Assembly (NCBI GenBank): GCA_045599445.1
Contig: JAZRWB010000027.1
Location: 1,344-65,343, forward strand
Source of the DNA: Kiritimatiellia bacterium
Lineage (GTDB): Bacteria > Verrucomicrobiota > Kiritimatiellia > RFP12 > UBA1067
Length of the DNA: 64,000 nucleotides
Direction: 5' to 3'
Below, one piece after another: positions 1 through 64,000 of the stretch. The notes beneath the pieces were generated by a model, which was not told the DNA's origin, did no database searches, and worked only from the letters and a program-made list of their open reading frames with translations. How positions within the stretch are numbered: position 1 is the first letter of the stretch; the number at the start of each line of letters is the position of its first letter. The position numbers were made by a program, and so were the translations under genes.

Positions 1-969
1 GGCTTTTACCCCCGCCTCGCCATCTTCGAACATTCGAAGAATCACTTTCTTCGACCGCTCGGAGAATTTGGCTTCGTATTTCACGAGATACTCGCGCTTC
101 GCTTTGGTAAAGCGTGCAGCCGACAGGAACGATGTCAACACTTCGGTCAGTACGGGAATGAAGAATGCCGCCCAGTTGGTCCAATCGAGCGAGCGCGACG
201 CTTCGTTGATCTCGTCATAATATGCCGCACGATGTCGGGCGATTATCGTCGAAACCGGTAGAATGAGCCCGACTCCCAGTCCTTCGGCAAGGGCCTTCGC
301 AACTAATGCTCGCCCGACGCGACCATTGCCGTCCTCAAACGGATGAATCGACTCGAAGTGGGGATGCAACATCGCCGCTTTAAGCGCAATCTCCGCCGGA
401 TTTTGCGCCGGGCGCTTCCACATTTTCACAAAAGCGACGATCTCCTTGGAGACTCGCTCGCTGGGCGGCGCTTCAAAGCGTATCTCTACCGTGCCGTCCG
501 CATAACGACGAATAACGCGCATCGGTTCGCGATGCGACCGAAACGACCCGACCGCGATCCGCTTCTCCTCGCCAGTGGTCAGCGCCTTGTGAAAGCTCTT
601 GATTAGCGCAGGCGAAATCGGCGCATTCCATTTCTTGCGCACTGCAAGCATCATCTGCGCCACGCCCTCGGCCCGCGCGTCTTTCGTAAAGCCCTTCGGC
701 GCGTAAGCAACGCCAAGCGCCTTGCAGATCGACGACATCACTACGCTCTCGTCAACATTCACCCCTTCAATCGCGCTCGTCTTCACCGCCTCGTCAGCCA
801 GGGAGCGCGCGACGACTTCCAGGTCCTGCGGCTTATTGAGCGCCTTTTTTAACGCACGAAACGCGATCGCAAACTCACGAAGTTCATCGCGCAGCACCGC
901 GCGATTCACCGTCGCCTTTGGCCACCCCTCTTGTTGCCAATTGTAAACTTGATCGGTCTTCTTCACCAC
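1..969 (-). CDS. Fic/DOC family protein (Fic domain), C-terminus runs off the window
   Basis: Absent from the ORF track because there is no stop in the window. My minus-strand translation from GTG 969..967 stays open to position 1. It contains HPFEDGNGRVGR (310-345), the canonical Fic motif HxFx(D/E)GNGRxxR. TSAIEG (763-780) matches the (S/T)xxxE(G/N) auto-inhibitory helix motif. The start lies 4 nt after the stop of the upstream giant gene. Confidence 0.85.
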   Translation of the reverse strand, partial: MVKKTDQVYNWQQEGWPKATVNRAVLRDELREFAIAFRALKKALNKPQDLEVVARSLADEAVKTSAIEGVNVDESVVMSSICKALGVAYAPKGFTKDARAEGVAQMMLAVRKKWNAPISPALIKSFHKALTTGEEKRIAVGSFRSHREPMRVIRRYADGTVEIRFEAPPSERVSKEIVAFVKMWKRPAQNPAEIALKAAMLHPHFESIHPFEDGNGRVGRALVAKALAEGLGVGLILPVSTIIARHRAAYYDEINEASRSLDWTNWAAFFIPVLTEVLTSFLSAARFTKAKREYLVKYEAKFSERSKKVILRMFEDGEAGVKA

Positions 970-973
970 GCTA

Positions 974-3900
974 TTACTTTACGATAATCTTGGGTGCGAA
1001 GTGGGTGCGGGTAAGTTTCAAGGAGCCATCGTCGCCCAGCATAAGCCGATACCCGGTTCCATCGGCGAAAACCGTAAACTTCGCCAAGTCAGCTTCGTTA
1101 AATACCTTACCCTTAATAAGGTCTACCGTCTCGCCCACTCCCGCGTTAACCGCACCGCGAACATCAATCGTTACCTTGCCCGATTCAGGGAGAATGAGAT
1201 CTGCATAATTGGTCAGCGTCATCGTATCCTCGGCAACTGGCTTAACAATTGCCCCGCCTTCAAGAGTGATGATTGCTTCGACCTTACCTTTGGCCAAGAA
1301 AGTCGCACCTGAATCAATCGTTAGATACGCTGGCTTCGACGCAATAAGTGCACTTCCAGTGAGGCCAATCCAGTTCCAACTACTATTTTCCTCAGCACCG
1401 CGATACCTTGAAACCATCGTCCAAGTAACCCCATCCTCCGACACTTCAAGGTCCCAACTTCCTGGCTTTGGTTTATTGCCCACATAAATGCCGTAGTGGC
1501 TGAACATCTGAATGGGATTATTGAAGGTAAAAAGAATGGGACTATTCGCTGGGATTGTTGCATGGCAGACGCTTCCCATAGCTTCCTTAAGCATGTTGCC
1601 TCCTAAATCCCCCTGGCCCGGCTCATTCACCAAGAGACCCAAATCGCTTCCACCTTGACAAGTAATTTCCGCGCTGCTTAGATTCTGTGCCGATCCATTA
1701 CGCTTAGTAGTAAACTCAACAATTTGGTAATTCTGCGATCCGCTTTCCTTGATGAAGGTTAAACGAATATACTTAATATATCCATTACTATCACCAATTG
1801 AATTCGCCGAGAATGTCGTTCCGTCCGTGACTTCAATATGCGAAGCGTTGATTGCAAGACCTTCGGTCTCCGTCCTATGAAGCGCAAAGCTTCCGCCTTT
1901 CAAGACCGTAGTCAAAGTCGACATTGGCACGGCAACACCAAGATCGGTAATTGCGGATCCTGTCTTGTTTTCGTAAACTACCGCGCCATTACCAACCACC
2001 CCATCAAACGAAATATGCCCAAGCCAATCGTTATTGTCAAGCTCAAGCACGAGTTCGCCGCCTGCGTTAATGTCAACATTCTTATTATTAAACACCCACG
2101 GATTGCTTGACGGTTTGGTAATGATCTTCGCTCCGTCAGCACATACGACGCGATTAACCGTAACCTCCGTTCCCTCGATAATCTTCATAAATCCGCTATT
2201 AAGGGTAATCGTCGAAGTCGTATTGCAATTAAGGATATTAAGATCCGTCCATTCATTCCCTTCGCCCGGATCGAGAATAACCTTGCCGTTGCCGATAATC
2301 GTTCCTTGCCACGGCTGAGTCAAGGTCACCGTGTTCCCTTCGCCAACCTCGAGAACGCCCGTGCCAGTTCCGGTAAGTCTAAGGGATTGACCGGCGATAA
2401 CATGCGCCGAACCGCAATTGGGCTCGTAAACGAAGTCACATGTAAAGCCGCTAAAGTCGAGCGTCGCCGCCGTAATCGTATGGACGCCGTCCGACTTAAT
2501 CGTAATATTATTGCAACCGTTACTTGCCGTATTTGCGCCAAAAGTGTAGCAAATAACATCGCAATCAAGCGTAAGCTCGGTTGCTTTCTCCGCAAAGAGC
2601 AAGACATCCTCGCTGGCATCAAGCTTATTTTCGCCCCACTTCTTGGTAAACGGCGTAAACACCTCGTTGCCGTCTTCATCTACATTATCCGTATTGTACA
2701 TCCACCCATAGCCCTCGTCCCAACCGAAGTCATCCCAGTTGCAGTTTCCATTTAGCGTCCGCATATACGGTCCGCTCATATTATCGCCCGAAACGACCGA
2801 CAAAGTTCCATTATCACTCAACCTAAGCGACGCATAGGGATCAAGCGTTTCGAACTTGCGAATATCGGCAAGCGTCCAAGCCGCGTTTTCGATAATCGGT
2901 TGTGGAGTCGTTGAAAGCGTAAGCGCGGATGTATCAACCTTAATCGGTGTTTCGGGGAAGGTCCACTCCGCCACATTCGTCGCATCCATCGCCTTGCCGT
3001 CGACGGCCTTCAAAATCGCTCCCTCGTTAAGCTTAATGGTCGCATTCTGCGCGCCCATCGCCATAAGCGAGCCACCAGCGAAAACTTCAACCTTGGACGG
3101 GTGCGCGTTAACTTGATTGCACGGGAAGGATGTTTCACCGCCGCCGACCCATCCGCCCTTAAAGATCGTGTCACTACCACCGATCTCCGTCTTACGGGTG
3201 TCGGGCATAATGGTATAGTACGTAAGACCATCATACGATGCATCGATTCTGAATTTTACTGGACGATACGCATGAGTTGATGTGTTATCCGCATAGTTCT
3301 TCTTCGACGAATGCACGCCGAAAGAATCAAGCACTGGCACGGCCGATCCGATATCGATCTCGATATAGACCTTGCCCGCAGCCATATCCTCCTTCGAGGC
3401 CGCAATCTCAACGGACTCGTGCTGTGAATAACGATAGGCCGAATCGTGGCACGCATTGCCGTCAAATAGCAAGCCAAGACTACCTTCTACAAGATTTCCT
3501 CCATGAAGTGTTTTATTGCCGCCGCGAACTATCTGGCGATTGCCATTCGCATCGGTGTAATTGAGATACAACTCTTCCATGCGGACGCGATGGTCGGTTG
3601 TGATTGCCGAAGCCGAGGTATCGTTCTCCAGATGCTCGAGGAAGAAAACGCGAATGTAACGAATTCTGTCAAACACGAACTCAGTATTGTTGGCGCCATA
3701 ACTCGCCCCTTGATAGACGTAAATCTCCTCGGCGTTTACCTTGTCGGCGGTCATATTCCCGCTCATGGCATTAATCGCGCCCGAAACCCGCAATTGAAGA
3801 TCGTTGAATGTCACATCGCCACCGACAGTCATCGCACCAAATGCGAGTGCGGCGCTATCGGTTGTGCCCGAAATCGTATAAGGCGCCATGTTCGCGAACT

Positions 3901-6900
3901 GCGCGAATTTGGCGACATATTCATTGTCAACCTCGATTGATTTGCGCTGCACGGGGATTGTATTGGCCGTATCGCCAAACAGCGTGCCATTATTCGCGTC
4001 AAACGCCGCGGTTTCCGTTCCTTTTACCCAGTTATTGCCGTTCCAAGCGCTACTCGTTTGCCCCACCCAGGACAACACCGTCGACGGATCAAACACCGAA
4101 CCATTGGGATTGGCTACACACCCTTCAATCGGGCTGGAAAGCGACCCGTTGAAGAATTGAACGCCTTCGCCAACATTCAGAACAGCTCCGATGAGCGGGG
4201 TGATCTGATACGTACCCGTGCCGCTAAGCGGCAACACAACCTTCGCATTCGCGCCGATCGTCAACTTCGTCACATTCGGGAACGGAACTTCTTTAAACGT
4301 CACCGTCAATCCCTCGCCAATTTCAACTTCGTTGACAAAAGACGCCGAGTTCGCAATAACGAGCTCGCCCGAACCGGTGAAAACAAGCTTACCGTTATCC
4401 TTATTGTAAAACGGCGCGGAAATCGTAAGCTTTGAACCCTCCTTGAGCTCCACAGTCGTCGTTCCATAAAGGCCGATGCGTCCGCTATAAGCCGAAGTAA
4501 TTGCCGAAGTCCCCTGCACCGTAATCTCTTGCTCCGAATCCGCGTTGCGCCCGAAGGTAAAGGTGCTAACGCGCTCAACATTAAATGTAGAATTATTCAA
4601 AGTAAGCGGAATATCAATCGCTTCAAAACACTTGTTCTCCGCAAGACCATAATTTGGATTCGAGGAAATCGTAAGCTCGCCATTGACAATCTCCAGCGTC
4701 TTCTTCGCATCCTTCGCACCGTCAAAACCATTGTAGGTTTCAAGTCGGAAATTCTGGTTTTCAATTACCGCAGGGAGATAAGCGGTTAAGACCCCTGGAT
4801 CGTCGCTACGGATGGTATTGCCCGTACCTGAACCATCGAACGCAATACCTGTAATGTCGATGGTCTTTTCGTTAACTCGATCTGTAGTAATCGTATTATC
4901 GTCATTTTGGATAAAGGAATAGTAGAAATTCCTAAGATCAAGAAGTCCGTTCGAGCCGGCGAAAGTCACTGTGCCACCGTTCTTGATCTTCGCGAGGTAA
5001 AACTTCTCGTCGCCCTCGAAGCGGATATTGCCCTTGCCGTTTACGAACTCAATACCCTCATGACCTACGCCGCCGCCAACGCCAAAAGTAACATTACCAT
5101 TGCTAACAATCATATTTGTCGCGACTCGCACCGCCCCTTCGCCCGTCAACTTGAAAGTCGCCCCATCCGGCTGATCAACAACCAATTTAATCGCGCCCAA
5201 CGTATCCGACACCGTAAGCGAGAGATCGCCCTCCGTAATAATCGTCGCCTTTCCCGCATGATCGTACTTACCCGTAATCGTCGCTCCGGAATGCTCGTCA
5301 ATATGGCTCCAGTTCGTCGCGGAAAGATTCCAGACATCCGTCCCGGAAGTAGCGCCCGTCCATGTATAATTCTCAGGTCCGTGCGTTTCAAGCATCGGGT
5401 CGCCCATCGCCATATCTTCAATAAGAATCCAGCGTCCAGTCGACCAACCGATGTTGCCGGTCGAATAGCTCTGAATCATCTTGAGCCACGCATCGCCGGG
5501 ATTCAGGTGGTCGCGCACATACGCCTTCACGAAATAGCCGCCCAGCTTCATGCCGAGGCCATCGCCATGCGAGGCATCACGGCGAATAAGGCCTCCACCC
5601 CAGCTCGAGCGCGTATTGCCGCAGGCAAATGCCGCGCCGCCATCGGGGTTCTCGATCATCGACATGTTGTGCGCAATTTTGTGGGTACCGCTCTTATTAC
5701 CATTCGGCGTCCAATCGGGATAACCCATAAGACAGGGATAGTAAGCGAGAAAGACTTTCGAAATGCCCTTCATCTTTTGGGCGTACTCGTTGATGTAGAC
5801 CATACTCGCGCTGCCGCCCTGCGAACCGTGAGAAGCCGCCATCGAGACTTCCCAGTCCTGCTCATGAAGATGAGCGACCGCCGAGTCGAAACCCGTCTCT
5901 CCCGGAGGAGTGAGCATCGTGGAGATGTGCTCCGTCTTGACGGCCGGAAAATAGCGCGCGTACCAGTCTTTCAAAAGGAGCGAAACGACGTAGTCGCAAT
6001 CCATCCAGATCGAGGACGCGTTCTTGTCGAAATAGTTGTTCTGTCCCGCGTAAAATTCCATTTCATCGCGAATCGTCTCACCATCCGAAATGCTCCGCTC
6101 CTGAGTGAACTTAAACGAGCCGCCCGCGAAACGATTGCGGCCCGGAAAATCCTTCGCCTCGACGCGGCGCACCTTCGCGAGATACGCCTTGACGAGCTTT
6201 TCCATCGTCCAGTTGTAGCGATCGTCACGCCAATCAAGTCCGCAGATAAATCCAATACGGGAAACGACGACATCGGGCATCAGGTCGATACGATCATCGG
6301 GTTCATTGCAGTAAATGCCGTCGCCATCGGCGTTGAACGCTTCATTACTGCCCGAATCCCAGGGATATTTCGCGCCCTCGGGCAAGTCACAGCAGGCATA
6401 GAAAACATCGGTTGGAACCGGCTTGAAAGCAGAGTCGAACCACGAACCCATATCGGAACGTGGAATCGTGTAGATGCCAGGAATACCCCAGTCGGCATTT
6501 GTCCGATATTGCGCTTCGGGCGTGGTAACGGTAAGTTCCTTTTTGACGCTCGTTACACTACCCCATTCCGGGCAACCATGCGCGTCGTACCAAGAACCCG
6601 CGAGAACGAAGTAGTGCGTGCCTTTTTTCGCTTCGCGGCGGATATAGGCGTGAAGCCGTTCCGCGTCGTTACGAGCGTAATAGCTCTTCGTGTCATCGTC
6701 GGTGTTGACGGGAAACTCTTCAAGGATTTCGGCAAAGTTCTTTGCGAGCATCTTCTTCTCAGGATGATCCTTTTGGCGCTCTTCGACATACCACTGCCAA
6801 AGATTGAAGTAGTTCTTCGGTGCAATAAGAATATAGTCGGGCTGATTGGGATCGGTCTTAACATACTCCTCCCCTGCCGTCACTTCATGAGCGGGAGTAA

Positions 6901-7447
6901 ACGCCATATTGCTCATCAGCTGCGGCGGAAGCTCGAATTCGACCTTCACGACAAACTTTTTCGCCGCTTCGAGTTTTCCGTTCGTGTAGCGGAACGGGAT
7001 TACACGGACAGGGACGAAGGCCTTGCCGGCCATACGCTGAATGCCGAAAGAGGCAATCGGAGATTCCGGATACGACGCGTACAAGGCGGGATTTGGCTCG
7101 GCGAACGGGATTTCTTGGGACTCATCGCACACCACCAACGGCTGGATTGGCACGAGCTTGATATCCTCGCCCAGCGTAACCCACTCCGCCTCATAGGTTA
7201 CTTTCAGGAGTTTCGCATTTTTTGGAGCGTCGATGCGCACAACCGTTGTCAAAAGCTGCGGTGCACCAGCCGGCTCGGGGATTGCCTCCAACCCCGCGCA
7301 TTCAATGGCTACGTATCCATCATACCCGCTCGGGATAATCTTCGCCGTGGAATAGTCGGCGGGTAGAGTGTAGGTTATGGTCTCTATACCGGCAAACGCC
7401 AAGCTTGAGATAAACGAGAGGACAACAACTGCGAGTTGCTTTTTCAT
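974..7447 (-). CDS. Giant secreted protein (2157 aa) with a peptidase C25 (gingipain, clan CD)-like core and two discoidin/F5-8-type-C-like modules
   Basis: Track ORF is 974..7477. AAAGGAG 10 nt upstream favours ATG 7447 (MKKQLAVVVLSFISSLAFA signal peptide). YILIAPKNYF, THYFVLAGSWYD, PTDVFYACCD, PDVVVSRIGF, SHGSQGG (His codon 5830..5828) and YYPCLMG (Cys codon 5734..5732) follow the C25 pattern, with His and Cys 32 residues apart (~5390-6840). IRYIRVFF...VKFRIDASYDGLTYY (~3200-3680) and YIKYIRLTF...WDLEVSEDGVTWTMV (~1390-1790) look discoidin-like. Confidence 0.8.
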   Translation of the reverse strand: MKKQLAVVVLSFISSLAFAGIETITYTLPADYSTAKIIPSGYDGYVAIECAGLEAIPEPAGAPQLLTTVVRIDAPKNAKLLKVTYEAEWVTLGEDIKLVPIQPLVVCDESQEIPFAEPNPALYASYPESPIASFGIQRMAGKAFVPVRVIPFRYTNGKLEAAKKFVVKVEFELPPQLMSNMAFTPAHEVTAGEEYVKTDPNQPDYILIAPKNYFNLWQWYVEERQKDHPEKKMLAKNFAEILEEFPVNTDDDTKSYYARNDAERLHAYIRREAKKGTHYFVLAGSWYDAHGCPEWGSVTSVKKELTVTTPEAQYRTNADWGIPGIYTIPRSDMGSWFDSAFKPVPTDVFYACCDLPEGAKYPWDSGSNEAFNADGDGIYCNEPDDRIDLMPDVVVSRIGFICGLDWRDDRYNWTMEKLVKAYLAKVRRVEAKDFPGRNRFAGGSFKFTQERSISDGETIRDEMEFYAGQNNYFDKNASSIWMDCDYVVSLLLKDWYARYFPAVKTEHISTMLTPPGETGFDSAVAHLHEQDWEVSMAASHGSQGGSASMVYINEYAQKMKGISKVFLAYYPCLMGYPDWTPNGNKSGTHKIAHNMSMIENPDGGAAFACGNTRSSWGGGLIRRDASHGDGLGMKLGGYFVKAYVRDHLNPGDAWLKMIQSYSTGNIGWSTGRWILIEDMAMGDPMLETHGPENYTWTGATSGTDVWNLSATNWSHIDEHSGATITGKYDHAGKATIITEGDLSLTVSDTLGAIKLVVDQPDGATFKLTGEGAVRVATNMIVSNGNVTFGVGGGVGHEGIEFVNGKGNIRFEGDEKFYLAKIKNGGTVTFAGSNGLLDLRNFYYSFIQNDDNTITTDRVNEKTIDITGIAFDGSGTGNTIRSDDPGVLTAYLPAVIENQNFRLETYNGFDGAKDAKKTLEIVNGELTISSNPNYGLAENKCFEAIDIPLTLNNSTFNVERVSTFTFGRNADSEQEITVQGTSAITSAYSGRIGLYGTTTVELKEGSKLTISAPFYNKDNGKLVFTGSGELVIANSASFVNEVEIGEGLTVTFKEVPFPNVTKLTIGANAKVVLPLSGTGTYQITPLIGAVLNVGEGVQFFNGSLSSPIEGCVANPNGSVFDPSTVLSWVGQTSSAWNGNNWVKGTETAAFDANNGTLFGDTANTIPVQRKSIEVDNEYVAKFAQFANMAPYTISGTTDSAALAFGAMTVGGDVTFNDLQLRVSGAINAMSGNMTADKVNAEEIYVYQGASYGANNTEFVFDRIRYIRVFFLEHLENDTSASAITTDHRVRMEELYLNYTDANGNRQIVRGGNKTLHGGNLVEGSLGLLFDGNACHDSAYRYSQHESVEIAASKEDMAAGKVYIEIDIGSAVPVLDSFGVHSSKKNYADNTSTHAYRPVKFRIDASYDGLTYYTIMPDTRKTEIGGSDTIFKGGWVGGGETSFPCNQVNAHPSKVEVFAGGSLMAMGAQNATIKLNEGAILKAVDGKAMDATNVAEWTFPETPIKVDTSALTLSTTPQPIIENAAWTLADIRKFETLDPYASLRLSDNGTLSVVSGDNMSGPYMRTLNGNCNWDDFGWDEGYGWMYNTDNVDEDGNEVFTPFTKKWGENKLDASEDVLLFAEKATELTLDCDVICYTFGANTASNGCNNITIKSDGVHTITAATLDFSGFTCDFVYEPNCGSAHVIAGQSLRLTGTGTGVLEVGEGNTVTLTQPWQGTIIGNGKVILDPGEGNEWTDLNILNCNTTSTITLNSGFMKIIEGTEVTVNRVVCADGAKIITKPSSNPWVFNNKNVDINAGGELVLELDNNDWLGHISFDGVVGNGAVVYENKTGSAITDLGVAVPMSTLTTVLKGGSFALHRTETEGLAINASHIEVTDGTTFSANSIGDSNGYIKYIRLTFIKESGSQNYQIVEFTTKRNGSAQNLSSAEITCQGGSDLGLLVNEPGQGDLGGNMLKEAMGSVCHATIPANSPILFTFNNPIQMFSHYGIYVGNKPKPGSWDLEVSEDGVTWTMVSRYRGAEENSSWNWIGLTGSALIASKPAYLTIDSGATFLAKGKVEAIITLEGGAIVKPVAEDTMTLTNYADLILPESGKVTIDVRGAVNAGVGETVDLIKGKVFNEADLAKFTVFADGTGYRLMLGDDGSLKLTRTHFAPKIIVK

Positions 7448-7503
7448 AAGTGCATAACTCCTTTTATCCATAGTCATATACCTATGGCCTATATTACACT
7501 ATA

Positions 7504-7512
7504 ATTATACCA
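7504..7512 (-). promoter_or_regulatory. Extended -10 box TGGTATAAT upstream of the 2157-aa gene
   Basis: The minus strand reads TGGTATAAT (7512..7504). It lies 26 nt before ATG 7477 and 56 nt before the RBS-supported ATG 7447. It sits in a 181-bp AT-rich intergenic region. Confidence 0.6.
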
Positions 7513-7603
7513 CACCCACACGCCGCTATTCAAGGCCGCGCCAAACCTGTGAATTGCAATAGTAAACACAATTTCTATTATTTTTCAACGTCCACTATGT
7601 ATT

Positions 7604-7637
7604 AAAAAAAGAGGAGTAGGATTTCTACTCCTCTTTT
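7604..7637 (-). terminator. Rho-independent terminator downstream of rubrerythrin
   Basis: Perfect 9-bp stem GAGGAGTAG (7611-7619) / CTACTCCTC (7625-7633) with a 5-nt loop. On the minus strand a T7 run follows (7610..7604). It starts 22 nt after the rbr stop. The A/T runs on both sides could make it bidirectional. Confidence 0.85.
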
Positions 7638-7658
7638 ACCCTAAGCTAAGCGTTTGGC

Positions 7659-8204
7659 TTACTTGAAGTAGCGATTATAGAGTCCGGTAAAGCCGGCGCC
7701 ATGACGCGCCTCGTCCTTCGCCATCTCGTGGACGGTGTCGTGGATTGCGTCGTAGCCGAGCTCCTTCGCCCGGCACGCAATCGCGAGCTTGGCCGCGCAA
7801 GCTCCCGCTTCCGCGTCCTTGCGCATTTCGAGGTTCTTCTTCGTCGAATTCGTCACGACCTCTCCGAGCAGTTCCGCGAACTTGGAGGCGTGTTCGGCTT
7901 CCTCGAACGCATAACGCTTGAACGCCTCCGCGATCTCCGGATAGCCCTCGCGATCGGCCTGACGCGACATCGCGAGGTACATCCCCACTTCGCAGCACTC
8001 GCCGTTAAAATGGTCCTTGAGCCCCTGCGTAACCTCCGCGTCCTCGACCTTCCCGTCGCCGATTACGTGCTCGCACGCATAACCCGCCTTGCCGGGATCC
8101 TCCTTTTTGAACTTCGCGCCCGGCACCCCGCACTGAGGACACTTCTCCGGAGCCGCATCGCCTTCATACACATACCCGCACACGGGGCAAACCCACTTCG
8201 CCAT
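7659..8204 (-). CDS. rbr: Rubrerythrin, 'reverse' domain order (N-terminal rubredoxin-like, C-terminal diiron four-helix bundle)
   Basis: The N-terminus [12 protein letters not shown]...CPQCGVPG carries two CxxC knuckles. It is followed by ferritin-like diiron helices ([36 protein letters not shown]). Confidence 0.9.
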
Positions 8205-8251
8205 TTTATTCGTTCCTTTCTTTTTTGGTTGTTGTTTTATTAATGAGGTCG

Positions 8252-8262
8252 ATTATATCACA
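8252..8262 (-). promoter_or_regulatory. Extended -10 box TGTGATATAAT for rbr
   Basis: The minus strand reads TGTGATATAAT (8262..8252), 47 nt upstream of the rbr ATG (8204). Confidence 0.6.
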
Positions 8263-8315
8263 AGCGCTTCGCCGTCGCAAGACTGATAAGTTCATCCCAG
8301 TTCTTGAGCAAAAAA

Positions 8316-8324
8316 TGATATAAT
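8316..8324 (+). promoter_or_regulatory. Extended -10 box TGATATAAT for the plus-strand four-helix-bundle gene
   Basis: The plus strand reads TGATATAAT, 24 nt before ATG 8349, with RBS AAAGGAGG at 8335-8342. It is divergent from the rbr promoter. Confidence 0.6.
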
Positions 8325-8348
8325 CAAGGGAACAAAAGGAGGGGCCGC

Positions 8349-8717
8349 ATGACAAACGGAGAATTCAAGGTCGAGCTTGAGAAGCGCACAGTCGCTTTCT
8401 CAGTCCTTGTCCTAAAAATGCTCCGTAAGATTCCCGTCGGCATTGAATCTCGCAACATCAAAGACCAAGTTGCTCGTTCCGTGACGGCAGTCGGCGCAAA
8501 CTATCGTGAGGCGAACCGCGCCGAATCGCGTGATGACTTTCTCCACAAGATCGCCATCGTTGCGAAAGAAGCGTCGGAGAGCGAATACTGGCTATTGCTT
8601 CTGCGCGAGCTCTATCCCGAAATCGCCGAGATCGGCCCTGCTTTGGCTGAGGCCGGCGAACTGCTTCGCGTCTTTGACAAGACTCGGCTAACGCTTCGAA
8701 ACAAGCCAAAGGCGTAA
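8349..8717 (+). CDS. Four-helix-bundle protein (23S rRNA intervening-sequence protein family)
   Basis: VARSVTAVGANYREANRAESRDDFLHKIAIVAKEASESEYWLLLL matches the family signature as I recall it (TIGR02436-type). Strong RBS. This is the only plus-strand gene in the window. Confidence 0.8.
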   Translation: MTNGEFKVELEKRTVAFSVLVLKMLRKIPVGIESRNIKDQVARSVTAVGANYREANRAESRDDFLHKIAIVAKEASESEYWLLLLRELYPEIAEIGPALAEAGELLRVFDKTRLTLRNKPKA

Positions 8718-8728
8718 GTTGATCAACC

Positions 8729-8815
8729 GACTCGCAACACTCGCTAACTTGTCCACTGTTACACTCGCAACACTCGGCCTGTCCTGCCAGTGGGCGAGTG
8801 TTACAGTGTTGCGAG
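8729..8815. repeat. Short direct and inverted repeats (CTCGCAACACTCG) between the four-helix-bundle gene and the tRNA-Ser 3' end
   Basis: CTCGCAACACTCG occurs at 8731-8743 and 8764-8776. An inverted partial copy CGAGTGTTACAGTGTTGCGAG lies at 8795-8815. AACACTCG (8769-8776) can pair with CGAGTGTT (8795-8802). No U-tract is present. Confidence 0.6.
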
Positions 8816-8853
8816 TTTGACAGTGTGCAAGTTCGGCTTTGTACCAAAACCAT

Positions 8854-8941
8854 TGGCGGAGGGAGAGGGATTCGAACCCCCGAGACCTTGCGGCCCGCCG
8901 GTTTTCAAGACCGGTGCATTAAACCACTCTGCCATCCCTCC
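8854..8941 (-). tRNA. tRNA-Ser (anticodon UGA), 88 nt, CCA encoded
   Basis: The reverse complement is GGAGGGATGGCAGAGTGGTTTAATGCACCGGTCTTGAAAACCGGCGGGCCGCAAGGTCTCGGGGGTTCGAATCCCTCTCCCTCCGCCA. Acceptor stem is 7 bp (GGAGGGA/TCCCTCC). Anticodon stem is CCGGT/ACCGG with loop CTTGAAA. It has a long variable arm and a GGTTCGAATCC T-loop. Confidence 0.95.
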
Positions 8942-8956
8942 TCGAAAGACGGGCGT

Positions 8957-8965
8957 ATTATAGCA
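8957..8965 (-). promoter_or_regulatory. Extended -10 box TGCTATAAT for tRNA-Ser, built from the last queC codons and stop
   Basis: The minus strand reads A-TGC-TAT-AAT (8965..8957). This overlaps the queC end ...ATG CTA TAA. It lies 15 nt upstream of the mature tRNA 5' end (8941). Confidence 0.6.
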
Positions 8966-9608
8966 TATTCTCCGCCGCCTTCAATCCGCGCGCGCGCAGT
9001 TTGCAGGCGGGGCACTTTCCGCAGCCCGCGCCGGGAACGCCGTTATAGCAAGTTACCGTCCGCTTCTCGATGAAATCCTTGAGCCCGAGCCGCGCGGCCA
9101 AAAGCCACTCGTCCGTCTTCGTCTTATGCATAAACGGCGCGACGATCTTCGCGGGATAGTCGAGCGCGAGGCGAATCGCCTTCTCCATCGCGACCACGAA
9201 CTTCTCGCGACAATCGGGATAGCCCGAAAAGTCCGCCTCGGAAACTCCCGTGTAGATTCGCTTCGCGCCAAGCGACTTCGCCCACACCGCCGCCGCGAGA
9301 AGGAAAAAGGCGTTTCGCCCCTCCACCACCGTCGTCGGACACTTCGCGCCGCGCTTCCGCTCGATCTTCGCGCACTTGTCGAAAAGCGCATTCGTCGTAA
9401 GCTCGGAGTAGAAGCCGAGCTTCACCGTCTTGTGGACGCAGACGCCGAAGTGGCGCGCAATCGCGCGCGCGTACTTTACTTCAATCGCATGGCGCTGACC
9501 GTAGGCGAAGGTAATCGCGGCGACTTCCTTCGCGCCATAGCGCCGAACGGCGAGCGCGAGCGCGAGCGTCGAGTCCTGTCCGCCGGAAAGCACGACGACC
9601 GCCTTCAT
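8958..9608 (-). CDS. queC: 7-cyano-7-deazaguanine synthase
   Basis: MKAVVVLSGGQDSTLA (PP-loop SGGxDS) and the C-terminal zinc cluster CYNGVPGAGCGKCPACKLR. Start ATG 9608 makes an ATGA overlap with the upstream gene's stop. The longer track ORF (to 10421) is an Arg-rich artefact overlapping the transporter gene. Confidence 0.9.
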   Translation of the reverse strand: MKAVVVLSGGQDSTLALALAVRRYGAKEVAAITFAYGQRHAIEVKYARAIARHFGVCVHKTVKLGFYSELTTNALFDKCAKIERKRGAKCPTTVVEGRNAFFLLAAAVWAKSLGAKRIYTGVSEADFSGYPDCREKFVVAMEKAIRLALDYPAKIVAPFMHKTKTDEWLLAARLGLKDFIEKRTVTCYNGVPGAGCGKCPACKLRARGLKAAENML

Positions 9609-10906
9609 CGAAAGAGCTCCCGAACGGCGAGCGCGAAGACGCCGAGGATTACAAGCGGCAGGATATAGGCGCAGTAAAACCGAAACCACGCCGGAAACTT
9701 CAACCCCTTGCCGGCGTTCGCCTCGGCGAGAAAGTTCTTCCACCCCCACCCGAAGCGATGCGTCGCGTAGAGAACGAACGCGAGCGAGCCGAGCGGCAGA
9801 AAGAAAGTTTCGAGCAGCATGACTTCGAAGTCGATCGCGCCGGCGACGCCGAGCGACGCGGGCAGGGCCAGAACCGAGGTGAGCGCGCCGGTTACGAGCG
9901 CGGCGCGACGACGCGACCAGCCGGTGTAGTCGATAATGCTCGCGATAATCGCCTCGAAAACCGCAATCACCGTGGAGAGCGCCGCGCAACTCAAAAAGAC
10001 GAAGAAGACCGCGCCCCAAATTCGACCGTGCGCCATATGGGCGAAGACCTTGGGCAAGGTGTTGAAGATAAGCGCCGGCCCCTGGTCCTGGGCGATGCCG
10101 AAGGCGAAGCACGCCGGCAAAATCACGAGCCCCGCGACGATCGCGACCAGCGTATCCAGCGAAACCACCGTAATCGCCTCGCCCGTGAGCGAGCGCTCGC
10201 GTCCGATGTAGCTTCCGAAAATCGACATCGCGCCGATGCCGAGCGAGAGCGAAAGGAACGACTGGTTCATCGCGTGCGCCACCACGTTCGCGACGCCTAC
10301 CGCGCGCATCCGCTCGAAATTCGGCACCAGCAAAAACTTCAAGCCCTCGCCCGCGCCGTCGAGCGACAGACTGTGAGCCGCCAAAATCACGATCAGAACG
10401 AAGAGCGAAAGCATCATCCACTTGGTAACGCGCTCGATGCCGTTCTTAAGTCCGATTATGCTGACCCCGGTCGCGATTGCGGTCGCAATGAGCATCGCAA
10501 ATGTCTGTTCGCCGGGCCGGGCGAGCAAGTCCGCGTGGGCTATTCCCGCGTTCGCGATCGTGCGAACGAAATAGGAGATAAGCCAGCCGGTGATCGTCGT
10601 GTAGAAAGTCATAATCAGCACGCACCCGGCAAGCCCGGCGACGCCGTGCGCCCGCCAAAGCCGCTTTTCCGGCGTCAGCGTTTCGTGAGTCCGCGCGAGC
10701 GAGCGACCCGCGCCGCGCCCGATTGCGAACTCCATCGTCATCACCGGAATCCCGAGGAGCGCGAGGCAGCCGAAGTAGACGAGCAAAAAGCACCCGCCGC
10801 CGCACTCTCCGGTAATGTAGGGGAAGCGCCAGACGTTACCGAGCCCGATGGCGCATCCCGCCGAAAGCAGGATGAACCCGAGCCGACTCGCGAGCTTCTC
10901 GCGCAT
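9605..10906 (-). CDS. Sodium-dependent transporter, neurotransmitter:sodium symporter (SNF/NSS) family
   Basis: The N-terminal hallmark is GFILLSAGCAIGLGNVWRFPY. The 433-aa protein is hydrophobic throughout, with multiple TM segments. Confidence 0.9.
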   Translation of the reverse strand: MREKLASRLGFILLSAGCAIGLGNVWRFPYITGECGGGCFLLVYFGCLALLGIPVMTMEFAIGRGAGRSLARTHETLTPEKRLWRAHGVAGLAGCVLIMTFYTTITGWLISYFVRTIANAGIAHADLLARPGEQTFAMLIATAIATGVSIIGLKNGIERVTKWMMLSLFVLIVILAAHSLSLDGAGEGLKFLLVPNFERMRAVGVANVVAHAMNQSFLSLSLGIGAMSIFGSYIGRERSLTGEAITVVSLDTLVAIVAGLVILPACFAFGIAQDQGPALIFNTLPKVFAHMAHGRIWGAVFFVFLSCAALSTVIAVFEAIIASIIDYTGWSRRRAALVTGALTSVLALPASLGVAGAIDFEVMLLETFFLPLGSLAFVLYATHRFGWGWKNFLAEANAGKGLKFPAWFRFYCAYILPLVILGVFALAVRELFR

Positions 10907-10910
10907 CCGC

Positions 10911-11924
10911 TTACTTCTTCGCCGCTTCCTTGATCTTCTCGACGATCCGCGCGGTCACGTCGGGATGTTCCTTAAGGAACTCCGCCGTCGCCTGCGCGCC
11001 CTGGCCGAGCTGCTGATCCTCGAACGAAATCCAGCTGCCGCGCTTCTCGACGACGTTGTGGACGAGCGCCGCGTCCAACACCGAACCCTCGTAGGAAATT
11101 CCGCAAGCGTAGAGAATGTCGAACTCCGCTTCGGTAAAGGGCGGCGCGACCTTGTTCTTCACGACCTTGACGCGAGTGCGGTTGCCGATTACGGCCTGGG
11201 CGGTGTTCTTGATCGTCGCGATCCGGCTCACCTGCAAACGTACCGAGGCGTAGAACTTGAGCGCCTTGCCGCCGGGCGTGGTTTCGGGGTTGCCGAACAT
11301 AATGCCGATCTTCTCGCGCACCTGGTTGGTGAAGATAAGGAGCGTCTTCGTCTGGGCGATGGTCGCCGTCAGCTTGCGCATCGCCTGCGACATGAGCCGC
11401 GCCTGAAGGCCCATGTGGGAGTCGCCCATATCGCCGTCGATTTCGGCTTGGGGCGTAAGCGCCGCGACCGAGTCCACGACAACGACGTCGAGCGCACCCG
11501 ACTTCACGAGCTGCTCGCAAATCGTCAGCGCCTCTTCGCCGCTATTGGGTTGGGAAATGATGAGGTCGTCGAGATTAACGCCGATCTTCTTCGCGTACGC
11601 CGGGTCGAGCGCGTGTTCCGCGTCGATGAAGGCGGCGATGCCGCCCGCCTTCTGGGCGTTGGCGACGACGTGCAGCGCGAGCGTCGTCTTGCCCGACGAC
11701 TCGTGGCCGTAGCACTCGACGATGCGACCGCGCGGAAGCCCGCCCACGCCGAGCGCGAGGTCGAGCGAAAGCGCGCCCGTCGGAATCACCGGAATGTCCT
11801 TAAGCTCCTGATCGCCCATCCGCATAATCGCCATCTCGCCGAATTCCTTGCGGATCGTCGACATCACCGCTTCGAGCGCGCTCTCGGTAGCCTTAGTCGC
11901 AACAGTTTTCGTGGTCTTCGCCAT
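10911..11924 (-). CDS. recA: Recombinase RecA
   Basis: [46 protein letters not shown] and [33 protein letters not shown]. Confidence 0.97.
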
Positions 11925-11956
11925 AATTGTTTCCCCCTGAAGTTGATGTTGGCTCT

Positions 11957-11965
11957 ATTATACCA
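11957..11965 (-). promoter_or_regulatory. Extended -10 box TGGTATAAT for recA, built from the last uvrA codons and stop
   Basis: The minus strand reads T-TGG-TAT-AAT (11965..11957). This overlaps the uvrA end ...TTG GTA TAA. It lies 32 nt upstream of the recA ATG, with GGGGGA as a likely RBS. Confidence 0.6.
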
Positions 11966-14705
11966 AAAATCCACCGGTTATCGAGCGCGAACAAGCTCGG
12001 ATTTTATCTATCGTTCCCTCGGCGACGAGCTCGCCGCCCTTCTCGCCGCCGCCCGGCCCCAAGTCGATTATCCAATCCGCGCTCTTGATAACGTCGAGAT
12101 TGTGCTCGATTACGACTACGGTGTTGCCCTGATCGCGCAACTTCAAAAGGAGCTTCATCAACTTCGCGACGTCGTCGAAGTGCAGCCCCGTCGTCGGCTC
12201 GTCGAGCAGATACAGCGTCCGCCCGGTCGCGCGGCGCGAAAGCTCGGTCGCGAGTTTGATGCGCTGGGCCTCGCCGCCGGAGAGCGTGGTCGCGGACTGG
12301 CCGAGTTGGATGTAGCCGAGCCCGACGTCGACGAGCGTTTTCAGCTTGCGCGCGAGCGACGGCACTTTGGCGAAAAACTCGTACGCCTCGCTCACCGTCA
12401 TCGCCAGCACCTCGGAGATGTTCTTGCCGCCGTAGGTTACCTCCAGCGTCTCCGAATTGAAGCGCTTGCCGCCGCACTGTTCGCAAGGAACGTACACGTC
12501 GGGCAAAAAGCTCATTTCGAGTTTCTGGACGCCATCGCCGCCGCACACCTCGCACCGCCCGCCCTTCACGTTGAACGAGAAGCGGCCCGCGGTGTAGCCG
12601 CGCGCCTTCGCAGACTCGGTCGCCGCGAAGAGTTCGCGAATCTCCGAGAAGAATCCGACGTAGGTCGCGGGGTTCGAGCGCGGCGTGCGCCCGATCGGCG
12701 ACTGGTCGATCTCGATTACCTTGTCGAAGGCGTCGACGCCAGAAAGCTTGCGGTATTTGCCGGGCGTTTCCTTCGCGCCGTAAAGTTCGCGTTTGAGCGC
12801 GCGCTTTAGGGTTTCGTCGACGAGCGTCGACTTGCCCGAGCCGGAAACGCCGGTTACGACGGTGAACGACCCGACCGGGATATGGACGGTAAGATTCTTG
12901 AGATTATGCTCCGATGCGCCGGAAAGAACGAGAAACTTCTTCGGCGAGGCCTGGTTCTTCGAGGCGCTCTCCGCGACCACTCGCTTCCGACCCGAAAGGT
13001 AATCCGCGGTCAGCGACTTCGCCTTTAACAGTCCCCGGTAGTCGCCTTGGTAGACGACCTCGCCGCCTTCGCGACCCGCGCCCGGCCCCAAATCGACGAT
13101 CCAATCCGCCGCGCGCATCATTTCCGCGTCGTGTTCGACAATGACGACCGTGTTGCCGCGATCGCGCAAATCCTTCAAAGTCGCGATCAGCCGTTCGTTG
13201 TCGCGCGGATGCAGCCCGATCGTCGGCTCGTCGAGAACGTAGAGAACGCCCGTAAGCCCCGAACCGATCTGCGTCGCGAGGCGAATCCGCTGCATTTCGC
13301 CGCCGGAGAGCGTCGCGCTCGCGCGATCGAGCGTAAGATAATCGAGCCCCACATCAACGAGAAATTCGAGTCGCCGGACGATTTCGCCGAGAATGTCCTT
13401 CATTCCGCGAAAGGCGAGCGGCTTGAAAAACGCGAGCGCCTCGGTTACCGGCATCGCCATCACCTCGACGATGGTCTTGCCGCCGACCGTCGCCGAACGC
13501 GCCTCGGGACGAAGCCGCGCGCCCTTGCACTCGGGACAGGTGCGATAGCTCCGATACGCGCCCCACTTCTCGCGCGTCTCGTCGTCCTCCGCCTCCGCAA
13601 GTCGCTTTTCGAGCGTCGCGATCACGCCCTCGAAAGGCCGATCCACGCTGCGCCACGGCAAAACGAGATCGTCCTTAAAGCCATGCATGAGATTGTGGCG
13701 AAACGCCGATGGCAGCTTCTCGTAGGGCGTCGAAAGCCGAACCTTGTACTGACGGGCGATCTGCTCCAAAAGCGCGTTATAGTACATGATCGCGTTGTGC
13801 CCCGCGCGTCGCCAAGGATGAATGCACTCGCGCAAGGGAAGGGTCTTATCGGGAACGATCAGCTCCTCGTCGAAATAGTAGAGCTGGCCGAGCCCGCCGC
13901 ACTTCTCGCACGCGCCGAACGGCGAATTGAACGAGAAGGAGCGCGGCTTCAGTTCGCCGAAGGAAATTCCGCAATGCGGGCAGGCGTTAAGCTCGGAAAA
14001 GACCTCGTCGTTCGCGTAGAGCGTACCCGAGCCCGCCTTAAGCGCCGTCTCCACCGAATCGACGAGCCGCGTCCGCTCGCACGGCACGACCAGTCGATCG
14101 ACCACGACGTCGATATTGTGGGCGCGCTTCTTGTCCAACTCGGGCGCTTCCTCGACGAGATACGTCTCGCCGTCAACTCTTACGCGCGCGAAACCATTGC
14201 GCTTCAAGGTCGCGAAAACCTCTTCGTGGCGACCCTTCTTGCCCTTCACCACCGGCGCGTAGAGAACGAGCTTGCCGGGCTTTTTAACGAGCGCGTCGAC
14301 GATCTCCTCCGCCGATTGGCGCACTACCGCGCGACCGCACTTCGGACAATGCGCCGTCGCGACCGAGCCGTAGAGAACGCGCAGATAGTCGTGAATCTCG
14401 GTAACCGTCGCCACAATCGAACGCGGATTGCCGCTCGTCGTGTGCTGTTCGATGGAGATCGCCGGCGAGAGTCCTTCGATGCGCTCGACGTCCGGCTTGG
14501 CGAGACGATCCAAAAACTGCCGCGCGTAGGCCGAGAGCGACTCCACGTAGCGACGCTGGCCCTCGGCGTAGAGCGTGTCGAAGGCGAGCGACGACTTGCC
14601 GCTACCCGAAAGCCCCGTAATCACCGTAAGCGAATTGCGGGGAATCGTTACGTCGACGCCCTTGAGGTTGTGCACTCGGGCGTTCTTGATCGTAATATCG
14701 GTCAC
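11958..14705 (-). CDS. uvrA: Excinuclease ABC subunit A
   Basis: [50 protein letters not shown], two ABC modules and CxxC zinc fingers. I chose GTG 14705 (GTGA overlap with the rho stop). The 42 residues upstream in the track ORF overlap rho and show no UvrA-like sequence. Confidence 0.93.
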
Positions 14706-16171
14706 TGCAAGTTCTTGAGATCCAGCGCCAGGAGGAATTCGGGATTCGACTTGGTCTTCTTGAGCGAATTGAGAACGCTCTTCATCGCGCTTTCCGAGCC
14801 CGCCGCCGAGAGAATTCGGCGCAAGCCCCAAGTCTTCTCCAGCTCCAACGGATCGAGCAAGAGGTCTTCCTTGCGCGTACCCGACTTGTCGATGTCGATC
14901 GCCGGGAAGATTCGCTTGTCGGCGAGCGCGCGATCGAGCACGATTTCCATGTTGCCCGTGCCCTTGAACTCCTCGAAGATGACTTCGTCCATGCGGCTAC
15001 CGGTGTCGACGAGACCGGTCGCGATAATGGTCAGCGAGCCGCCGCCCTCGATGTTGCGCGCCGCGCCGAAGAAGCGCTTCGGCCGGTGCATCGCGAGCGC
15101 GTCCACGCCGCCGGTCAGAATCTTTCCCGAATGGGGCTGGACGGTATTGTAGGCGCGCGCCATACGGGTAATGGAATCGAGGAGAATGACGACGTCGCGT
15201 CCGTTCTCCACCTGGCGCTTGGACATTTCGATTACCATCTCGGCGACATTGACGTGGTGTTGCGGCTCCTCGTCGAAAGTCGAGGAAAGTACCATCGCCT
15301 TGGTGTTGCGCTGCATATCCGTAACTTCCTCCGGCCGCTCGTCAATCAAGAGAATGATGAGCATCGCGTCGGGGTGGTTGGCGGTAATGGCGTTCGCCAT
15401 CTTCTGCAAAAGCACGGTCTTGCCGACGCGCGGCGGCGCGATGATAAGCCCGCGCTGCCCGAAGCCGATCGGCGTAAAGAGGTCGATGACGCGCGTCGAA
15501 TATTCCTTCGCTTCGGTTTCGAGAATGATCCGACGGGTCGGGAAGGTCGCGGTCAGGTTCTCGAAGTGGACGACGCGCGCCGCCACCGACGGCTCCTTGC
15601 CGTTGACGAGATTGACGTTGCCGAGGCAGAAGTAGCGATCGCGGTCACGCGGATCGCGAATCGGCCCTTCGATGATGTCGCCGGTGCGGAGCGCGTGGCG
15701 ACGAATCTGCTGCAAGGTAACGAACACGTCCTCGGGGCAGGCGAGGAAGTTGTTCTTCGCCGAGCGCAAGAACCCGTGACCCTCGCGGACGATCTCCAGA
15801 CACCCCGACGCGATTACCGAGCCGCCGCGCGCGAGATAGGTGCGGATGGCGGCGAAAATAAGCTCATGCTTGCGGTAGCTGCCGAGTTCCTCCGGATCCG
15901 CTCCCGGCATCATCCGCTCGACGATAAGCGGCGCCGGCCAAGTCTGGATGTCGGCGAGCCGGTATTCCTCGAGCTCGGGATTGCGGCGCGGGTTGGCGGC
16001 CTCGTCCGCGACTTCCGCCGGTCGCTCCGTCGGGAGCGGCGCGTTCAAAAGCGGATTCACCGACTCCACTCCGCCACCGACCGGCGCCGACCGCTTGACG
16101 AACGGTTTGCGACGCGGGACGAATTTCTTCTTCATCGAATCGGCGAATACGTCTAATTCTTCTTCAGCCAT
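14702..16171 (-). CDS. rho: Transcription termination factor Rho (with an N-terminal extension)
   Basis: [19 protein letters not shown] (Walker A), [27 protein letters not shown] and [39 protein letters not shown]. Confidence 0.96.
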
Positions 16172-16659
16172 GATACCAGTTTCTCCGCTTCCTTGCGCAG
16201 CTCCTTCGGGGAGCCGTTGTTTTCGATTACGTAGTGGGATTTTTTCGCCTTGTCGGCTACGGGCATTTGCGCCTTAAGCCGCGCTTCGGCTTCCTCGCGG
16301 CTATAACCGCGACCGTTCATCATCCGTTCGAGTTGCTTCTCCCGATCGGAGACGACAGCGCATATTATATCATATTCGCCCTGCCAACCGACTTCAAAAA
16401 GTAGCGGAATGACGTGCAGCTTCTCCGGCTCCGCCTTAAGCCGCGCTTTAACGAGCGGATGGATTCGCGCCTCCAGCTCGCGGCGAGCGACGGGATTCTT
16501 GAAGACCGTTTCCCGCAATTTCGCGCGCTCTTCCTCGCCGATAAGCTCGTGAACGACGTCATCCGCGTCGAGCGTGGCGACGCCGAGTTCGTTCAAGTAT
16601 TGACAAAGGAGGGATTTGCCGCAGGCAATCCCTCCCGTGAGACAGATTCTTTTCATCAA
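16153..16659 (-). CDS. coaE: Dephospho-CoA kinase
   Basis: [13 protein letters not shown]-loop and [10 protein letters not shown] in a 168-aa protein. It overlaps the rho start by 19 nt. Confidence 0.88.
16364..16372 (-). promoter_or_regulatory. Intragenic extended -10 box TGATATAAT inside coaE, candidate rho promoter
   Basis: The minus strand reads TGATATAAT (16372..16364). It is encoded by coaE codons TAT GAT ATA ATA (YDII), 192 nt upstream of the rho ATG. Confidence 0.4.
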
Positions 16660-16662
16660 AGG

Positions 16663-19600
16663 TTATTCGACCGTCGGCGCGGCCTTGACCTCGGCCTCGT
16701 CGGCGGCCTCGTCTCCCGGACGGTACTCGCGTCCGGTCGGCTTAATGAGGCGTCCGGTCACGAAGATCAGCAAGTTACGCTTGATCGTCTGCTCGGCGTG
16801 GCTGCGGAAGAGCCGACCGATGAACGGAAGATCGCCGAGGAACGGGACCTTATCATCCATCGCCTTGCGCTGCTCGGTGATGAGACCGCCCAAAACCACC
16901 GTCGAACCCGGAGTAATGTAGACCTTGGTGTCGATCGAACGGACGTGGAAGAACGGCTGTTCCATCGGCGCGTCGTAATAGGTCATATTGTCCGACTGCG
17001 ACTTGGTGAGGTTGTCGAGCGCGGCTTTCGCCGCATCCGTCTCGGTAGTGATAATCCATTCGGCGGTCTTCGGCGGAATTTCCGCAATCGCCTGAATCGA
17101 GTTGGCGAGACCGTCGAAGATGCCGCCGATGCCCTCGAAGTTCTGGAGCGAGCTATTGCCCGTGAACGGAATCTTCATACCGTAGTTCTTCCAAGTCGGC
17201 TCGTCGACGACCTGCGGCTTGAGCTCGAGCTCAATTACGTTACCGCTCTGGATGTAGGAAGGCGTGACGTCGAGAATAACGCCGACTTCGCGCATCTCGA
17301 AATTCTGGGGCTCGACGATTGCGAGAATCGACGACTGCGAACTGCTGTTGTATCCGCCGCCCGAGCTCGACGACTGGAGCTGGACGTCGTAGTCCTTCGG
17401 ATAGAGGAATTCGGTAACGACCTTGATGGTCGCTTGCTGACCGTTGCTCGTCACGATCTTCGGCGCCGACAAAAGGTCGGTATCGCTACGCTGCGAGAGC
17501 ATGTGGAGAATCATCGAAAGATCCGCGCTACCGAGGAACGCGTTAACCCGCATGAACTGGTCGTTGGTCGACTTGCCTTCGCCGGAAATGTGGTTGCTCA
17601 TCGTCGAGAGATAGCGATTACCATTACCGTATTCGCTACCACCGCCGAAGGCATTAAGCCCGATACGCTCGCGAGAACCGGTGGAGCGATGCCAAGCGGT
17701 TCCCGAAGTAGCGGCGCTCGCCGCCGATCCGCCGGTTCCGGACGTGGTCCCGCCGACATCACGATTGTCGAAATTGAAGCCCGAGGACGAGCCGCCGTCG
17801 CCACTCGCCGAGGAAACCGGCGAGAACGTTCCGCCGTGAATGCCGAGCGCCCGCGCTACGCCACCGTTCAAATTGATGCCGACGTCGTCGTTCAAAATCC
17901 ACTCGAAGCCGAGCGAGTTGAGGTCTTCCTGGGCGACTTCGACGAAGCGAGTCTCGATTTCGATCATCTTCGGCTGGGCGTCGAGCGCTTCCAAAACCTT
18001 CTCGAACTGCGCGAGGTTTTCCAGCGTGTTGTGAACGAAAAGCTTGCCGAGCGCCTTGATGTGGACGATCGACGAACCTTCCGGCCAGTTGACGCCGAGC
18101 TGGGTAAAGACGTTCTTCCAATCGCGCTGTTCCTCGTCGTCCTTCGCGCTCGCGCGGTTGACGGCGCCGAAGCGATTGCCGCCCTTGCCCGAGTTGAGTT
18201 CCTCGGCGGCGGAGGCGACGTGTTCGGAAAGGACGTCTTGAACGTCGTACTGGCGCGAGACCATATCGGAGCTCGCCTCGCCCTTCGCCATCACCATCAC
18301 AACCGAACCGTTCACGACGAACTTGTAATCGACCGTATCGCAGACGAGCTTCAAGGCGTCGTAGAACGAGATGTCGCTCGCGGCGAGCGTGGTAATAACC
18401 GCGAGCCCCGTGGAAGGCGCCTCGACGTCGCCGCCAAAGCCCTCGCTCTCCTCGCTCCTCGCGACGGTAACCGGCTGGGGAGTGCGCAACACGAAGTTAA
18501 ACCCGCGCTTCTCCGGCGGCAGATCCGGACGGTCGTAATCCTTCGACATCTGGCGGAACGAGTCCACCGCCTCGACGATGGTCGCCGGCGGCTTGAACGA
18601 AATGTTCGGCAGGCGCATTTCCTTCATCCGGCGGATGATCTCCTGTTCCTGCGAGCGCTCCGGATCGGCGCCGAGCGCAACCTTGCGGGTCTCGGAATCG
18701 ACTTCGCGAAGCTGGGCGGCGTTAACCGCGTAGACCGGCCGCCACGCCTCGTCGACATCGGCGATCATACCCTCGCGAGCCGCTTCGCGCTCCTGCTTCA
18801 AAATGGTCTGGCGCTTGCGTTCGATCGTCCGTTTAAGCCGCATCGCCTCCTGATTCGCGGGGTCGCTGACGAGCACGATCTCGGCCTCTTCGAGCGCCTT
18901 CTTCATTTCCCTAAGTGCCAAGTACTGGCGGGAACGACGAAGGTGCTTGGCGATATTGTCGCGATCCGACTTGTAGTCCGACTCGTTCTTGCGGTGCTTA
19001 AGCTCGCTGACATCAACCTTGTTCGCTTCGGGATCGCCCTCCTCGAGCCAATCTTCCAAAACCGCGCGCGCCTTCGGGTGGCGCATGTCGACGGCCTTCT
19101 CCATCAACTTGACCGCGCGATCGCGACGACCGTACTCGTCTTCCTGCAAAGCCGAGCGATAAAGCCCCTCGGCGATTCCCTGATCGCACTCGCGACGCAA
19201 CTTCTTCATCGCGGGACGGTCGTTCAAGAGTTTGGCGGCGATACCGTAGTGGCGAACCGCGTCGGTAAACTCCTCGTTCTCCATCGCCGCTCGCGCCTCG
19301 ACGATTTCACGCTTCGCCTGGGCATCGAGCGCGCCGCGACGCAGCCGCTCGGTGGCCGCGAGTTCGGCGACAATCGCCGCATCCCCGAGCGCCACGGGAG
19401 TTATCGCCTTGGGCGCCTCGCCGGCGGCGACCGGCGCTTCGCCGCTTTCGCTCGCCAATTCGTCCAAAAGGTTCAACACATCGTCGACTTCCTGATTGCT
19501 CGCCACCGTCGGAGCGGGCGCGGGAGCAGGCTCGGCAACCGGAGCGGGCTCCGGCTCCGCAACCGGCGCGGGCTCGGGCTCGGCAACCGGAGCAACCGCC

Positions 19601-19761
19601 GGTGTCTCGGCTGGAGCTTCTGCCGGCGTCTCGGCCTGCTCGGCAAGATCCTTCAATAGATCGTCGAGATCATCCTGCGCAAAGCCATACTGCGGAACGG
19701 CGATTGCACCCGCAACTGCGCCAATGGCGACAATTTTCCTGATGTTCGTCATATTGACCAC
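16663..19761 (-). CDS. Secretin (type II secretion / type IV pilus outer-membrane channel; Amuc_1098-type)
   Basis: The C-terminal secretin signature is VVLGGLITEQRKAMDDKVPFLGDLPFIGRLFRSHAEQTIKRNLLIFVTGRLI. It has a signal peptide and a Pro/Ala/Glu-rich N-terminal linker. The start is ambiguous: GTG 19761 or ATG 19752, downstream of AAGGAG at 19770..19765. Confidence 0.9.
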   Translation of the reverse strand: MVNMTNIRKIVAIGAVAGAIAVPQYGFAQDDLDDLLKDLAEQAETPAEAPAETPAVAPVAEPEPAPVAEPEPAPVAEPAPAPAPTVASNQEVDDVLNLLDELASESGEAPVAAGEAPKAITPVALGDAAIVAELAATERLRRGALDAQAKREIVEARAAMENEEFTDAVRHYGIAAKLLNDRPAMKKLRRECDQGIAEGLYRSALQEDEYGRRDRAVKLMEKAVDMRHPKARAVLEDWLEEGDPEANKVDVSELKHRKNESDYKSDRDNIAKHLRRSRQYLALREMKKALEEAEIVLVSDPANQEAMRLKRTIERKRQTILKQEREAAREGMIADVDEAWRPVYAVNAAQLREVDSETRKVALGADPERSQEQEIIRRMKEMRLPNISFKPPATIVEAVDSFRQMSKDYDRPDLPPEKRGFNFVLRTPQPVTVARSEESEGFGGDVEAPSTGLAVITTLAASDISFYDALKLVCDTVDYKFVVNGSVVMVMAKGEASSDMVSRQYDVQDVLSEHVASAAEELNSGKGGNRFGAVNRASAKDDEEQRDWKNVFTQLGVNWPEGSSIVHIKALGKLFVHNTLENLAQFEKVLEALDAQPKMIEIETRFVEVAQEDLNSLGFEWILNDDVGINLNGGVARALGIHGGTFSPVSSASGDGGSSSGFNFDNRDVGGTTSGTGGSAASAATSGTAWHRSTGSRERIGLNAFGGGSEYGNGNRYLSTMSNHISGEGKSTNDQFMRVNAFLGSADLSMILHMLSQRSDTDLLSAPKIVTSNGQQATIKVVTEFLYPKDYDVQLQSSSSGGGYNSSSQSSILAIVEPQNFEMREVGVILDVTPSYIQSGNVIELELKPQVVDEPTWKNYGMKIPFTGNSSLQNFEGIGGIFDGLANSIQAIAEIPPKTAEWIITTETDAAKAALDNLTKSQSDNMTYYDAPMEQPFFHVRSIDTKVYITPGSTVVLGGLITEQRKAMDDKVPFLGDLPFIGRLFRSHAEQTIKRNLLIFVTGRLIKPTGREYRPGDEAADEAEVKAAPTVE
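19529..19600. repeat. 3 x 24-bp in-frame tandem repeat in the secretin N-terminal linker
   Basis: The units are GGCTCGGCAACCGGAGCGGGCTCC, GGCTCCGCAACCGGCGCGGGCTCG and GGCTCGGCAACCGGAGCAACCGCC. They encode (EPAPVAEP)-type repeats: VAPVAEPEPAPVAEPEPAPVAEP. Confidence 0.85.
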
Positions 19762-19783
19762 CTACTCCTTATTTTCAAGCACA

Positions 19784-19812
19784 ATTATACTCTTTATTGT
19801 TTCGTTATTCAA
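19784..19812 (-). promoter_or_regulatory. Sigma70-type promoter for the secretin gene (-35 TTGAAT, 17 nt spacer, -10 TATAAT)
   Basis: The minus strand reads TTGAAT (19812..19807), then 17 nt, then TATAAT (19789..19784). The -35 is built from the upstream gene's last codons and stop (CTT GAA TAA). There are 22 nt between the -10 box and GTG 19761. Confidence 0.6.
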
Positions 19813-20899
19813 GGGTTTTGAGCGTACGTTTCTTGCCGGAGGCGACATCCTCCAACGTGACTTCGGCTTGGTCGCCGACCGGTTTTACGGATAGCACTCG
19901 ATAGCGCTGACCGTTCAGATCGATTTCCGAGCCGCTGATTACCTCAAAGGTCTTGACCTCGCCACGAGTGTAGGTCAGCGTCGCCTGCACGTCGATCGGG
20001 GTTTTGGTCTTGCCGCTCGGCTGGGCGACCAGCTTGACGATCTTATGATCCTGGATACGCTCCAGCGTGGCCTCGGAAACGTCCGCGACCCGCGTAAGCC
20101 CCTCCGCGCCCGGAACCGGAACTCGCGCGGTCTTGGCCTCGTAGTTCTTGACGATGTAGCCCGGCTTGTAGGTCTTGTCGGAATCGGCGATCTCCTCGCC
20201 GACGAGCGCGGTCAGCAAAACGCCCTTCTTCCCGAAGCCGTTGAGCCGGTCGGGGTCGAAGAATTTGAGTCGCCAGCCGGCGGGAATCTGCTGCGCTTCG
20301 CGGAACACGAACGGCACGTACGTCTCCTTGAGCGGAAGGACGATCGCGAGCGAGTCGAGATAGTCGGGGTGGCTCTTCGCGTCCGTCGGATCGGTCTTCG
20401 CCTCGAATTCCTCGAGGTTGGTGAATCCGTCGCCGTCCTTGTCCTCGTCGGCGTCGGCGGCGTTCGCCGGATTCAAACCGTATTTCCGCTCCCAATCGTC
20501 GGGCAGACCGTCCTTGTCCGCGTCGAGAATCGCGGCCACGGCCACTTCCTGTTCCTCGCCGCAGAACGGACACTTCGGAAACTTCTTCACGTCACCGCCG
20601 ATTACCTTTTGGCATTTCTTGCATTTAACGCGCACTTCGCTCGCGAGAAAGCTCTCCTTGTCCTCGGCGACGGTCGCGAGCGACGCGGGGTTCTTGACGA
20701 ATTTCACCGCAGAGGCGAATTCCGCCATGTCCTCTTCCGCCACTTCGGTTTTCGCCGGCTTCATCCGCTCGACGCGCAACTTCACTTCGGCAACCGCGCT
20801 TTCCTCGTCCGCGGCGTCGGTAAGCGCGAAAAACGCGAGCGCTCCCAATAGTGCCACCGCTCCGAGGCCGGCCACCAGCCATTCGTAATGCTGCTTCAT
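19805..20899 (-). CDS. Membrane-anchored pilus-cluster protein with a zinc ribbon and TSP3-like Ca-binding motifs (Amuc_1099 position)
   Basis: N-terminal TM segment (WLVAGLGAVALLGALAFFAL). CKKCQKV...CPFCGEE zinc ribbon (~20555-20626). DADKDGLPDDWERKYGLNP and DADEDKDGDGFTNLEEFEAKTDP (~20365-20530). ATGA overlap with the upstream gene. The family call rests on synteny only. Confidence 0.6.
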   Translation of the reverse strand: MKQHYEWLVAGLGAVALLGALAFFALTDAADEESAVAEVKLRVERMKPAKTEVAEEDMAEFASAVKFVKNPASLATVAEDKESFLASEVRVKCKKCQKVIGGDVKKFPKCPFCGEEQEVAVAAILDADKDGLPDDWERKYGLNPANAADADEDKDGDGFTNLEEFEAKTDPTDAKSHPDYLDSLAIVLPLKETYVPFVFREAQQIPAGWRLKFFDPDRLNGFGKKGVLLTALVGEEIADSDKTYKPGYIVKNYEAKTARVPVPGAEGLTRVADVSEATLERIQDHKIVKLVAQPSGKTKTPIDVQATLTYTRGEVKTFEVISGSEIDLNGQRYRVLSVKPVGDQAEVTLEDVASGKKRTLKTLE

Positions 20900-21834
20900 T
20901 TCGCGCCCTCCTCCAGCGAATTGAAATCGTAAACCGCGAATTTGAGATTGACCGTGAACGGCGGATCCGTCACGGGGTCGGCGACCTTGACGTTACCGAC
21001 GGGCTTCTCGGCCTCGACCGTCGCCTCGGCTCCGCGACGCGCGCGCCGAGACGATCTCGCCTCGGCCTTCTTCTCGCCGGCGAGGGCGGAAGCGAGCGAA
21101 TCCTGATCGTGCTGAAAACCAAGACTTTCGACGACGACGAATCGGTCGGCGACGGTAAGCGCGTTAAGCGCCTTGACGAGCGCCGCCGGGCGCGCGACGA
21201 ACGAAAACTCGTAACGCATGGCCTTGGGAACGGCGGATTTTTCCGATGCTTTCGCGTTCTTCTTCGCCGGCTTCCGGTTCTTGGGCGAAGTCGCGGGCTT
21301 GGCGGCCGCTTCGTCCTTGATAACGGCGAGCGACACGAACTTCTCGACGCCCGCGCCCTTCAACGCGTCGGCGACGGTCGCGACGTCGTCCCACTGGCGC
21401 TGCAACGTTCCGAGCTCCGCTTCGGAGGGCATCGCGCCGCCGTTGATGTAGTCCTTAAAGGGCCCGTATTCGAATTCCGCGTCGATGCGCTTGGCGTCGC
21501 GACGCAAAAACTCCTTGAACGCCGCCGGCGTGGTCGGCTCGAGCTTGCGATCGCCGGCGGCGACGAGTCGCTCCGCGTCGTCGCGCCAGGTCGCGAAGGT
21601 CGATGCCGCCGCTTTCAGCGCCTTGACGTTGCCGGATGTCGGATAAATGGATTTCCGGGAGAGTTGCTCCGCCTTGACGAGACAGGTCTCGAGGCCGTCC
21701 GTACCCTCTTCGTAGTCGCCTTCGAGCGCGACGACCTTTTCGCCATAGGCCCGGTAGGCGAGATATGCGGCGACGACGACGATCAGCGCGAGCGCGCCAC
21801 CGACGATCGCCAGAAGTTTCTTCGTCTTCGTCAT
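20896..21834 (-). CDS. Amuc_1100-family pilus-like membrane protein (312 aa)
   Basis: Start ATG 21834 (MTKTKKLLAIVGGALALIVVVAAYL TM anchor) overlaps the PilM-like stop as ATGA. TTPAAFKEFL, LVKALNALTVADRFVVVESLGF and VNLKFAVYDFN resemble segments of A. muciniphila Amuc_1100 as I remember it. This needs alignment to confirm. Confidence 0.65.
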   Translation of the reverse strand: MTKTKKLLAIVGGALALIVVVAAYLAYRAYGEKVVALEGDYEEGTDGLETCLVKAEQLSRKSIYPTSGNVKALKAAASTFATWRDDAERLVAAGDRKLEPTTPAAFKEFLRRDAKRIDAEFEYGPFKDYINGGAMPSEAELGTLQRQWDDVATVADALKGAGVEKFVSLAVIKDEAAAKPATSPKNRKPAKKNAKASEKSAVPKAMRYEFSFVARPAALVKALNALTVADRFVVVESLGFQHDQDSLASALAGEKKAEARSSRRARRGAEATVEAEKPVGNVKVADPVTDPPFTVNLKFAVYDFNSLEEGAK

Positions 21835-23435
21835 TTGAACTTCACCTCCACCGTAAACTGTTCGAGTTCGCCGCCCTTGCCGAGCCGCACCTGTTCGACG
21901 ATCTTGATGCTCGTCGGATCGATCGCGGACTTGCCCTTGAGCTTCTCGACCACCGTCTCGGAAACGGTCTTGCCGTTCGCGCCCTTGACGCGATCGCTCC
22001 ACGAACGAATCGTGATCCGACCGTCATTCGACCACTTTTCGATCCACATCCCCGGCAAAAGCGCTTCCCGAACCGCGTTGAGCCGCTGCACCGTCGCCGA
22101 ACGCGAGAGCATCAGATCCTTGAGCGCCGTCGCCTCGGACTTGGCCGCGTCGAGCTCCTTGGCGGCCGCGGTGATTTCGCGATCGACCGCGCTCAAGGCG
22201 CTCACCGTCGTCGCCACCGCGTCGCGCTGCGCGGCGATGGTCGTCGCCTCGCGATGGTAGGTCATCATTACCGCGACAAGCGCAAGCGCCATCATCGCGC
22301 CGCCGGCGACGAGATACGGGATGCGGGCGCGCTCGGCGCGATCCGCGACGATTGACGGCGGCAGGAGATTGATTGCGAAGCGCGCCACTCCCGCCACGTG
22401 CAAGGCGATGCCAACCGTCGAGGCGATGATGGGGCTCGCATTTTCGAGCTCGGAAACGTCGAGCGCTCCGAAAGCCGTTTTTTCGAAAGGATTGAGGTAT
22501 TCGACTTCGATGCCCAGCGATTCGGCGAAGAACCGGTCGATTTGCGGCAGGAGGGCGCTACCACCGGTAAGATAGAGCTTGACCGGGGCGTTGCCGTGCT
22601 GCTGGCTGCGATAGAAGTTAATCGATCGGGAAATCTCGGCGTGGAGCCGCGTCATCACCGCCCGGCACGCCTTGGAGACGCGATCGACGATTTCGTCGGC
22701 GTCCTCGGTAACGCCGCCCTCGGCGACGTAGCCCTTCTCGCGCTTCAAGGCCTCCGCCTCTTCGAGCGAACAGCCGAGCGCGCCGGAAATCTCCTTGGTG
22801 ATCGCATTGCCCGCGATCGGAATCGAACGGTTGTAGAGCTTGTCGCCCTCGACGACCACGAGCGAAGTCGTGCGCGCGCCGATATCGAGAACGATGGCGC
22901 ACGCCTCCGCCTCGTCGGGACGGTTGAACTTGAGCGCGTTGGTAATCGCGAGCGGCGAAACGTCCACGTAATCGGGGCTGAAGCCAAGTCCGGTCAACGC
23001 CGAGGTAATCGCCTCGATCTGGTCGACCTTGGCCGCGACGATCATCACCGACTTGTCGCCGTTCTCGGCGTCGCCGAGCACCTGCCGGTCGCAGACCATC
23101 TCGTCGATCGGGAAGGGAATGCCCTGCTCGATTTCGTAGCGAACGAGCTGCTCGAACTTCTCCGCGCCGCCGACCATCGGAATCGACGCGAACTTCGGAA
23201 ACGTCATCTGCCCCGAAATCGCGAGCGCGAGCTTGCCGGGCTTAAAGCCCTTCGCGCCGATGATTTCGCGCAAGGCGGGAGCGAGAATGGTTTCGACGTT
23301 ACCGCCGTCGAGCGGCGAGGCGAGTTCGGCGACACCGTATTTAAGGAGCTTTACCGCCCCTTTCGCGCCGAGCTCGTACTCCGCGAGCGCGACGTTCGCC
23401 GCGCCGATGTTGAGAGTCTGAATTGTCTTGGCCAT
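21831..23435 (-). CDS. PilM-like actin-fold pilus assembly protein fused to a PilN-like TM/coiled-coil segment (Amuc_1101-type)
   Basis: The N-terminal ~340 aa are PilM/FtsA-like (LNIGAANVALAEYEL, VMIVAAKVDQIEAITSAL, IVLDIGARTTSLVVV, LYLTGGSALLPQIDRFF). Next come FAINLLPPSIV and the TM segment IPYLVAGGAMMALALVAVMM (~22250-22400). A coiled-coil and beta region follows, as in PilN. Confidence 0.8.
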   Translation of the reverse strand: MAKTIQTLNIGAANVALAEYELGAKGAVKLLKYGVAELASPLDGGNVETILAPALREIIGAKGFKPGKLALAISGQMTFPKFASIPMVGGAEKFEQLVRYEIEQGIPFPIDEMVCDRQVLGDAENGDKSVMIVAAKVDQIEAITSALTGLGFSPDYVDVSPLAITNALKFNRPDEAEACAIVLDIGARTTSLVVVEGDKLYNRSIPIAGNAITKEISGALGCSLEEAEALKREKGYVAEGGVTEDADEIVDRVSKACRAVMTRLHAEISRSINFYRSQQHGNAPVKLYLTGGSALLPQIDRFFAESLGIEVEYLNPFEKTAFGALDVSELENASPIIASTVGIALHVAGVARFAINLLPPSIVADRAERARIPYLVAGGAMMALALVAVMMTYHREATTIAAQRDAVATTVSALSAVDREITAAAKELDAAKSEATALKDLMLSRSATVQRLNAVREALLPGMWIEKWSNDGRITIRSWSDRVKGANGKTVSETVVEKLKGKSAIDPTSIKIVEQVRLGKGGELEQFTVEVKFK

Positions 23436-23453
23436 GGTTTCTCCGAAATCAGT

Positions 23454-24152
23454 TTATTGGATCGTCGCCTCGTAGTCGTTCGGGCAAACGAGACCCCAAA
23501 TCGTCTTGGAGCGATCGACGAGTCCCTGACGGCGCTCGATCATGGGCTTGCCATCCTCGGTCTTGGCGTTCATGATTTGCGAGTCTTCCCAGAACTTGGT
23601 TCCCGTTTCGATACCCTTGATCTCGCTCCAGCAATCTCCGCCGAGAGTATCGCCCTTCTCGTTGGAAATTTCCAGACCCACCGCCTTGGGCTCGCCGTAG
23701 CGCTCCAAGTACGACGGCGGCAATACCACCGACGCGCCGTGGGTACCGGCCGGAATGTTGAAATAGGCAACGGTCGTCGTAAAGTAGCTGTAGGGCGAAA
23801 GACCTTCGCGATTGCCCTTGTTCTCCTTCGCGGTCTTGGTTTCCAGGAGGACGTGCCAAGTGAAAGTAAGCTGGTCGAGGAACCGTGACTCGTCGGTGCC
23901 GAATGTAGTGTACTTCGTCTTGAGAACAATCCACTGGCGCGGCTTCTTGAAGTACTCGTTGAGACCGTTGATGTTCGGCGCCATCGCGAGCGCGCCCTGG
24001 CCGAGCTGGACTTGTTCGACGAGAATCTTCGCCGCCTTGCCCGTGGTTTCCATTTCGTCGTTGCCCGCCATCGCCTTTTGCTTGCCGCGGGTCGCCGCCA
24101 ACGCCGTCACCGCCGCCATCGCCACCGTCGCAACTACCATCAACTGCTTCAT
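23454..24152 (-). CDS. Secreted protein, first gene of the pilus-like cluster (Amuc_1102 position), 232 aa
   Basis: Start ATG 24152 (MKQLMVVATVAMAAVTALAA signal peptide), preceded by GCGAGG. The longer track ORF (to 24707) is an Arg/Gly-rich artefact overlapping kpsF. The family call rests on synteny only. Confidence 0.6.
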   Translation of the reverse strand: MKQLMVVATVAMAAVTALAATRGKQKAMAGNDEMETTGKAAKILVEQVQLGQGALAMAPNINGLNEYFKKPRQWIVLKTKYTTFGTDESRFLDQLTFTWHVLLETKTAKENKGNREGLSPYSYFTTTVAYFNIPAGTHGASVVLPPSYLERYGEPKAVGLEISNEKGDTLGGDCWSEIKGIETGTKFWEDSQIMNAKTEDGKPMIERRQGLVDRSKTIWGLVCPNDYEATIQ

Positions 24153-24168
24153 TTTGTACCTCGCTTTC

Positions 24169-24177
24169 TTTATAACA
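24169..24177 (-). promoter_or_regulatory. Extended -10-like box TGTTATAAA for the pilus-like cluster, built from the last kpsF codons and stop
   Basis: The minus strand reads G-TGT-TAT-AAA (24177..24169). This overlaps the kpsF end ...GTG TTA TAA. It lies 16 nt upstream of ATG 24152. There is one mismatch to TATAAT. Confidence 0.4.
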
Positions 24178-25156
24178 CTTTCATCTTGGGCAGATCCTGG
24201 ATGTCCACCAACCCCACGACCTTGCCCGCGCGATCGCAGACCGGCAGGTCGTCGATGCGCTTCTTTTCGAAAATCTTCAACAGTTCCGCCGCGTAGGCGT
24301 CGTCGTAGACGAACGACGGCTTCTTCGTCATATAGTCCGCGATCTTCGCCGAGAGCGCCTGGTCGCCGCCGCCCTGCGACATCACGCGCCGGAAGTCGCC
24401 GTCGGTGAAAAAGCCCGCGAGCGCGCCCTGATCGTCGACGATCGCCGCCGCTCCGCCCTTCGCCGCCGTCATCGCCATCACCGTTTCCATCACCGTCGCG
24501 TCGGGCTTGACGAGCGCGAGCTTTTCGCCGGTGCGCATGATGTCGGAAACCTTCATCACCAACGCCCGGCCGATCGCGCCCGCCGGATGGTTCATCGCGT
24601 ACTCCTCGATCTTGAACTCCTGCGCGTCGATCATCACCATCGCGAGCGCGTCGCCCATCGCGAGCGTCGCGGTTACGGAATTCGTGGGCGCCATCCCGAA
24701 GGGACACGCCTCCTTGCCGCAGGGAATCTCGATGTGGATGTCGCTTAAGTTCGCAAGCGTCGACTTGGCGTTTCCGGTCATCGAAACGACCTTGAGCCCG
24801 TGGCGACGAATCGCCGGAATGAGCCGAATCACCTCGTCGCTCTCGCCGCTGAAGGAAAGCGCGATCAGAATGTCGCGTGAAGAGACCATCCCGAGGTCTC
24901 CGTGCATCGCCTGCACCGGATTGAGGACGATCGAGCGCGTGCCCGTGGAGGCGAAAATCGCGCTCATCTTCTCCGCGACGTGCAGATTCTTCCCGACGCC
25001 GGTAACGACGACGATACCGCCCGCTTCGAGCGCACCGCGCATCATCGCGATCGCCTTGACGAAACTCTCGCCGAGCGAATCGCGCGTCTTCTTCAGGCCT
25101 TCGATTTCGACGTCGAAGACCTCGCGAGCGCGCTGAAGCTGTCTTTCTTCGGTCAC
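24170..25156 (-). CDS. kpsF: Arabinose-5-phosphate isomerase (KpsF/GutQ; SIS plus tandem CBS domains)
   Basis: SIS motifs are VVVTGVGKNLHVAEKMSAIFASTG and ALSFSGESDEV. The C-terminal CBS pair includes IVDDQGALAGFFTDGDFRR and LPVCDRAGKVVGLVDIQD. GTG 25156 overlaps the pta stop as GTGA. Confidence 0.88.
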   Translation of the reverse strand: MTEERQLQRAREVFDVEIEGLKKTRDSLGESFVKAIAMMRGALEAGGIVVVTGVGKNLHVAEKMSAIFASTGTRSIVLNPVQAMHGDLGMVSSRDILIALSFSGESDEVIRLIPAIRRHGLKVVSMTGNAKSTLANLSDIHIEIPCGKEACPFGMAPTNSVTATLAMGDALAMVMIDAQEFKIEEYAMNHPAGAIGRALVMKVSDIMRTGEKLALVKPDATVMETVMAMTAAKGGAAAIVDDQGALAGFFTDGDFRRVMSQGGGDQALSAKIADYMTKKPSFVYDDAYAAELLKIFEKKRIDDLPVCDRAGKVVGLVDIQDLPKMKVL

Positions 25157-26190
25157 TTGGCGGTCGATTGCAAAAGGGTTACGCACACGGTCGCGACGAT
25201 GTCCTCGGCGCTGCAACCGCGCGACAAATCGTTCATCGCCTTCGCGAGACCCTGGAGATTCGGGCCGATCGCGTCCGCCCCGCCGATGCGCTGGGCGACT
25301 TTGTAGGCGATGTTGCCGGCCTGCAGGTCGGGGAAGATGAAGACGTTGGCGTTGCCCTGAATCTCGCCGTCGGGGTTCTTCTGCTTGCCGACCGAGGGAA
25401 CGATCGCGGCGTCGAACTGCATTTCGCCGTCCATCTTGATTCCCGCCTCGGCGAACTTCGGCCGCGCGAGTTCCACCGCCTGCTGCACCTTTTCGACGAG
25501 TTCGCCGGCGGCGCTGCCCTTGGTGGAGAAGGAAAGGTACGCGACCCGCGGTTCGTTGCCGGTCAGGTCCTTGTAGCTCTGGGCGGTCGCAAGCCCGATA
25601 TCCACGAGCTGCTCCGCGGTCGGGTTGGGGATTACGCCGCAGTCTCCGAACGCGAGCACGCCGTCGCCCGAGGCGGTCGGAGTCTTGAGGTCGATGATGA
25701 AGCAGCTCGACGCGGTCTTCACGCCCTTTTGGGTTCCGAGGGTGTGGAAGGCGGCGCGAAGCATGTCGCCGGTGGAGGCGATCGAGCCGGCGACGAGTCC
25801 GTTCACCCGACCGAGCTTCACCATCATGCCGCCGAAGTAGATGCGCTTGGTACGCAGGGTCTTTTCGGCGCCCGCGAGATCGATGAGCTTCTGCTTCTCG
25901 GCGGGCTTCTTCGACTCCTTGGCGTTCCAAGCTTCGAGATAGGCCTTTTCGAGTTCCGCGTCGCCCTGCGTGTAGTCGATTGCCTTGATGCCGCGGTCGG
26001 CGAGTTTAACGCCCGCCTTCGCTTCGGCGTCCGCGATTTCCGTCGGCGTACCGAGAACGACGGGCGTCGCGATCTTGCGATCGACGCAAGCGCAAGCGGC
26101 GGTGATGACGCGCGGATCCTGACCTTCGGGCAAAACGACGGTGCCGTTCAGCTTCGATGCGCGTTCGATGATGTTCTTAATGGCGTTCAT
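25153..26190 (-). CDS. pta: Phosphate acetyltransferase
   Basis: VVLPEGQDPRVITAA, GLVAGSIASTGDMLRAA and NVFIFPDLQAGNIAYK in a 345-aa short-form Pta. Confidence 0.9.
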   Translation of the reverse strand: MNAIKNIIERASKLNGTVVLPEGQDPRVITAACACVDRKIATPVVLGTPTEIADAEAKAGVKLADRGIKAIDYTQGDAELEKAYLEAWNAKESKKPAEKQKLIDLAGAEKTLRTKRIYFGGMMVKLGRVNGLVAGSIASTGDMLRAAFHTLGTQKGVKTASSCFIIDLKTPTASGDGVLAFGDCGVIPNPTAEQLVDIGLATAQSYKDLTGNEPRVAYLSFSTKGSAAGELVEKVQQAVELARPKFAEAGIKMDGEMQFDAAIVPSVGKQKNPDGEIQGNANVFIFPDLQAGNIAYKVAQRIGGADAIGPNLQGLAKAMNDLSRGCSAEDIVATVCVTLLQSTAK

Positions 26191-27329
26191 TTCTTCAATA
26201 CCTCCACGGTGTCGCGGGCGATCATCAGCTCTTCGTTGGTAGGCAACACCACGACCGGAATCTTCGAGCCATTGGCGGAGATGATCTTGGTTTCGCCACG
26301 GACTTTGTTCGCCTTCGGATCGAGCTTAATGCCGAGCGCTCCGAGGCGGTTTATAATGCGCCGCCGGACTTCGTCGGAGTTCTCGCCGATACCGCCGGTC
26401 ATGATAATCGCGTCCGCCCCGCCGATAATCGTATTGTACGCGCCGATGTACAGCGCGACGCGATAGGCGAGCATCTCCAGCGCGAGTTCCGCGCCCTTGT
26501 CGCCCTTCGCGGCCTTGGTGCAAAGATCGCGGCAGTCTCCGCCCTTCACGCCGCCGACCGCCTGCAGCCCCGACTGCTTGTTGAGAATCGTGTCCATTTC
26601 CGCGGGCGAAAGCCCTTCGCTCGCCATAATGGACAGAACCGCCGCCGCGTCGATGTCGCCGCAGCGCGTACCCATGACGAGACCCGCGAGCGGGGTCAGC
26701 CCCATCGTGGTATCGACGACGCCGCCGTTCTTGATCGCCGCGAGCGAAGAACCGTTGCCGAGGTGGCAGGTTACGAGGTTGACCTTCGCGAGCGGCTTTT
26801 TGAGGAACTTCGCCGCCGCCTGGGTAATGAACTTGTGGCTGGTGCCGTGGAAGCCGTATTTGCGGATTCCGTACTTCTTGTAGTACTTGGGGTCGATCGC
26901 GTACATTCCGGCGCAATCGGGCATCGTCGCGATGTGGAAGGCGGTATCGAAGACGCCGACGTTGGGGACGCCCTTGAAGATCTTTTCGCACGCCTCCACG
27001 CCGCCCAAGTTGGCGGGCATGTGCAGGGGGCCGAACTTCACGAGCTTCTTGGCTTTCGCCATATTCGCCTTGGTCATGAGCGCCGACTGGGTGAAGACCT
27101 CGCCGCCGTGCAGGATGCGGTGGCCGATGGCGTCGATGCCCTTCGCCTGATCGCCGAGATCGGCGACTACCTTCTTGAGCGCTTCGGCGTGATTCTTGGG
27201 GCCGCCCGCGCCGATGCGTTCGACGAGACCCTTGGCGAGCCGCGTCTCGCTCTTCATGTCGAAGAGCTGGTACTTGAGCGAGCTCGACCCCGAATTGACT
27301 ACGAGAACTTTACGAATCTGCTTTTTCAT
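26187..27329 (-). CDS. ackA: Acetate kinase
   Basis: VLVVNSGSSSLKYQLFDM, GHRILHGG, YGFHGTSH and IMTGGIGENS. The start lies only 5 nt after the stop of the 4037-aa gene. Confidence 0.93.
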   Translation of the reverse strand: MKKQIRKVLVVNSGSSSLKYQLFDMKSETRLAKGLVERIGAGGPKNHAEALKKVVADLGDQAKGIDAIGHRILHGGEVFTQSALMTKANMAKAKKLVKFGPLHMPANLGGVEACEKIFKGVPNVGVFDTAFHIATMPDCAGMYAIDPKYYKKYGIRKYGFHGTSHKFITQAAAKFLKKPLAKVNLVTCHLGNGSSLAAIKNGGVVDTTMGLTPLAGLVMGTRCGDIDAAAVLSIMASEGLSPAEMDTILNKQSGLQAVGGVKGGDCRDLCTKAAKGDKGAELALEMLAYRVALYIGAYNTIIGGADAIIMTGGIGENSDEVRRRIINRLGALGIKLDPKANKVRGETKIISANGSKIPVVVLPTNEELMIARDTVEVLKK

Positions 27330-27334
27330 CTCTC

Positions 27335-30300
27335 TTACTTTTGGAATACCTTGATTTGATACATGGCTCCGGTCGCGTCCTCTTCCGCGAGCGGCATTTC
27401 GATTACCGCCTCGGTCTTGCCGAGCGTAATCGTGCCCTCCTTGGCGACGATCGGCTTCGCGGCGAGCGAAGTGTACTTCAAGATCCGGTATTCGACCGTG
27501 AGGTTTTCCACCGCCGGGAAGGTGTAGAAGACCGCGAGTTCCGAATCCGTCGCGGCCGACTCGACATCGGCCACAACCTTGAACTTCGCCTTGCCGTCCA
27601 CCACCTCGAAGTTGGCGATTGAAAGCGAGTGTTCGGCGATCTTGGCATCGGTCGTCGCCTTGATAATGGCGTCGTTCGGATCCTCGCCTTCCCCGACATC
27701 GAGATTCATCATCGCCGCCAGCAAGTTGGCGTTGCCGAGCGAGGTGCTCATCAGCGTGGCAAGGCCGCTCGCCGCTTCATTCTTCTTGCTCGTGTCGTCC
27801 AAAGTGCCGACCAAGTCCTTCATCGAGACATAGCTACCGGCGGTGCGCGGGTCGAGCTCGGCGGCGCCATTGGCGGTCAGGTTACCACTCTTCTTCCATT
27901 CCCAGGCATCGGGCAAACCATCCTGATCGGTGTCGCAATCGTCGATGTAGACGGTTACCAGATTATGCGTTCCGACCTTCGGCCCGACCTTGATCGACTT
28001 CGAGGTGTAGATTATGCCGTCGCGCTGATCACGAACGCAGGCATATCCCCAGCTTTCCCAATTGTCGCGCTTGCCGTTATTGTTGGTGTCGATGTAGGCC
28101 ATTACATAGTAGCTGCCCTCGGTAAGCCCGATGATCGAGGCGTTCTTGGCCGGCGCAGTCGTCGTGCTACTGACGCTATTCTTGTCCTCGGTCTTGACAT
28201 AACCCGCAGAGGCGGAAAGCCCGGAGAAGTCGGGCGTATCGAACGCCTCGACGCGAACGGTACCGCCAGTGAGAACGTCCGGGTGTCCGAAGTACTTGAC
28301 CGCGACTTCAATCGTGCCGTAATCGAGCTGATCCTCGGGAACGTTCATTCTGAAGGTCGCCGTCGCGCTCCACTTGGGCTGACGGAACTTCGCGTTGAGC
28401 GACGTGATCTTCCAGTTGTAAGTTTTGTCGTTGGCGAAGACCTTGCTGCCGGGAGTGATGTCGCCGACGCAAATCGGCGCAACCCAGGTGTAGTAGCCGT
28501 CGGCGCCTCTGGCCGGCATCAACTGAATGCCGCTATTCCAAACGAATCCATCATCGCCAGAAACCTCGATTTGGAACGCGGTATAGCTGTTGTAGCCGTT
28601 GTCGGTCCACTTGAAAACCGGACGCGCCGAATACACCACCCCGTCGCTCGTTCCGCCCGGCGCCACCGGCGTCGGAACCTTGCGCAAAGCGTAGCTATCG
28701 TAGCGACGAACGATGCTCTGCGCAAGAATCGTCGCGTTGGTGCTATTCGCGATATCGGTAATGCCAGTCTTTGTGCCATTGACGGAGTCGTCAATCTGCG
28801 CATTGCCCAATATAATGCTGAAGATCGCCTCCGCGGTGTCGGCGTTCGCCGCCCCTTCGGGGATTATACCCCAGCCAATATCGTAGATTCCTTTGTCCGG
28901 ATCCAATATATCGCCCTCGTGGAGGTAATCGCGCCCGGACTCGGAGAAGTCAATAACTTTGTCCATCACCTTGTAGCCGTTGATGTACACGTTTTCCGCC
29001 TCTTCGGCGCCGTTCATCTTCACCGCCGTCATATAGGCGCGAACCCAGTGGGTCGTGGCGTCGACCGCCGCGCCGCTCGACACGGAATCGATGACATCGC
29101 CGGTATCGGAACGAATGACCTGGCGATCGGTGAGGCCGGTCGTGGCCTGATAGCGCGCGAACACCGGGTTCGTATCGGTGAGCTCGATAGCGAGCTTGCC
29201 GTAGTTCCAGCCGACGTCCACGCCGTAGGCGATACCGAACGGTTCGCCCGGGTCGTACTTGCCGTTCGCCTGAATAGTGTCGGCGAAGACGATGAAGTTG
29301 TTCTTGCCCTCCCTGATGTGGCCGACGGAGTTGTTGGTCTCGCTACGCGGATCGGCGTCGCCGAGGTAATAGACCGCGGTCTTGCCCGCCGTCACCGGCT
29401 TCGACAACCAGGAGAAGCGCATGTAGCAGTTCGCATAGGTGTAGACCGACCAGCGGCTCGCGTCCGTGGGGTCGGCGAGATTGTACGCGAAGTCCATATA
29501 TTCCGGGAGCGCGGTAAAGTCGAGCGTAACCGCACCGGTCGCGTAATTGATTTCACCGAGCACGATGTCCCTGCCCGTTTCGTCCTTATGCCAGAGGACG
29601 ATGTCGCCCTTGCCCGAGCCGTCGTTGCGCATCTTGTCGTGCGCCGACTCTTCCCAAGTCGCGGTGTCGGCGCCGTAGATGTAGCCCTGGCCGGTGATGA
29701 TGTCGACCGCGACCCAACCCGGATCCTTGCACTCGAGTTTGAACGAGCCGGCGACCACGCTGCCGGGAGAGAGGTGGGTCATCACTTCTCTGCCAGGGTT
29801 CATCCCCACGAACTTGGTCTTCGCCATGCCGTTGGTGTTGGAGGTGGTCCTATTGTCATTGTCCGCATTCACCTCGCCAATCGTCCACTTCGCATCGGGA
29901 ATCGACTGGAAGGTGCGGCTCTTCTCGTCGGCGCAATTCCACGCCTGCACCACGATCGGGCAGTTGACGTTCTGCTCTCCGAGGTAGGTAATCGACGCCT
30001 CGATAATCGGCACGGGATACTGGGCGACCTCGATGCCGTCGATGGCGAGCGAGGCGTTTTTCGTCGGATCGGTGTCGGCCTGGAATTCCGCGTAGTTCGT
30101 CCACCCGTCGCCGTCGGCGTCCTTGTTGGCGTCGTAGACGTAGGGGCTGACTGCGGCGAGATTGCCGAATTTCACTTCCCAAGTATCGTCCATGTGGTCG
30201 TGATCGGTGAAGACGTCGGCGATATAGAGACGGCCGAGCTTCGCGTAGGCGTCGGGCACGTAGCCGTTGGTCTTGGGATTGATCGGATCGAAGGACGTTC

Positions 30301-33300
30301 CGGGAATCGTGTAAACCTCGTTAAGGAGGTACTCGACGTAGTTCGAAAGTCCGTCCTTATCGCTGTCGGTGTGGCCGTTTTGGCCCGAGATACCGTAGAT
30401 CTGCTCCCACCAATCGGGCAGTCCGTTGCCGTTGAAGTCCGCCTTATCGCGGAAGTCGGGGTTCTGCGTGCCGTCCGGCATAAGTCCGGCGACGAGATCG
30501 CGCATATACTCTTCGCCGGTCTTGCCGGGATACAGCGTTTCGTACCAGTCGGGAATGCCGTTGCCGTTAAGGTCGGCGCCGGTCTGCGTCCAGGCGGTCA
30601 TCGCGCCCTGGCCATCCCAATAATCGACGTCGCGTTTGGCCCAGGCGTCGCCCAACGGGACGAGATCGCTGTTGCCCACGAAGCCATAGCGCGCTTCGAA
30701 GCGAATCTTCATCACCGCCTCGTCGAAAGCCGGATACGCTCCCGCCAACTGCACGGTCTTGCGTAGACGCATCCCGAGCTCGTCGCCCAAGGCGCCGAAG
30801 CCGTAGGGGTTGCCGCCGTTGGGAATCGCATAACTGTCGAAACCGACGGTGGACGAAGGCGCGTAATTCGCGCGGTTCTCCGCCCAGAAGAGCGAGTCGG
30901 CGAACGAACCGTCGAACCGCTTCAGGTGCGTAACCGTATTTTCAATCCACGGCACAAGCCGATAATCGGTGTAAACCGCGCTCTTGACCGTGCCGTCGTT
31001 ATCCGCCCACCATTGCGGAATCTGATAGCCCTCGTTATCGCCATCGTTGACCTTCGGATCGACGCCGAAGTCGTTCGGGGTTTTTGCAACATCGCCCGCC
31101 GCGACCGCACCGGGCAACGACGAGAAGTTGTAATGCTGAATGAGTTGCGGCGGCAGAACTTGCTTGCCGGCGGTCGTGGCGTTGTCATTCCGCTCGCCGT
31201 TCTTCTGCCACGCGGCGTAGATTTCGTCGCGATTCGCGGCAACGTCCTCATCGGTGTACGCCTTGGTGTATTCGCTCTTAATCGCATCGCCCGCGCGAGC
31301 GCCGTCCCAAATGCGGACTTCGGAGACATAACCCGCGAAGAAGTCCTTGAGATACGTGCCGAGAGTTTCGACGACCGGGAACTCCATCGGATCGAGAATA
31401 TGCCGTGCGCCGATTACGAATGCGCCCGGGTTCGCCACGAACGAAGCCGAAGGATAGGAATTGGTGCTGGTCGGATCCTGCAGGAACGTGACGACGCCGT
31501 TCGCCGGCACCAACGAAGTCGCGGTTCGAACGGTTTCTTCGCCGTTGACGTAGAGGCAAAGTTCGACGCCATCGTAGGAGAGCGCAACATGCGACCACTG
31601 GTTAAGCGGCAACTCCGACGGAGATTCGATCGCACAGCCGGTGTTGACGCCGACGGTCCCGGACTCCACCGCCGCCGAGCTATCGAAAAGTCCGCGCACC
31701 TTGCCCTCGGCGGTAAGCTCGAGGCGGAAATTGGCACGCCAGTGCGTTTCGCCCTGAATGTCGCCCGCGGTCGCCGGATCGTACGTAGAGCCACGTTCGA
31801 GAATCGTGCCGCCCTTGGCCTCGGGCTTCACCCAGCACTCTACCGTGAACTGGCGGAACATATCGTACGAATTGTTGAATTCGACCGGAGTGCGCTGGTA
31901 AGCGGCGCCCGCGCCGTCGAAGTGAATCGCCGAACGATGGTAGGGATCGGAGCCAACGAGCGGATCGGTCGCACCAATCACGCCCTTGGTGACTTCAATC
32001 GAGTCGGTCGTCCAGTCGTTGTCGGTATCGAAGCCCTCGTTACGCTCGAACGAATAGGCGAACATGCCGTCATCGTCCGTAGTCGACGGAAGCCAACCAT
32101 ACGCGCCGAGACCGGCCAAATAGCCATAGCTCTGACGAGTAACGGAGAGTAACGCCGTCGGCTCGGTCATCCAAAGCGGCGAGGGGTCGGTGTGTTTGGT
32201 GGTCGGGCTGGTGAGGTTGCCGTTGATCGCTTCCTCGAAGTTGCGGAGCTTGTCGCCGTCGGGATCGCCAATCGGATCGCCGGCAAGCCACGGATACTTC
32301 TCGAAATCGAGCGAAGGCGCCGTATTGCCGAACTCGTTCCAAGCATTCATGTCGGCGCTGATCAGGCCGTAGGCGTCGGCGATGATATCGCTGCCCGAGC
32401 CGCCGTAAATTGGGTTAAGACCGTGATAGAGTTCCCAATAATCGTCCATGCCGTCGTCGTCGCTATCCCAACGACGCGGATCGGTCGACACGTAGGTAGC
32501 GGCTTCAATGCGTTTCTGGCCCAAATTCGCGGGGAATAGCGATTCGGTCACATAACGCATCAATGCCGTCGGCGGCAACATGATCTTGCCGAACATGTAG
32601 ATGTTGCACGGGTCCCAGACGTTCGGCGCCGGAGCCATGTAGCCGAGAGCCGCCCAGTCCCACTCCTCGCCGTTCGCGGCGTAGAGGTTCTGCGGATCGT
32701 TGTAGATGTTGACCATGCTGTTGGGCATCATTTCGTCGCCAAAGACCGCAAGCTTGTAGGCGTCGACATCGCAGTAGTCGAACTGCGGATATTCGTAACC
32801 CGCAACCCCTCCGGCGGCGTCTTTGCTCGCCCGCGGGCTTACTGCCACATCACCGGGCTCAATCTCTTCTTCCTCTTCCTCGGCGGCCGTCGGCATCGGG
32901 CCGATGGTCGGAAGCGCGTCCTCGTCGCCAAGCCACCAGACCACGCGACCGTTGAGCGGAGTTTCCGCGTCGTCGTAACGGAACGAACGCACCGCCTGCA
33001 CCAGATATTCCTGCCAGTTCTGCAGACCGTCGCCATCGAAGTCGTAGTCGCGGAAGGTGTGCGTACGACTGTCGATAATGCTACCCGTATAATCCGTGAA
33101 CGCATCAAGACCGTGGGTCGCGTCCATACCGCCGATAATGTAGTAGCCGTTGCCGTTGTCGCCGACGCCTTCATCATCCGCGCCTGTCGGTACCATCCGG
33201 GCGTTGAAAAGCCCGTCGGCGATTTTAAGCCGCTCGGTGTATTCCGCGGCGTTGTTGAACATCACATTGCCGGCGCCGTCCACCACAATGCCGGCGAACT

Positions 33301-36300
33301 GCATTTCCCAGGGATCGGGCAATCCGTCGAAATCGGTATCGACCGCGCAGGGGTTCATGCCGCCGCCGCGGAAGCAAATCGTCGATTGATCCGCCTCGGT
33401 GTCGTAGCTATTATCGTAATTGAAGGTGAACTTATGCAAAGTACCGTATGTCTCGCGACCATCGTAGAAAACATCCAACCATTGACCGCCTTCTTGCCCA
33501 GCCTGCATACCCTCTTCGATTCCGTCGCCGTCGGTATCGGCGTTATTCGGATCGGTCGGGAAGAACTTGTTGGGCCACACCGCGCCCTTGTTCGCGTAGA
33601 TCGACTCGCAATCCTTGTAGGCGATGGTCGAGTCGGTGCCGGCGAATTCGAGCGGCGAGCGCAAAGTATCGTCATCCGTGTCGGGGTTCGCATCCTGGGC
33701 GTTATTGGGGTCCAACCCGACGTAGAGTTCCCAGCCGTCCGGCACGCCGTCGCCGTCGGTATCCGCGCCGTGTCTCTCGTTCGCGTATTCCGACTCCATA
33801 TCGCCGTAGGTCTTCGAATACGGCTTGGACGGATTGGTGGTGTTCGCCTGGAACTTATCCATAATCTTGTCCTTGTCCGTGAACGCACCGGTCGCCTTGC
33901 GATACTTGAAGAGCAGGAACTCGTCAATCGTATAGTACGGCGTGGTATTCTCGGCCATTCCGGCGAGCCCGCCCTTGCTGTGCCACCGAACTCCCAGGCA
34001 TCCAACCGAGTCCGAATACCATGCAGTACGCGGATCGAAGCCGAGATAGGCGTAGACCTGGTCGTGAATAATCGTATAATCCGTAAAGAAGTCGATGTAA
34101 ACGGTCAAACTCGTGGCCGTTGCGGGAATCGACACCTTGGCGCACTGGAGAGCGCGCGTACGCGGAATCGTCTTCGCCGCGCCATTCACATTCATCGTAA
34201 AGAAGAGCTTGTCGCGATCACCGTCGCCGAGGTGGGCGCCGCGGAAGCTGCCCTTTGCCATGAGCGCGGCCTCGTTCCCGGCGAACGCCGCTATCGAGCG
34301 GTCGGGGCAGACATACACCTTATGGGTGTCTCCCTCGTCCCATTCGACGAACGCCGTCCCTAAGCCCGGAACCTTGATGCCATCAATATATTCGTACATT
34401 TCAAGCGTCGCCACGGCCATAAAGTCGCCGTCGGGATTGGTCAAGCTCGGCGAAACCTCTTCGTTGCTAAGCGGATTAAGTCCGCGCAGAACTTCCCAAC
34501 CGTCGGGCATACCGTCGCCGTCGGAATCGCAATTGATCGGATTGGTGCCAATCAGGAATTCCTCGAAGTCGGTAAGTCCGTCGTTATCGAAGTCGCGACT
34601 GCGGAGCGTACCGCGCGTCGCCTCGTTACCCTCGGCCACGCCAGGCACGGTCGGATTGAAGGCAAGCGCGACATCTGCGGCAGGAATTTCCTCCTTTTCG
34701 ACATCGTCCTCGTTGAACTTATAACCCTTCATCAATTCCTGCCACTTGCCCTCGCCATTGGGATAACCGACCGTCGCACCGTACCAGAACCAGTATTCGT
34801 AACCGTCGGGAAGTCCGTCCTTATCCGTATCCGCCTCAATTGGGCTAGTCGGGTTTTCCGGCGTCCACTTGCACCTATTCTCGTCCTTCCAGAACGCGGT
34901 CAGCGCATTCGCCTGCTCCTCGTTAAGCGCCGCCAAGGCCTTCATATCCTCGGTGGCCACCGGAACTTTCAACGACTCGTCTTCCTTGGCTTCCGTCTCG
35001 TTATAGTACGTCCGGAAGGCCATCTCCTCGTAAATCGTAAAGTCGCGATCGGGGAGCGATTCGTCAGCGTTGGGATAACGGGCGTTGAGGCCTTCGCCGA
35101 AGCCGCGAATTTCGAGGAATGCGTTGAACGCGCCGCCCACGGTCTCCCAGTTATTGGAAACGTTGGGGACGAGCGAATTGCCGCTCGAGCTCTTGCCGGG
35201 CAAAAAGTCCTCGTCGTCATTATACGCCGAAACGTCCGCAAGGTCGTCGCCGGTTACCTTATTCTTATCGGCGATGCCGAAGCCGTATTCCACGACGGCA
35301 AGGTCGGGGATACCGTCTTGGTTGATATCGCCGCAGTTATCGGCCACGCGATATTCTTTGGAGAAAATCGCCTCCATAGTCGTCGCCTCGTAGCCGAGAT
35401 CGTCCTGCCCCTTCTCGGTCGGCAAATAGACCGGCGAGGGCGTTGGCGTTTCTCCGGCCTTTTCCGGCGAAAGGCCACCGTAAATTGCGCTCTCTACACC
35501 ACTATCGCTCTTCGTCGCCCTAAGCCAGGCGTAGAAATACGAGTCCTTGTCGCCAGGATAGCTATAGGCGGTCTCGGATTCTCCCTTTTCCGAACCCTTA
35601 TCGTTCAACGCAATCTCGTATTTATCATCCTGCTTACTACTTGTGTGTCCCTTCTTGTAGCCGACGGCCACTACTTCGGCAAGTTCCTTCGACCCCATGT
35701 TCCATTGCAATTCAAAGGATCTCACCCTATCAAGCGAACCATCCGCCCACACATAACCCTCGCCAAGCCCCTTCGCGGTATTATAGTACTTCGAAAGCGA
35801 GGAAGTGGCGATTCCCGCAGAAGGCCCGTGCGCTATTGTAGTCAGCGACTTGGTGGCCGCGACCGTAACGTACCATGTCTGCTCGTAGTAGCCGTTGCGC
35901 ACGCCGTCAACCGTCTCGTCATCCTTGTCCTTGACGGTAAGCACAATATCCACGACGCCCGGGGAATCGTACGTCGGGGTGAAGGTTTGAGTAGTTTTGT
36001 CCATTACCTTTGCGCCGGCCGTTGATTGTACCTTGCCATTAACCGACCAAGTATACTCAAGCCCCGTCGACAAATCGTCCGCCGCCTCCTGGGTAACATT
36101 CCAAGTAATGGACGTCGGCGCCTTGGGCGCGGCGTTGGTCGCCGAAGTGTACGCTCCGAGCGACGCCGGCGAAATGACGATTACCGGCGCCACGTTGTTG
36201 ATGTACACCGTGGCTTCAGCGCTCGCGTAGTAGTCCGACCACTTCTTATCATCGGAATTCTTATTTTCGGCCTCGGTCTTATTGGGGTCGTCAACCACCT

Positions 36301-39300
36301 TCGCCTCGATCTTGAAGCCGTTCTGGCGGCTTTCCGAAGTTCCGTCCAAATCTTTGAAGGTAAACTGCAACCTACCGTCCATCGGGCTTTCCTCGTCGCC
36401 TTGGGCGGCGATAGTGCCAGTGTAGATGTCCACATTCCCTTCTTTGCCCTTCGAGGTCAAGCCCGCGAACTCCAATTTCCCCGGATTTGTACCAGTCCCG
36501 AGGGGCGTGACCCTTACCTCCACCGGCAGCGCAACGTCCTGAACTTCGCTCAACTTTAGCCGCAGCTTGAAGCCAAGATCGGTTTCCAAGAATTCGCGCC
36601 CGTCAATCGTCTGCTCTTCGGCGGCATCGACAATCGAGATGTAGGGCTGGCTCGCGACCTTGACGTAGAAGTAGAACGGGACGATCGCCTCCTCGTCGGT
36701 CCACGGCACATTACCGTCCGCATCGCGCATATCCTTGTCGGCGACTTGCACCTTAACGAGCGCATCGCCGGCGATGGTGAATGTATGCTCAATCTTGAAC
36801 TTCGCGGAATCGTTCGGATTGCCGTAGACGAAAGCTTCTTCAACGGTTTCCTTGCCGTTCTTGCCTTCGACAATCGAATAGCGCAAAACGAAGATCTTCT
36901 TATCGTCCTCCGGTTTGACGGCCGACTCGTCTTTCGCCGTGCGATCAATGTCGGACGGTTCGTTGATTTTGAAGGTAAAGACCTTCTTGACGCCTTTGGG
37001 CACGCTGACCGGATTGAGCTTCTGGTCGTGCATCGTGTCCAAATTGGAGTCAACGTAATTTGAACCCATGTAGACCCTGCCTACGGTCGGAATTACATTG
37101 GTCGAATAGAAGCGGAGATTGTTCGAGTTGTATCCGCCGATGATTCGATCTTTGCTGTACGTGCCTTTGCCGTCGTCTTCAGTAGGTTTGCAAAGTACAA
37201 TCTTGAAGCTAAGCCGAGTGCTGGGCGTCTTGCCGTCAAGCAACTTAAAGCTATAGATAGGATCGATAATCGACTCCGCCTTACCGTTCTCGATTTCCAC
37301 GCCTTCATCGTCCTCTCCGCGCTTGCCGATAATCATCGCGCCGGACACACTATTGCTGGTCGCTTCGTCCAACGGCTCCAAAAACGCATAGCAAGACTTG
37401 CCTGTGTCGTCCTGATAAGGTTTCGTAAGCGTGAACTTAACGTACACATCCTTGCCTTCTTCGTAAGTTCCGGTATCGGCGAAGGTCATGTTGTCCGGAC
37501 TAATCTGCGCGCTAATCTGCGCCGGTTCGCTGACGTGAACCTTGATCGAGAGCGGCAAACTGCGGATGCTATTATCGGTTGGCGCACGAAGATAGAAACT
37601 CGTATTATAATCACCAGCGGCGTACTTTAGCGACGGACGCTTGGTGGTGAGCACGCCTTCTTCGATCTTATACAGCTTGCGGCTCGAAAGATCGACGCCC
37701 CAGCGTCCTCCCAAATCCGTCCACGAATTACTATCGAGATCGGCATCGGGATCGCCGTCCTTCTGGTAATAAATTTGGTAACCCGTCGAATCGTTGATGT
37801 TCTTATAGTTGTCGGCGACCATAAGATCGAACGCTACGTCCGCTCCGCCGACGGCGTTCTTCTCGGGCGTCTCCGTCGTAAGCTTGGGCGACTCGAAGTT
37901 GAAATACACCTGTGCGTTCTTGTAGCCGCCGGAGAAATGCGACGCGGCCGTAGGATCCACCGACGGCTTGAAAATCACTCCTTGACTCGAGAAATTGCCT
38001 TCCGCCGTCTTGTTGTCCGCACCCAAGGCGTAAATATACAACTTCTGCGTGAAGCCGGCGAAGATCGTCGCGGCATCGGTGTACTGCTTCGTCCACGACG
38101 CACCCGCCGACGACCATGCGCCGACGCCATCAGAATCGGAAATCCGCACATACTCGCCAAGCTTATCCAAGCCCGCGACGCCACTAATCTCGGGCGTTAC
38201 GGTAAGCGTAAGCGTGTCGCCAGTGTAGCCGGGCGCAACCTTAACGTTGATTTCGGCTACCGGCTTGAAGTTAGTGTCGCTCGCGGCCGGCACAATTACG
38301 GCCTCGCGCGAGGATTCGATCTCCACATTCGGCGCCAACTCCGCGATACAAGCGACGGGGATCGCCAAATAACCCTTGGGGTCGACTTCGCCGGTACCAA
38401 GCGTCCGGAAGCCCTTGGTTGGGCTGAGATACAATATGGTAGATCCGCTATCGACCTTGGCTTTGGCTGGAATCTTCTGCGTCAATCCCGACGAGGTGAA
38501 TTTACAAGCATACACCCACCTGGTAACCTTTCCGGAGGGGTCGGCGGGGTTAACCATCTCAACTTGCTCGGTGCCATCCGCGTCCTCCAATGTAATCAAA
38601 TCCTCGTTATCGCTCCAAACGTAAACAACCGGAGAGTCTCTTTTCGGAATGCCCGTCGCCACGATTTCGGCGGCGAACGGTTCGCTCTCGGTGGAGTTCT
38701 TGTGGATACCGCGCCACGCCGTACCCGCCTCGTACCACCGCGAAGAGTCGTTATGGTCCTTGAAATCAATATTCTTGATGTAAAATCCGCTTTCCGCCAA
38801 GTCGGTGTTGGTGGTCAACGCTTCAACACCCTCGGGTTGCGACATAGAGCGCTTCCAATCCTGATAAAACACAAGCCGCGCACTGTCGCCGGAAGCGTTG
38901 GTAAGTGCCCAATCACCCCAAAGATAAATCTCCGGCTTGGTGTCATCAGTACCAATCGCGTGCCCTTCTCCATCGCAAGCAAGTAGCACCGGCAACGCCA
39001 AGTCGCCCGGTTGAGCCGTGTACTTGAACACCATTTGCGTAAGCCCCGGTGCGCCTACGCTTTTCATATCGTGCGGCCATCGATCAAGCACGGCGTCTTC
39101 CGTACGTCCGCCGATGACAATGCCGATTGTCGGCGGGAAAAGCACTTCCGCTGTGGCCTCCGACCCCAAGCCAGTATATTTAAACACCCACGGCTCGGTA
39201 TTTTCAAGCGGAACTCCCGAATCCCACTTGGCATTGAAAAGTCGCACTACAAAGGCGAATTCTGGGTCGGGATCGCCGACTCCAGGCCCGCCAATCGGTT

Positions 39301-39448
39301 GATCGGGCGAACTGTAGGGATTTTTGTCAATTTTGCCCGTATTCAAATTCCACGACCGAATCTCGTAGATCGAGTCGATGGTCTCGGCCTTCGCCCACAT
39401 CGCAAGCGCGAACACGGCGAAAAACGTCAAGCACTTGTTCATCTTCAT
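27335..39448 (-). CDS. Giant secreted protein (4037 aa) with a LamG/concanavalin-like domain and at least 15 thrombospondin-type-3-like Ca-binding motifs
   Basis: Signal peptide MKMNKCLTFFAVFALAMWAKA. DxDxDG motifs are spread over ~27890-35331 (DTDKDGLPDGYEYW, DSDGDGMPDGWEVLRGLNP, DTDGDGVPDGWELYVGLDP, DSDDDGMDDYWELYHGLNP, DTDQDGLPDAWEW and others). The LamG-like region is ~31270-31935 (FTVECWVKPE, WSHVALSYDGVELCLYVNGEE, YVSEVRIWDGARAGDAI). The rest I cannot assign by eye. Confidence 0.85.
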   Translation of the reverse strand: MKMNKCLTFFAVFALAMWAKAETIDSIYEIRSWNLNTGKIDKNPYSSPDQPIGGPGVGDPDPEFAFVVRLFNAKWDSGVPLENTEPWVFKYTGLGSEATAEVLFPPTIGIVIGGRTEDAVLDRWPHDMKSVGAPGLTQMVFKYTAQPGDLALPVLLACDGEGHAIGTDDTKPEIYLWGDWALTNASGDSARLVFYQDWKRSMSQPEGVEALTTNTDLAESGFYIKNIDFKDHNDSSRWYEAGTAWRGIHKNSTESEPFAAEIVATGIPKRDSPVVYVWSDNEDLITLEDADGTEQVEMVNPADPSGKVTRWVYACKFTSSGLTQKIPAKAKVDSGSTILYLSPTKGFRTLGTGEVDPKGYLAIPVACIAELAPNVEIESSREAVIVPAASDTNFKPVAEINVKVAPGYTGDTLTLTVTPEISGVAGLDKLGEYVRISDSDGVGAWSSAGASWTKQYTDAATIFAGFTQKLYIYALGADNKTAEGNFSSQGVIFKPSVDPTAASHFSGGYKNAQVYFNFESPKLTTETPEKNAVGGADVAFDLMVADNYKNINDSTGYQIYYQKDGDPDADLDSNSWTDLGGRWGVDLSSRKLYKIEEGVLTTKRPSLKYAAGDYNTSFYLRAPTDNSIRSLPLSIKVHVSEPAQISAQISPDNMTFADTGTYEEGKDVYVKFTLTKPYQDDTGKSCYAFLEPLDEATSNSVSGAMIIGKRGEDDEGVEIENGKAESIIDPIYSFKLLDGKTPSTRLSFKIVLCKPTEDDGKGTYSKDRIIGGYNSNNLRFYSTNVIPTVGRVYMGSNYVDSNLDTMHDQKLNPVSVPKGVKKVFTFKINEPSDIDRTAKDESAVKPEDDKKIFVLRYSIVEGKNGKETVEEAFVYGNPNDSAKFKIEHTFTIAGDALVKVQVADKDMRDADGNVPWTDEEAIVPFYFYVKVASQPYISIVDAAEEQTIDGREFLETDLGFKLRLKLSEVQDVALPVEVRVTPLGTGTNPGKLEFAGLTSKGKEGNVDIYTGTIAAQGDEESPMDGRLQFTFKDLDGTSESRQNGFKIEAKVVDDPNKTEAENKNSDDKKWSDYYASAEATVYINNVAPVIVISPASLGAYTSATNAAPKAPTSITWNVTQEAADDLSTGLEYTWSVNGKVQSTAGAKVMDKTTQTFTPTYDSPGVVDIVLTVKDKDDETVDGVRNGYYEQTWYVTVAATKSLTTIAHGPSAGIATSSLSKYYNTAKGLGEGYVWADGSLDRVRSFELQWNMGSKELAEVVAVGYKKGHTSSKQDDKYEIALNDKGSEKGESETAYSYPGDKDSYFYAWLRATKSDSGVESAIYGGLSPEKAGETPTPSPVYLPTEKGQDDLGYEATTMEAIFSKEYRVADNCGDINQDGIPDLAVVEYGFGIADKNKVTGDDLADVSAYNDDEDFLPGKSSSGNSLVPNVSNNWETVGGAFNAFLEIRGFGEGLNARYPNADESLPDRDFTIYEEMAFRTYYNETEAKEDESLKVPVATEDMKALAALNEEQANALTAFWKDENRCKWTPENPTSPIEADTDKDGLPDGYEYWFWYGATVGYPNGEGKWQELMKGYKFNEDDVEKEEIPAADVALAFNPTVPGVAEGNEATRGTLRSRDFDNDGLTDFEEFLIGTNPINCDSDGDGMPDGWEVLRGLNPLSNEEVSPSLTNPDGDFMAVATLEMYEYIDGIKVPGLGTAFVEWDEGDTHKVYVCPDRSIAAFAGNEAALMAKGSFRGAHLGDGDRDKLFFTMNVNGAAKTIPRTRALQCAKVSIPATATSLTVYIDFFTDYTIIHDQVYAYLGFDPRTAWYSDSVGCLGVRWHSKGGLAGMAENTTPYYTIDEFLLFKYRKATGAFTDKDKIMDKFQANTTNPSKPYSKTYGDMESEYANERHGADTDGDGVPDGWELYVGLDPNNAQDANPDTDDDTLRSPLEFAGTDSTIAYKDCESIYANKGAVWPNKFFPTDPNNADTDGDGIEEGMQAGQEGGQWLDVFYDGRETYGTLHKFTFNYDNSYDTEADQSTICFRGGGMNPCAVDTDFDGLPDPWEMQFAGIVVDGAGNVMFNNAAEYTERLKIADGLFNARMVPTGADDEGVGDNGNGYYIIGGMDATHGLDAFTDYTGSIIDSRTHTFRDYDFDGDGLQNWQEYLVQAVRSFRYDDAETPLNGRVVWWLGDEDALPTIGPMPTAAEEEEEEIEPGDVAVSPRASKDAAGGVAGYEYPQFDYCDVDAYKLAVFGDEMMPNSMVNIYNDPQNLYAANGEEWDWAALGYMAPAPNVWDPCNIYMFGKIMLPPTALMRYVTESLFPANLGQKRIEAATYVSTDPRRWDSDDDGMDDYWELYHGLNPIYGGSGSDIIADAYGLISADMNAWNEFGNTAPSLDFEKYPWLAGDPIGDPDGDKLRNFEEAINGNLTSPTTKHTDPSPLWMTEPTALLSVTRQSYGYLAGLGAYGWLPSTTDDDGMFAYSFERNEGFDTDNDWTTDSIEVTKGVIGATDPLVGSDPYHRSAIHFDGAGAAYQRTPVEFNNSYDMFRQFTVECWVKPEAKGGTILERGSTYDPATAGDIQGETHWRANFRLELTAEGKVRGLFDSSAAVESGTVGVNTGCAIESPSELPLNQWSHVALSYDGVELCLYVNGEETVRTATSLVPANGVVTFLQDPTSTNSYPSASFVANPGAFVIGARHILDPMEFPVVETLGTYLKDFFAGYVSEVRIWDGARAGDAIKSEYTKAYTDEDVAANRDEIYAAWQKNGERNDNATTAGKQVLPPQLIQHYNFSSLPGAVAAGDVAKTPNDFGVDPKVNDGDNEGYQIPQWWADNDGTVKSAVYTDYRLVPWIENTVTHLKRFDGSFADSLFWAENRANYAPSSTVGFDSYAIPNGGNPYGFGALGDELGMRLRKTVQLAGAYPAFDEAVMKIRFEARYGFVGNSDLVPLGDAWAKRDVDYWDGQGAMTAWTQTGADLNGNGIPDWYETLYPGKTGEEYMRDLVAGLMPDGTQNPDFRDKADFNGNGLPDWWEQIYGISGQNGHTDSDKDGLSNYVEYLLNEVYTIPGTSFDPINPKTNGYVPDAYAKLGRLYIADVFTDHDHMDDTWEVKFGNLAAVSPYVYDANKDADGDGWTNYAEFQADTDPTKNASLAIDGIEVAQYPVPIIEASITYLGEQNVNCPIVVQAWNCADEKSRTFQSIPDAKWTIGEVNADNDNRTTSNTNGMAKTKFVGMNPGREVMTHLSPGSVVAGSFKLECKDPGWVAVDIITGQGYIYGADTATWEESAHDKMRNDGSGKGDIVLWHKDETGRDIVLGEINYATGAVTLDFTALPEYMDFAYNLADPTDASRWSVYTYANCYMRFSWLSKPVTAGKTAVYYLGDADPRSETNNSVGHIREGKNNFIVFADTIQANGKYDPGEPFGIAYGVDVGWNYGKLAIELTDTNPVFARYQATTGLTDRQVIRSDTGDVIDSVSSGAAVDATTHWVRAYMTAVKMNGAEEAENVYINGYKVMDKVIDFSESGRDYLHEGDILDPDKGIYDIGWGIIPEGAANADTAEAIFSIILGNAQIDDSVNGTKTGITDIANSTNATILAQSIVRRYDSYALRKVPTPVAPGGTSDGVVYSARPVFKWTDNGYNSYTAFQIEVSGDDGFVWNSGIQLMPARGADGYYTWVAPICVGDITPGSKVFANDKTYNWKITSLNAKFRQPKWSATATFRMNVPEDQLDYGTIEVAVKYFGHPDVLTGGTVRVEAFDTPDFSGLSASAGYVKTEDKNSVSSTTTAPAKNASIIGLTEGSYYVMAYIDTNNNGKRDNWESWGYACVRDQRDGIIYTSKSIKVGPKVGTHNLVTVYIDDCDTDQDGLPDAWEWKKSGNLTANGAAELDPRTAGSYVSMKDLVGTLDDTSKKNEAASGLATLMSTSLGNANLLAAMMNLDVGEGEDPNDAIIKATTDAKIAEHSLSIANFEVVDGKAKFKVVADVESAATDSELAVFYTFPAVENLTVEYRILKYTSLAAKPIVAKEGTITLGKTEAVIEMPLAEEDATGAMYQIKVFQK

Positions 39449-39460
39449 AATACGTATCCT

Positions 39461-39838
39461 TTACTTTGAAGTTTCCGTTGAAATTTTCTTCTTGTCCTCG
39501 AGCTCCTTGAGGATGCGCGCCCGAACGATCGCCCGGTTTTCCAGTCGATTTTTCTCGATCTCATCGTTCAGCGCTTCGATCTCCGCTTTGAGCTTCTTCC
39601 ATTCTTCGCTTTCGGTCTTGCCGTCCGCCTCCAACTTCTCCATCTTCACCACCAACGGAGAGCGTTTCGATGCCAACTTGCGGAATCTCTCCATTTGATT
39701 GGACAGTGCCGCCTGATACTGCGGATCGTCCATTCGATCGGGATAGACCCTCTCCGGTTCTCCGTTATCGCCGCAACCGCTCGCTCCAAAGAGCAAGCAA
39801 ATCGCCGCGACATAGGGAATTATATCATATTTCTTCAT
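39461..39838 (-). CDS. Small lipoprotein (125 aa), coiled-coil rich
   Basis: MKKYDIIPYVAAICLLFGASGC carries a lipobox (ASG|C). The mature part is charged and helical (EEWKKLKAEIEALNDEIEKNRLENRAIVRARILKELEDKKK). It lies 4 nt after the 2800-aa gene stop and 12 nt before the 4037-aa gene start. Confidence 0.75.
   Translation of the reverse strand: MKKYDIIPYVAAICLLFGASGCGDNGEPERVYPDRMDDPQYQAALSNQMERFRKLASKRSPLVVKMEKLEADGKTESEEWKKLKAEIEALNDEIEKNRLENRAIVRARILKELEDKKKISTETSK
39819..39827 (-). promoter_or_regulatory. Intragenic extended -10 box TGATATAAT inside the lipoprotein gene
   Basis: The minus strand reads TGATATAAT (39827..39819). It is encoded by codons 4-7, TAT GAT ATA ATT (YDII). It lies 370 nt upstream of the 4037-aa gene start. 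Confidence 0.35.
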
Positions 39839-39842
39839 TGCT

Positions 39843-42800
39843 TTATTCACTTTTATCCGATTTCTCCGAATTCTCCGGAACGTAAACCGGGTTTTCCGGC
39901 TTGAGCGTTCCGATTCCGTACGGGCCCAGTTTCGTGTTGATGTTAAAGCCGTGCCATACCGGCGCTTTGCCACGCCACACTCCCCAGTTCTCGCTCCAGC
40001 CCGGCGAGTAGCGGGAATACGGATCGATTATTTCGATCATCGACTGGAACTCCTTCTCGTGGCCAGCCGGATAGAACGAACCCTCGTCGAAGACGAACCA
40101 CCTTAGAGGTATGCTCCCGATGTTGTACGGAAGTCCGTTCGCCAAATAACCAGTTGCCTTAAAGGTAACGCTCGTCCAGACCGAAATCTCCCCGGCAATA
40201 TAATCCCACGAGGTCTTGCCGGGATCCAGCGAGCGCAATACATAGGGCGCCCTGGGCGCCGCCTTCTCGCTCCGATTGGTAATGCACATGTACACGCTGA
40301 ACGAAACATTCGTCAACACATCGCCAATCGGGTCGTCGTCGACTTCGCCTACGGGTATTGGAAAAGGACACTTGGCAAAACCCGCTTTCAACGCCCAGCC
40401 CGCCTGGAACGGATTAATATCAAGCCAATACATTTCGGTCAAGGTGAGATCACGACACTTGCTATCGTCCTTCTTCCTAATGAGCTCCGCAATATAAATC
40501 CGCGAGTCTTCGTCGTCGGTCTCGAATTTGTCGCCGTACGCATTCGTTCCCCTGTTCAACCAATCCACAATCGCCGGGCGATAGGGATCGTCCGGCTCGA
40601 CGTATTCGTCGAGTCGGCTGTCGAAGCGGGTTTTGGCCACTACCGTAACATCGCCACTGGCGTTGCGCCCGACCGGAACTTTCACCGTTCCGCGGCGCAT
40701 CGCCGGCAATTCGAGCGGCACGCCGTTGGCGATAACCGAATCGAGTTCGTACCACGGCTCGACGCGATAGACGATATTCGTACCCGTTTCGGAATTTCGC
40801 GGAACGACCATCATCAGCGTTTCGACGGTGGACTCGCTCGTACCATCGCTTTGGGTGAAGTGGCCGGGGTCTTGATCAAGCCGAGCGTAAACGAGAATCG
40901 TCGATCCGATCGGCGTCGGGTGGTTGGGGTCGATCGTCTGGCCCTCGTTCTTAAAGCCCGGAGTGCGCTTCGGCGTATTCGACCAGTTCGCGGCGACGCC
41001 GCCGTTCGCGGCGAGCACGCTGAGCGAATGGTCGCCGTCGAGACTGTCGTCGCCGGCATCGAACCACTTGCCCTCCGCTTCCGCCTCATTCAGCAGCTTC
41101 ACCGCGCGTTCGGCGGAATAGTCGTACTCGTAGCTGGTGCCGGTGAAGATGTTGGTGCCTTCCAAAACGATTTCGTGCTCGATTACCCCGCTCTTGCGTA
41201 CGAGCCGAATCGCCAGCGGTTGGTCATCCGCCGCTATCCGCTGATCGCGGGTAAATGTAAGATCGTTCTCCACCAGATTCCAAACGCCGTCGACATCGTA
41301 TCCGGACTCGAGAATGCTCGTTTTCGACTTGGGGCCGGCGACCGACAGGAACACGCAACTCGAATCTTCGTGCGTCGACTTCGAGGCGGGCGCCTGACCG
41401 GCGGCCAACGACTTCGACGGATCGGCGAGCTTGACGAATCGACACGCCGTATTGGTAATACCGTGCTGGGAAATGAATTGCACCTTCCAATCCGCGATCG
41501 ACGCCTCGCGCGGAATGGCCACCTCCACGAACTGGTAATCCTGATCCTTGTTGTTCCAGTTCTGGTAGCCGCCGAAAATGTTCACCTCGTTAATCCACGC
41601 CCAACCCGGGCTCACCGAGTCGAGAATCGTGTAGGCGGCGAACGAACCGTAACTGCGGAACTGCTCGTTGTAATCGACGCCCGCGTACCACCGCGGCTTG
41701 ATCCAGTTGCCCTTCTTCAAAAGCGTCCGCACCACCGAATCGGATTCCTTGGTGTAATACTCGGCTTCCAGCATGTACTGCACCGGCAGTCCCTCCTCCT
41801 GGCGCTCGTTGGGCCGAACCACCGATTCGGGATCGCCGGAATAGGAGCTACGGAAGAAGAGCGGCTTGTCCTCGCACTCCGTCAGATACGCGCTCTTGGC
41901 CTTCGCGCGCCAGTTGTCGAAGCCCCAAGGTTCAACACCGTCGTACCAGTAGAGCTTGACCTTGACGCCACGCTTGAAATCCACTTCATCCGGCAACTGC
42001 GCGGCATAGACCTCGGTCTGAACGCCCCAGCATTCGCCGAACAGCGGCTGCTCCTCGGGATGATCGTACTTGTCGCTGTAATTAAGACCGTCCAAATCGC
42101 TGCGGAAGGCGAAGATTTCGCGGAAGGCGAGCGTCGGCCGCACCGCCTCGCAAACCATTACTTCGTCGAACGCTACCCGCACGGGAGAATCCGGCCTCGG
42201 ATCGTCGGCATCGCCGATTTCCTTCGCATCCTTCACCCCGACCACCATAAAGCGCAGCGAACGATAGTTCTGGTTGGGATCGGTGCGATAGGTGTAGGTG
42301 TGGTAAAGATTGTCGGTGATGTCGAAGTGGGTCACGTATTCCCACTGGCTATCGTCGCCGAGCGCGCCGTTCGCGGCGCCGTAGACGGTAATTCGCGCGG
42401 TTTCGCCCTTGGTAACGTCGTACCTCCGCGCCTTGAAGGAAACCTCGCCCACTTCCGCGTCCGAGAACGTCGGAGTCTGCACGAACGGCTGGTGTTCCTT
42501 GTAGGCGGCCTCCTCCTCGTAGATTGTGTCGCTGTAAACGGAATTGTTCAGGGCGACGGACATCCCCGAATCGCCCAACGATCCTCCGCCGGCGGCAAAG
42601 TCGGAAAGATACATGAGCTTGGCGTCGCCCTCGCTCCGCAAATCGGCGGAAGTGCGCAAATTCCATCCCCACCAGCAGGAAGTGTCCACCGCCGGCTCGT
42701 CGCGACAGAATACCCGGGTTATGAAGACCTGTCCGAACTCGGGATCAAACTCCGTCATTTCATTGGCGGCGGCGATCGTTTCCGGCGCTACCACAAGTCG

Positions 42801-45800
42801 CATCACTCCGACTACGTCGTGCATGCCGAGGTAGTGCGAGCAGACGCCGTTCTTCGGCAAATCCGCAAACACGAATTCGGCGACGTTGGTCCAGTTAACG
42901 CTATTCGCGCTCTCCTTCGTAAGCGACGGGAGGTTCAGCGCTTGCACATTGTTGGTAGCGACTTGCAAGATCAACTTGGCGTTGACATTGGCGTTGGTAT
43001 ACGCGAAAGCGAACATCCCGAGACCCTTGCCGCGCGGGATTTTCGTAGGACTGCCCTCGAATCCGTCCATTAAGGGCGAGCGAATCGACGCGACCGCGTT
43101 TTTGGTCGCGGTGCGCATCGGCGAAAGCTCGATACTACGAGTGGAATTGCCGCTTTCGTCGGTCGCCTCGTGCACCCATGCCGAAGTGAAGACGAAATTC
43201 GTAGGCGAGCCGTCGTCCGCCGCCTTGAATGAACTGTCCTCGGTGTAGTCCTCGCCCAACCACTGGGTAAACTCCACATCGTCCAACACGACGTCCGTCT
43301 TGGCGTCGTCGATGGAGCCGCCGTGCGACAGCCGCAACGCCGCATTCTGACGAATGTAAAGCGGAACCGTTATCCGCTTCGACTTGACGAACGTGGAGAC
43401 TTCGACATTGGTAATCGTCGTCCACTCCGAACGATCGACTGGCGACCACTGCACCGAAATCGGCTGCGGAATGCAATCGGCGGTAATGCCCCAATTGCGA
43501 TCTACGTCGTTGACGTGGTAGCAGCCGTCGGCAAGCGCCCAATATCCGGCGATTAAGTTGTCCTTCTCCGATTTCGACGAGCCGTTGAAGGTTACCGCCG
43601 CGTCGTCGTGCGCGGAGAAGTGGTTCTTCCCCAACGAGGGATTGAGCCAGGTAACCGAAGAGTTGTACACGCGCGGCGATTTGAAAATCGCCGGGCAATT
43701 CGCCGAAGCGACGCCGAAAGTTCCCTTGCCGAGCGGATTGTCGCCGTCCCAATAGCAAACGTTGATCCAGTTTCCGTCCGGCACCGAATCGACGGAGAAC
43801 GCTTGACGACCTCTCGAAACGCCGGCCTGAATCTTCACGCTGCCGTCGCTTTGGCGATCGACGGAGATGTACATCGCGGCGTACTGATTGTCGTATTTCT
43901 TGAACGGTACGTTGGTACTGTAGGCGAACGACAGCTCCCGCGCGCCATTGGACAGCGAAATCGCCTTGCAAGTGCCGTTCTTGTAGACCCACTTGAACAG
44001 TTCGTAGGCGATGGTGTTGTCGCGACGACGGGTGATGCGAAATTCGTAGCATCCGGTAACCGGGCGGTAGTTCGCAACCACCGAAAGCTGCCCCGCGCCG
44101 TCGAAATCGTCCTTGTTCACGCTGCTCTTCCAATCGAAATCGGACATCGCCATTTGGGTAACGAAGGTGTATTTCGTCTGCTCGGTATAGTTCGGGGCGT
44201 AGTCGTAGGCGATGTTGTTGAATAGAATCGACTGCGCGACTCGCGCGGCAAACGAAACCTCGCCCAATCCACGCGGCGAAACCGCCGCCGTGCGGAACTC
44301 CAGCGACCCCTTGCCCTGGCCGTCCATCTGGAAAGCCATGCCGGTGTCCTTGAACTTTTCGTGCACCCACATACCCTGATTCGCCGTCCAGCCGTTCGGC
44401 GTTCGCGCGGTAATGAACGGCTCGTATCCCGGCCAACCGACATCCCCGATTTCTTCGGCGAAGCTTTCGCGCCAGTAGTCGCTATCCGCGACGCAAGGAA
44501 TGCGGGCGGAGAATTCGTCTTCGAACGATTTCATGCCGTGCGACACGCCGCTACGCCCCTCGGTTTCGGAGTGGCCCACGAATATCTCCTCTTGCTTGTT
44601 CGCGTCGTTCCAACCGTTGAAGTTCTGGTAATCGGCGCGGGTGACGGTAAGCGACTTGCCCTCTTCGTCGACGATGAACAGCAAATGTCCCGTTGCCGCG
44701 GTACACTCCACCTTCGACCATTCGGTAACCCCTCCGGGGACGAGCGGCGCGCTCTTTACGGCCACCAAATCCGGCAAATCGTAATCCGCCTTCCAGCGAT
44801 AGGCCTCGAAGTCCGCGATTTCCGGATTCCACCTGACCGCCTCCAAGCGAAACTCCAAACCCTCCGCAATCTGCTCGGTAGTCCGCACATAACCGCGCCA
44901 TTGATGATCGTTGGCTACCGCCAACTCCGTAGTCGTCTCCGGAGAACCCTCGCCCTTGCGAGTCAATACCCTAATCCACTCGTAGTCGCTCTTGCCCTCG
45001 CGCAGCCGCACGAACCAATCCGTTCCCTTGGTCGGATAGACGTTTTCGGCTACTTCCGCGCGATTGGTGACCGCGCCGATCTCCTCGGTGTAGTCGGAAA
45101 AGCCGAGATTAAGGCCGGTGTAATCGACGTAGTTATAATATGGCGCTTGAATGTCGGCGGAGAAATAGAACTCCACGTCGCCGACCTCGTTCGGCAACGC
45201 CAGCGGCTCGGTCGACTTGAAGTCGTCGTCGGGATTCAGGAACACCGTCTGCCAATCATTCGTCGCCTGATTCAAATAGCGCCAGCGGTAATGCATCCGG
45301 GCGGTGGAAACAAACGCGCTTACATCGGCACTGATGCCGCCGGCGGTGTGGTAAACGGGTTTCGCCTTCGCGATAATCTCGTCGGTCGCCGCCGGATATT
45401 GCGGGATAAAGGAACCCGCGTAGCCGAGAATGGACTTGCCGCTACGAGTGTAGTCAAACTCGCCGGTCGGCTTCAACTCCACGCCCATCGCCGGATAGGA
45501 AGCGAGAACGTTGTCGAGGAGAATCAGCGCCTTGCCGTCGGGATTGGCCGCGCGTTCCGCGTCGATGGAAACGCGACGAATGCGGAAACGCGCCTTCCCG
45601 TACTCGCCGACGGGAACGTAAACGCGATAAAAGTTCTTCATCGTGCCGCCATTGGTGATGTCGAGATCAAGAATTTCCCTTTCCGGCAATTCTTCGTCGA
45701 TCTTCCCGTCCACAATCCTCACCGGTCGCATCTTAAGGGGCTGCCAAAGGTCTGACTCGTCCGTCACAAATTCGGCTTCGCTGCCGAGCACCGCTTCGAC

Positions 45801-48245
45801 TACGATTTGATAACTATTGGTATCGTCGAACTCGGGGTTCGTCCAACCGTTCACCGCATCGAAATAGATGGTGCCGAGGCCGTTGGTATAGCAAGGCGAG
45901 GTAATCGAAGCGTCCAGAACGTTGCGCATCACGATCTGGCCGACGTCGCGCCGACGCACGGCACGCGTCGAGTGTTCGCTGATTCTAAGCGAATTTTCCG
46001 CGTCGTAGGGAAGGTAGTTCTGGTCGATGGCGAGCGGCGCCGTGTCGCTGTCGCGCGGGAAGGTGTTGCCATGGCGAATGTCCTTAAGCCGCCAAAGTTC
46101 TCGCCTTTTTCCATCGCCATCGTAGGCGTAAAGCGTCGAATTCGCGCCCGGGCGCAAGTTATAGAGCGAAATCGCCTCGTCGGGATTGTCGTGGTGCCAA
46201 TAGGTCGGCGTTTCTTTCTTCGCGCCCGCATTGTCCGCATCGTACCAACCCTGATAGTTGATCGCCGGAGCGGAACGCGAACCCTCGCGGCAATCGTTGT
46301 TCATAAGGAGCGCTCGCCCTTCCGCGCTCGAACCGAGCGAGGTATAGGCGGTGTGGCCGATGACGTTAATTTCTATGGTATGAACAAGTTGCTCATACTC
46401 ATCAGTCGCTTCTGGAACAAACGCCGCGATATAAGTACCGGCGCGAGTCATTTGACGATAATCAGTAAAATGCACGTCGGGGGTAGTGGCGTAATAGAAG
46501 TAGTACTTTACATCGCCCTCGGCGAGGCGACCTTTATTAATGTTCAACGATGACGGCGGTGACTGAAGTTCCCAACGAACCCGGTCTATCGTTGGAGATT
46601 CAACAAAATAGTTGACCTTTAGCCGATTCCGCGTTACCAGCGAGAATTCGACTTCGGTCGGATCCCCAACCTCGCCAAGCTTGGTCGGCGGCGGGGTTTT
46701 GCCGTCATCCGATTTCCAGTAAATCGTAATTACATCGCCCGCCTTCGCGCCGGGAGCGGAAAGCTTAATCGTCGAAACACCCTCGACATTCCACGACTCG
46801 ATTTCGTAGTCGAGCATTTGCCCGCTTGCGTCGAGCACAAAAAATCCGTCCTTGGCGCGAACGTGATTAAAGCCGAGCGGATTATTCTCGGCGAGAGTGA
46901 ACTTAAATAGTTCGCCAACGCCCTCCGGCAAGGTTATCGTCACACAGTCGGAGAAATTCTTCGCACTCGCGTCATCCCAAAGATAGAAGTCCGCTACCGC
47001 TTCGGCGCCCTCCCAATTGTTGCCCTCGGGTATCGTCGCCTTCACAAACCAAAGACCTGCGGACTCGGGCTCTTCCCGCGACCAATTCTCCTTGTCCTTG
47101 GAGTAGGTGTAAGTAACGGAAAATCCCTCGCCCTTGGGCCAAAGCGGCCTACAAGTTGGGCTATTGGCTTCTTCGCCAATCTTCCAACCCTTGAGGACCA
47201 AGTTATCAATCCGGTTCTTCGCCTTCTTGATTTCCCACTTAACCGTATCGTCCGTATCCGTGCCGTCCGTCCACTTGAAGCCCGGCTTCAGTGTCGCGGT
47301 CGTAGTGTAGGAACCGACACCGATTTCGTTCCTACCGCCCGAAATCTCATAACCGTCGGAGGGCTGAATCGCGTTTTGCGACTCGCCGTTATAGTAATAG
47401 CCGTCCTCAGGTTGGAGCGTGCTCGGACGATCGAGCGGTTCGCCCACGACTGCGCTCAAACGGATAATGACGACGCCGTTGCCGCCCTTGCCGTATGTGT
47501 TGGCGTTAGATCCGCCGCCGCCGCCCGAACCTCTGACGCCATCAGTCGCCGGATTCTGTCCATTGGGACCAAACGCACCATTGCCGCCGATTCCACTACC
47601 GCCCAAACCACGGTTATTGCCGACGAGCACCGCGCCGCCGCCGCCCGCCGCATAGTAAAGCGTCTCGCCCGTAATATCGCATTCCTTGCCGCTACCGCCC
47701 GCGCCGCCGAAAACGAGAGCATCATAATCCGTATTTGGCCCTCCGCCCTTGCTACCAGCTCCGCCATCACCGCCATTACCGAACGTATCGCCGCCCGCGC
47801 CGCCCGCGACGACGCAAATTTCCGTTTCGCCGAGCTTAACCGAGGATTCACCGCCCGCCGCTCCGGCAGCCGTTCCACCCGCACCAAGCACGATTGCATA
47901 AGTACCGCCATTAAGCGCAACATTTTTATCAACGAACTTACCACCCGCGCCGCCGCCACCACCGACGTTCTTCGCCTTGGTCTCCTCATCACTCGTCGCC
48001 GAGCCCGCGCCGCCGCCGCCGACCGCGAGAATGCGCCCAACCGCCGAACCGGGCAAGGTCAAACTGCCGACCGCATTGGTATAGACGAAAACGATATCAC
48101 CCTCGCCTTCCGCTCCCGACGGCCAAAGCACTTTCGCGTCCGTGTATTCAAGCGTCACGCCCTGAAACTCCACGCTTTCCGCACTCGCCGTCCACACGGC
48201 GAGGAAAGCCAAAAGCGCAAATATTCCTCTAAAATACCTATTCAA
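39843..48245 (-). CDS. Giant secreted protein (2800 aa) with an N-terminal glycine-rich module
   Basis: TTG start at 48245 overlaps the upstream gene by 8 nt. Signal peptide (M)NRYFRGIFALLAFLAVWTASA. The glycine-rich region (~47450-48020) reads ILAVGGGGAGS...GGGGGAGGKFVDKNVALNGGTYAIVLGAGG...ICVVAGGAGGD...YYAAGGGGAV...GSGGGGGS...GKGGNGVVIIRL. An MBG-like segment follows (YYYNGESQNAIQPSDGYEISGG...GSYTTTATL). About 2400 residues remain unassigned. Confidence 0.8.
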   Translation of the reverse strand: MNRYFRGIFALLAFLAVWTASAESVEFQGVTLEYTDAKVLWPSGAEGEGDIVFVYTNAVGSLTLPGSAVGRILAVGGGGAGSATSDEETKAKNVGGGGGAGGKFVDKNVALNGGTYAIVLGAGGTAAGAAGGESSVKLGETEICVVAGGAGGDTFGNGGDGGAGSKGGGPNTDYDALVFGGAGGSGKECDITGETLYYAAGGGGAVLVGNNRGLGGSGIGGNGAFGPNGQNPATDGVRGSGGGGGSNANTYGKGGNGVVIIRLSAVVGEPLDRPSTLQPEDGYYYNGESQNAIQPSDGYEISGGRNEIGVGSYTTTATLKPGFKWTDGTDTDDTVKWEIKKAKNRIDNLVLKGWKIGEEANSPTCRPLWPKGEGFSVTYTYSKDKENWSREEPESAGLWFVKATIPEGNNWEGAEAVADFYLWDDASAKNFSDCVTITLPEGVGELFKFTLAENNPLGFNHVRAKDGFFVLDASGQMLDYEIESWNVEGVSTIKLSAPGAKAGDVITIYWKSDDGKTPPPTKLGEVGDPTEVEFSLVTRNRLKVNYFVESPTIDRVRWELQSPPSSLNINKGRLAEGDVKYYFYYATTPDVHFTDYRQMTRAGTYIAAFVPEATDEYEQLVHTIEINVIGHTAYTSLGSSAEGRALLMNNDCREGSRSAPAINYQGWYDADNAGAKKETPTYWHHDNPDEAISLYNLRPGANSTLYAYDGDGKRRELWRLKDIRHGNTFPRDSDTAPLAIDQNYLPYDAENSLRISEHSTRAVRRRDVGQIVMRNVLDASITSPCYTNGLGTIYFDAVNGWTNPEFDDTNSYQIVVEAVLGSEAEFVTDESDLWQPLKMRPVRIVDGKIDEELPEREILDLDITNGGTMKNFYRVYVPVGEYGKARFRIRRVSIDAERAANPDGKALILLDNVLASYPAMGVELKPTGEFDYTRSGKSILGYAGSFIPQYPAATDEIIAKAKPVYHTAGGISADVSAFVSTARMHYRWRYLNQATNDWQTVFLNPDDDFKSTEPLALPNEVGDVEFYFSADIQAPYYNYVDYTGLNLGFSDYTEEIGAVTNRAEVAENVYPTKGTDWFVRLREGKSDYEWIRVLTRKGEGSPETTTELAVANDHQWRGYVRTTEQIAEGLEFRLEAVRWNPEIADFEAYRWKADYDLPDLVAVKSAPLVPGGVTEWSKVECTAATGHLLFIVDEEGKSLTVTRADYQNFNGWNDANKQEEIFVGHSETEGRSGVSHGMKSFEDEFSARIPCVADSDYWRESFAEEIGDVGWPGYEPFITARTPNGWTANQGMWVHEKFKDTGMAFQMDGQGKGSLEFRTAAVSPRGLGEVSFAARVAQSILFNNIAYDYAPNYTEQTKYTFVTQMAMSDFDWKSSVNKDDFDGAGQLSVVANYRPVTGCYEFRITRRRDNTIAYELFKWVYKNGTCKAISLSNGARELSFAYSTNVPFKKYDNQYAAMYISVDRQSDGSVKIQAGVSRGRQAFSVDSVPDGNWINVCYWDGDNPLGKGTFGVASANCPAIFKSPRVYNSSVTWLNPSLGKNHFSAHDDAAVTFNGSSKSEKDNLIAGYWALADGCYHVNDVDRNWGITADCIPQPISVQWSPVDRSEWTTITNVEVSTFVKSKRITVPLYIRQNAALRLSHGGSIDDAKTDVVLDDVEFTQWLGEDYTEDSSFKAADDGSPTNFVFTSAWVHEATDESGNSTRSIELSPMRTATKNAVASIRSPLMDGFEGSPTKIPRGKGLGMFAFAYTNANVNAKLILQVATNNVQALNLPSLTKESANSVNWTNVAEFVFADLPKNGVCSHYLGMHDVVGVMRLVVAPETIAAANEMTEFDPEFGQVFITRVFCRDEPAVDTSCWWGWNLRTSADLRSEGDAKLMYLSDFAAGGGSLGDSGMSVALNNSVYSDTIYEEEAAYKEHQPFVQTPTFSDAEVGEVSFKARRYDVTKGETARITVYGAANGALGDDSQWEYVTHFDITDNLYHTYTYRTDPNQNYRSLRFMVVGVKDAKEIGDADDPRPDSPVRVAFDEVMVCEAVRPTLAFREIFAFRSDLDGLNYSDKYDHPEEQPLFGECWGVQTEVYAAQLPDEVDFKRGVKVKLYWYDGVEPWGFDNWRAKAKSAYLTECEDKPLFFRSSYSGDPESVVRPNERQEEGLPVQYMLEAEYYTKESDSVVRTLLKKGNWIKPRWYAGVDYNEQFRSYGSFAAYTILDSVSPGWAWINEVNIFGGYQNWNNKDQDYQFVEVAIPREASIADWKVQFISQHGITNTACRFVKLADPSKSLAAGQAPASKSTHEDSSCVFLSVAGPKSKTSILESGYDVDGVWNLVENDLTFTRDQRIAADDQPLAIRLVRKSGVIEHEIVLEGTNIFTGTSYEYDYSAERAVKLLNEAEAEGKWFDAGDDSLDGDHSLSVLAANGGVAANWSNTPKRTPGFKNEGQTIDPNHPTPIGSTILVYARLDQDPGHFTQSDGTSESTVETLMMVVPRNSETGTNIVYRVEPWYELDSVIANGVPLELPAMRRGTVKVPVGRNASGDVTVVAKTRFDSRLDEYVEPDDPYRPAIVDWLNRGTNAYGDKFETDDEDSRIYIAELIRKKDDSKCRDLTLTEMYWLDINPFQAGWALKAGFAKCPFPIPVGEVDDDPIGDVLTNVSFSVYMCITNRSEKAAPRAPYVLRSLDPGKTSWDYIAGEISVWTSVTFKATGYLANGLPYNIGSIPLRWFVFDEGSFYPAGHEKEFQSMIEIIDPYSRYSPGWSENWGVWRGKAPVWHGFNINTKLGPYGIGTLKPENPVYVPENSEKSDKSE

Positions 48246-50616
48246 AGCGTAGTTCCAATCTGAAGAAGTTGTAGCCGTTCTCGGTCTTTATTGGCTCGGC
48301 GCAATCGGTCCAACGATCGGTAAGTTGCGCCTTGCCTTGGACGTGCAAGCCCCCGTTGAAATCCCACTCGGGCTTGCCGATTGTAATTACCCCAGTCGTC
48401 GAATCGACGGCAATCGAAGTAATCTTAAGCTCGCCCGTAAAGCCATTCAGGAGATATTCGCGGTTAAAGCCCGCGTCGTTCAATTTCGCCGGCAAATATC
48501 CCTTACCCTGCGCCCAAGTCGCAATTGCCTTGAAACGCGTATCGTTTGCAATCGCCTCGGGATTATCGGTAATCCCCAGTAGCTCCGCAAGCTCCGAAGC
48601 CGAACGCGGCGAATCTTTCGCGTTCGTTGCGCTAATCGTCGCACTCGCCGTCTCCACGCCGGCGTTTACGATGAAGGAAAGCCCGTCAGGCGTAATCCCA
48701 TCGCTTTCCGAAATCGCCGCGTCGATATACCACGGTGCAAGCGTCGGTTCGATCGTGTAGGTCGTTTCGAACTCAACTTCGACCGGATCCGTGGTAAGTG
48801 GGCTACCGTTCATCGTCGCCGACTCAATGCCCTCGCCGAAAGTAGCGGTGAAGTTCACCGAGGATGGCGGAATGTATTCAATCGTCGTCCAATAACCGCT
48901 CTGAATTTCAACCGATCGATCGTCCGCGAGATTATCCGCGTAGCTGAACGCGCCCGATGTCGTGTTTTCCGGATCCTTGAACCGCCCGTTGACTATCAAC
49001 AAGGCCTCGCTTGCACCGAACTTATCGGTAAGTACCGTCTCAATCGTAACGCCTTGATCAGCTTCAAGATTACCAATCGTTACCGCACCCGAGATGTTGA
49101 AAAGCCCTTCCGCGTCGCCGACGAGCTTGCCGCCGCGAGCCGTATCAATCAAGGTAAAGCCCTTGCACTCCGCGTTGATCGTAAAGAGCACGCCCGAAAT
49201 ACCTTCCTTGGTAATCGTATGACCCTTAAGATCAAGCGTAATCGCCGGCATATCGCCACCGATAAGATATCCCTCTTCCATGCCTATTTCCAACTCCGTC
49301 GAGAAGTCGTCGGCAAGCTCGATCGTAATCGGGTCGCTGCCGAGATCGTCGGCGAAAACCTCCGAAAGTAGCGAATAGCTCTTCCCCCCGACCGTAAAGC
49401 GGGTTGCCGCCTTGGGCTTCACGACGATGGTGCAAACCGCATTCGCCGCGGTAATCGTAAAGGTGTTGTCTTCGAGCGTCGCACCGCCCTCGGTCGTCCA
49501 CGTACCCGCTTCATAGCCCGCGGCGTTGTAGGTAACCTCGGTAATCTTCGCCGTATCGCTCGCGCCGGTAAAAGCGATTTCCTTGGCGCCTCCCTCGATC
49601 GAAACCGCCTCGCCGTTTAACTTAAAGCCGGTAACCCCTTCCGTCCACTTCAAGGTCCACATTCCACCTTGCGCGAACGCGGGACCCGAAGCGTAATCGA
49701 CGATCGACAAGTCGTCGACCTTGCCCAAACCGCTGAAGCCCGCGGTCATTATCCGTTGCGCATCCGCAGCCCCATCGGGAATCATGCTGAGGAAAAGGCG
49801 CTTCTCATCGAAAAACTCCTTCGCCGTCGGCTTCAACTTGGTAGCGACACCGCCGCCAAAGGCGCTGGTGTAGTTGTCATCCTCGCAAATCAACGGCTTG
49901 CCGTCGAGAAATAGGATAAATGCGGCGATTTGCGACTCGTCGGTCGTAATGGAGTCGATTGCCCGAACGGTGAGGCGGTGCCATTCCGCCGGGTTCAACA
50001 CAAGCTTCTCGCCCTCGGCGAGCGCAAGCGTGAAATTAGCCGGCGAAACCGCCAACGACGACTTGTTAATACTCCCCGCCGTAACGTAAAGATTGGTCGT
50101 CGCATCGGTCGCCTTGCCATCGGTTCCCTGCCAGACGAACAACTTGGCGCGCGGAGCTTCAACCTCCGGAATGTCCAGGCCCTCAATCGGCTCAAACTGC
50201 ATCAAAGTATCGATAATAATCCCGTCTTCAATGGCGACGCTCCGCTCGTCATCCGTCAGCGGATCGGGCGGAAAACCACCGTTCGGCATAGCGGAACGGT
50301 AGAGAGAAAATAGCGACGAATCGGCGAGTAGGTATTTGGTGTTGTTGCCGTCCGGGACCAACTTCTCTCCTTCGGTGTATGGGTATTTTTCACCTTGCGT
50401 CGCGTAGGCGCAAAACGTACCGGTCTGAACCCGATAATTCGAGCACCAGCGATACGGCGTATAGGGCGCTCCCGTGTCATCGGCCTCGACGTTCAAGCTT
50501 TCGCCGACTTGCAATCCATTCGCCTCGAAATCGATAATATTGAAAAGCCGCGCCTCCGCCCTCGCACCAAGCACGACGGCAAATACCGACAATAATGTCA
50601 ATATCTTTAACTTCAC
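48238..50616 (-). CDS. Secreted protein (792 aa), unknown family, first gene of the giant-protein unit
   Basis: GTG start at 50616. Signal peptide (M)KLKILTLLSVFAVVLGARA. I recognise no motif. Confidence 0.75.
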   Translation of the reverse strand: MKLKILTLLSVFAVVLGARAEARLFNIIDFEANGLQVGESLNVEADDTGAPYTPYRWCSNYRVQTGTFCAYATQGEKYPYTEGEKLVPDGNNTKYLLADSSLFSLYRSAMPNGGFPPDPLTDDERSVAIEDGIIIDTLMQFEPIEGLDIPEVEAPRAKLFVWQGTDGKATDATTNLYVTAGSINKSSLAVSPANFTLALAEGEKLVLNPAEWHRLTVRAIDSITTDESQIAAFILFLDGKPLICEDDNYTSAFGGGVATKLKPTAKEFFDEKRLFLSMIPDGAADAQRIMTAGFSGLGKVDDLSIVDYASGPAFAQGGMWTLKWTEGVTGFKLNGEAVSIEGGAKEIAFTGASDTAKITEVTYNAAGYEAGTWTTEGGATLEDNTFTITAANAVCTIVVKPKAATRFTVGGKSYSLLSEVFADDLGSDPITIELADDFSTELEIGMEEGYLIGGDMPAITLDLKGHTITKEGISGVLFTINAECKGFTLIDTARGGKLVGDAEGLFNISGAVTIGNLEADQGVTIETVLTDKFGASEALLIVNGRFKDPENTTSGAFSYADNLADDRSVEIQSGYWTTIEYIPPSSVNFTATFGEGIESATMNGSPLTTDPVEVEFETTYTIEPTLAPWYIDAAISESDGITPDGLSFIVNAGVETASATISATNAKDSPRSASELAELLGITDNPEAIANDTRFKAIATWAQGKGYLPAKLNDAGFNREYLLNGFTGELKITSIAVDSTTGVITIGKPEWDFNGGLHVQGKAQLTDRWTDCAEPIKTENGYNFFRLELRFE

Positions 50617-50637
50617 GATACTATCCCAACTTTGGAA

Positions 50638-50646
50638 ATTATACCA
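50638..50646 (-). promoter_or_regulatory. Extended -10 box TGGTATAAT for the giant-protein unit
   Basis: The minus strand reads TGGTATAAT (50646..50638), 21 nt upstream of GTG 50616 and just downstream of the triple hairpin repeat. Confidence 0.6.
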
Positions 50647-50691
50647 AAGTCAGTCGCCCGAGGCAATGGGAAAATTGAGGTGCAGTTGGGC

Positions 50692-50760
50692 TGACCCCTC
50701 GGGAGGGGTGGGCATGACCCCTCGGGAGGGGTAGGGCCGACCCCTCGGGAGGGGTAGGGC
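50692..50760. repeat. Three tandem ~23-bp GC-rich hairpin units (GACCCCTCGGGAGGGGTAGGGC)
   Basis: The units are TGACCCCTCGGGAGGGGTGGGCA, TGACCCCTCGGGAGGGGTAGGGCC and GACCCCTCGGGAGGGGTAGGGC. Each contains ACCCC-TCGGGA-GGGGT (5-7 bp stem). They lie in the largest intergenic gap of the window (281 bp), between the pseudopilin operon and the giant-protein unit. No U-tracts are present. Confidence 0.85.
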
Positions 50761-50897
50761 TTATGACCGCCGTAATTTACACTTTTTCAATAAACCGGGG
50801 GGCTATATTTAGGAGGGCACCGCCGCCGAGCGTCGCGTCTACCTCGACGACGGCGAGTAAGGCGGGGAAATGTAGAACGTAGAGTGTTGAATTTACT

Positions 50898-51830
50898 TCA
50901 GTTTTCCAACTTGTCGTACTTCGAGCCGTCGAAAGTTACGTCAAGCCCCTTGCAAAGCCACTCGGCGAGCTCTTCGGTATTATTACTGCCGTTCTCGTCG
51001 CTCTTGGGCTGGATGAGCCGCTCGACGTGTCCATCGGCGAAAACCACGTGCGCGCAACGCTTGTTGCCGATGAAATGGTTGAAAGCGAGCTTGTCGGCGC
51101 TTCCCCCGAGGTCGGACAAACCACGGTACTGGAAAATCGAATCCGCCCCATTTTCGGTTTCGTCCAGTTCCGCCATCTTGCCCTCGTCGGCAAGAAATTT
51201 CAATTCAGCGAACAAAAGCCGCCGATCCGCCCGATTAAGCGACGAATACAACGTGCCGTAGTAATGCTCGTCAAAGGTCTTACCCTTCTTCGCGACATCG
51301 CCGCCGAAACTGGCGTTCATCGCGTAACTCCAGCGCGGAACCTTATTGAATTTTTGCGCCACCTTTTTGTGCGATGGGCAAATGTACACGTCGAAATTCT
51401 GCGCAACATACTTCCACAATACGCCATTGGTGAGGCAATAGAGTCCCTCGTCATCCCGCTGTCCGTCGTTGTCCGCATAAGCCGACGTGAACCAACTGCC
51501 GCTGGCGACAGATGAAGTCGGCTTCGAAGCGTATGCACCGTCGGAATACCAGGAAATCCATCCTCGACGTTCGAAATACACCCGCTTGCTATTGCCGATT
51601 CCCTGCGACTCGTCCAATGAATACGATTGCAAGGACGCCGCCAACGGAAGATACTGATTGGCCATACCGTAACTTTGACATGCACTCGCGAGATTGCGCA
51701 TATTGGCGAGACATTTCGCGGCACGAGCGGATTCGGTAGTACCGCTGAGCGCCCCCAACAAAACCGCAATCAAGATTCCCAGAATGCCGATGACGACCAG
51801 CATCTCCACCAATGTAAACGCCTTTTTCAC
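50898..51830 (-). CDS. Prepilin-type N-terminal cleavage/methylation domain protein, DUF1559/H-X9-DG-like pseudopilin (310 aa)
   Basis: GTG 51830 gives (M)KKAFTLVEMLVVIGILGILIAVLL. ESARAAKCLANMRNLASACQSY is the DUF1559-type helix. The C-terminal NHFIGNKRCAHVVFADGHVERL resembles the H-X9-DG motif, but here with 13 residues between H and DG. GGGAG lies upstream as a likely RBS. Confidence 0.8.
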   Translation of the reverse strand: MKKAFTLVEMLVVIGILGILIAVLLGALSGTTESARAAKCLANMRNLASACQSYGMANQYLPLAASLQSYSLDESQGIGNSKRVYFERRGWISWYSDGAYASKPTSSVASGSWFTSAYADNDGQRDDEGLYCLTNGVLWKYVAQNFDVYICPSHKKVAQKFNKVPRWSYAMNASFGGDVAKKGKTFDEHYYGTLYSSLNRADRRLLFAELKFLADEGKMAELDETENGADSIFQYRGLSDLGGSADKLAFNHFIGNKRCAHVVFADGHVERLIQPKSDENGSNNTEELAEWLCKGLDVTFDGSKYDKLEN

Positions 51831-51843
51831 TTTCCGGCTCCCG

Positions 51844-54798
51844 TTAATCGAATTGATGATAGAAAAGAACTCGCATACGATGATTGCCCGGCGCATTAGT
51901 CCAGCGCGGATCGCGCCAAACGAGCGCCACCGCGCGCGAACTCAGCTGCGGCGGAATTTGCCCAACCGCCCCACCTCCCATCATCATCGGCTCGGCGCGC
52001 ACGAAAATCAAAAAGAGCTGTTGCTTCACCGCAAAGCATTCGCGCCAAAATCCGTAAAGGAACTTGCGATCGACCTCGTCCAATTTATCGGTCTTGTCGG
52101 AAAGTTCGACTCCGCAAAATTCCTTCTCGCCGCCGGCGGAGCTTCCGCTCCAATCCAACGAATCGTATGCCTTCTCGAAGATGCTTTGAGCACCTTCGCC
52201 ACCATGTTCGCGGGCGGTAGAATTGAGACGATTCCGAAGCTCCATCGCGACTTCGCGCAAATCGTCCCACGCGAATCTGGCCTTGGAATTCGCTTCGCTG
52301 AACGCATAACTTTTATTGAAGGAGTCAGCCGTTTCCGGAATATTCGCCTCCGCCGCCAAATTAGTGGAAGCGACGCTCCAATCATAAGGCGTATTGGCGA
52401 AGGCCGGCATCAGTCCATCGGCCGTAGGCGCAAAAGGATTGAGCCGATAATCTCCCTGCCCGGCAATTAGCCCAAGCCCTTCGAACGAATCGCGGGTAAC
52501 ACCGCTACGCGGATAGCAATTATAGGTCTTCCACATAAGCGAACCGTTGAGGCAATCGCCGATGGAGGATGGGTAGTCCGCCCGATAGTCGGACGCGATA
52601 TCGCAAGACCCGGACATGAAGCTCGCGTTATTATTGAAGTTCCCGCTGATACGCGGCAAAAACGCGAGTTCGTAAACCGACTGCAGCTGCTCGCGATTGG
52701 AGACGAACATGAAGATATCGCGATCGCGACCGCCACCCAAAACCCCGTGCACCGCGTCAAGCCACGTCGACTTGCTCGCATCGGAACAGGTCATCCAATT
52801 CTCCGGCGCATGATTGTAGCGCGGATCCAAACAAATCAAATTCGTCGGCATAAAAGCCATCGCCTTGGGCTCTGCATCGATGGCGGCGATGTTAAAAAGA
52901 TCGGCCGCATCCGCCTTGAAGCGCAGAATCGGACACGCATCGCCTACAACCTTCCGGGCAAAGGGATCGCCCGACGACAACCCATCCGCACCCGCCGGGA
53001 CCTGATCCACCGCGTCCGCGCCTTCCTTAACGCGAATGAACGCCGCGGCGTAGAGGTTGACCGACGGCAACGTTCCGTTCTTGAATCCGGCCAAGAAGGA
53101 CTTGTCATCGCCAAACTCCTCAGACGCCATCTTAAGCGGGCTTTCGCCGTCGGCGACAAGCGGCGGCAAATTGCAATGCGCCGCGACAATCTCGCCGCTT
53201 TCCGGGTCGTCGGAGGATTTATAACGACGGGTAATGGTGAAAAGCGTCTTGGGTTGCAGCGAGCCGATGCCGTTTAACCGCATCGGCGAACAATCCATTA
53301 CCACGTCCGCTTCCCTTGTCTTGTTGGCGAAATCCGCGTCGATTGCGCCGGGGCAGCCGATGGTAATTATCCCGTTATCGGCGTAAGTCGCTCCCTGCTC
53401 AAAGTCACCGTCAACCGGCGCAAGCAGATCGCCGCCCCGAAGCCGCACGTCGGCGGAAGTGCAAAGGAAAAGCTTTACGCACGCTTCGGCCGAGAAATTG
53501 CGCCCGGAGAGATCGACGCGCTTGAAGGGAAATACCACCGTCGGGCGCAGCGTGCTCTTGCCGAGCTCAGCGCCAAGCTGAGCGATATCGAGACGATATT
53601 CGAAATCCTGCAGACGATAGTTTTCCTCTTCACCGGCGGGCCGCGGATCGCCGACAGGGCTGCCAACGAGCTTAAGCGAAGTCTTAATGTCGGTCTTAAC
53701 TCCAACGATCATCGGAACCTGTTCGACGGTCGGCACCGCCAACGACACGGGAACGTGATCGCGGTCGAGATAATCGTACAGGCAACAATAATCCATAACC
53801 GAAAGCTCGTTCTTGAACTCGCCTTGCCAAGCGTCGATGCAATCGGAAATCTTCGCGTGCCCACTGCCGCTGAATTGAAAGGGTTGACCATCGGCGGTGT
53901 TGAGATTCAATAACTCCTCCCCTTCCGTCGTCTCGCCGACAATATCTAAAGGCAAGTAACTATCGGTGATGAAGTTCATCATTCGCAGGGTTTCGGCACG
54001 GGCGTCGCTTCTATCGGTCGAAGAAATGCCGTAGAAGTTGTCGCCGCTTTTTAGATATTGGCAAAACGGACTGTTGACCTCGCCAAATTTTCTCTCGCCC
54101 ATAGCAAGATTCCAGTCCGCCAGCGAAACGAGCGGTATCTTCTCCTCGGTTATCGCCTGTTTGCCACCCTCGTCGTCTTCTGCCAGGTCCTCGCGGAAGT
54201 CCTCCATGAACGCATCCCATTTGTCCGCTCCCGTAGAGGAGGAGCCGCTCGCGCCGTGCTTCTCAAACACATGCGATAGCGTAAGCTTGCGATTGCCGAA
54301 ATTGCGTCGGCTGTCGGCCTTAAGCCGGTTGATGTCGAGGCAATGCGAAACGTCAATCGCGGTAAAGGCGAAGCGCCCGGCATCGAAGCTGAATTTCTCC
54401 CATTTAGCCGAAGACGACAGACGGGAGAATCGCCGTGCCTCGTTGACCAGCGGCGGCGGAATGTAGGCGAGTCCTTCAAGCGTCAGCGTGGACACGGTTT
54501 CCGTCGGCGAAACGAGCCGCGAACCCACGTACACTCCGTTCGTCCAGTTGTTGCCGTTCGCGTTATCCGGCACTCCGGGATGCGGATTGTTGCCGATAGC
54601 GCCGTCGATTCGCTGCATTGCCTCGGCAAGCGCGGCCTTGGCAAGTTGACGCGAAAGCGAAGTGCGGCGAAGATAGCTCGATGGCAAGCGCGAAGAGCGC
54701 AAATAAGCGGAAAGCCCAACGGCGGAAATCACCATAAAAGCGAGCATTCCGAGAACGATCAGGAGGGCGCTACCCTTTCTCGAAGACATCGCGCTCAT
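51844..54798 (-). CDS. GspK-like minor pseudopilin, greatly enlarged (984 aa)
   Basis: The N-terminus SRKGSALLIVLGMLAFMVISAVGLSAY matches the GspK-type pattern (R/K-G-x-A-L-L-x-V-L and no Glu5). The remaining ~940 aa I cannot assign. There is a 1-nt TAATG overlap with the upstream gene. Confidence 0.65.
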   Translation of the reverse strand: MSAMSSRKGSALLIVLGMLAFMVISAVGLSAYLRSSRLPSSYLRRTSLSRQLAKAALAEAMQRIDGAIGNNPHPGVPDNANGNNWTNGVYVGSRLVSPTETVSTLTLEGLAYIPPPLVNEARRFSRLSSSAKWEKFSFDAGRFAFTAIDVSHCLDINRLKADSRRNFGNRKLTLSHVFEKHGASGSSSTGADKWDAFMEDFREDLAEDDEGGKQAITEEKIPLVSLADWNLAMGERKFGEVNSPFCQYLKSGDNFYGISSTDRSDARAETLRMMNFITDSYLPLDIVGETTEGEELLNLNTADGQPFQFSGSGHAKISDCIDAWQGEFKNELSVMDYCCLYDYLDRDHVPVSLAVPTVEQVPMIVGVKTDIKTSLKLVGSPVGDPRPAGEEENYRLQDFEYRLDIAQLGAELGKSTLRPTVVFPFKRVDLSGRNFSAEACVKLFLCTSADVRLRGGDLLAPVDGDFEQGATYADNGIITIGCPGAIDADFANKTREADVVMDCSPMRLNGIGSLQPKTLFTITRRYKSSDDPESGEIVAAHCNLPPLVADGESPLKMASEEFGDDKSFLAGFKNGTLPSVNLYAAAFIRVKEGADAVDQVPAGADGLSSGDPFARKVVGDACPILRFKADAADLFNIAAIDAEPKAMAFMPTNLICLDPRYNHAPENWMTCSDASKSTWLDAVHGVLGGGRDRDIFMFVSNREQLQSVYELAFLPRISGNFNNNASFMSGSCDIASDYRADYPSSIGDCLNGSLMWKTYNCYPRSGVTRDSFEGLGLIAGQGDYRLNPFAPTADGLMPAFANTPYDWSVASTNLAAEANIPETADSFNKSYAFSEANSKARFAWDDLREVAMELRNRLNSTAREHGGEGAQSIFEKAYDSLDWSGSSAGGEKEFCGVELSDKTDKLDEVDRKFLYGFWRECFAVKQQLFLIFVRAEPMMMGGGAVGQIPPQLSSRAVALVWRDPRWTNAPGNHRMRVLFYHQFD

Positions 54799-55256
54799 TA
54801 GTTACGCTCCTCGATGGTGAGCCGATTGAAGTTCGGTATACAACAGCCGCTGACGTATTTCCACTTGTCCGGCGACGGCACCTTGCCGGATTTGATCGTA
54901 ACCCGGTAAGGGTGGCCCCACGGATCGAGAATCTCCCCGCTACCGCTTAACGAGGCGTTGAACAAAACCGGAATATCCGCCGCAGCGTCGCCGCCGCTGG
55001 CATGACCGAGGATGAACCCGAGCGAATCCTCGCCGGCCGGCTGATCGTCCATATCCTCGGGAAGCTCGTAATCCCCGCCGCGGGCGAAATTCTCGTAGGC
55101 GAGAATCGCGTTCGTCATTTCCTTCACCTCGGCGGTCGCCTTTTCGATTCGCGCCCGCTTCTGAGCCCCGATTACCGAGGTGCTGACCGAAGCGGTGAGA
55201 ATCATGATCATCGCGATCACGACCACCAACTCGACCAAAGTAAACGCCTTTTTCAT
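54798..55256 (-). CDS. GspG-like pseudopilin (152 aa)
   Basis: ATG 55256 (ATGA overlap) gives MKKAFTLVELVVVIAMIMIL. KRARIEKATAEVKEMTNAILAYE and LDPWGHPYRV are typical of T2SS major pseudopilin G. Confidence 0.8.
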   Translation of the reverse strand: MKKAFTLVELVVVIAMIMILTASVSTSVIGAQKRARIEKATAEVKEMTNAILAYENFARGGDYELPEDMDDQPAGEDSLGFILGHASGGDAAADIPVLFNASLSGSGEILDPWGHPYRVTIKSGKVPSPDKWKYVSGCCIPNFNRLTIEERN

Positions 55257-55747
55257 TGCAAACTTTCGCTTTCCGGCCAAGTGGTGATATCGTCGTAGGT
55301 GTCCGCTTCGCCGTCAGGGCCCCACGATGTCACTCCAACGGTGTAGCTCTTGACGGAACGGGCGCCACCCTCGTTGCCGACCGCCTGGTTCGCCATCTGC
55401 TGGATATCAATGCTGCTGTTAAACCTCGCCATCTCGCTCGATTCGCCGGAAGTCGGGGAATTCGCCCCTTTGGCGGCGTTACCTACACATGCCCGAGTAC
55501 GCAAAACACCATTTTCATCCCAAAGCCCGGTTACGAGACCGACTTCGTTGCCGTGAAAAAACACATTGTCCGCGCCCTTTTGCAACGACGCAATGTTACC
55601 ACGGGTAACGTCCATGTCGACAACGCCCGCGACACCAGTGCGCCAGGCGATCGACGACTGGTTGAAAATCATAGTGAGAATCGTCACCAGCATCCCCAGC
55701 AGAAGCGATGCCACCAGAAGCTCGAGAATGGTAAAGCCCCGCTTCAT
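55253..55747 (-). CDS. Pseudopilin (164 aa; GspJ/PilW-like N-terminus)
   Basis: MKRGFTILELLVASLLLGMLVTILTMIF is a prepilin-type N-terminal methylation motif with Glu5. Confidence 0.75.
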   Translation of the reverse strand: MKRGFTILELLVASLLLGMLVTILTMIFNQSSIAWRTGVAGVVDMDVTRGNIASLQKGADNVFFHGNEVGLVTGLWDENGVLRTRACVGNAAKGANSPTSGESSEMARFNSSIDIQQMANQAVGNEGGARSVKSYTVGVTSWGPDGEADTYDDITTWPESESLQ

Positions 55748-56271
55748 TTGTTCGGGTCTCCTTGGAAGCGCACTTCGGTGTAGTAAATCGGCATCGCCAA
55801 AAGCAAGCTGGTTTTGGCGGTCGCTCGAAAAGCCAACTTGGCAATCGGCGAATCCTTCTCGCGAATCAGCACGACTCCGAAATCCATGCCGGAAGCCCCG
55901 GCGGCCCCGTTTAACGTACCCAAGACCGTACTGACCGGATAACCGACGCGATTCAACTCATCAAGCGCCGACTTCGCCACGGACGTAATGTCGTTTTTTA
56001 CCATCCCCGTGGATTCGTTCAGATAATCGGCCCATCCGCGAGCGGGCGTGGTTTTGAGCGCGTTAAACTTCGACCACGCCAAGTCCTTGTCTCCGCAGGC
56101 CATGATAAACGGCCCCAAGACGGCATCGGCGAGCGCCGAACCCGCGACATCTTCACGGCTTTGAGTGTTTTCGCGGAAGCCAAGCGAATAAAGGGAAACC
56201 ATCGCAAGCACTCCTCCCGCCATGATCATCATGGCGAGCGTGACTTCAATTAACGTAAACGCCTTTTTCAT
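55744..56271 (-). CDS. Pseudopilin (175 aa; GspI/PilV-like N-terminus)
   Basis: MKKAFTLIEVTLAMMIMAGGVLAMVSLY is a prepilin-type motif with Glu5. Confidence 0.75.
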   Translation of the reverse strand: MKKAFTLIEVTLAMMIMAGGVLAMVSLYSLGFRENTQSREDVAGSALADAVLGPFIMACGDKDLAWSKFNALKTTPARGWADYLNESTGMVKNDITSVAKSALDELNRVGYPVSTVLGTLNGAAGASGMDFGVVLIREKDSPIAKLAFRATAKTSLLLAMPIYYTEVRFQGDPNK

Positions 56272-56274
56272 CGC

Positions 56275-57096
56275 TTAATTCGATTGACTCGCCGTCGGAT
56301 TCTCGGTCGTGCCCACCTTGCTGGCCGTCAAATCCCCACCGCTACCCTGCCGCAAGGCGTAGATTCCGATGGTGGAGCCGCCTGCGCCGCCATCGCTGGA
56401 AAACACCATCGTGCTTTCCCCCTTGATTGGATCGGTGACGCTAGTCGAAAAACTGCTACCGAAAATATAGCCCTTGGGTAAGGTCAATCGCTGAAACTCC
56501 ATACCGTACTGGTCGCCGCCTTTCCATTCACCCGCACTACCGTCCAAACAGACGAAGCCGTATTGTTCGGGGATGAAATGGTCGTCGGCCGCGCCAAGTC
56601 CTTGCTCGGAGACGTTCAATAGCGAATATTCCGCGTCACCGGACTTTTTGACCAATTCGCTAATTCGACTGTATTTAAGCTCGTTTTGCGAAAGGCGATA
56701 TAGACGCATGCCACGCTCCTTTTTGTTGGATTCCGCGCCCTCCGCCATCGTATCGTAGGAGTTGCTCAAATCGGAAAATTCGTCGTACAGCGTATCGCCC
56801 TGGACGCGCGAGATTCTGCCGGTCATACGCACGGCGATTGCCTGCCCGACCACCACTTCGCGTTCCGTATCGTTGCCGCGCAAAGTTTCGTTGTAGAAAT
56901 AAATCGCCGTCGGCCGACGCTCGATGAGCGCACGTTCGTAAACCGCGTGGATGAATTGACTCGCCACTTGCACGGCCGAACGCTCCTCCATTCCGCGGTT
57001 AATCGCCCGATACGCACCGACCGAAATCGTCCCCAAAAGGCCCATGATGCCAATCACGACCAATAGCTCGACTAAGGTAAATCCGCGCGTTTTCAT
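56275..57096 (-). CDS. Pseudopilin (273 aa; GspH/FimT-like N-terminus)
   Basis: MKTRGFTLVELLVVIGIMGLLGTISVGAY is followed by ERSAVQVASQFIHAVYERALIERRPTAIYF. Confidence 0.75.
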   Translation of the reverse strand: MKTRGFTLVELLVVIGIMGLLGTISVGAYRAINRGMEERSAVQVASQFIHAVYERALIERRPTAIYFYNETLRGNDTEREVVVGQAIAVRMTGRISRVQGDTLYDEFSDLSNSYDTMAEGAESNKKERGMRLYRLSQNELKYSRISELVKKSGDAEYSLLNVSEQGLGAADDHFIPEQYGFVCLDGSAGEWKGGDQYGMEFQRLTLPKGYIFGSSFSTSVTDPIKGESTMVFSSDGGAGGSTIGIYALRQGSGGDLTASKVGTTENPTASQSN

Positions 57097-57662
57097 TTGG
57101 TAACCGACATGTGATCGGTGGGAACGGAGTAGATTAACTTGAAGCGGCGAAAATAGCCGTGCTCCGGCTCGGGATAACCGAACACCATTTCATTGATGCG
57201 GTTCAACTTCTTGGGCGACGACTTGGAACCGTGAATCGCCGTGTGCATATCCATACCCGTGGTCTTGTCGCCGATGGACCCGGCGCGCGCCACAAAAAGA
57301 CTCATAACGTCCAGCAGCGGACTGGTATTGCCGTCCACCGATTTGCGCACCACATCGCGAATGCAATCGTCGGTCTCCGAAGTCGTGAGCTGATAACGGT
57401 CGGGATCAGTTTGGTTATTAGCGCCAATCACGTTACCGCCCTGTTGCACATTTTCCGGATCAAATCCGCCAGGCCACTGGTTGTATTGCGCGTAATAGGT
57501 CATGATGCCCGCTTGAACGGTTCTCACCAATGCATCCGCGCGGTTGATTCTAGCTTGCTTGATAGCACCGGTGGCGGCGGTAATTACAATCGTCAGAAGT
57601 ACGGCGAGAATGCCGACCACCATCATCAACTCCACAATGGTAAAACCGCGCCGTTTCATCAT
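57093..57662 (-). CDS. Pseudopilin (189 aa; GspG-like)
   Basis: ATG 57662 (ATGA overlap) gives MMKRRGFTIVELMMVVGILAVLLTIV. The longer track ORF (to 57932) is an Arg-rich extension overlapping the upstream gene. Confidence 0.8.
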   Translation of the reverse strand: MMKRRGFTIVELMMVVGILAVLLTIVITAATGAIKQARINRADALVRTVQAGIMTYYAQYNQWPGGFDPENVQQGGNVIGANNQTDPDRYQLTTSETDDCIRDVVRKSVDGNTSPLLDVMSLFVARAGSIGDKTTGMDMHTAIHGSKSSPKKLNRINEMVFGYPEPEHGYFRRFKLIYSVPTDHMSVTK

Positions 57663-58252
57663 TTGGCCCTTCGCGCCTGTCCGGCGCCCCAACTGTAAAC
57701 GTCGTCTTTGCGAGCGCCGATCGAATACGCTTCGAGTTTGCCGTCCTTGCCGGCGCACCAAACGATCGCCGAAGCGCGAACCTTCACGCTTTCGCCGCCG
57801 ACATCGGCCTCGACGATGCCATCGCCGTCCATATCCACCGCATAATGGACGATGTGATCGAAATCCGTCCCTCGATAAACATCGCCCAAAGAAGCGCTCG
57901 CGCCTTTGCGCTTGACAACGGCCGCGCCCCACGGATCAAGGATTCCCAAACGATCAAGGCCAATCAATCGATCCTGTTCGCGATTATAATTTAGCGGAAA
58001 ATAATTGCCGCGGGCGAGCGGTAGCGCATTCTGCGCGTCCAACACCCCTTGCTCCTCCATACCCTTAGGCCAAAATCCCTCTCGCTGATACATGGACGAG
58101 AGCGCCGTCGCCACGTTGTGCACAAGTTCCTGCGCCTTGGCCTTGTCGGCGGTTTTGGTCATTTTGGAATATGCCGCCATCGACGCCGCCATCAAAATAG
58201 CGATAATCCCGATTACGATCAGCATTTCAATCAAAGTAAAACCGCGTTTCAT
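57659..58252 (-). CDS. Pseudopilin (197 aa; GspG-like, candidate major subunit)
   Basis: MKRGFTLIEMLIVIGIIAILMAASMAAYSKMTKTADKAKAQELV, with a C-terminal ...WCAGKDGK pilin-like end. Confidence 0.8.
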   Translation of the reverse strand: MKRGFTLIEMLIVIGIIAILMAASMAAYSKMTKTADKAKAQELVHNVATALSSMYQREGFWPKGMEEQGVLDAQNALPLARGNYFPLNYNREQDRLIGLDRLGILDPWGAAVVKRKGASASLGDVYRGTDFDHIVHYAVDMDGDGIVEADVGGESVKVRASAIVWCAGKDGKLEAYSIGARKDDVYSWGAGQARRAK

Positions 58253-58265
58253 GGCATCCTCCGAA

Positions 58266-59438
58266 TCAATTGCTCATACTGGTGATGTCGTCCTCAATCC
58301 AAAGCCCGATTAGCGGATTTGCCCTGTCACCCATACTTTCGCGAGGAATCCAAGGCGGAAAAGTCCGTCCGTTGGGACCGGCCGACCACAACACGTATCC
58401 CTGATGCGGTGAAGGCGAATAATAGTAAAATTGGTTGCCCCAGCCATCGCGCACCGTGACCTTATCCAGCACATATTGCTGACTGTGCGAACCGCCACCG
58501 CCCGGCGTATAGACATCGATGCCGAAATTGTCATTGCGTAAATTCTTGTCGTAGTAATCTCCGGAGGTAATGTTGATTCCGAACAGCGTCCAGGAATGCT
58601 CGCACGATACCATACCCTCGAGATTGGGCATCCACCGAGCCGTTACCGCCTGAGTGGGAATGTTAATCACCCGCGCAAGATCCGAGCGGTTTTTGCCGGA
58701 ATTGATCACACTGTTATGCAATTCGCTCCAGCCGAAATTGTTGCCGTTGAACGGATCGCTGGGCGCATCGTTATTGTCGGTCCACTGCCTATATTTGGTG
58801 TAAAACGACTCATCGCCGTTCATCATTACGAGATAGCGCGGCAGCAAATAGCTCATAAGCCCGAACTTGAAGAGCTGCAACTTGCGCCAATCCACTTCGT
58901 TGGTATAGGGGTTGAACCGACCGATGCTACTGCCATTGCCCACGCCGTCGTCGAACCCGGCCTCCAACTTCGCCTTGGTATCCTCGCTCAAGTCGCTACT
59001 GTCGGAGGCCTTGATCTTGAGCTCGTCGCTAATTCGCTCAATTCTTTCCTTCCAGCCGCTGGGAAACGGAAAACACGCTTCGACCGGCTGGGACCGGCAC
59101 GCCGCACTGACTTGCTGCCAGGCTCTCAACTCTTCTTGGTCGCCGATTTTCTTCCACCCCCAGATCTCGTCGTTTACCTCGTCATTCTGATTTTGCACAT
59201 CTTGCGACTCGGCAACGGCATAAATGTCGCGCGTACCATGTACTTTGACTGGAGGATAGTTGCCGAACGCGGCATAATATCCAGATAGACAATTTTCCAG
59301 CCGTTGCATACGATTAATGGTGGTGGCGCGACGTTTGACGTCATCGCCGACCGTTCCCAGACGAACGACCATCGTCATCAAAGTTACGAGAACGACGACG
59401 ACAATCAGAAGCTCGACGAGCGTGAAGCCCTTTTTCAT
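58266..59438 (-). CDS. Large pseudopilin (390 aa), first gene of the operon
   Basis: ATG 59438 gives MKKGFTLVELLIVVVVLVTLMTMVV. The C-terminus ...YYYSPSPHQGYVLWSAGPNG is pilin-like. The longer track ORF start (59477) lies inside the predicted promoter. Confidence 0.8.
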   Translation of the reverse strand: MKKGFTLVELLIVVVVLVTLMTMVVRLGTVGDDVKRRATTINRMQRLENCLSGYYAAFGNYPPVKVHGTRDIYAVAESQDVQNQNDEVNDEIWGWKKIGDQEELRAWQQVSAACRSQPVEACFPFPSGWKERIERISDELKIKASDSSDLSEDTKAKLEAGFDDGVGNGSSIGRFNPYTNEVDWRKLQLFKFGLMSYLLPRYLVMMNGDESFYTKYRQWTDNNDAPSDPFNGNNFGWSELHNSVINSGKNRSDLARVINIPTQAVTARWMPNLEGMVSCEHSWTLFGINITSGDYYDKNLRNDNFGIDVYTPGGGGSHSQQYVLDKVTVRDGWGNQFYYYSPSPHQGYVLWSAGPNGRTFPPWIPRESMGDRANPLIGLWIEDDITSMSN

Positions 59439-59447
59439 ATATCCTAA

Positions 59448-59477
59448 ATTATACCACAACCGCGCCCGCGAGGGCAA
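59448..59477 (-). promoter_or_regulatory. Promoter of the pseudopilin operon (-35 TTGCCC, 18 nt spacer, extended -10 TGGTATAAT)
   Basis: The minus strand reads TTGCCC (59477..59472), then 18 nt ending in TG-G, then TATAAT (59453..59448). Only 9 nt (TTAGGATAT) separate the -10 box from ATG 59438. Confidence 0.6.
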
Positions 59478-59522
59478 GTATTCAATGAGACCACCTGAAT
59501 CCTACAGCGTGGTTGCTGCATC

Positions 59523-60698
59523 CTACAGTCTTCCCACTGGCAAGACTTGGATGTTTCGTGAAAGCAGCACCGGACTTTCGACAAGACAAACAAGCGTGCC
59601 ATTCCCCAATTTGACCCCTTCCGAAGCAACCTTGGCAAACGCCTTTACATCCTTCAAGGATGGCGAAGCCGACTTTTTAATCTCTATTGGGTTCAACACC
59701 CCGTCTTGCTCGACGAGTAAATCAATTTCAGTTCCTGCCTTGTCCCGATAAAACCAAACTGGCGCCTCACGCCCAGAATTCCAAAACTTGCGAATAATCT
59801 CCGAAACAACAAATGTCTCCAGCATCGCGCCACTCATCGCGCCACTCGCCAATGTTTGGGCACTTGTCCATCCCGTTAGATAGCTGCAAAGTCCCGTATC
59901 CATAAAATACACTTTGGGAGTTTTGACTATCCGCGAGGTAATATTGGCAGAATATGGGCGCAAAAGATAAACCAACCCGCACGACTCAAGTATTGAAAGC
60001 CAAGCGCGTGCCGTCGGTTGGGAAATCCCAACGTCGCGAGCAACTTCGGATAGATTCAAAAGATTTGCGGTACGCGCGGCAATTACCTTGAGAAACTGCA
60101 AAAATTGCAATTCATCGGCTATTTTGGTAATTTCTCGCACATCGCGCTCGATATAGGTTTTTACATAAGACCCGTAAAACACCTGAACATCCTTAACCCT
60201 ACCCGAAACCAAGGCCGGATAACTTCCTCGTTGAATACGTTGGAAAATAGCCATTGCGTCATCGGCCTTATCCAATGATTTTCGGCTCAGCTCCTCTGAC
60301 TGAACTATACCACCCAACGAAAGAATTCCAACTCGCCCCGCCAATGATTCTCCCACATTCTTCATCAACTGGAATTGCTGCGATCCCGTTAACCAATATA
60401 GCCCCATTTCTTCTGGACGAGCATCAACCGTTAATTTAATATGCTCCAATAATTGTGGTGCATATTGAAACTCGTCGATAATTACCGGCGGTTGATACGC
60501 CTGTAAAAACAATGCAGGATCGCTAACCGCCAATTTTCTTACTATTGGATCGTCTAAAGTGATAAATCGACGAGAATGATCCAACATCTTTAAAAGAGTT
60601 GTCTTACCTACCTGACGTGCACCAGTAAGCATTACTACTGGAAATTGTTTGGAAATATCCAATATGGTTGATTCCAAGGCTCTTTTTATCAATTTCAT
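59523..60698 (-). CDS. AAA-superfamily ATPase with a DUF4143-type C-terminal domain (COG1373-like)
   Basis: VVMLTGARQVGKTTLL (Walker A) and VIIDEFQYAP (Walker B), in a 391-aa protein. The architecture matches AAA_14 plus DUF4143 proteins as I recall them. The gene is visibly more AT-rich than its neighbours. Confidence 0.75.
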   Translation of the reverse strand: MKLIKRALESTILDISKQFPVVMLTGARQVGKTTLLKMLDHSRRFITLDDPIVRKLAVSDPALFLQAYQPPVIIDEFQYAPQLLEHIKLTVDARPEEMGLYWLTGSQQFQLMKNVGESLAGRVGILSLGGIVQSEELSRKSLDKADDAMAIFQRIQRGSYPALVSGRVKDVQVFYGSYVKTYIERDVREITKIADELQFLQFLKVIAARTANLLNLSEVARDVGISQPTARAWLSILESCGLVYLLRPYSANITSRIVKTPKVYFMDTGLCSYLTGWTSAQTLASGAMSGAMLETFVVSEIIRKFWNSGREAPVWFYRDKAGTEIDLLVEQDGVLNPIEIKKSASPSLKDVKAFAKVASEGVKLGNGTLVCLVESPVLLSRNIQVLPVGRL

Positions 60699-60704
60699 GT
60701 GATT

Positions 60705-60733
60705 ATGATAACATATTTATCTGCTACCGTCAA
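60705..60733 (-). promoter_or_regulatory. Near-consensus promoter of the AAA ATPase gene (-35 TTGACG, 17 nt spacer, TGT-TATCAT); predicts a leaderless mRNA
   Basis: The minus strand reads TTGACG (60733..60728), then 17 nt, then TATCAT (60710..60705) preceded by TGT. Only 6 nt (AATCAC) separate the -10 box from ATG 60698, and there is no SD. Confidence 0.6.
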
Positions 60734-60740
60734 GAATATG

Positions 60741-60775
60741 TGGACAAATTCAAAATCACACTTTGAATTTGTCCA
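60741..60775 (-). terminator. Perfect 14-bp inverted repeat after the radical SAM gene (terminator or operator)
   Basis: TGGACAAATTCAAA (60741-60754) and TTTGAATTTGTCCA (60762-60775) flank a 7-nt loop. It starts 1 nt after the radical SAM stop (60777) and ends 8 nt upstream of the -35 of the AAA ATPase promoter. There is no clear U-tract. Confidence 0.45.
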
Positions 60776-60776
60776 A

Positions 60777-61634
60777 TTATTTCACTGTCCCGTGGTCGGG
60801 CGGCATGTTCTCGCCGAGCAGCGCGAGCTTGGGGTCGGCGGCGGCGTAATCCTGAATCCAGCCGCGCTCGAAGCCGAAGTCCGCCGCCGCCTCGGTAACC
60901 GACTCGTATTCCGCTTTCGTGACCTTGCGGTCGAAGGGCGGAGTCGAAAGCGCCTTGTAGGCGGGAGTGAACTGGCTCATAATCGAAACGGCGATCTCGT
61001 TGGAAAGTTCCGTCGCGAGAAAGGCGAGCGATTCGATCGCTTCGTCGGCGTGGCCGGGCAAAACGAGAATCCTGACGATCAGTTTCTCCGGATCCTTGGC
61101 GTAGGCCCAACGAACCGCCTCTCTCGCCGCCTCGACGTAATCGCTCGCGCCGCTGGCCGCGAACGCGGTCGCGTTCCTCGAATAGCGCAGGTCGAATAGC
61201 GCCCAGTCGCACAACTCGCGATATTCCTCCAGCGTCTCGACGCGCTCGTAGCCCGACGAGTTCCAGACGAACGGCAAGCGCACGCCCTCGCGAAAGAGCG
61301 GCCGCGTCGCCTCGCGGACAAACGGAAGATACGGCGTCGGGGAGACGAGGTTCCAGTTCTCGACCTTGTCCTTTACGGCGAGCGTGCGGAAAATCTCCGT
61401 CAGCTCCTCGATCGTCTTGTCCGCCCCCTCTCCGCGCCAGCTCCACGGCGAGTTCTGGCAGTAAAGGCACTTCATCGTGCAGCGCGAGAAGAATACGCAA
61501 CCGCTTCCGCCCTTGCCGACGAGCGGCGGCTCTTCGCCGAAGTGCGGCCCGTAACGAAAAACGCGCGGCCTATCGAGCGCTCCGCAATAACCCGGTCGTT
61601 CGCCGCACTTCCTCGGACAAAGCTCGCAGATCAT
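60777..61634 (-). CDS. Radical SAM protein (PflX/COG1313-like, pyruvate formate-lyase activase-related)
   Basis: ATG 61634 (ATGA overlap with the ruvC stop) gives MICELCPRKCGERPGYCG. The radical SAM cluster is FFSRCTMKCLYCQNSPWS (CxxxCxxC). Confidence 0.75.
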   Translation of the reverse strand: MICELCPRKCGERPGYCGALDRPRVFRYGPHFGEEPPLVGKGGSGCVFFSRCTMKCLYCQNSPWSWRGEGADKTIEELTEIFRTLAVKDKVENWNLVSPTPYLPFVREATRPLFREGVRLPFVWNSSGYERVETLEEYRELCDWALFDLRYSRNATAFAASGASDYVEAAREAVRWAYAKDPEKLIVRILVLPGHADEAIESLAFLATELSNEIAVSIMSQFTPAYKALSTPPFDRKVTKAEYESVTEAAADFGFERGWIQDYAAADPKLALLGENMPPDHGTVK

Positions 61635-62122
61635 ATCGGCGTTTCCGTCGAGTAGCGCGTGTGGGAATTGACGTGGCAAATCGCGAGCCCCAGCGCGTCC
61701 GCGGCGTCGTTCTGCGGAAGCGAGTCGAGATTCAAAAGCGTCTTCACCATTCGCTGAATCTGCTCCTTCTCGGCAAGCGCGTTCCCCGAAACCGCGCGCT
61801 TCATCCGGCGCGGCTCGTATTCGTAGACCTCGACGCCCGCGTCCGCCGCCGCGGTCAGCACCGCGCCGCGCGCTTCGCCGAGGACGAGCATCGTACCCGC
61901 GTTCTTGCCGTAGATGACCGATTCGATGGCGATGACGTCGGGATGGTGGGCGGCGATGAGCGCGGAAATTTTCGCGTGAATCGCCTTAAGGCAGGCGGTA
62001 AGCGGCGCCTTCGCTCCGTTTTTGATATTGCCGCACTCGAGCGCCTTCATGCGGCTACCCTCGACCGCGATAACGCCGTAGCCGGTGGAGCGAAGCGAAG
62101 TATCGACGCCGAGGACGATCAT
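61631..62122 (-). CDS. ruvC: Crossover junction endodeoxyribonuclease RuvC
   Basis: MIVLGVDTSLRSTGYGVI, IESVIYGKN, EYEPRRMKRAVSGNALAEKEQIQ and DAADALGLAICH. Confidence 0.92.
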   Translation of the reverse strand: MIVLGVDTSLRSTGYGVIAVEGSRMKALECGNIKNGAKAPLTACLKAIHAKISALIAAHHPDVIAIESVIYGKNAGTMLVLGEARGAVLTAAADAGVEVYEYEPRRMKRAVSGNALAEKEQIQRMVKTLLNLDSLPQNDAADALGLAICHVNSHTRYSTETPI

Positions 62123-62811
62123 TCGCCGCCTCGCAGGAACTTCGGGTTGTTGCCGGCGATAACGAGCGCGACTTCGCCCTTTACCTTCGCGTCCTTAAAC
62201 TCCTTCGCGAGATCGGAAAGGTATCCGCGACTCACGCGCTCGTGGAGTTTCGTAAGTTCGATGCACACCGCCGCTTCGCGATCGCCGAGCGCTTCGAGCG
62301 CCGCCGTTAGCGTCGCGCCGATTCTAAAGGGCGACTCGTAGCAAATAAGCGTATGCTCCTTGTCCTTGTCCTCGGCGAACCAGTTGCGGAGCGCGCCCGG
62401 CCCGCGCGGCGGAAAGCCGCGGAAGGTAAAGGACGAAGTCGAAAGCCCGCTCATAAGCAAGGCAACGTTGACCGCGCTCGCCCCGGGAATTACCTCGTAG
62501 GGCGCGTTCGCCTTCGCGCAGGCGCGAATGAGCCGATAACCGGGGTCGGAGATCGCGGGATATCCGCCGTCCGAGCAAAGCACCACTTCCGCGCCCGCTT
62601 CCAGCGCCTTGAGAATTCTCTCGGTCGTCCGCTCTTCGTTACCCTGCCGATACGAGACCATCTCGGGCCTGGGGATTTCAAAGTGGCTCAGTAGCGCCCA
62701 CGTGCGGCGCGTATCTTCACACGCAATCAGCGTCGCCGACTTGAACGCCTCAAGTCCTCGCGGCGAGAGATCGTCCAGATTTCCGATGGGAGTTGCGACA
62801 ATGTGTAACAT
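62119..62811 (-). CDS. rsmI: 16S rRNA (cytidine1402-2'-O)-methyltransferase RsmI
   Basis: ATG 62811 gives MLHIVATPIGNLDDLSPRGLEAFKSATLIACEDTRRT. Also SDGGYPAISDPGYRLI and VIPGASAVNVAL. Confidence 0.88.
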   Translation of the reverse strand: MLHIVATPIGNLDDLSPRGLEAFKSATLIACEDTRRTWALLSHFEIPRPEMVSYRQGNEERTTERILKALEAGAEVVLCSDGGYPAISDPGYRLIRACAKANAPYEVIPGASAVNVALLMSGLSTSSFTFRGFPPRGPGALRNWFAEDKDKEHTLICYESPFRIGATLTAALEALGDREAAVCIELTKLHERVSRGYLSDLAKEFKDAKVKGEVALVIAGNNPKFLRGGE

Positions 62812-63191
62812 TACTTCACGTATTTTATCATTTCCGCGGGCAGGAGATTCGCGCGGCGCAAGTCCTTCACCGGCCACCACTTGAATTCGATCCAGCTTTC
62901 GCGGCTCGACACTTTCGTATTTTTAAGCGCAAGGCGATAGATGAGATTGATCTCGGCGTGCTTGCGACCCTTTTGGACGAACGTGCTTTCGACGACTCCC
63001 ACGAGTGCGCCCGCCTTTGATTTTAGACCCGTCTCTTCCTTCATCTCGCGCTCCAGCGCTTCACGCCCCGTTTCGCCGAATTCGATGTGGCCGCCCGGCA
63101 GGTAATTGTAGGCGCCGCCCTTGGGCGCGCACAGCAGCACCTTGCCGCCGCGAACGCACACTCCGCGCGCGATGGTTTCGATTCGGTTCAT
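62811..63191 (-). CDS. NUDIX hydrolase (126 aa)
   Basis: The NUDIX box is LPGGHIEFGETGREALEREMKEETGL. ATG 63191 overlaps the upstream stop as ATGA. The longer track ORF is an Arg-rich extension. Confidence 0.88.
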   Translation of the reverse strand: MNRIETIARGVCVRGGKVLLCAPKGGAYNYLPGGHIEFGETGREALEREMKEETGLKSKAGALVGVVESTFVQKGRKHAEINLIYRLALKNTKVSSRESWIEFKWWPVKDLRRANLLPAEMIKYVK

Positions 63192-63727
63192 TTGAGCGAC
63201 TCCTCCTGTCCTTCGAGAAACTCCCGCGCGAGCGCGAGCGATTCGACGCTTTCCAAGTCGCCGATCGCCTCGACGAGCTCGCTTCGCGCAATCGCGTACT
63301 CTGCCTCGCCGCGTCGATGGGTGAAAACGAGATCGAACTCGCCGGGATAGTTGAAGAGCGCGAGCACCGCCTTCACCAAGTCTCCCATCGGCGGCAAGTC
63401 GATGTGCTTCGCGGCGAGGGAGTATTCGAGCGTAGTGCCGACGCCGGGCCGGGAGGCGAGCTTGACCAAGCCGCCGCAAGCTTCGCAGATCTGCTTCAGG
63501 ATCGGCAGCCCCAGCCCTACCTTGCGCTTGTCGTGCTTGCCCGCCTCGGTGAAGAACGGATCGAACGCCCGCTTCAAGGTCGCCTCGTCCATGCCCTTGC
63601 CGTCGTCCTTCACGACGACGCGAAGGCGTTCGCCGTCCTCGACGAGCGTCAGCTCCACGCGCTTCGCGCCCGCCTCGATGGAGTTCTGGGCGGTGTCGGC
63701 GATGACGTCGGCGAGGTCGGCGTGCAC
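63188..63727 (-). CDS. Stand-alone GHKL (HATPase_c-type) ATP-binding protein, 179 aa
   Basis: N-box DTAQNSIEAGA, G1 VKDDGKGMD and G2 KVGLGLPILKQI. There is no DHp/His-phosphotransfer domain. A ~70-aa C-terminal extension is present. GTG start is at 63727. Confidence 0.7.
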   Translation of the reverse strand: MHADLADVIADTAQNSIEAGAKRVELTLVEDGERLRVVVKDDGKGMDEATLKRAFDPFFTEAGKHDKRKVGLGLPILKQICEACGGLVKLASRPGVGTTLEYSLAAKHIDLPPMGDLVKAVLALFNYPGEFDLVFTHRRGEAEYAIARSELVEAIGDLESVESLALAREFLEGQEESLK

Positions 63728-63728
63728 T

Positions 63729-64000
63729 TTACATTCCCTTCGCGAGTTCCCAGGCCTTGATGAGCATGCGCGGGATGTGGAAGGGGCCCTTGAAGATGTT
63801 GCCCTTCGCGGGTTGGGCGACCGTGCCGTCGCGATGGAGATAGCCGTACCACTCGGGGAACTTCTTGTCCTTGAGGTGCGAAAACGCCCAATCGTTCGCG
63901 AGCTTATGGCGCTTCTCCCACTTCTTGTCGCCGGTAAGCTTGTAGGCGTAGGCGCAGGCGATGATCGTTTCGCACTGCGGCCACCAGAACTTCATATCCT
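63729..64000 (-). CDS. N-acylglucosamine 2-epimerase (AGE) family protein, C-terminal part only
   Basis: FWWPQCETIIACAYAYKLTGD...EWYGYLHRDGTVAQPAKGNIFKGPFHIPRML matches the AGE/(alpha/alpha)6-barrel C-terminus. The ORF stays open to the window edge. Confidence 0.75.
   Translation of the reverse strand, partial: DMKFWWPQCETIIACAYAYKLTGDKKWEKRHKLANDWAFSHLKDKKFPEWYGYLHRDGTVAQPAKGNIFKGPFHIPRMLIKAWELAKGM

What the first reader, a model, noticed from the sequence alone, without database searches (positions are those of the whole stretch)
50898..59477. Nine-gene pseudopilin operon with outsized members and no motor, platform or peptidase gene in 64 kb
Seen: eight ORFs start with M-K-(K/R/T)-(G/A/R)-F-T-(L/I)-(V/I/L)-E followed by a hydrophobic helix. 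This is the prepilin cleavage/methylation motif with Glu5. A ninth ORF starts KGSALLIVLGMLAF (GspK-type, no Glu5). Junctions are ATGA or TAATG overlaps or short gaps (3-13 nt), and one promoter lies at 59477..59448. Unusual features: the GspK-like protein is 984 aa, whereas canonical GspK is roughly a third of that (established knowledge). The first pseudopilin is 390 aa. At least three GspG-like paralogues are present. The last gene is a DUF1559-type protein whose H-X9-DG motif is stretched to H-X13-DG. No GspE/PilB, GspF/PilC, GspO/PilD, GspC, GspL or GspM is visible anywhere in the window.
Basis: partly seen in the sequence, partly recalled or inferred. Interest (0 to 1): 0.7.

Follow-up and report, generated by a model that had tools for sequence, protein, structure and literature searches.

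The report
Conserved pilus-subunit operon with giant tip protein
This is a real nine-gene operon, conserved across gut and rumen Kiritimatiellia, that encodes the filament subunits of a secretion- or pilus-type machine, including a ~1000-residue tip subunit; it is not an orphan, because other parts of such a machine lie elsewhere in the same window and next to the operon in relatives.

Summary
The sequence observation holds. Eight ORFs carry a G/A|F-T-x-x-E prepilin N-terminus, a motif found nowhere else in the window. A ninth ORF of 984 aa has a GspK-type N-terminus without Glu5. All nine are tightly packed behind one promoter.

The operon is not an artefact. g1 to g8 are collinear in about 78 species-level Kiritimatiellia genomes. 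The 984-aa protein has more than 1100 cluster representatives; the 150 best listed are mostly ~950-1190 aa. The 390-aa first gene has more than 1250 homologues of about 390 aa.

The window holds no ATPase, GspF or prepilin peptidase. It is homologous to and syntenic with the Akkermansia Amuc_1098-1102 (MUL2) "type IV pili" locus. In 52 of 66 informative relatives gspF sits directly upstream of the operon.

Best reading: this is the filament module of a dispersed type IV filament (T2SS-like) machine. The giant subunit has conserved ends and a variable middle, and is probably the tip cap or adhesin.

The globular domains match no known family. The link to the MUL2-like cluster, and the choice between secretion and glycan capture, are inferred. 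I rate it a new variant of a known kind, of moderate interest.

The parts
59448..59477 (-). Extended -10 promoter (TTGCCC-N18-TATAAT with upstream TG). It ends 9 nt before the g1 ATG, so the mRNA is nearly leaderless.
   Evidence: TGGTATAAT occurs 4 times in the window against 0.13 expected, each just upstream of a minus-strand gene start. The motif is conserved in L003.
58266..59438 (-). g1, 390 aa. A GspG-type prepilin with an insertion of roughly 250 aa (largely helical over residues 101-273) between the N-terminal helix and the C-terminal beta-sheet.
   Evidence: Pfam N_methyl and T2SSG at residues 318-358, 23.7 bits against a cutoff of 21. hhalign to E. coli GspG over 61 columns, 95.7%. 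More than 1251 homologues of about 390 aa at 50-66% identity. AF2 pLDDT 88. No PDB fold match.
57659..58252 (-). g2, 197 aa. A GspG-like pseudopilin, similar to GspG across the globular domain as well as the helix.
   Evidence: hhalign residues 1-112 against GspG 6-107, 96.9%, E 1.5e-10, including the DPWG motif. N_methyl 32.5 bits.
57093..57662 (-). g3, 189 aa. A prepilin with a GspG-like N-terminal helix and a globular part that could not be assigned.
   Evidence: Orthologue median length is 191 aa.
56275..57096 (-). g4, 273 aa. A prepilin, weakly GspH/XpsH-like.
   Evidence: hhalign residues 3-69 against GspH 4-71, 94%. NCBIfam XpsH and GspH hits are below threshold.
55744..56271 (-). g5, 175 aa. 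A prepilin, weakly PilV/GspI-class; assigned the I-like role mainly by position.
   Evidence: NCBIfam PilV 26.2 bits against a cutoff of 52.2. Conserved FTLMEVNLAI N-terminus.
55253..55747 (-). g6, 164 aa. A prepilin with a GspJ-like N-terminus.
   Evidence: hhalign to GspJ 93% over 33 columns. The N-terminus FTILELLVASLLLGMLVTILTM is almost invariant.
54798..55259 (-). g7, 153 aa. A GspG-like pseudopilin, similar to GspG across the globular domain as well as the helix.
   Evidence: hhalign residues 3-126 against GspG 7-114, 96.9%. Pfam T2SSG is below threshold.
51844..54798 (-). g8, 984 aa. A GspK/PilK-class tip subunit without Glu5. A conserved N-terminal helix plus strand (1-160) and three conserved C-terminal strands (906-984) flank a variable region of about 750 aa that includes a beta-rich domain at 361-655.
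   Evidence: No Pfam family. No PDB sequence or fold match.
50898..51827 (-). g9, 309 aa. A DUF1559-type prepilin with an H-X13-DG C-terminal motif.
   Evidence: Present after g8 in 68 of 80 loci.
50695..50754 (-). Three tandem 23-nt units, each containing the hairpin CCCCTC-CC-GAGGGG, between g9 and the next promoter. Probably the operon terminator.
   Evidence: 3 hits against 0.01 expected, found only here.
16663..24200 (-). Assembly and outer-membrane cluster homologous to Akkermansia Amuc_1102-1101-1100-1099-1098 (MUL2 plus secretin). Members: Amuc_1102-like 23454-24200, PilM-N fusion 21831-23435, Amuc_1100-like 20896-21834, Amuc_1099-like 19805-20899, secretin 16663-19761. Its membership of the same machine as the operon is inferred, not shown.
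   Evidence: Followed by coaE and rho, as in Akkermansiaceae (PMC13174399).

Best explanation
The nine genes form one transcription unit that encodes the filament subunits of a type IV filament machine of T2SS lineage, native to Kiritimatiellia.

Eight products are class-III-signal (prepilin) proteins. A prepilin peptidase encoded elsewhere would cut them after the G/A at position -1. They would then be extracted from the inner membrane and polymerised on a GspF platform by a GspE/PilB-type ATPase, both also encoded elsewhere.

Proposed roles:
- g2 and g7 (and g1, g3, g9) are GspG-type shaft subunits.
- g4, g5 and g6 take the H/I/J-type minor-pilin roles.
- g8 is the Glu5-less K-type subunit that sits at the very tip and starts assembly.

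The pilin core of g8 is split. The N-terminal helix and first strand, and the last three strands including the extreme C-terminus, are highly conserved. About 750 variable residues lie between them. I read g8 as a cis version of a PilK-plus-tip-adhesin pair, comparable to CpaL in Tad pili, presenting a large variable head at the filament tip.

The filament would pass through the Amuc_1098-type secretin, and be aligned by the PilM-N/Amuc_1100/1099-type proteins, encoded 27 kb away in the same window.

Shown: the motifs, operon structure, conservation, synteny, partial homologies, and absence or presence of genes in the window.

Inferred: processing, polymerisation, tip position, partnership with the MUL2-like cluster, and the biological output (protein secretion and/or glycan capture).
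For: - Motif specificity: 8 of 8 motif hits in the window lie in the operon.
- Operon structure: overlapping or near-abutting junctions, one conserved extended -10 promoter, and a hairpin array at the 3' end.
- Synteny: g1-g8 are collinear in essentially all 78 related genome loci.
- Platform linkage: gspF is adjacent in 52 of 66 informative loci and abuts g1 by a 1-nt overlap in L001. That protein scores GspF 383.9 and PilC 376 bits.
- Pilin homologies: GspG, GspH and GspJ similarities. PDB pilin and GspG matches cover the helix.
- g8: GspK-type N-terminus. AF2 topology is helix 10-68, strand 141-149, and strands 927-937, 954-962 and 975-983, with pTM 0.80. Its ends are conserved (0.74 and 0.80) and its middle is variable (0.41). 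Invariant residues include H973, R976, L978 and Y980 near the C-terminus.
- Assembly cluster: the PilM/secretin cluster lies in the window.
- Precedent: PMC13533445 describes K-type subunits that supply the last beta-strand in cis and large tip proteins such as CpaL and MshQ.
Against: - No globular domain of g3-g6 or g8 shows detectable sequence homology to GspH, GspI, GspJ or GspK. The assignments rest on N-terminal helices and gene order.
- Foldseek found no significant PDB match for the g8 or g1 models.
- I could not inspect model coordinates, so the split pilin core of g8 is read from secondary structure only.
- No ATPase or peptidase could be shown for this genome, because the contig ends.
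- The operon and the MUL2-like cluster are not linked in relatives within +/-10 kb. The genome could hold a second secretin and assembly set.
- g7 lies between the J-like and K-like genes, unlike the canonical I-J-K order.
Confidence: 0.72

Rival explanations
1. This is a classical T2SS pseudopilus only. The operon serves a separate GspD/E/L/M set encoded elsewhere, forms a short periplasmic piston that expels Sec-exported enzymes, and has nothing to do with the Amuc_1098-1102-like cluster in the window.
For: - GspG-type subunits with the DPWG motif.
- A Pfam T2SSG hit in g1.
- Adjacent gspF in relatives, whose best NCBIfam hit is GspF.
- A GspK-type N-terminus on g8.
- Kiritimatiella is reported to have a T2SS and many exported sulfatases (PMC5148204).
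- The operon and the PilM/secretin cluster are unlinked in relatives.
Against: - All GspG, GspH, GspI, GspJ and GspK equivalog scores are far below their cutoffs.
- Nine pilin genes are present instead of five.
- A 110-kDa tip is hard to reconcile with a purely periplasmic piston.
- No GspC, GspL or GspM homologue was detected in any of 80 loci.
- The only secretin seen scores highest as an Amuc_1098-type 'type IV pilus' secretin.
Confidence: 0.3
2. This is an extended, surface-exposed type IV-like pilus used for attachment to and capture of polysaccharide (mucin or sulfated glycans). g8 is the glycan-binding tip adhesin, and the Amuc_1098-1102 (MUL2)-type apparatus is its assembly machine.
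For: - The MUL2-like cluster lies in the same window with the same coaE-rho synteny as in Akkermansiaceae.
- Published data describe MUL2 as a type IV-like pilus needed for mucin or fucoidan uptake (PMC13174399; PMC12418764).
- PilM scores above its NCBIfam cutoff, 149.5 against 133.
- g8 has a variable beta-rich middle domain flanked by conserved docking ends, as expected of a tip adhesin.
- Large tip proteins are known in T4P, MSHA and Tad systems.
Against: - No retraction ATPase or pilus ATPase was seen.
- No significant lectin or adhesin fold match was found; the best Foldseek E is 0.04 with TM below 0.1.
- The subunits look GspG-like rather than T4a-pilin-like.
- Linkage to MUL2 rests on co-residence in one contig.
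- Akkermansia papers name Amuc_1102, not prepilins, as the pilin-like component.
Confidence: 0.3
3. The operon is a decaying or orphan remnant, or an assembly artefact: the 984-aa ORF is two genes fused, and the operon is non-functional without neighbouring machinery.
For: No ATPase, GspF or peptidase in 64 kb. The sequence comes from a MAG contig.
Against: - Full-length g8 homologues of about 950-1190 aa occur in hundreds of independent assemblies.
- g1-g8 are collinear across about 78 species, at 30-66% identity and with conserved motifs.
- Reading frames are intact and a conserved promoter is present.
Confidence: 0.02

Closest known systems
Canonical T2SS pseudopilin block gspG-H-I-J-K (E. 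coli K-12, Klebsiella Pul, Vibrio Eps)
   Same: - Prepilin N-termini with Glu5.
- GspG-type subunits.
- A last, Glu5-less K-type subunit with a G|(V/S)ALLIVL N-terminus.
- Position immediately downstream of gspF in most relatives.
- Overlapping genes.
   Different: - Nine genes rather than five.
- Several GspG paralogues, one of 390 aa.
- The K-type protein is three times longer and lacks the GspK domains PF21687 and PF03934.
- All equivalog scores are below their cutoffs.
- gspC, D, E, L, M and O are not linked.
T4aP/MSHA minor-pilin plus tip-adhesin operons (fimU-pilVWXY1E; mshDOPQ), and Tad CpaL/TadG (PMC13533445)
   Same: - A set of minor pilins followed by a very large tip protein and then another pilin, as g9 follows g8 here.
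- CpaL (~600 aa) has an N-terminal pilin-like domain, a dispensable middle and an essential extreme C-terminal beta-strand supplied in cis. The predicted layout of g8 is the same.
   Different: - No PilY1, vWA or beta-propeller domain was detected.
- In g8 the large domain is in the same polypeptide as the K-type helix, whereas PilX and PilY1 are separate proteins.
- There is no sequence similarity to these proteins.
Akkermansia muciniphila Amuc_1098-1102 'type IV pili'/MUL2 locus (PMC5332112, PMC13174399)
   Same: The window holds homologues of all five genes in the same order, followed by coaE and rho as in Akkermansiaceae. This gives the operon a plausible assembly and secretin partner.
   Different: - The finding itself (the prepilin operon) is not part of the described MUL2 locus.
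- Only the Amuc_1099 family score passes its cutoff; the others are distant.
- The organism is a Kiritimatiellia, not a Verrucomicrobiales.
DUF1559 / H-X9-DG prepilin-like proteins of Planctomycetes-Verrucomicrobia, and the Verru_Chthon cassette (TIGR02596-02600)
   Same: - g9 has the prepilin N-terminus, a DUF1559-like region and a C-terminal H...DG motif.
- Several proteins give weak N-terminal hits to cassette proteins B, C and D.
   Different: - The g9 motif is H-X13/14-DG, and both models score just below threshold.
- Cassette hits cover only the N-terminal helix.
- g8 gives no hit to any Verru_Chthon cassette family.

Membership tests
Prepilin-type (class III signal) proteins, PF07963 / TIGR02532 | Short basic leader, G/A at -1, F at +1, E at +5, followed by a hydrophobic helix | tested here: met
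   Met by 8 of 9 proteins. Pfam N_methyl is at or above cutoff for g1-g4, g6, g7 and g9, and below it for g5 at 16.8 bits. TIGR02532 is above its 16.3 cutoff for all of these except g7, which scores 15.6. The motif is unique to the operon.
T2SS major pseudopilin GspG (TIGR01710 / PF08334) | Score above the curated cutoff; GspG globular domain | tested here: inconclusive
   TIGR01710 scores are 28.6-38.8 bits against a cutoff of 88.85 for g1, g2, g3, g7 and g9. PF08334 scores 23.7 against 21 for g1 only. hhalign covers about 100 of 145 GspG positions for g2 and g7, with probability 96.9%.
T2SS minor pseudopilins GspH, GspI, GspJ (TIGR01708, TIGR01707, TIGR01711) | Score above the curated cutoff | tested here: not met
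   All scores are below cutoff. hhalign similarity is confined to the N-terminal 20-65 residues. PDB profile searches match pilins only over the helix.
GspK (NF037980; Pfam PF21687 T2SSK_1st and PF03934 T2SSK) | GspK globular/alpha domains; N-terminus lacking Glu5 | tested here: not met
   The N-terminus lacks Glu5 and aligns to GspK: 18.3 bits against a cutoff of 130, and hhalign over 63 columns at E 5e-5. No PF21687 or PF03934 hit in any of 40 family members. g8 therefore works like a K-type subunit but is not a member of the GspK family.
T4P tip adhesins PilY1/PilC, MshQ, CpaL | PilY1 beta-propeller or vWA domain; C-terminal beta-strand completing the K-type pilin sheet | tested here: inconclusive
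   No Pfam domain at all. The AF2 model ends in a conserved beta-strand at 975-983. The quaternary fit could not be tested because no multimer tool was available.
DUF1559 / H-X9-DG (PF07596, TIGR04294) | Scores above cutoff; H-X9-DG near the C-terminus | tested here: not met
   PF07596 scores 23.2 against 23.3, and TIGR04294 scores 14.1 against 19. Spacing is X13 or X14 in most orthologues. g9 is a borderline relative.
Complete T2SS or T4aP locus | Linked ATPase (PF00437), platform (PF00482) and prepilin peptidase (PF01478) | tested here: not met
   None is present in the window. The platform gene is adjacent in 52 of 66 relatives. The ATPase is seen in 1 of 80 loci, and the peptidase in none.
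Akkermansia Amuc_1098-1102 / MUL2 cluster (NF042912, NF042425, NF038287, NF045709, NF042424) | Five families in order, followed by coaE and rho | tested here: inconclusive
   All five families are the best or only hits, in the right order. Scores against cutoffs: Amuc_1099 90.5/50, passes; Amuc_1098 428/750; Amuc_1101 382.6/650; Amuc_1100 43.5/180; Amuc_1102 23.5/55. The coaE and rho synteny is met.
Verru_Chthon cassette (TIGR02596/8/9, TIGR02600) | Scores above cutoff for proteins A-D | tested here: not met
   Only N-terminal hits of 12.7-26 bits, against cutoffs of 51-256. g8 gives no hit to any Verru_Chthon cassette family.

The most novel reading that the evidence does not exclude
The operon encodes the so far undefined filament of the Amuc_1098-1102 (MUL2)-type pilus machine found in Verrucomicrobiota and Kiritimatiellia. 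g8 is a single-chain fusion of the K-type initiator pilin with a variable glycan-binding head. The filament would then be a polysaccharide-harpooning, retractable tip device feeding 'selfish' periplasmic glycan uptake, rather than a secretion piston.
Probability: 0.2. Interest if true: 0.75.

Novelty: new variant of a known kind. Interest (0 to 1): 0.45.

Why it matters
Type IV filament machines are well understood in Proteobacteria and Firmicutes but hardly at all in the PVC group.

In that group, the Akkermansia Amuc_1098-1102 locus has attracted much biomedical interest: Amuc_1100 has probiotic effects, and the MUL2 locus is implicated in mucin uptake. Yet the papers read here name no prepilin subunits for that machine.

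A conserved prepilin operon that sits with gspF in most Kiritimatiellia, and on the same contig as a MUL2-like cluster here, is a concrete candidate for those missing subunits. It also adds a ~1000-residue family with no annotated domains to the short list of giant tip subunits (PilY1, MshQ, CpaL). This makes the 'terminal beta-strand in cis' model testable in a distant lineage.

If the operon is only a divergent T2SS pseudopilus, the value is more modest. It would improve annotation of a widespread family of gut and rumen bacteria and show how far pseudopilins can be elaborated.

Tried and rejected
- PDB sequence search with the g8 family profile gave no hit at E<=1.
- Foldseek of the g8 model against PDB gave nothing below E 0.04, with TM below 0.1. 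The lectin and beta-galactosidase hits are not significant and were not used.
- Foldseek of the g1 model gave nothing.
- A Pfam scan of 40 g8 homologues gave only noise.
- hhalign of g8 against single E. coli GspK and against a 32-sequence GspK profile matched only the N-terminal helix.
- PDB profile searches for g1-g4 matched only the helix.
- Looking up the window's own g8 for a longer contig found nothing on record. Cluster look-up gave no names or accessions.
- Literature:
  - No paper combines Kiritimatiell* with pseudopilin, and none mentions Verru_Chthon.
  - The K. glycovorans paper only names a T2SS, and no supplementary files for it are held as text.
  - Davey 2023 and Hughes 2025 are not held.
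- Sequencing-fusion and orphan-remnant readings were rejected on conservation.
- Chance occurrence of the motifs was rejected.
- The idea that gspC-F lie just off the window was rejected from contig length and upstream gene content.

Full report
**What is in the sequence**

On the minus strand between 59438 and 50898 there are nine consecutive ORFs:
- g1, 58266-59438, 390 aa
- g2, 57659-58252, 197 aa
- g3, 57093-57662, 189 aa
- g4, 56275-57096, 273 aa
- g5, 55744-56271, 175 aa
- g6, 55253-55747, 164 aa
- g7, 54798-55259, 153 aa
- g8, 51844-54798, 984 aa
- g9, 50898-51827, 309 aa

The starts of g1, g2, g4, g5, g6 and g8 agree with the gene calls held in the public protein collection.

A six-frame scan for [GAS]F[TS][LIVM][LIVMT]E[LIVMT] finds eight hits in the 64 kb. 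All eight are at the N-termini of g1-g7 and g9, so the motifs are not chance. Pfam N_methyl is at or above its gathering score in seven of the eight.

g8 begins MSAMSSRKG|SALLIVLGMLAF, with no Glu at +5.

Junctions are +13, -4, -4, +3, -4, -7, -1 and +16 nt.

**Operon boundaries**

It is more than a consensus match for three reasons.
- Its extended -10 box TGGTATAAT occurs four times in the window against 0.13 expected.
- All four copies are on the minus strand, 9-32 nt upstream of a gene start: the 2167-aa gene, recA, the 792-aa gene and g1.
- The closest relative (L003) has TGTGGTATAAT followed by 9 nt and the g1 ATG.

The -10 box ends only 9 nt before the g1 ATG, so the transcript is nearly leaderless.

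Downstream of g9 lie three tandem 23-nt units, each with the hairpin CCCCTC-CC-GAGGGG. They are found nowhere else in the window. A second TGGTATAAT promoter then serves the next gene. The nine genes therefore form their own transcription unit.

**Not an artefact, and not rare**

g8 has 872 homologues at E<=1e-3 in the 90%-clustered collection, and nearly all of the 120 best listed cover essentially the whole protein at about 950-1090 aa. An exhaustive HMMER search of 1.84 billion cluster representatives gives 1145 hits, 435 of them at E<=1e-30. Most of the best 150 are 950-1190 aa; a few are shorter or partial.

A scan of one genome per species found 112 loci. Almost all are MAGs labelled Kiritimatiellia, Kiritimatiellae, 'Verrucomicrobia' or 'Lentisphaerae', from rumen, gut and faeces.

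In the 80 loci fetched, g1-g8 are collinear at nearly fixed spacing, and g9 follows in 68. The fusion-by-sequencing-error idea is therefore refuted.

g1 has more than 1251 homologues of about 390 aa at 50-66% identity. It is the best-conserved member.

The source contig is 65,365 bp, so the window is nearly the whole contig.

**What each protein resembles**

Profile comparisons with the E. coli K-12 Gsp proteins give the following.
- g2 and g7 align to GspG over 101-104 of 145 positions (probability 96.9%). The g2 alignment includes the DPWG motif.
- g1, g3 and g9 align to GspG over the whole N-terminal helix (61-64 columns).
- g1 also has a Pfam T2SSG hit at residues 318-358.
- g4 aligns to GspH over 65 columns.
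- g6 aligns to the GspJ N-terminus (93%).
- g5 gives only a weak PilV/GspI-type signal.

All NCBIfam equivalog scores for GspG, H, I, J and K are far below their cutoffs. PDB profile searches for g1-g4 match pilins, geopilin and GspG only over the first ~30-90 residues.

The H/I/J assignments rest on weak N-terminal similarity plus gene order.

g9 has a borderline DUF1559 hit, 23.2 against 23.3 bits. Its H-X13-DG motif is conserved (X13 or X14) in most orthologues.

**The 984-aa protein (g8)**

- Its N-terminus matches GspK: NCBIfam residues 8-65, E 1.3e-3. hhalign gives 48% identity to E. coli GspK over 21 residues. hhalign to a 32-sequence GspK profile covers 63 columns at E 5e-5.
- Nothing else matches. 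There is no Pfam family in any of 40 members, no PDB sequence hit and no significant Foldseek hit.
- The AF2 model is confident (pLDDT 79.5, pTM 0.80).
- The model shows helices 10-35 and 41-68 and a strand at 141-149. A helical region follows, then a beta-rich domain at about 361-655 and a mixed region. It ends in a helix at 908-921 and three strands at 927-937, 954-962 and 975-983, the last at the very C-terminus.
- Column conservation is 0.74 for residues 1-160 and 0.80 for 906-984, but only 0.41 for 361-655.
- Invariant residues cluster at both ends, including H973, R976, L978 and Y980.

This is the pattern expected of a pilin core split by a large, fast-evolving exposed insertion. It matches the published idea that K-type subunits (GspK, and CpaL in Tad pili) supply a terminal beta-strand in cis. 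In T4aP and MSHA systems, that strand is instead donated by a separate giant tip protein such as PilY1/PilC or MshQ (PMC13533445).

I could not inspect coordinates or run multimer models, so the tip role is inferred.

**The 390-aa protein (g1)**

The AF2 model (pLDDT 88, pTM 0.84) has the following layout:
- a 52-residue N-terminal helix;
- a mostly helical insertion at about 101-273;
- three strands at 325-352, which is the T2SSG-matching part;
- a C-terminal helix.

There is no PDB fold match. I read it as a GspG-type subunit with a lineage-specific insertion.

**The rest of the machine**

Every plausible ORF in the window was scanned. There is no T2SSE, T2SSF or Peptidase_A24. E. coli GspE, GspF and GspO find nothing in the window.

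However, the window does contain, at 16.6-24.2 kb on the same strand:
- a signal-peptide protein at 23454-24200;
- a 534-aa PilM plus transmembrane plus periplasmic fusion at 21831-23435, with the architecture of GspL or of PilM plus PilN;
- two single-pass proteins at 20896-21834 and 19805-20899;
- a 1032-aa secretin at 16663-19761.

NCBIfam identifies these five, in order, as the Amuc_1102, Amuc_1101, Amuc_1100, Amuc_1099 and Amuc_1098 families. Only Amuc_1099 passes its cutoff. PilM also passes TIGR01175. The secretin scores 428 bits on Amuc_1098, 143 on GspD and 125 on PilQ.

The cluster is followed by coaE and rho. The same flanking genes (secretion channel protein, dephospho-CoA kinase, rho) are drawn for the MUL2 locus of Akkermansiaceae (PMC13174399).

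That locus is described as follows in the papers read:
- a 'type IV pili' gene cluster whose products are abundant envelope proteins (PMC5332112; PMC10688800);
- a locus that mediates transport and processing of mucin in A. muciniphila (PMC13174399), with MUL genes needed for accumulation of mucin products inside the cell (PMC12418764).

None of the papers I could read names prepilin subunits for it.

**Relatives**

In 52 of 66 loci with enough upstream sequence, a GspF/PilC-type platform gene lies immediately upstream of g1. In L001 its stop overlaps the g1 start.

Fourteen loci lack it, including the closest relative L003. The window and L003 share radical-SAM, AAA_14/DUF4143, then g1.

A GspE-like fragment appears in only one locus, and GspO in none. 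The lineage therefore keeps its type IV filament genes dispersed. The absence of a motor and a peptidase near the operon is normal here, not a sign of an orphan.

The gene after g9 varies. It is either a signal-peptide protein of 650-1000 aa or a LuxR-type response regulator.

In the window the operon is followed by three Sec-signal proteins of 792, 2800 and 4037 aa. Relatives of the 2800-aa protein follow the operon in L079 and L074. Whether these are cargo is speculation.

**Mechanism**

Most likely (0.72), the operon supplies all filament subunits of a T2SS-lineage type IV filament. The proposed steps are:
- A prepilin peptidase processes eight subunits.
- An I/J-like pair (g5, g6) plus the K-type g8 form the initiation and tip complex.
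- GspG-type subunits (g2, g7, g1, g3, g9) extend beneath it on GspF, driven by an ATPase.
- The filament works through a secretin.

I consider the Amuc_1098-type cluster in the window the probable partner, but this is inferred from co-residence and from the lack of any other candidate in view.

Two outputs cannot be separated with the present data: protein secretion by a short pseudopilus, and glycan capture by an exposed pilus with g8 as adhesin. The size and variability of the g8 middle region lean towards an exposed, ligand-binding tip.

**Comparison and novelty**

It works like a GspG-K block and like minor-pilin plus tip-adhesin operons. By the curated thresholds, however, it is not a member of the GspH, I, J or K families, and g8 and the g1 insertion have no annotated family.

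My searches found no description of this operon.

I rate it a new variant of a known kind. Interest is moderate (0.45). The 'missing machinery' puzzle dissolves, but the giant K-type subunit and the possible tie to the MUL2/Amuc_1100 system are worth following.

Noticed in passing
window 14702-24200 (- strand): A full homologue of the Akkermansia Amuc_1102-1101-1100-1099-1098 (MUL2 / 'type IV pili') locus, followed by coaE and rho, the same synteny as published for Akkermansiaceae. The published survey (PMC13174399) looked within Verrucomicrobiota orders; this window shows the locus in a Kiritimatiellia MAG.
   Followed up: partly
window 7504-7512, 11957-11965, 50638-50646, 59448-59456 (- strand): The extended -10 box TGGTATAAT occurs four times against 0.13 expected. 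Each copy lies 9-32 nt upstream of a gene start: the 2167-aa gene, recA, the 792-aa gene and g1. This is probably the organism's strong promoter type. The g1 copy implies a nearly leaderless mRNA.
   Followed up: partly
window 50695-50754 (- strand): Three tandem 23-nt repeats, each with the hairpin CCCCTC-CC-GAGGGG, found only in this intergenic region. Possibly a terminator or a REP-like element.
   Followed up: partly
window 27335-50616 and 974-7477 (- strand): Four very large Sec-signal proteins of 792, 2800 (Gly_rich_2), 4037 (LamG plus TSP3 repeats) and 2167 aa. Three of them lie directly downstream of the operon. Relatives of the 2800-aa protein also follow the operon in L079 and L074. 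They may be surface adhesins or cargo.
   Followed up: partly
window 59523-60698 (- strand); L003 4155-5303: An AAA_14/DUF4143 ATPase gene sits between a conserved radical-SAM gene and g1, both in the window and in the closest relative. Most relatives have gspF at that position, which suggests a rearrangement in this sub-clade.
   Followed up: partly
L010, L011, L013-L017, L021, L023, L024, L027, L035, L037 (just after g9): In one clade of relatives, a ~199-aa LuxR/NarL-type response regulator (IVDDHPMVREGL...) directly follows g9. It may regulate the operon.
   Followed up: no
L011 22720-23193: The only GspE-like (N-terminal domain) tblastn hit in any of the 80 loci, about 9.5 kb downstream of g8 at the end of the locus.
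   Followed up: no
window 1-978 (-), 8349-8717 (+): A Fic/DUF4172 protein runs off the left end of the window. A 23S rRNA intervening-sequence-family protein lies on the plus strand.
   Followed up: no
window 1-8000 and 34000-62000 versus 10000-34000: G+C is 0.50-0.58 in the regions holding the giant-protein genes and the pseudopilin operon. It is 0.59-0.63 across the housekeeping and MUL2-like region and the 5' half of the 4037-aa gene. The cause is unknown.
   Followed up: no
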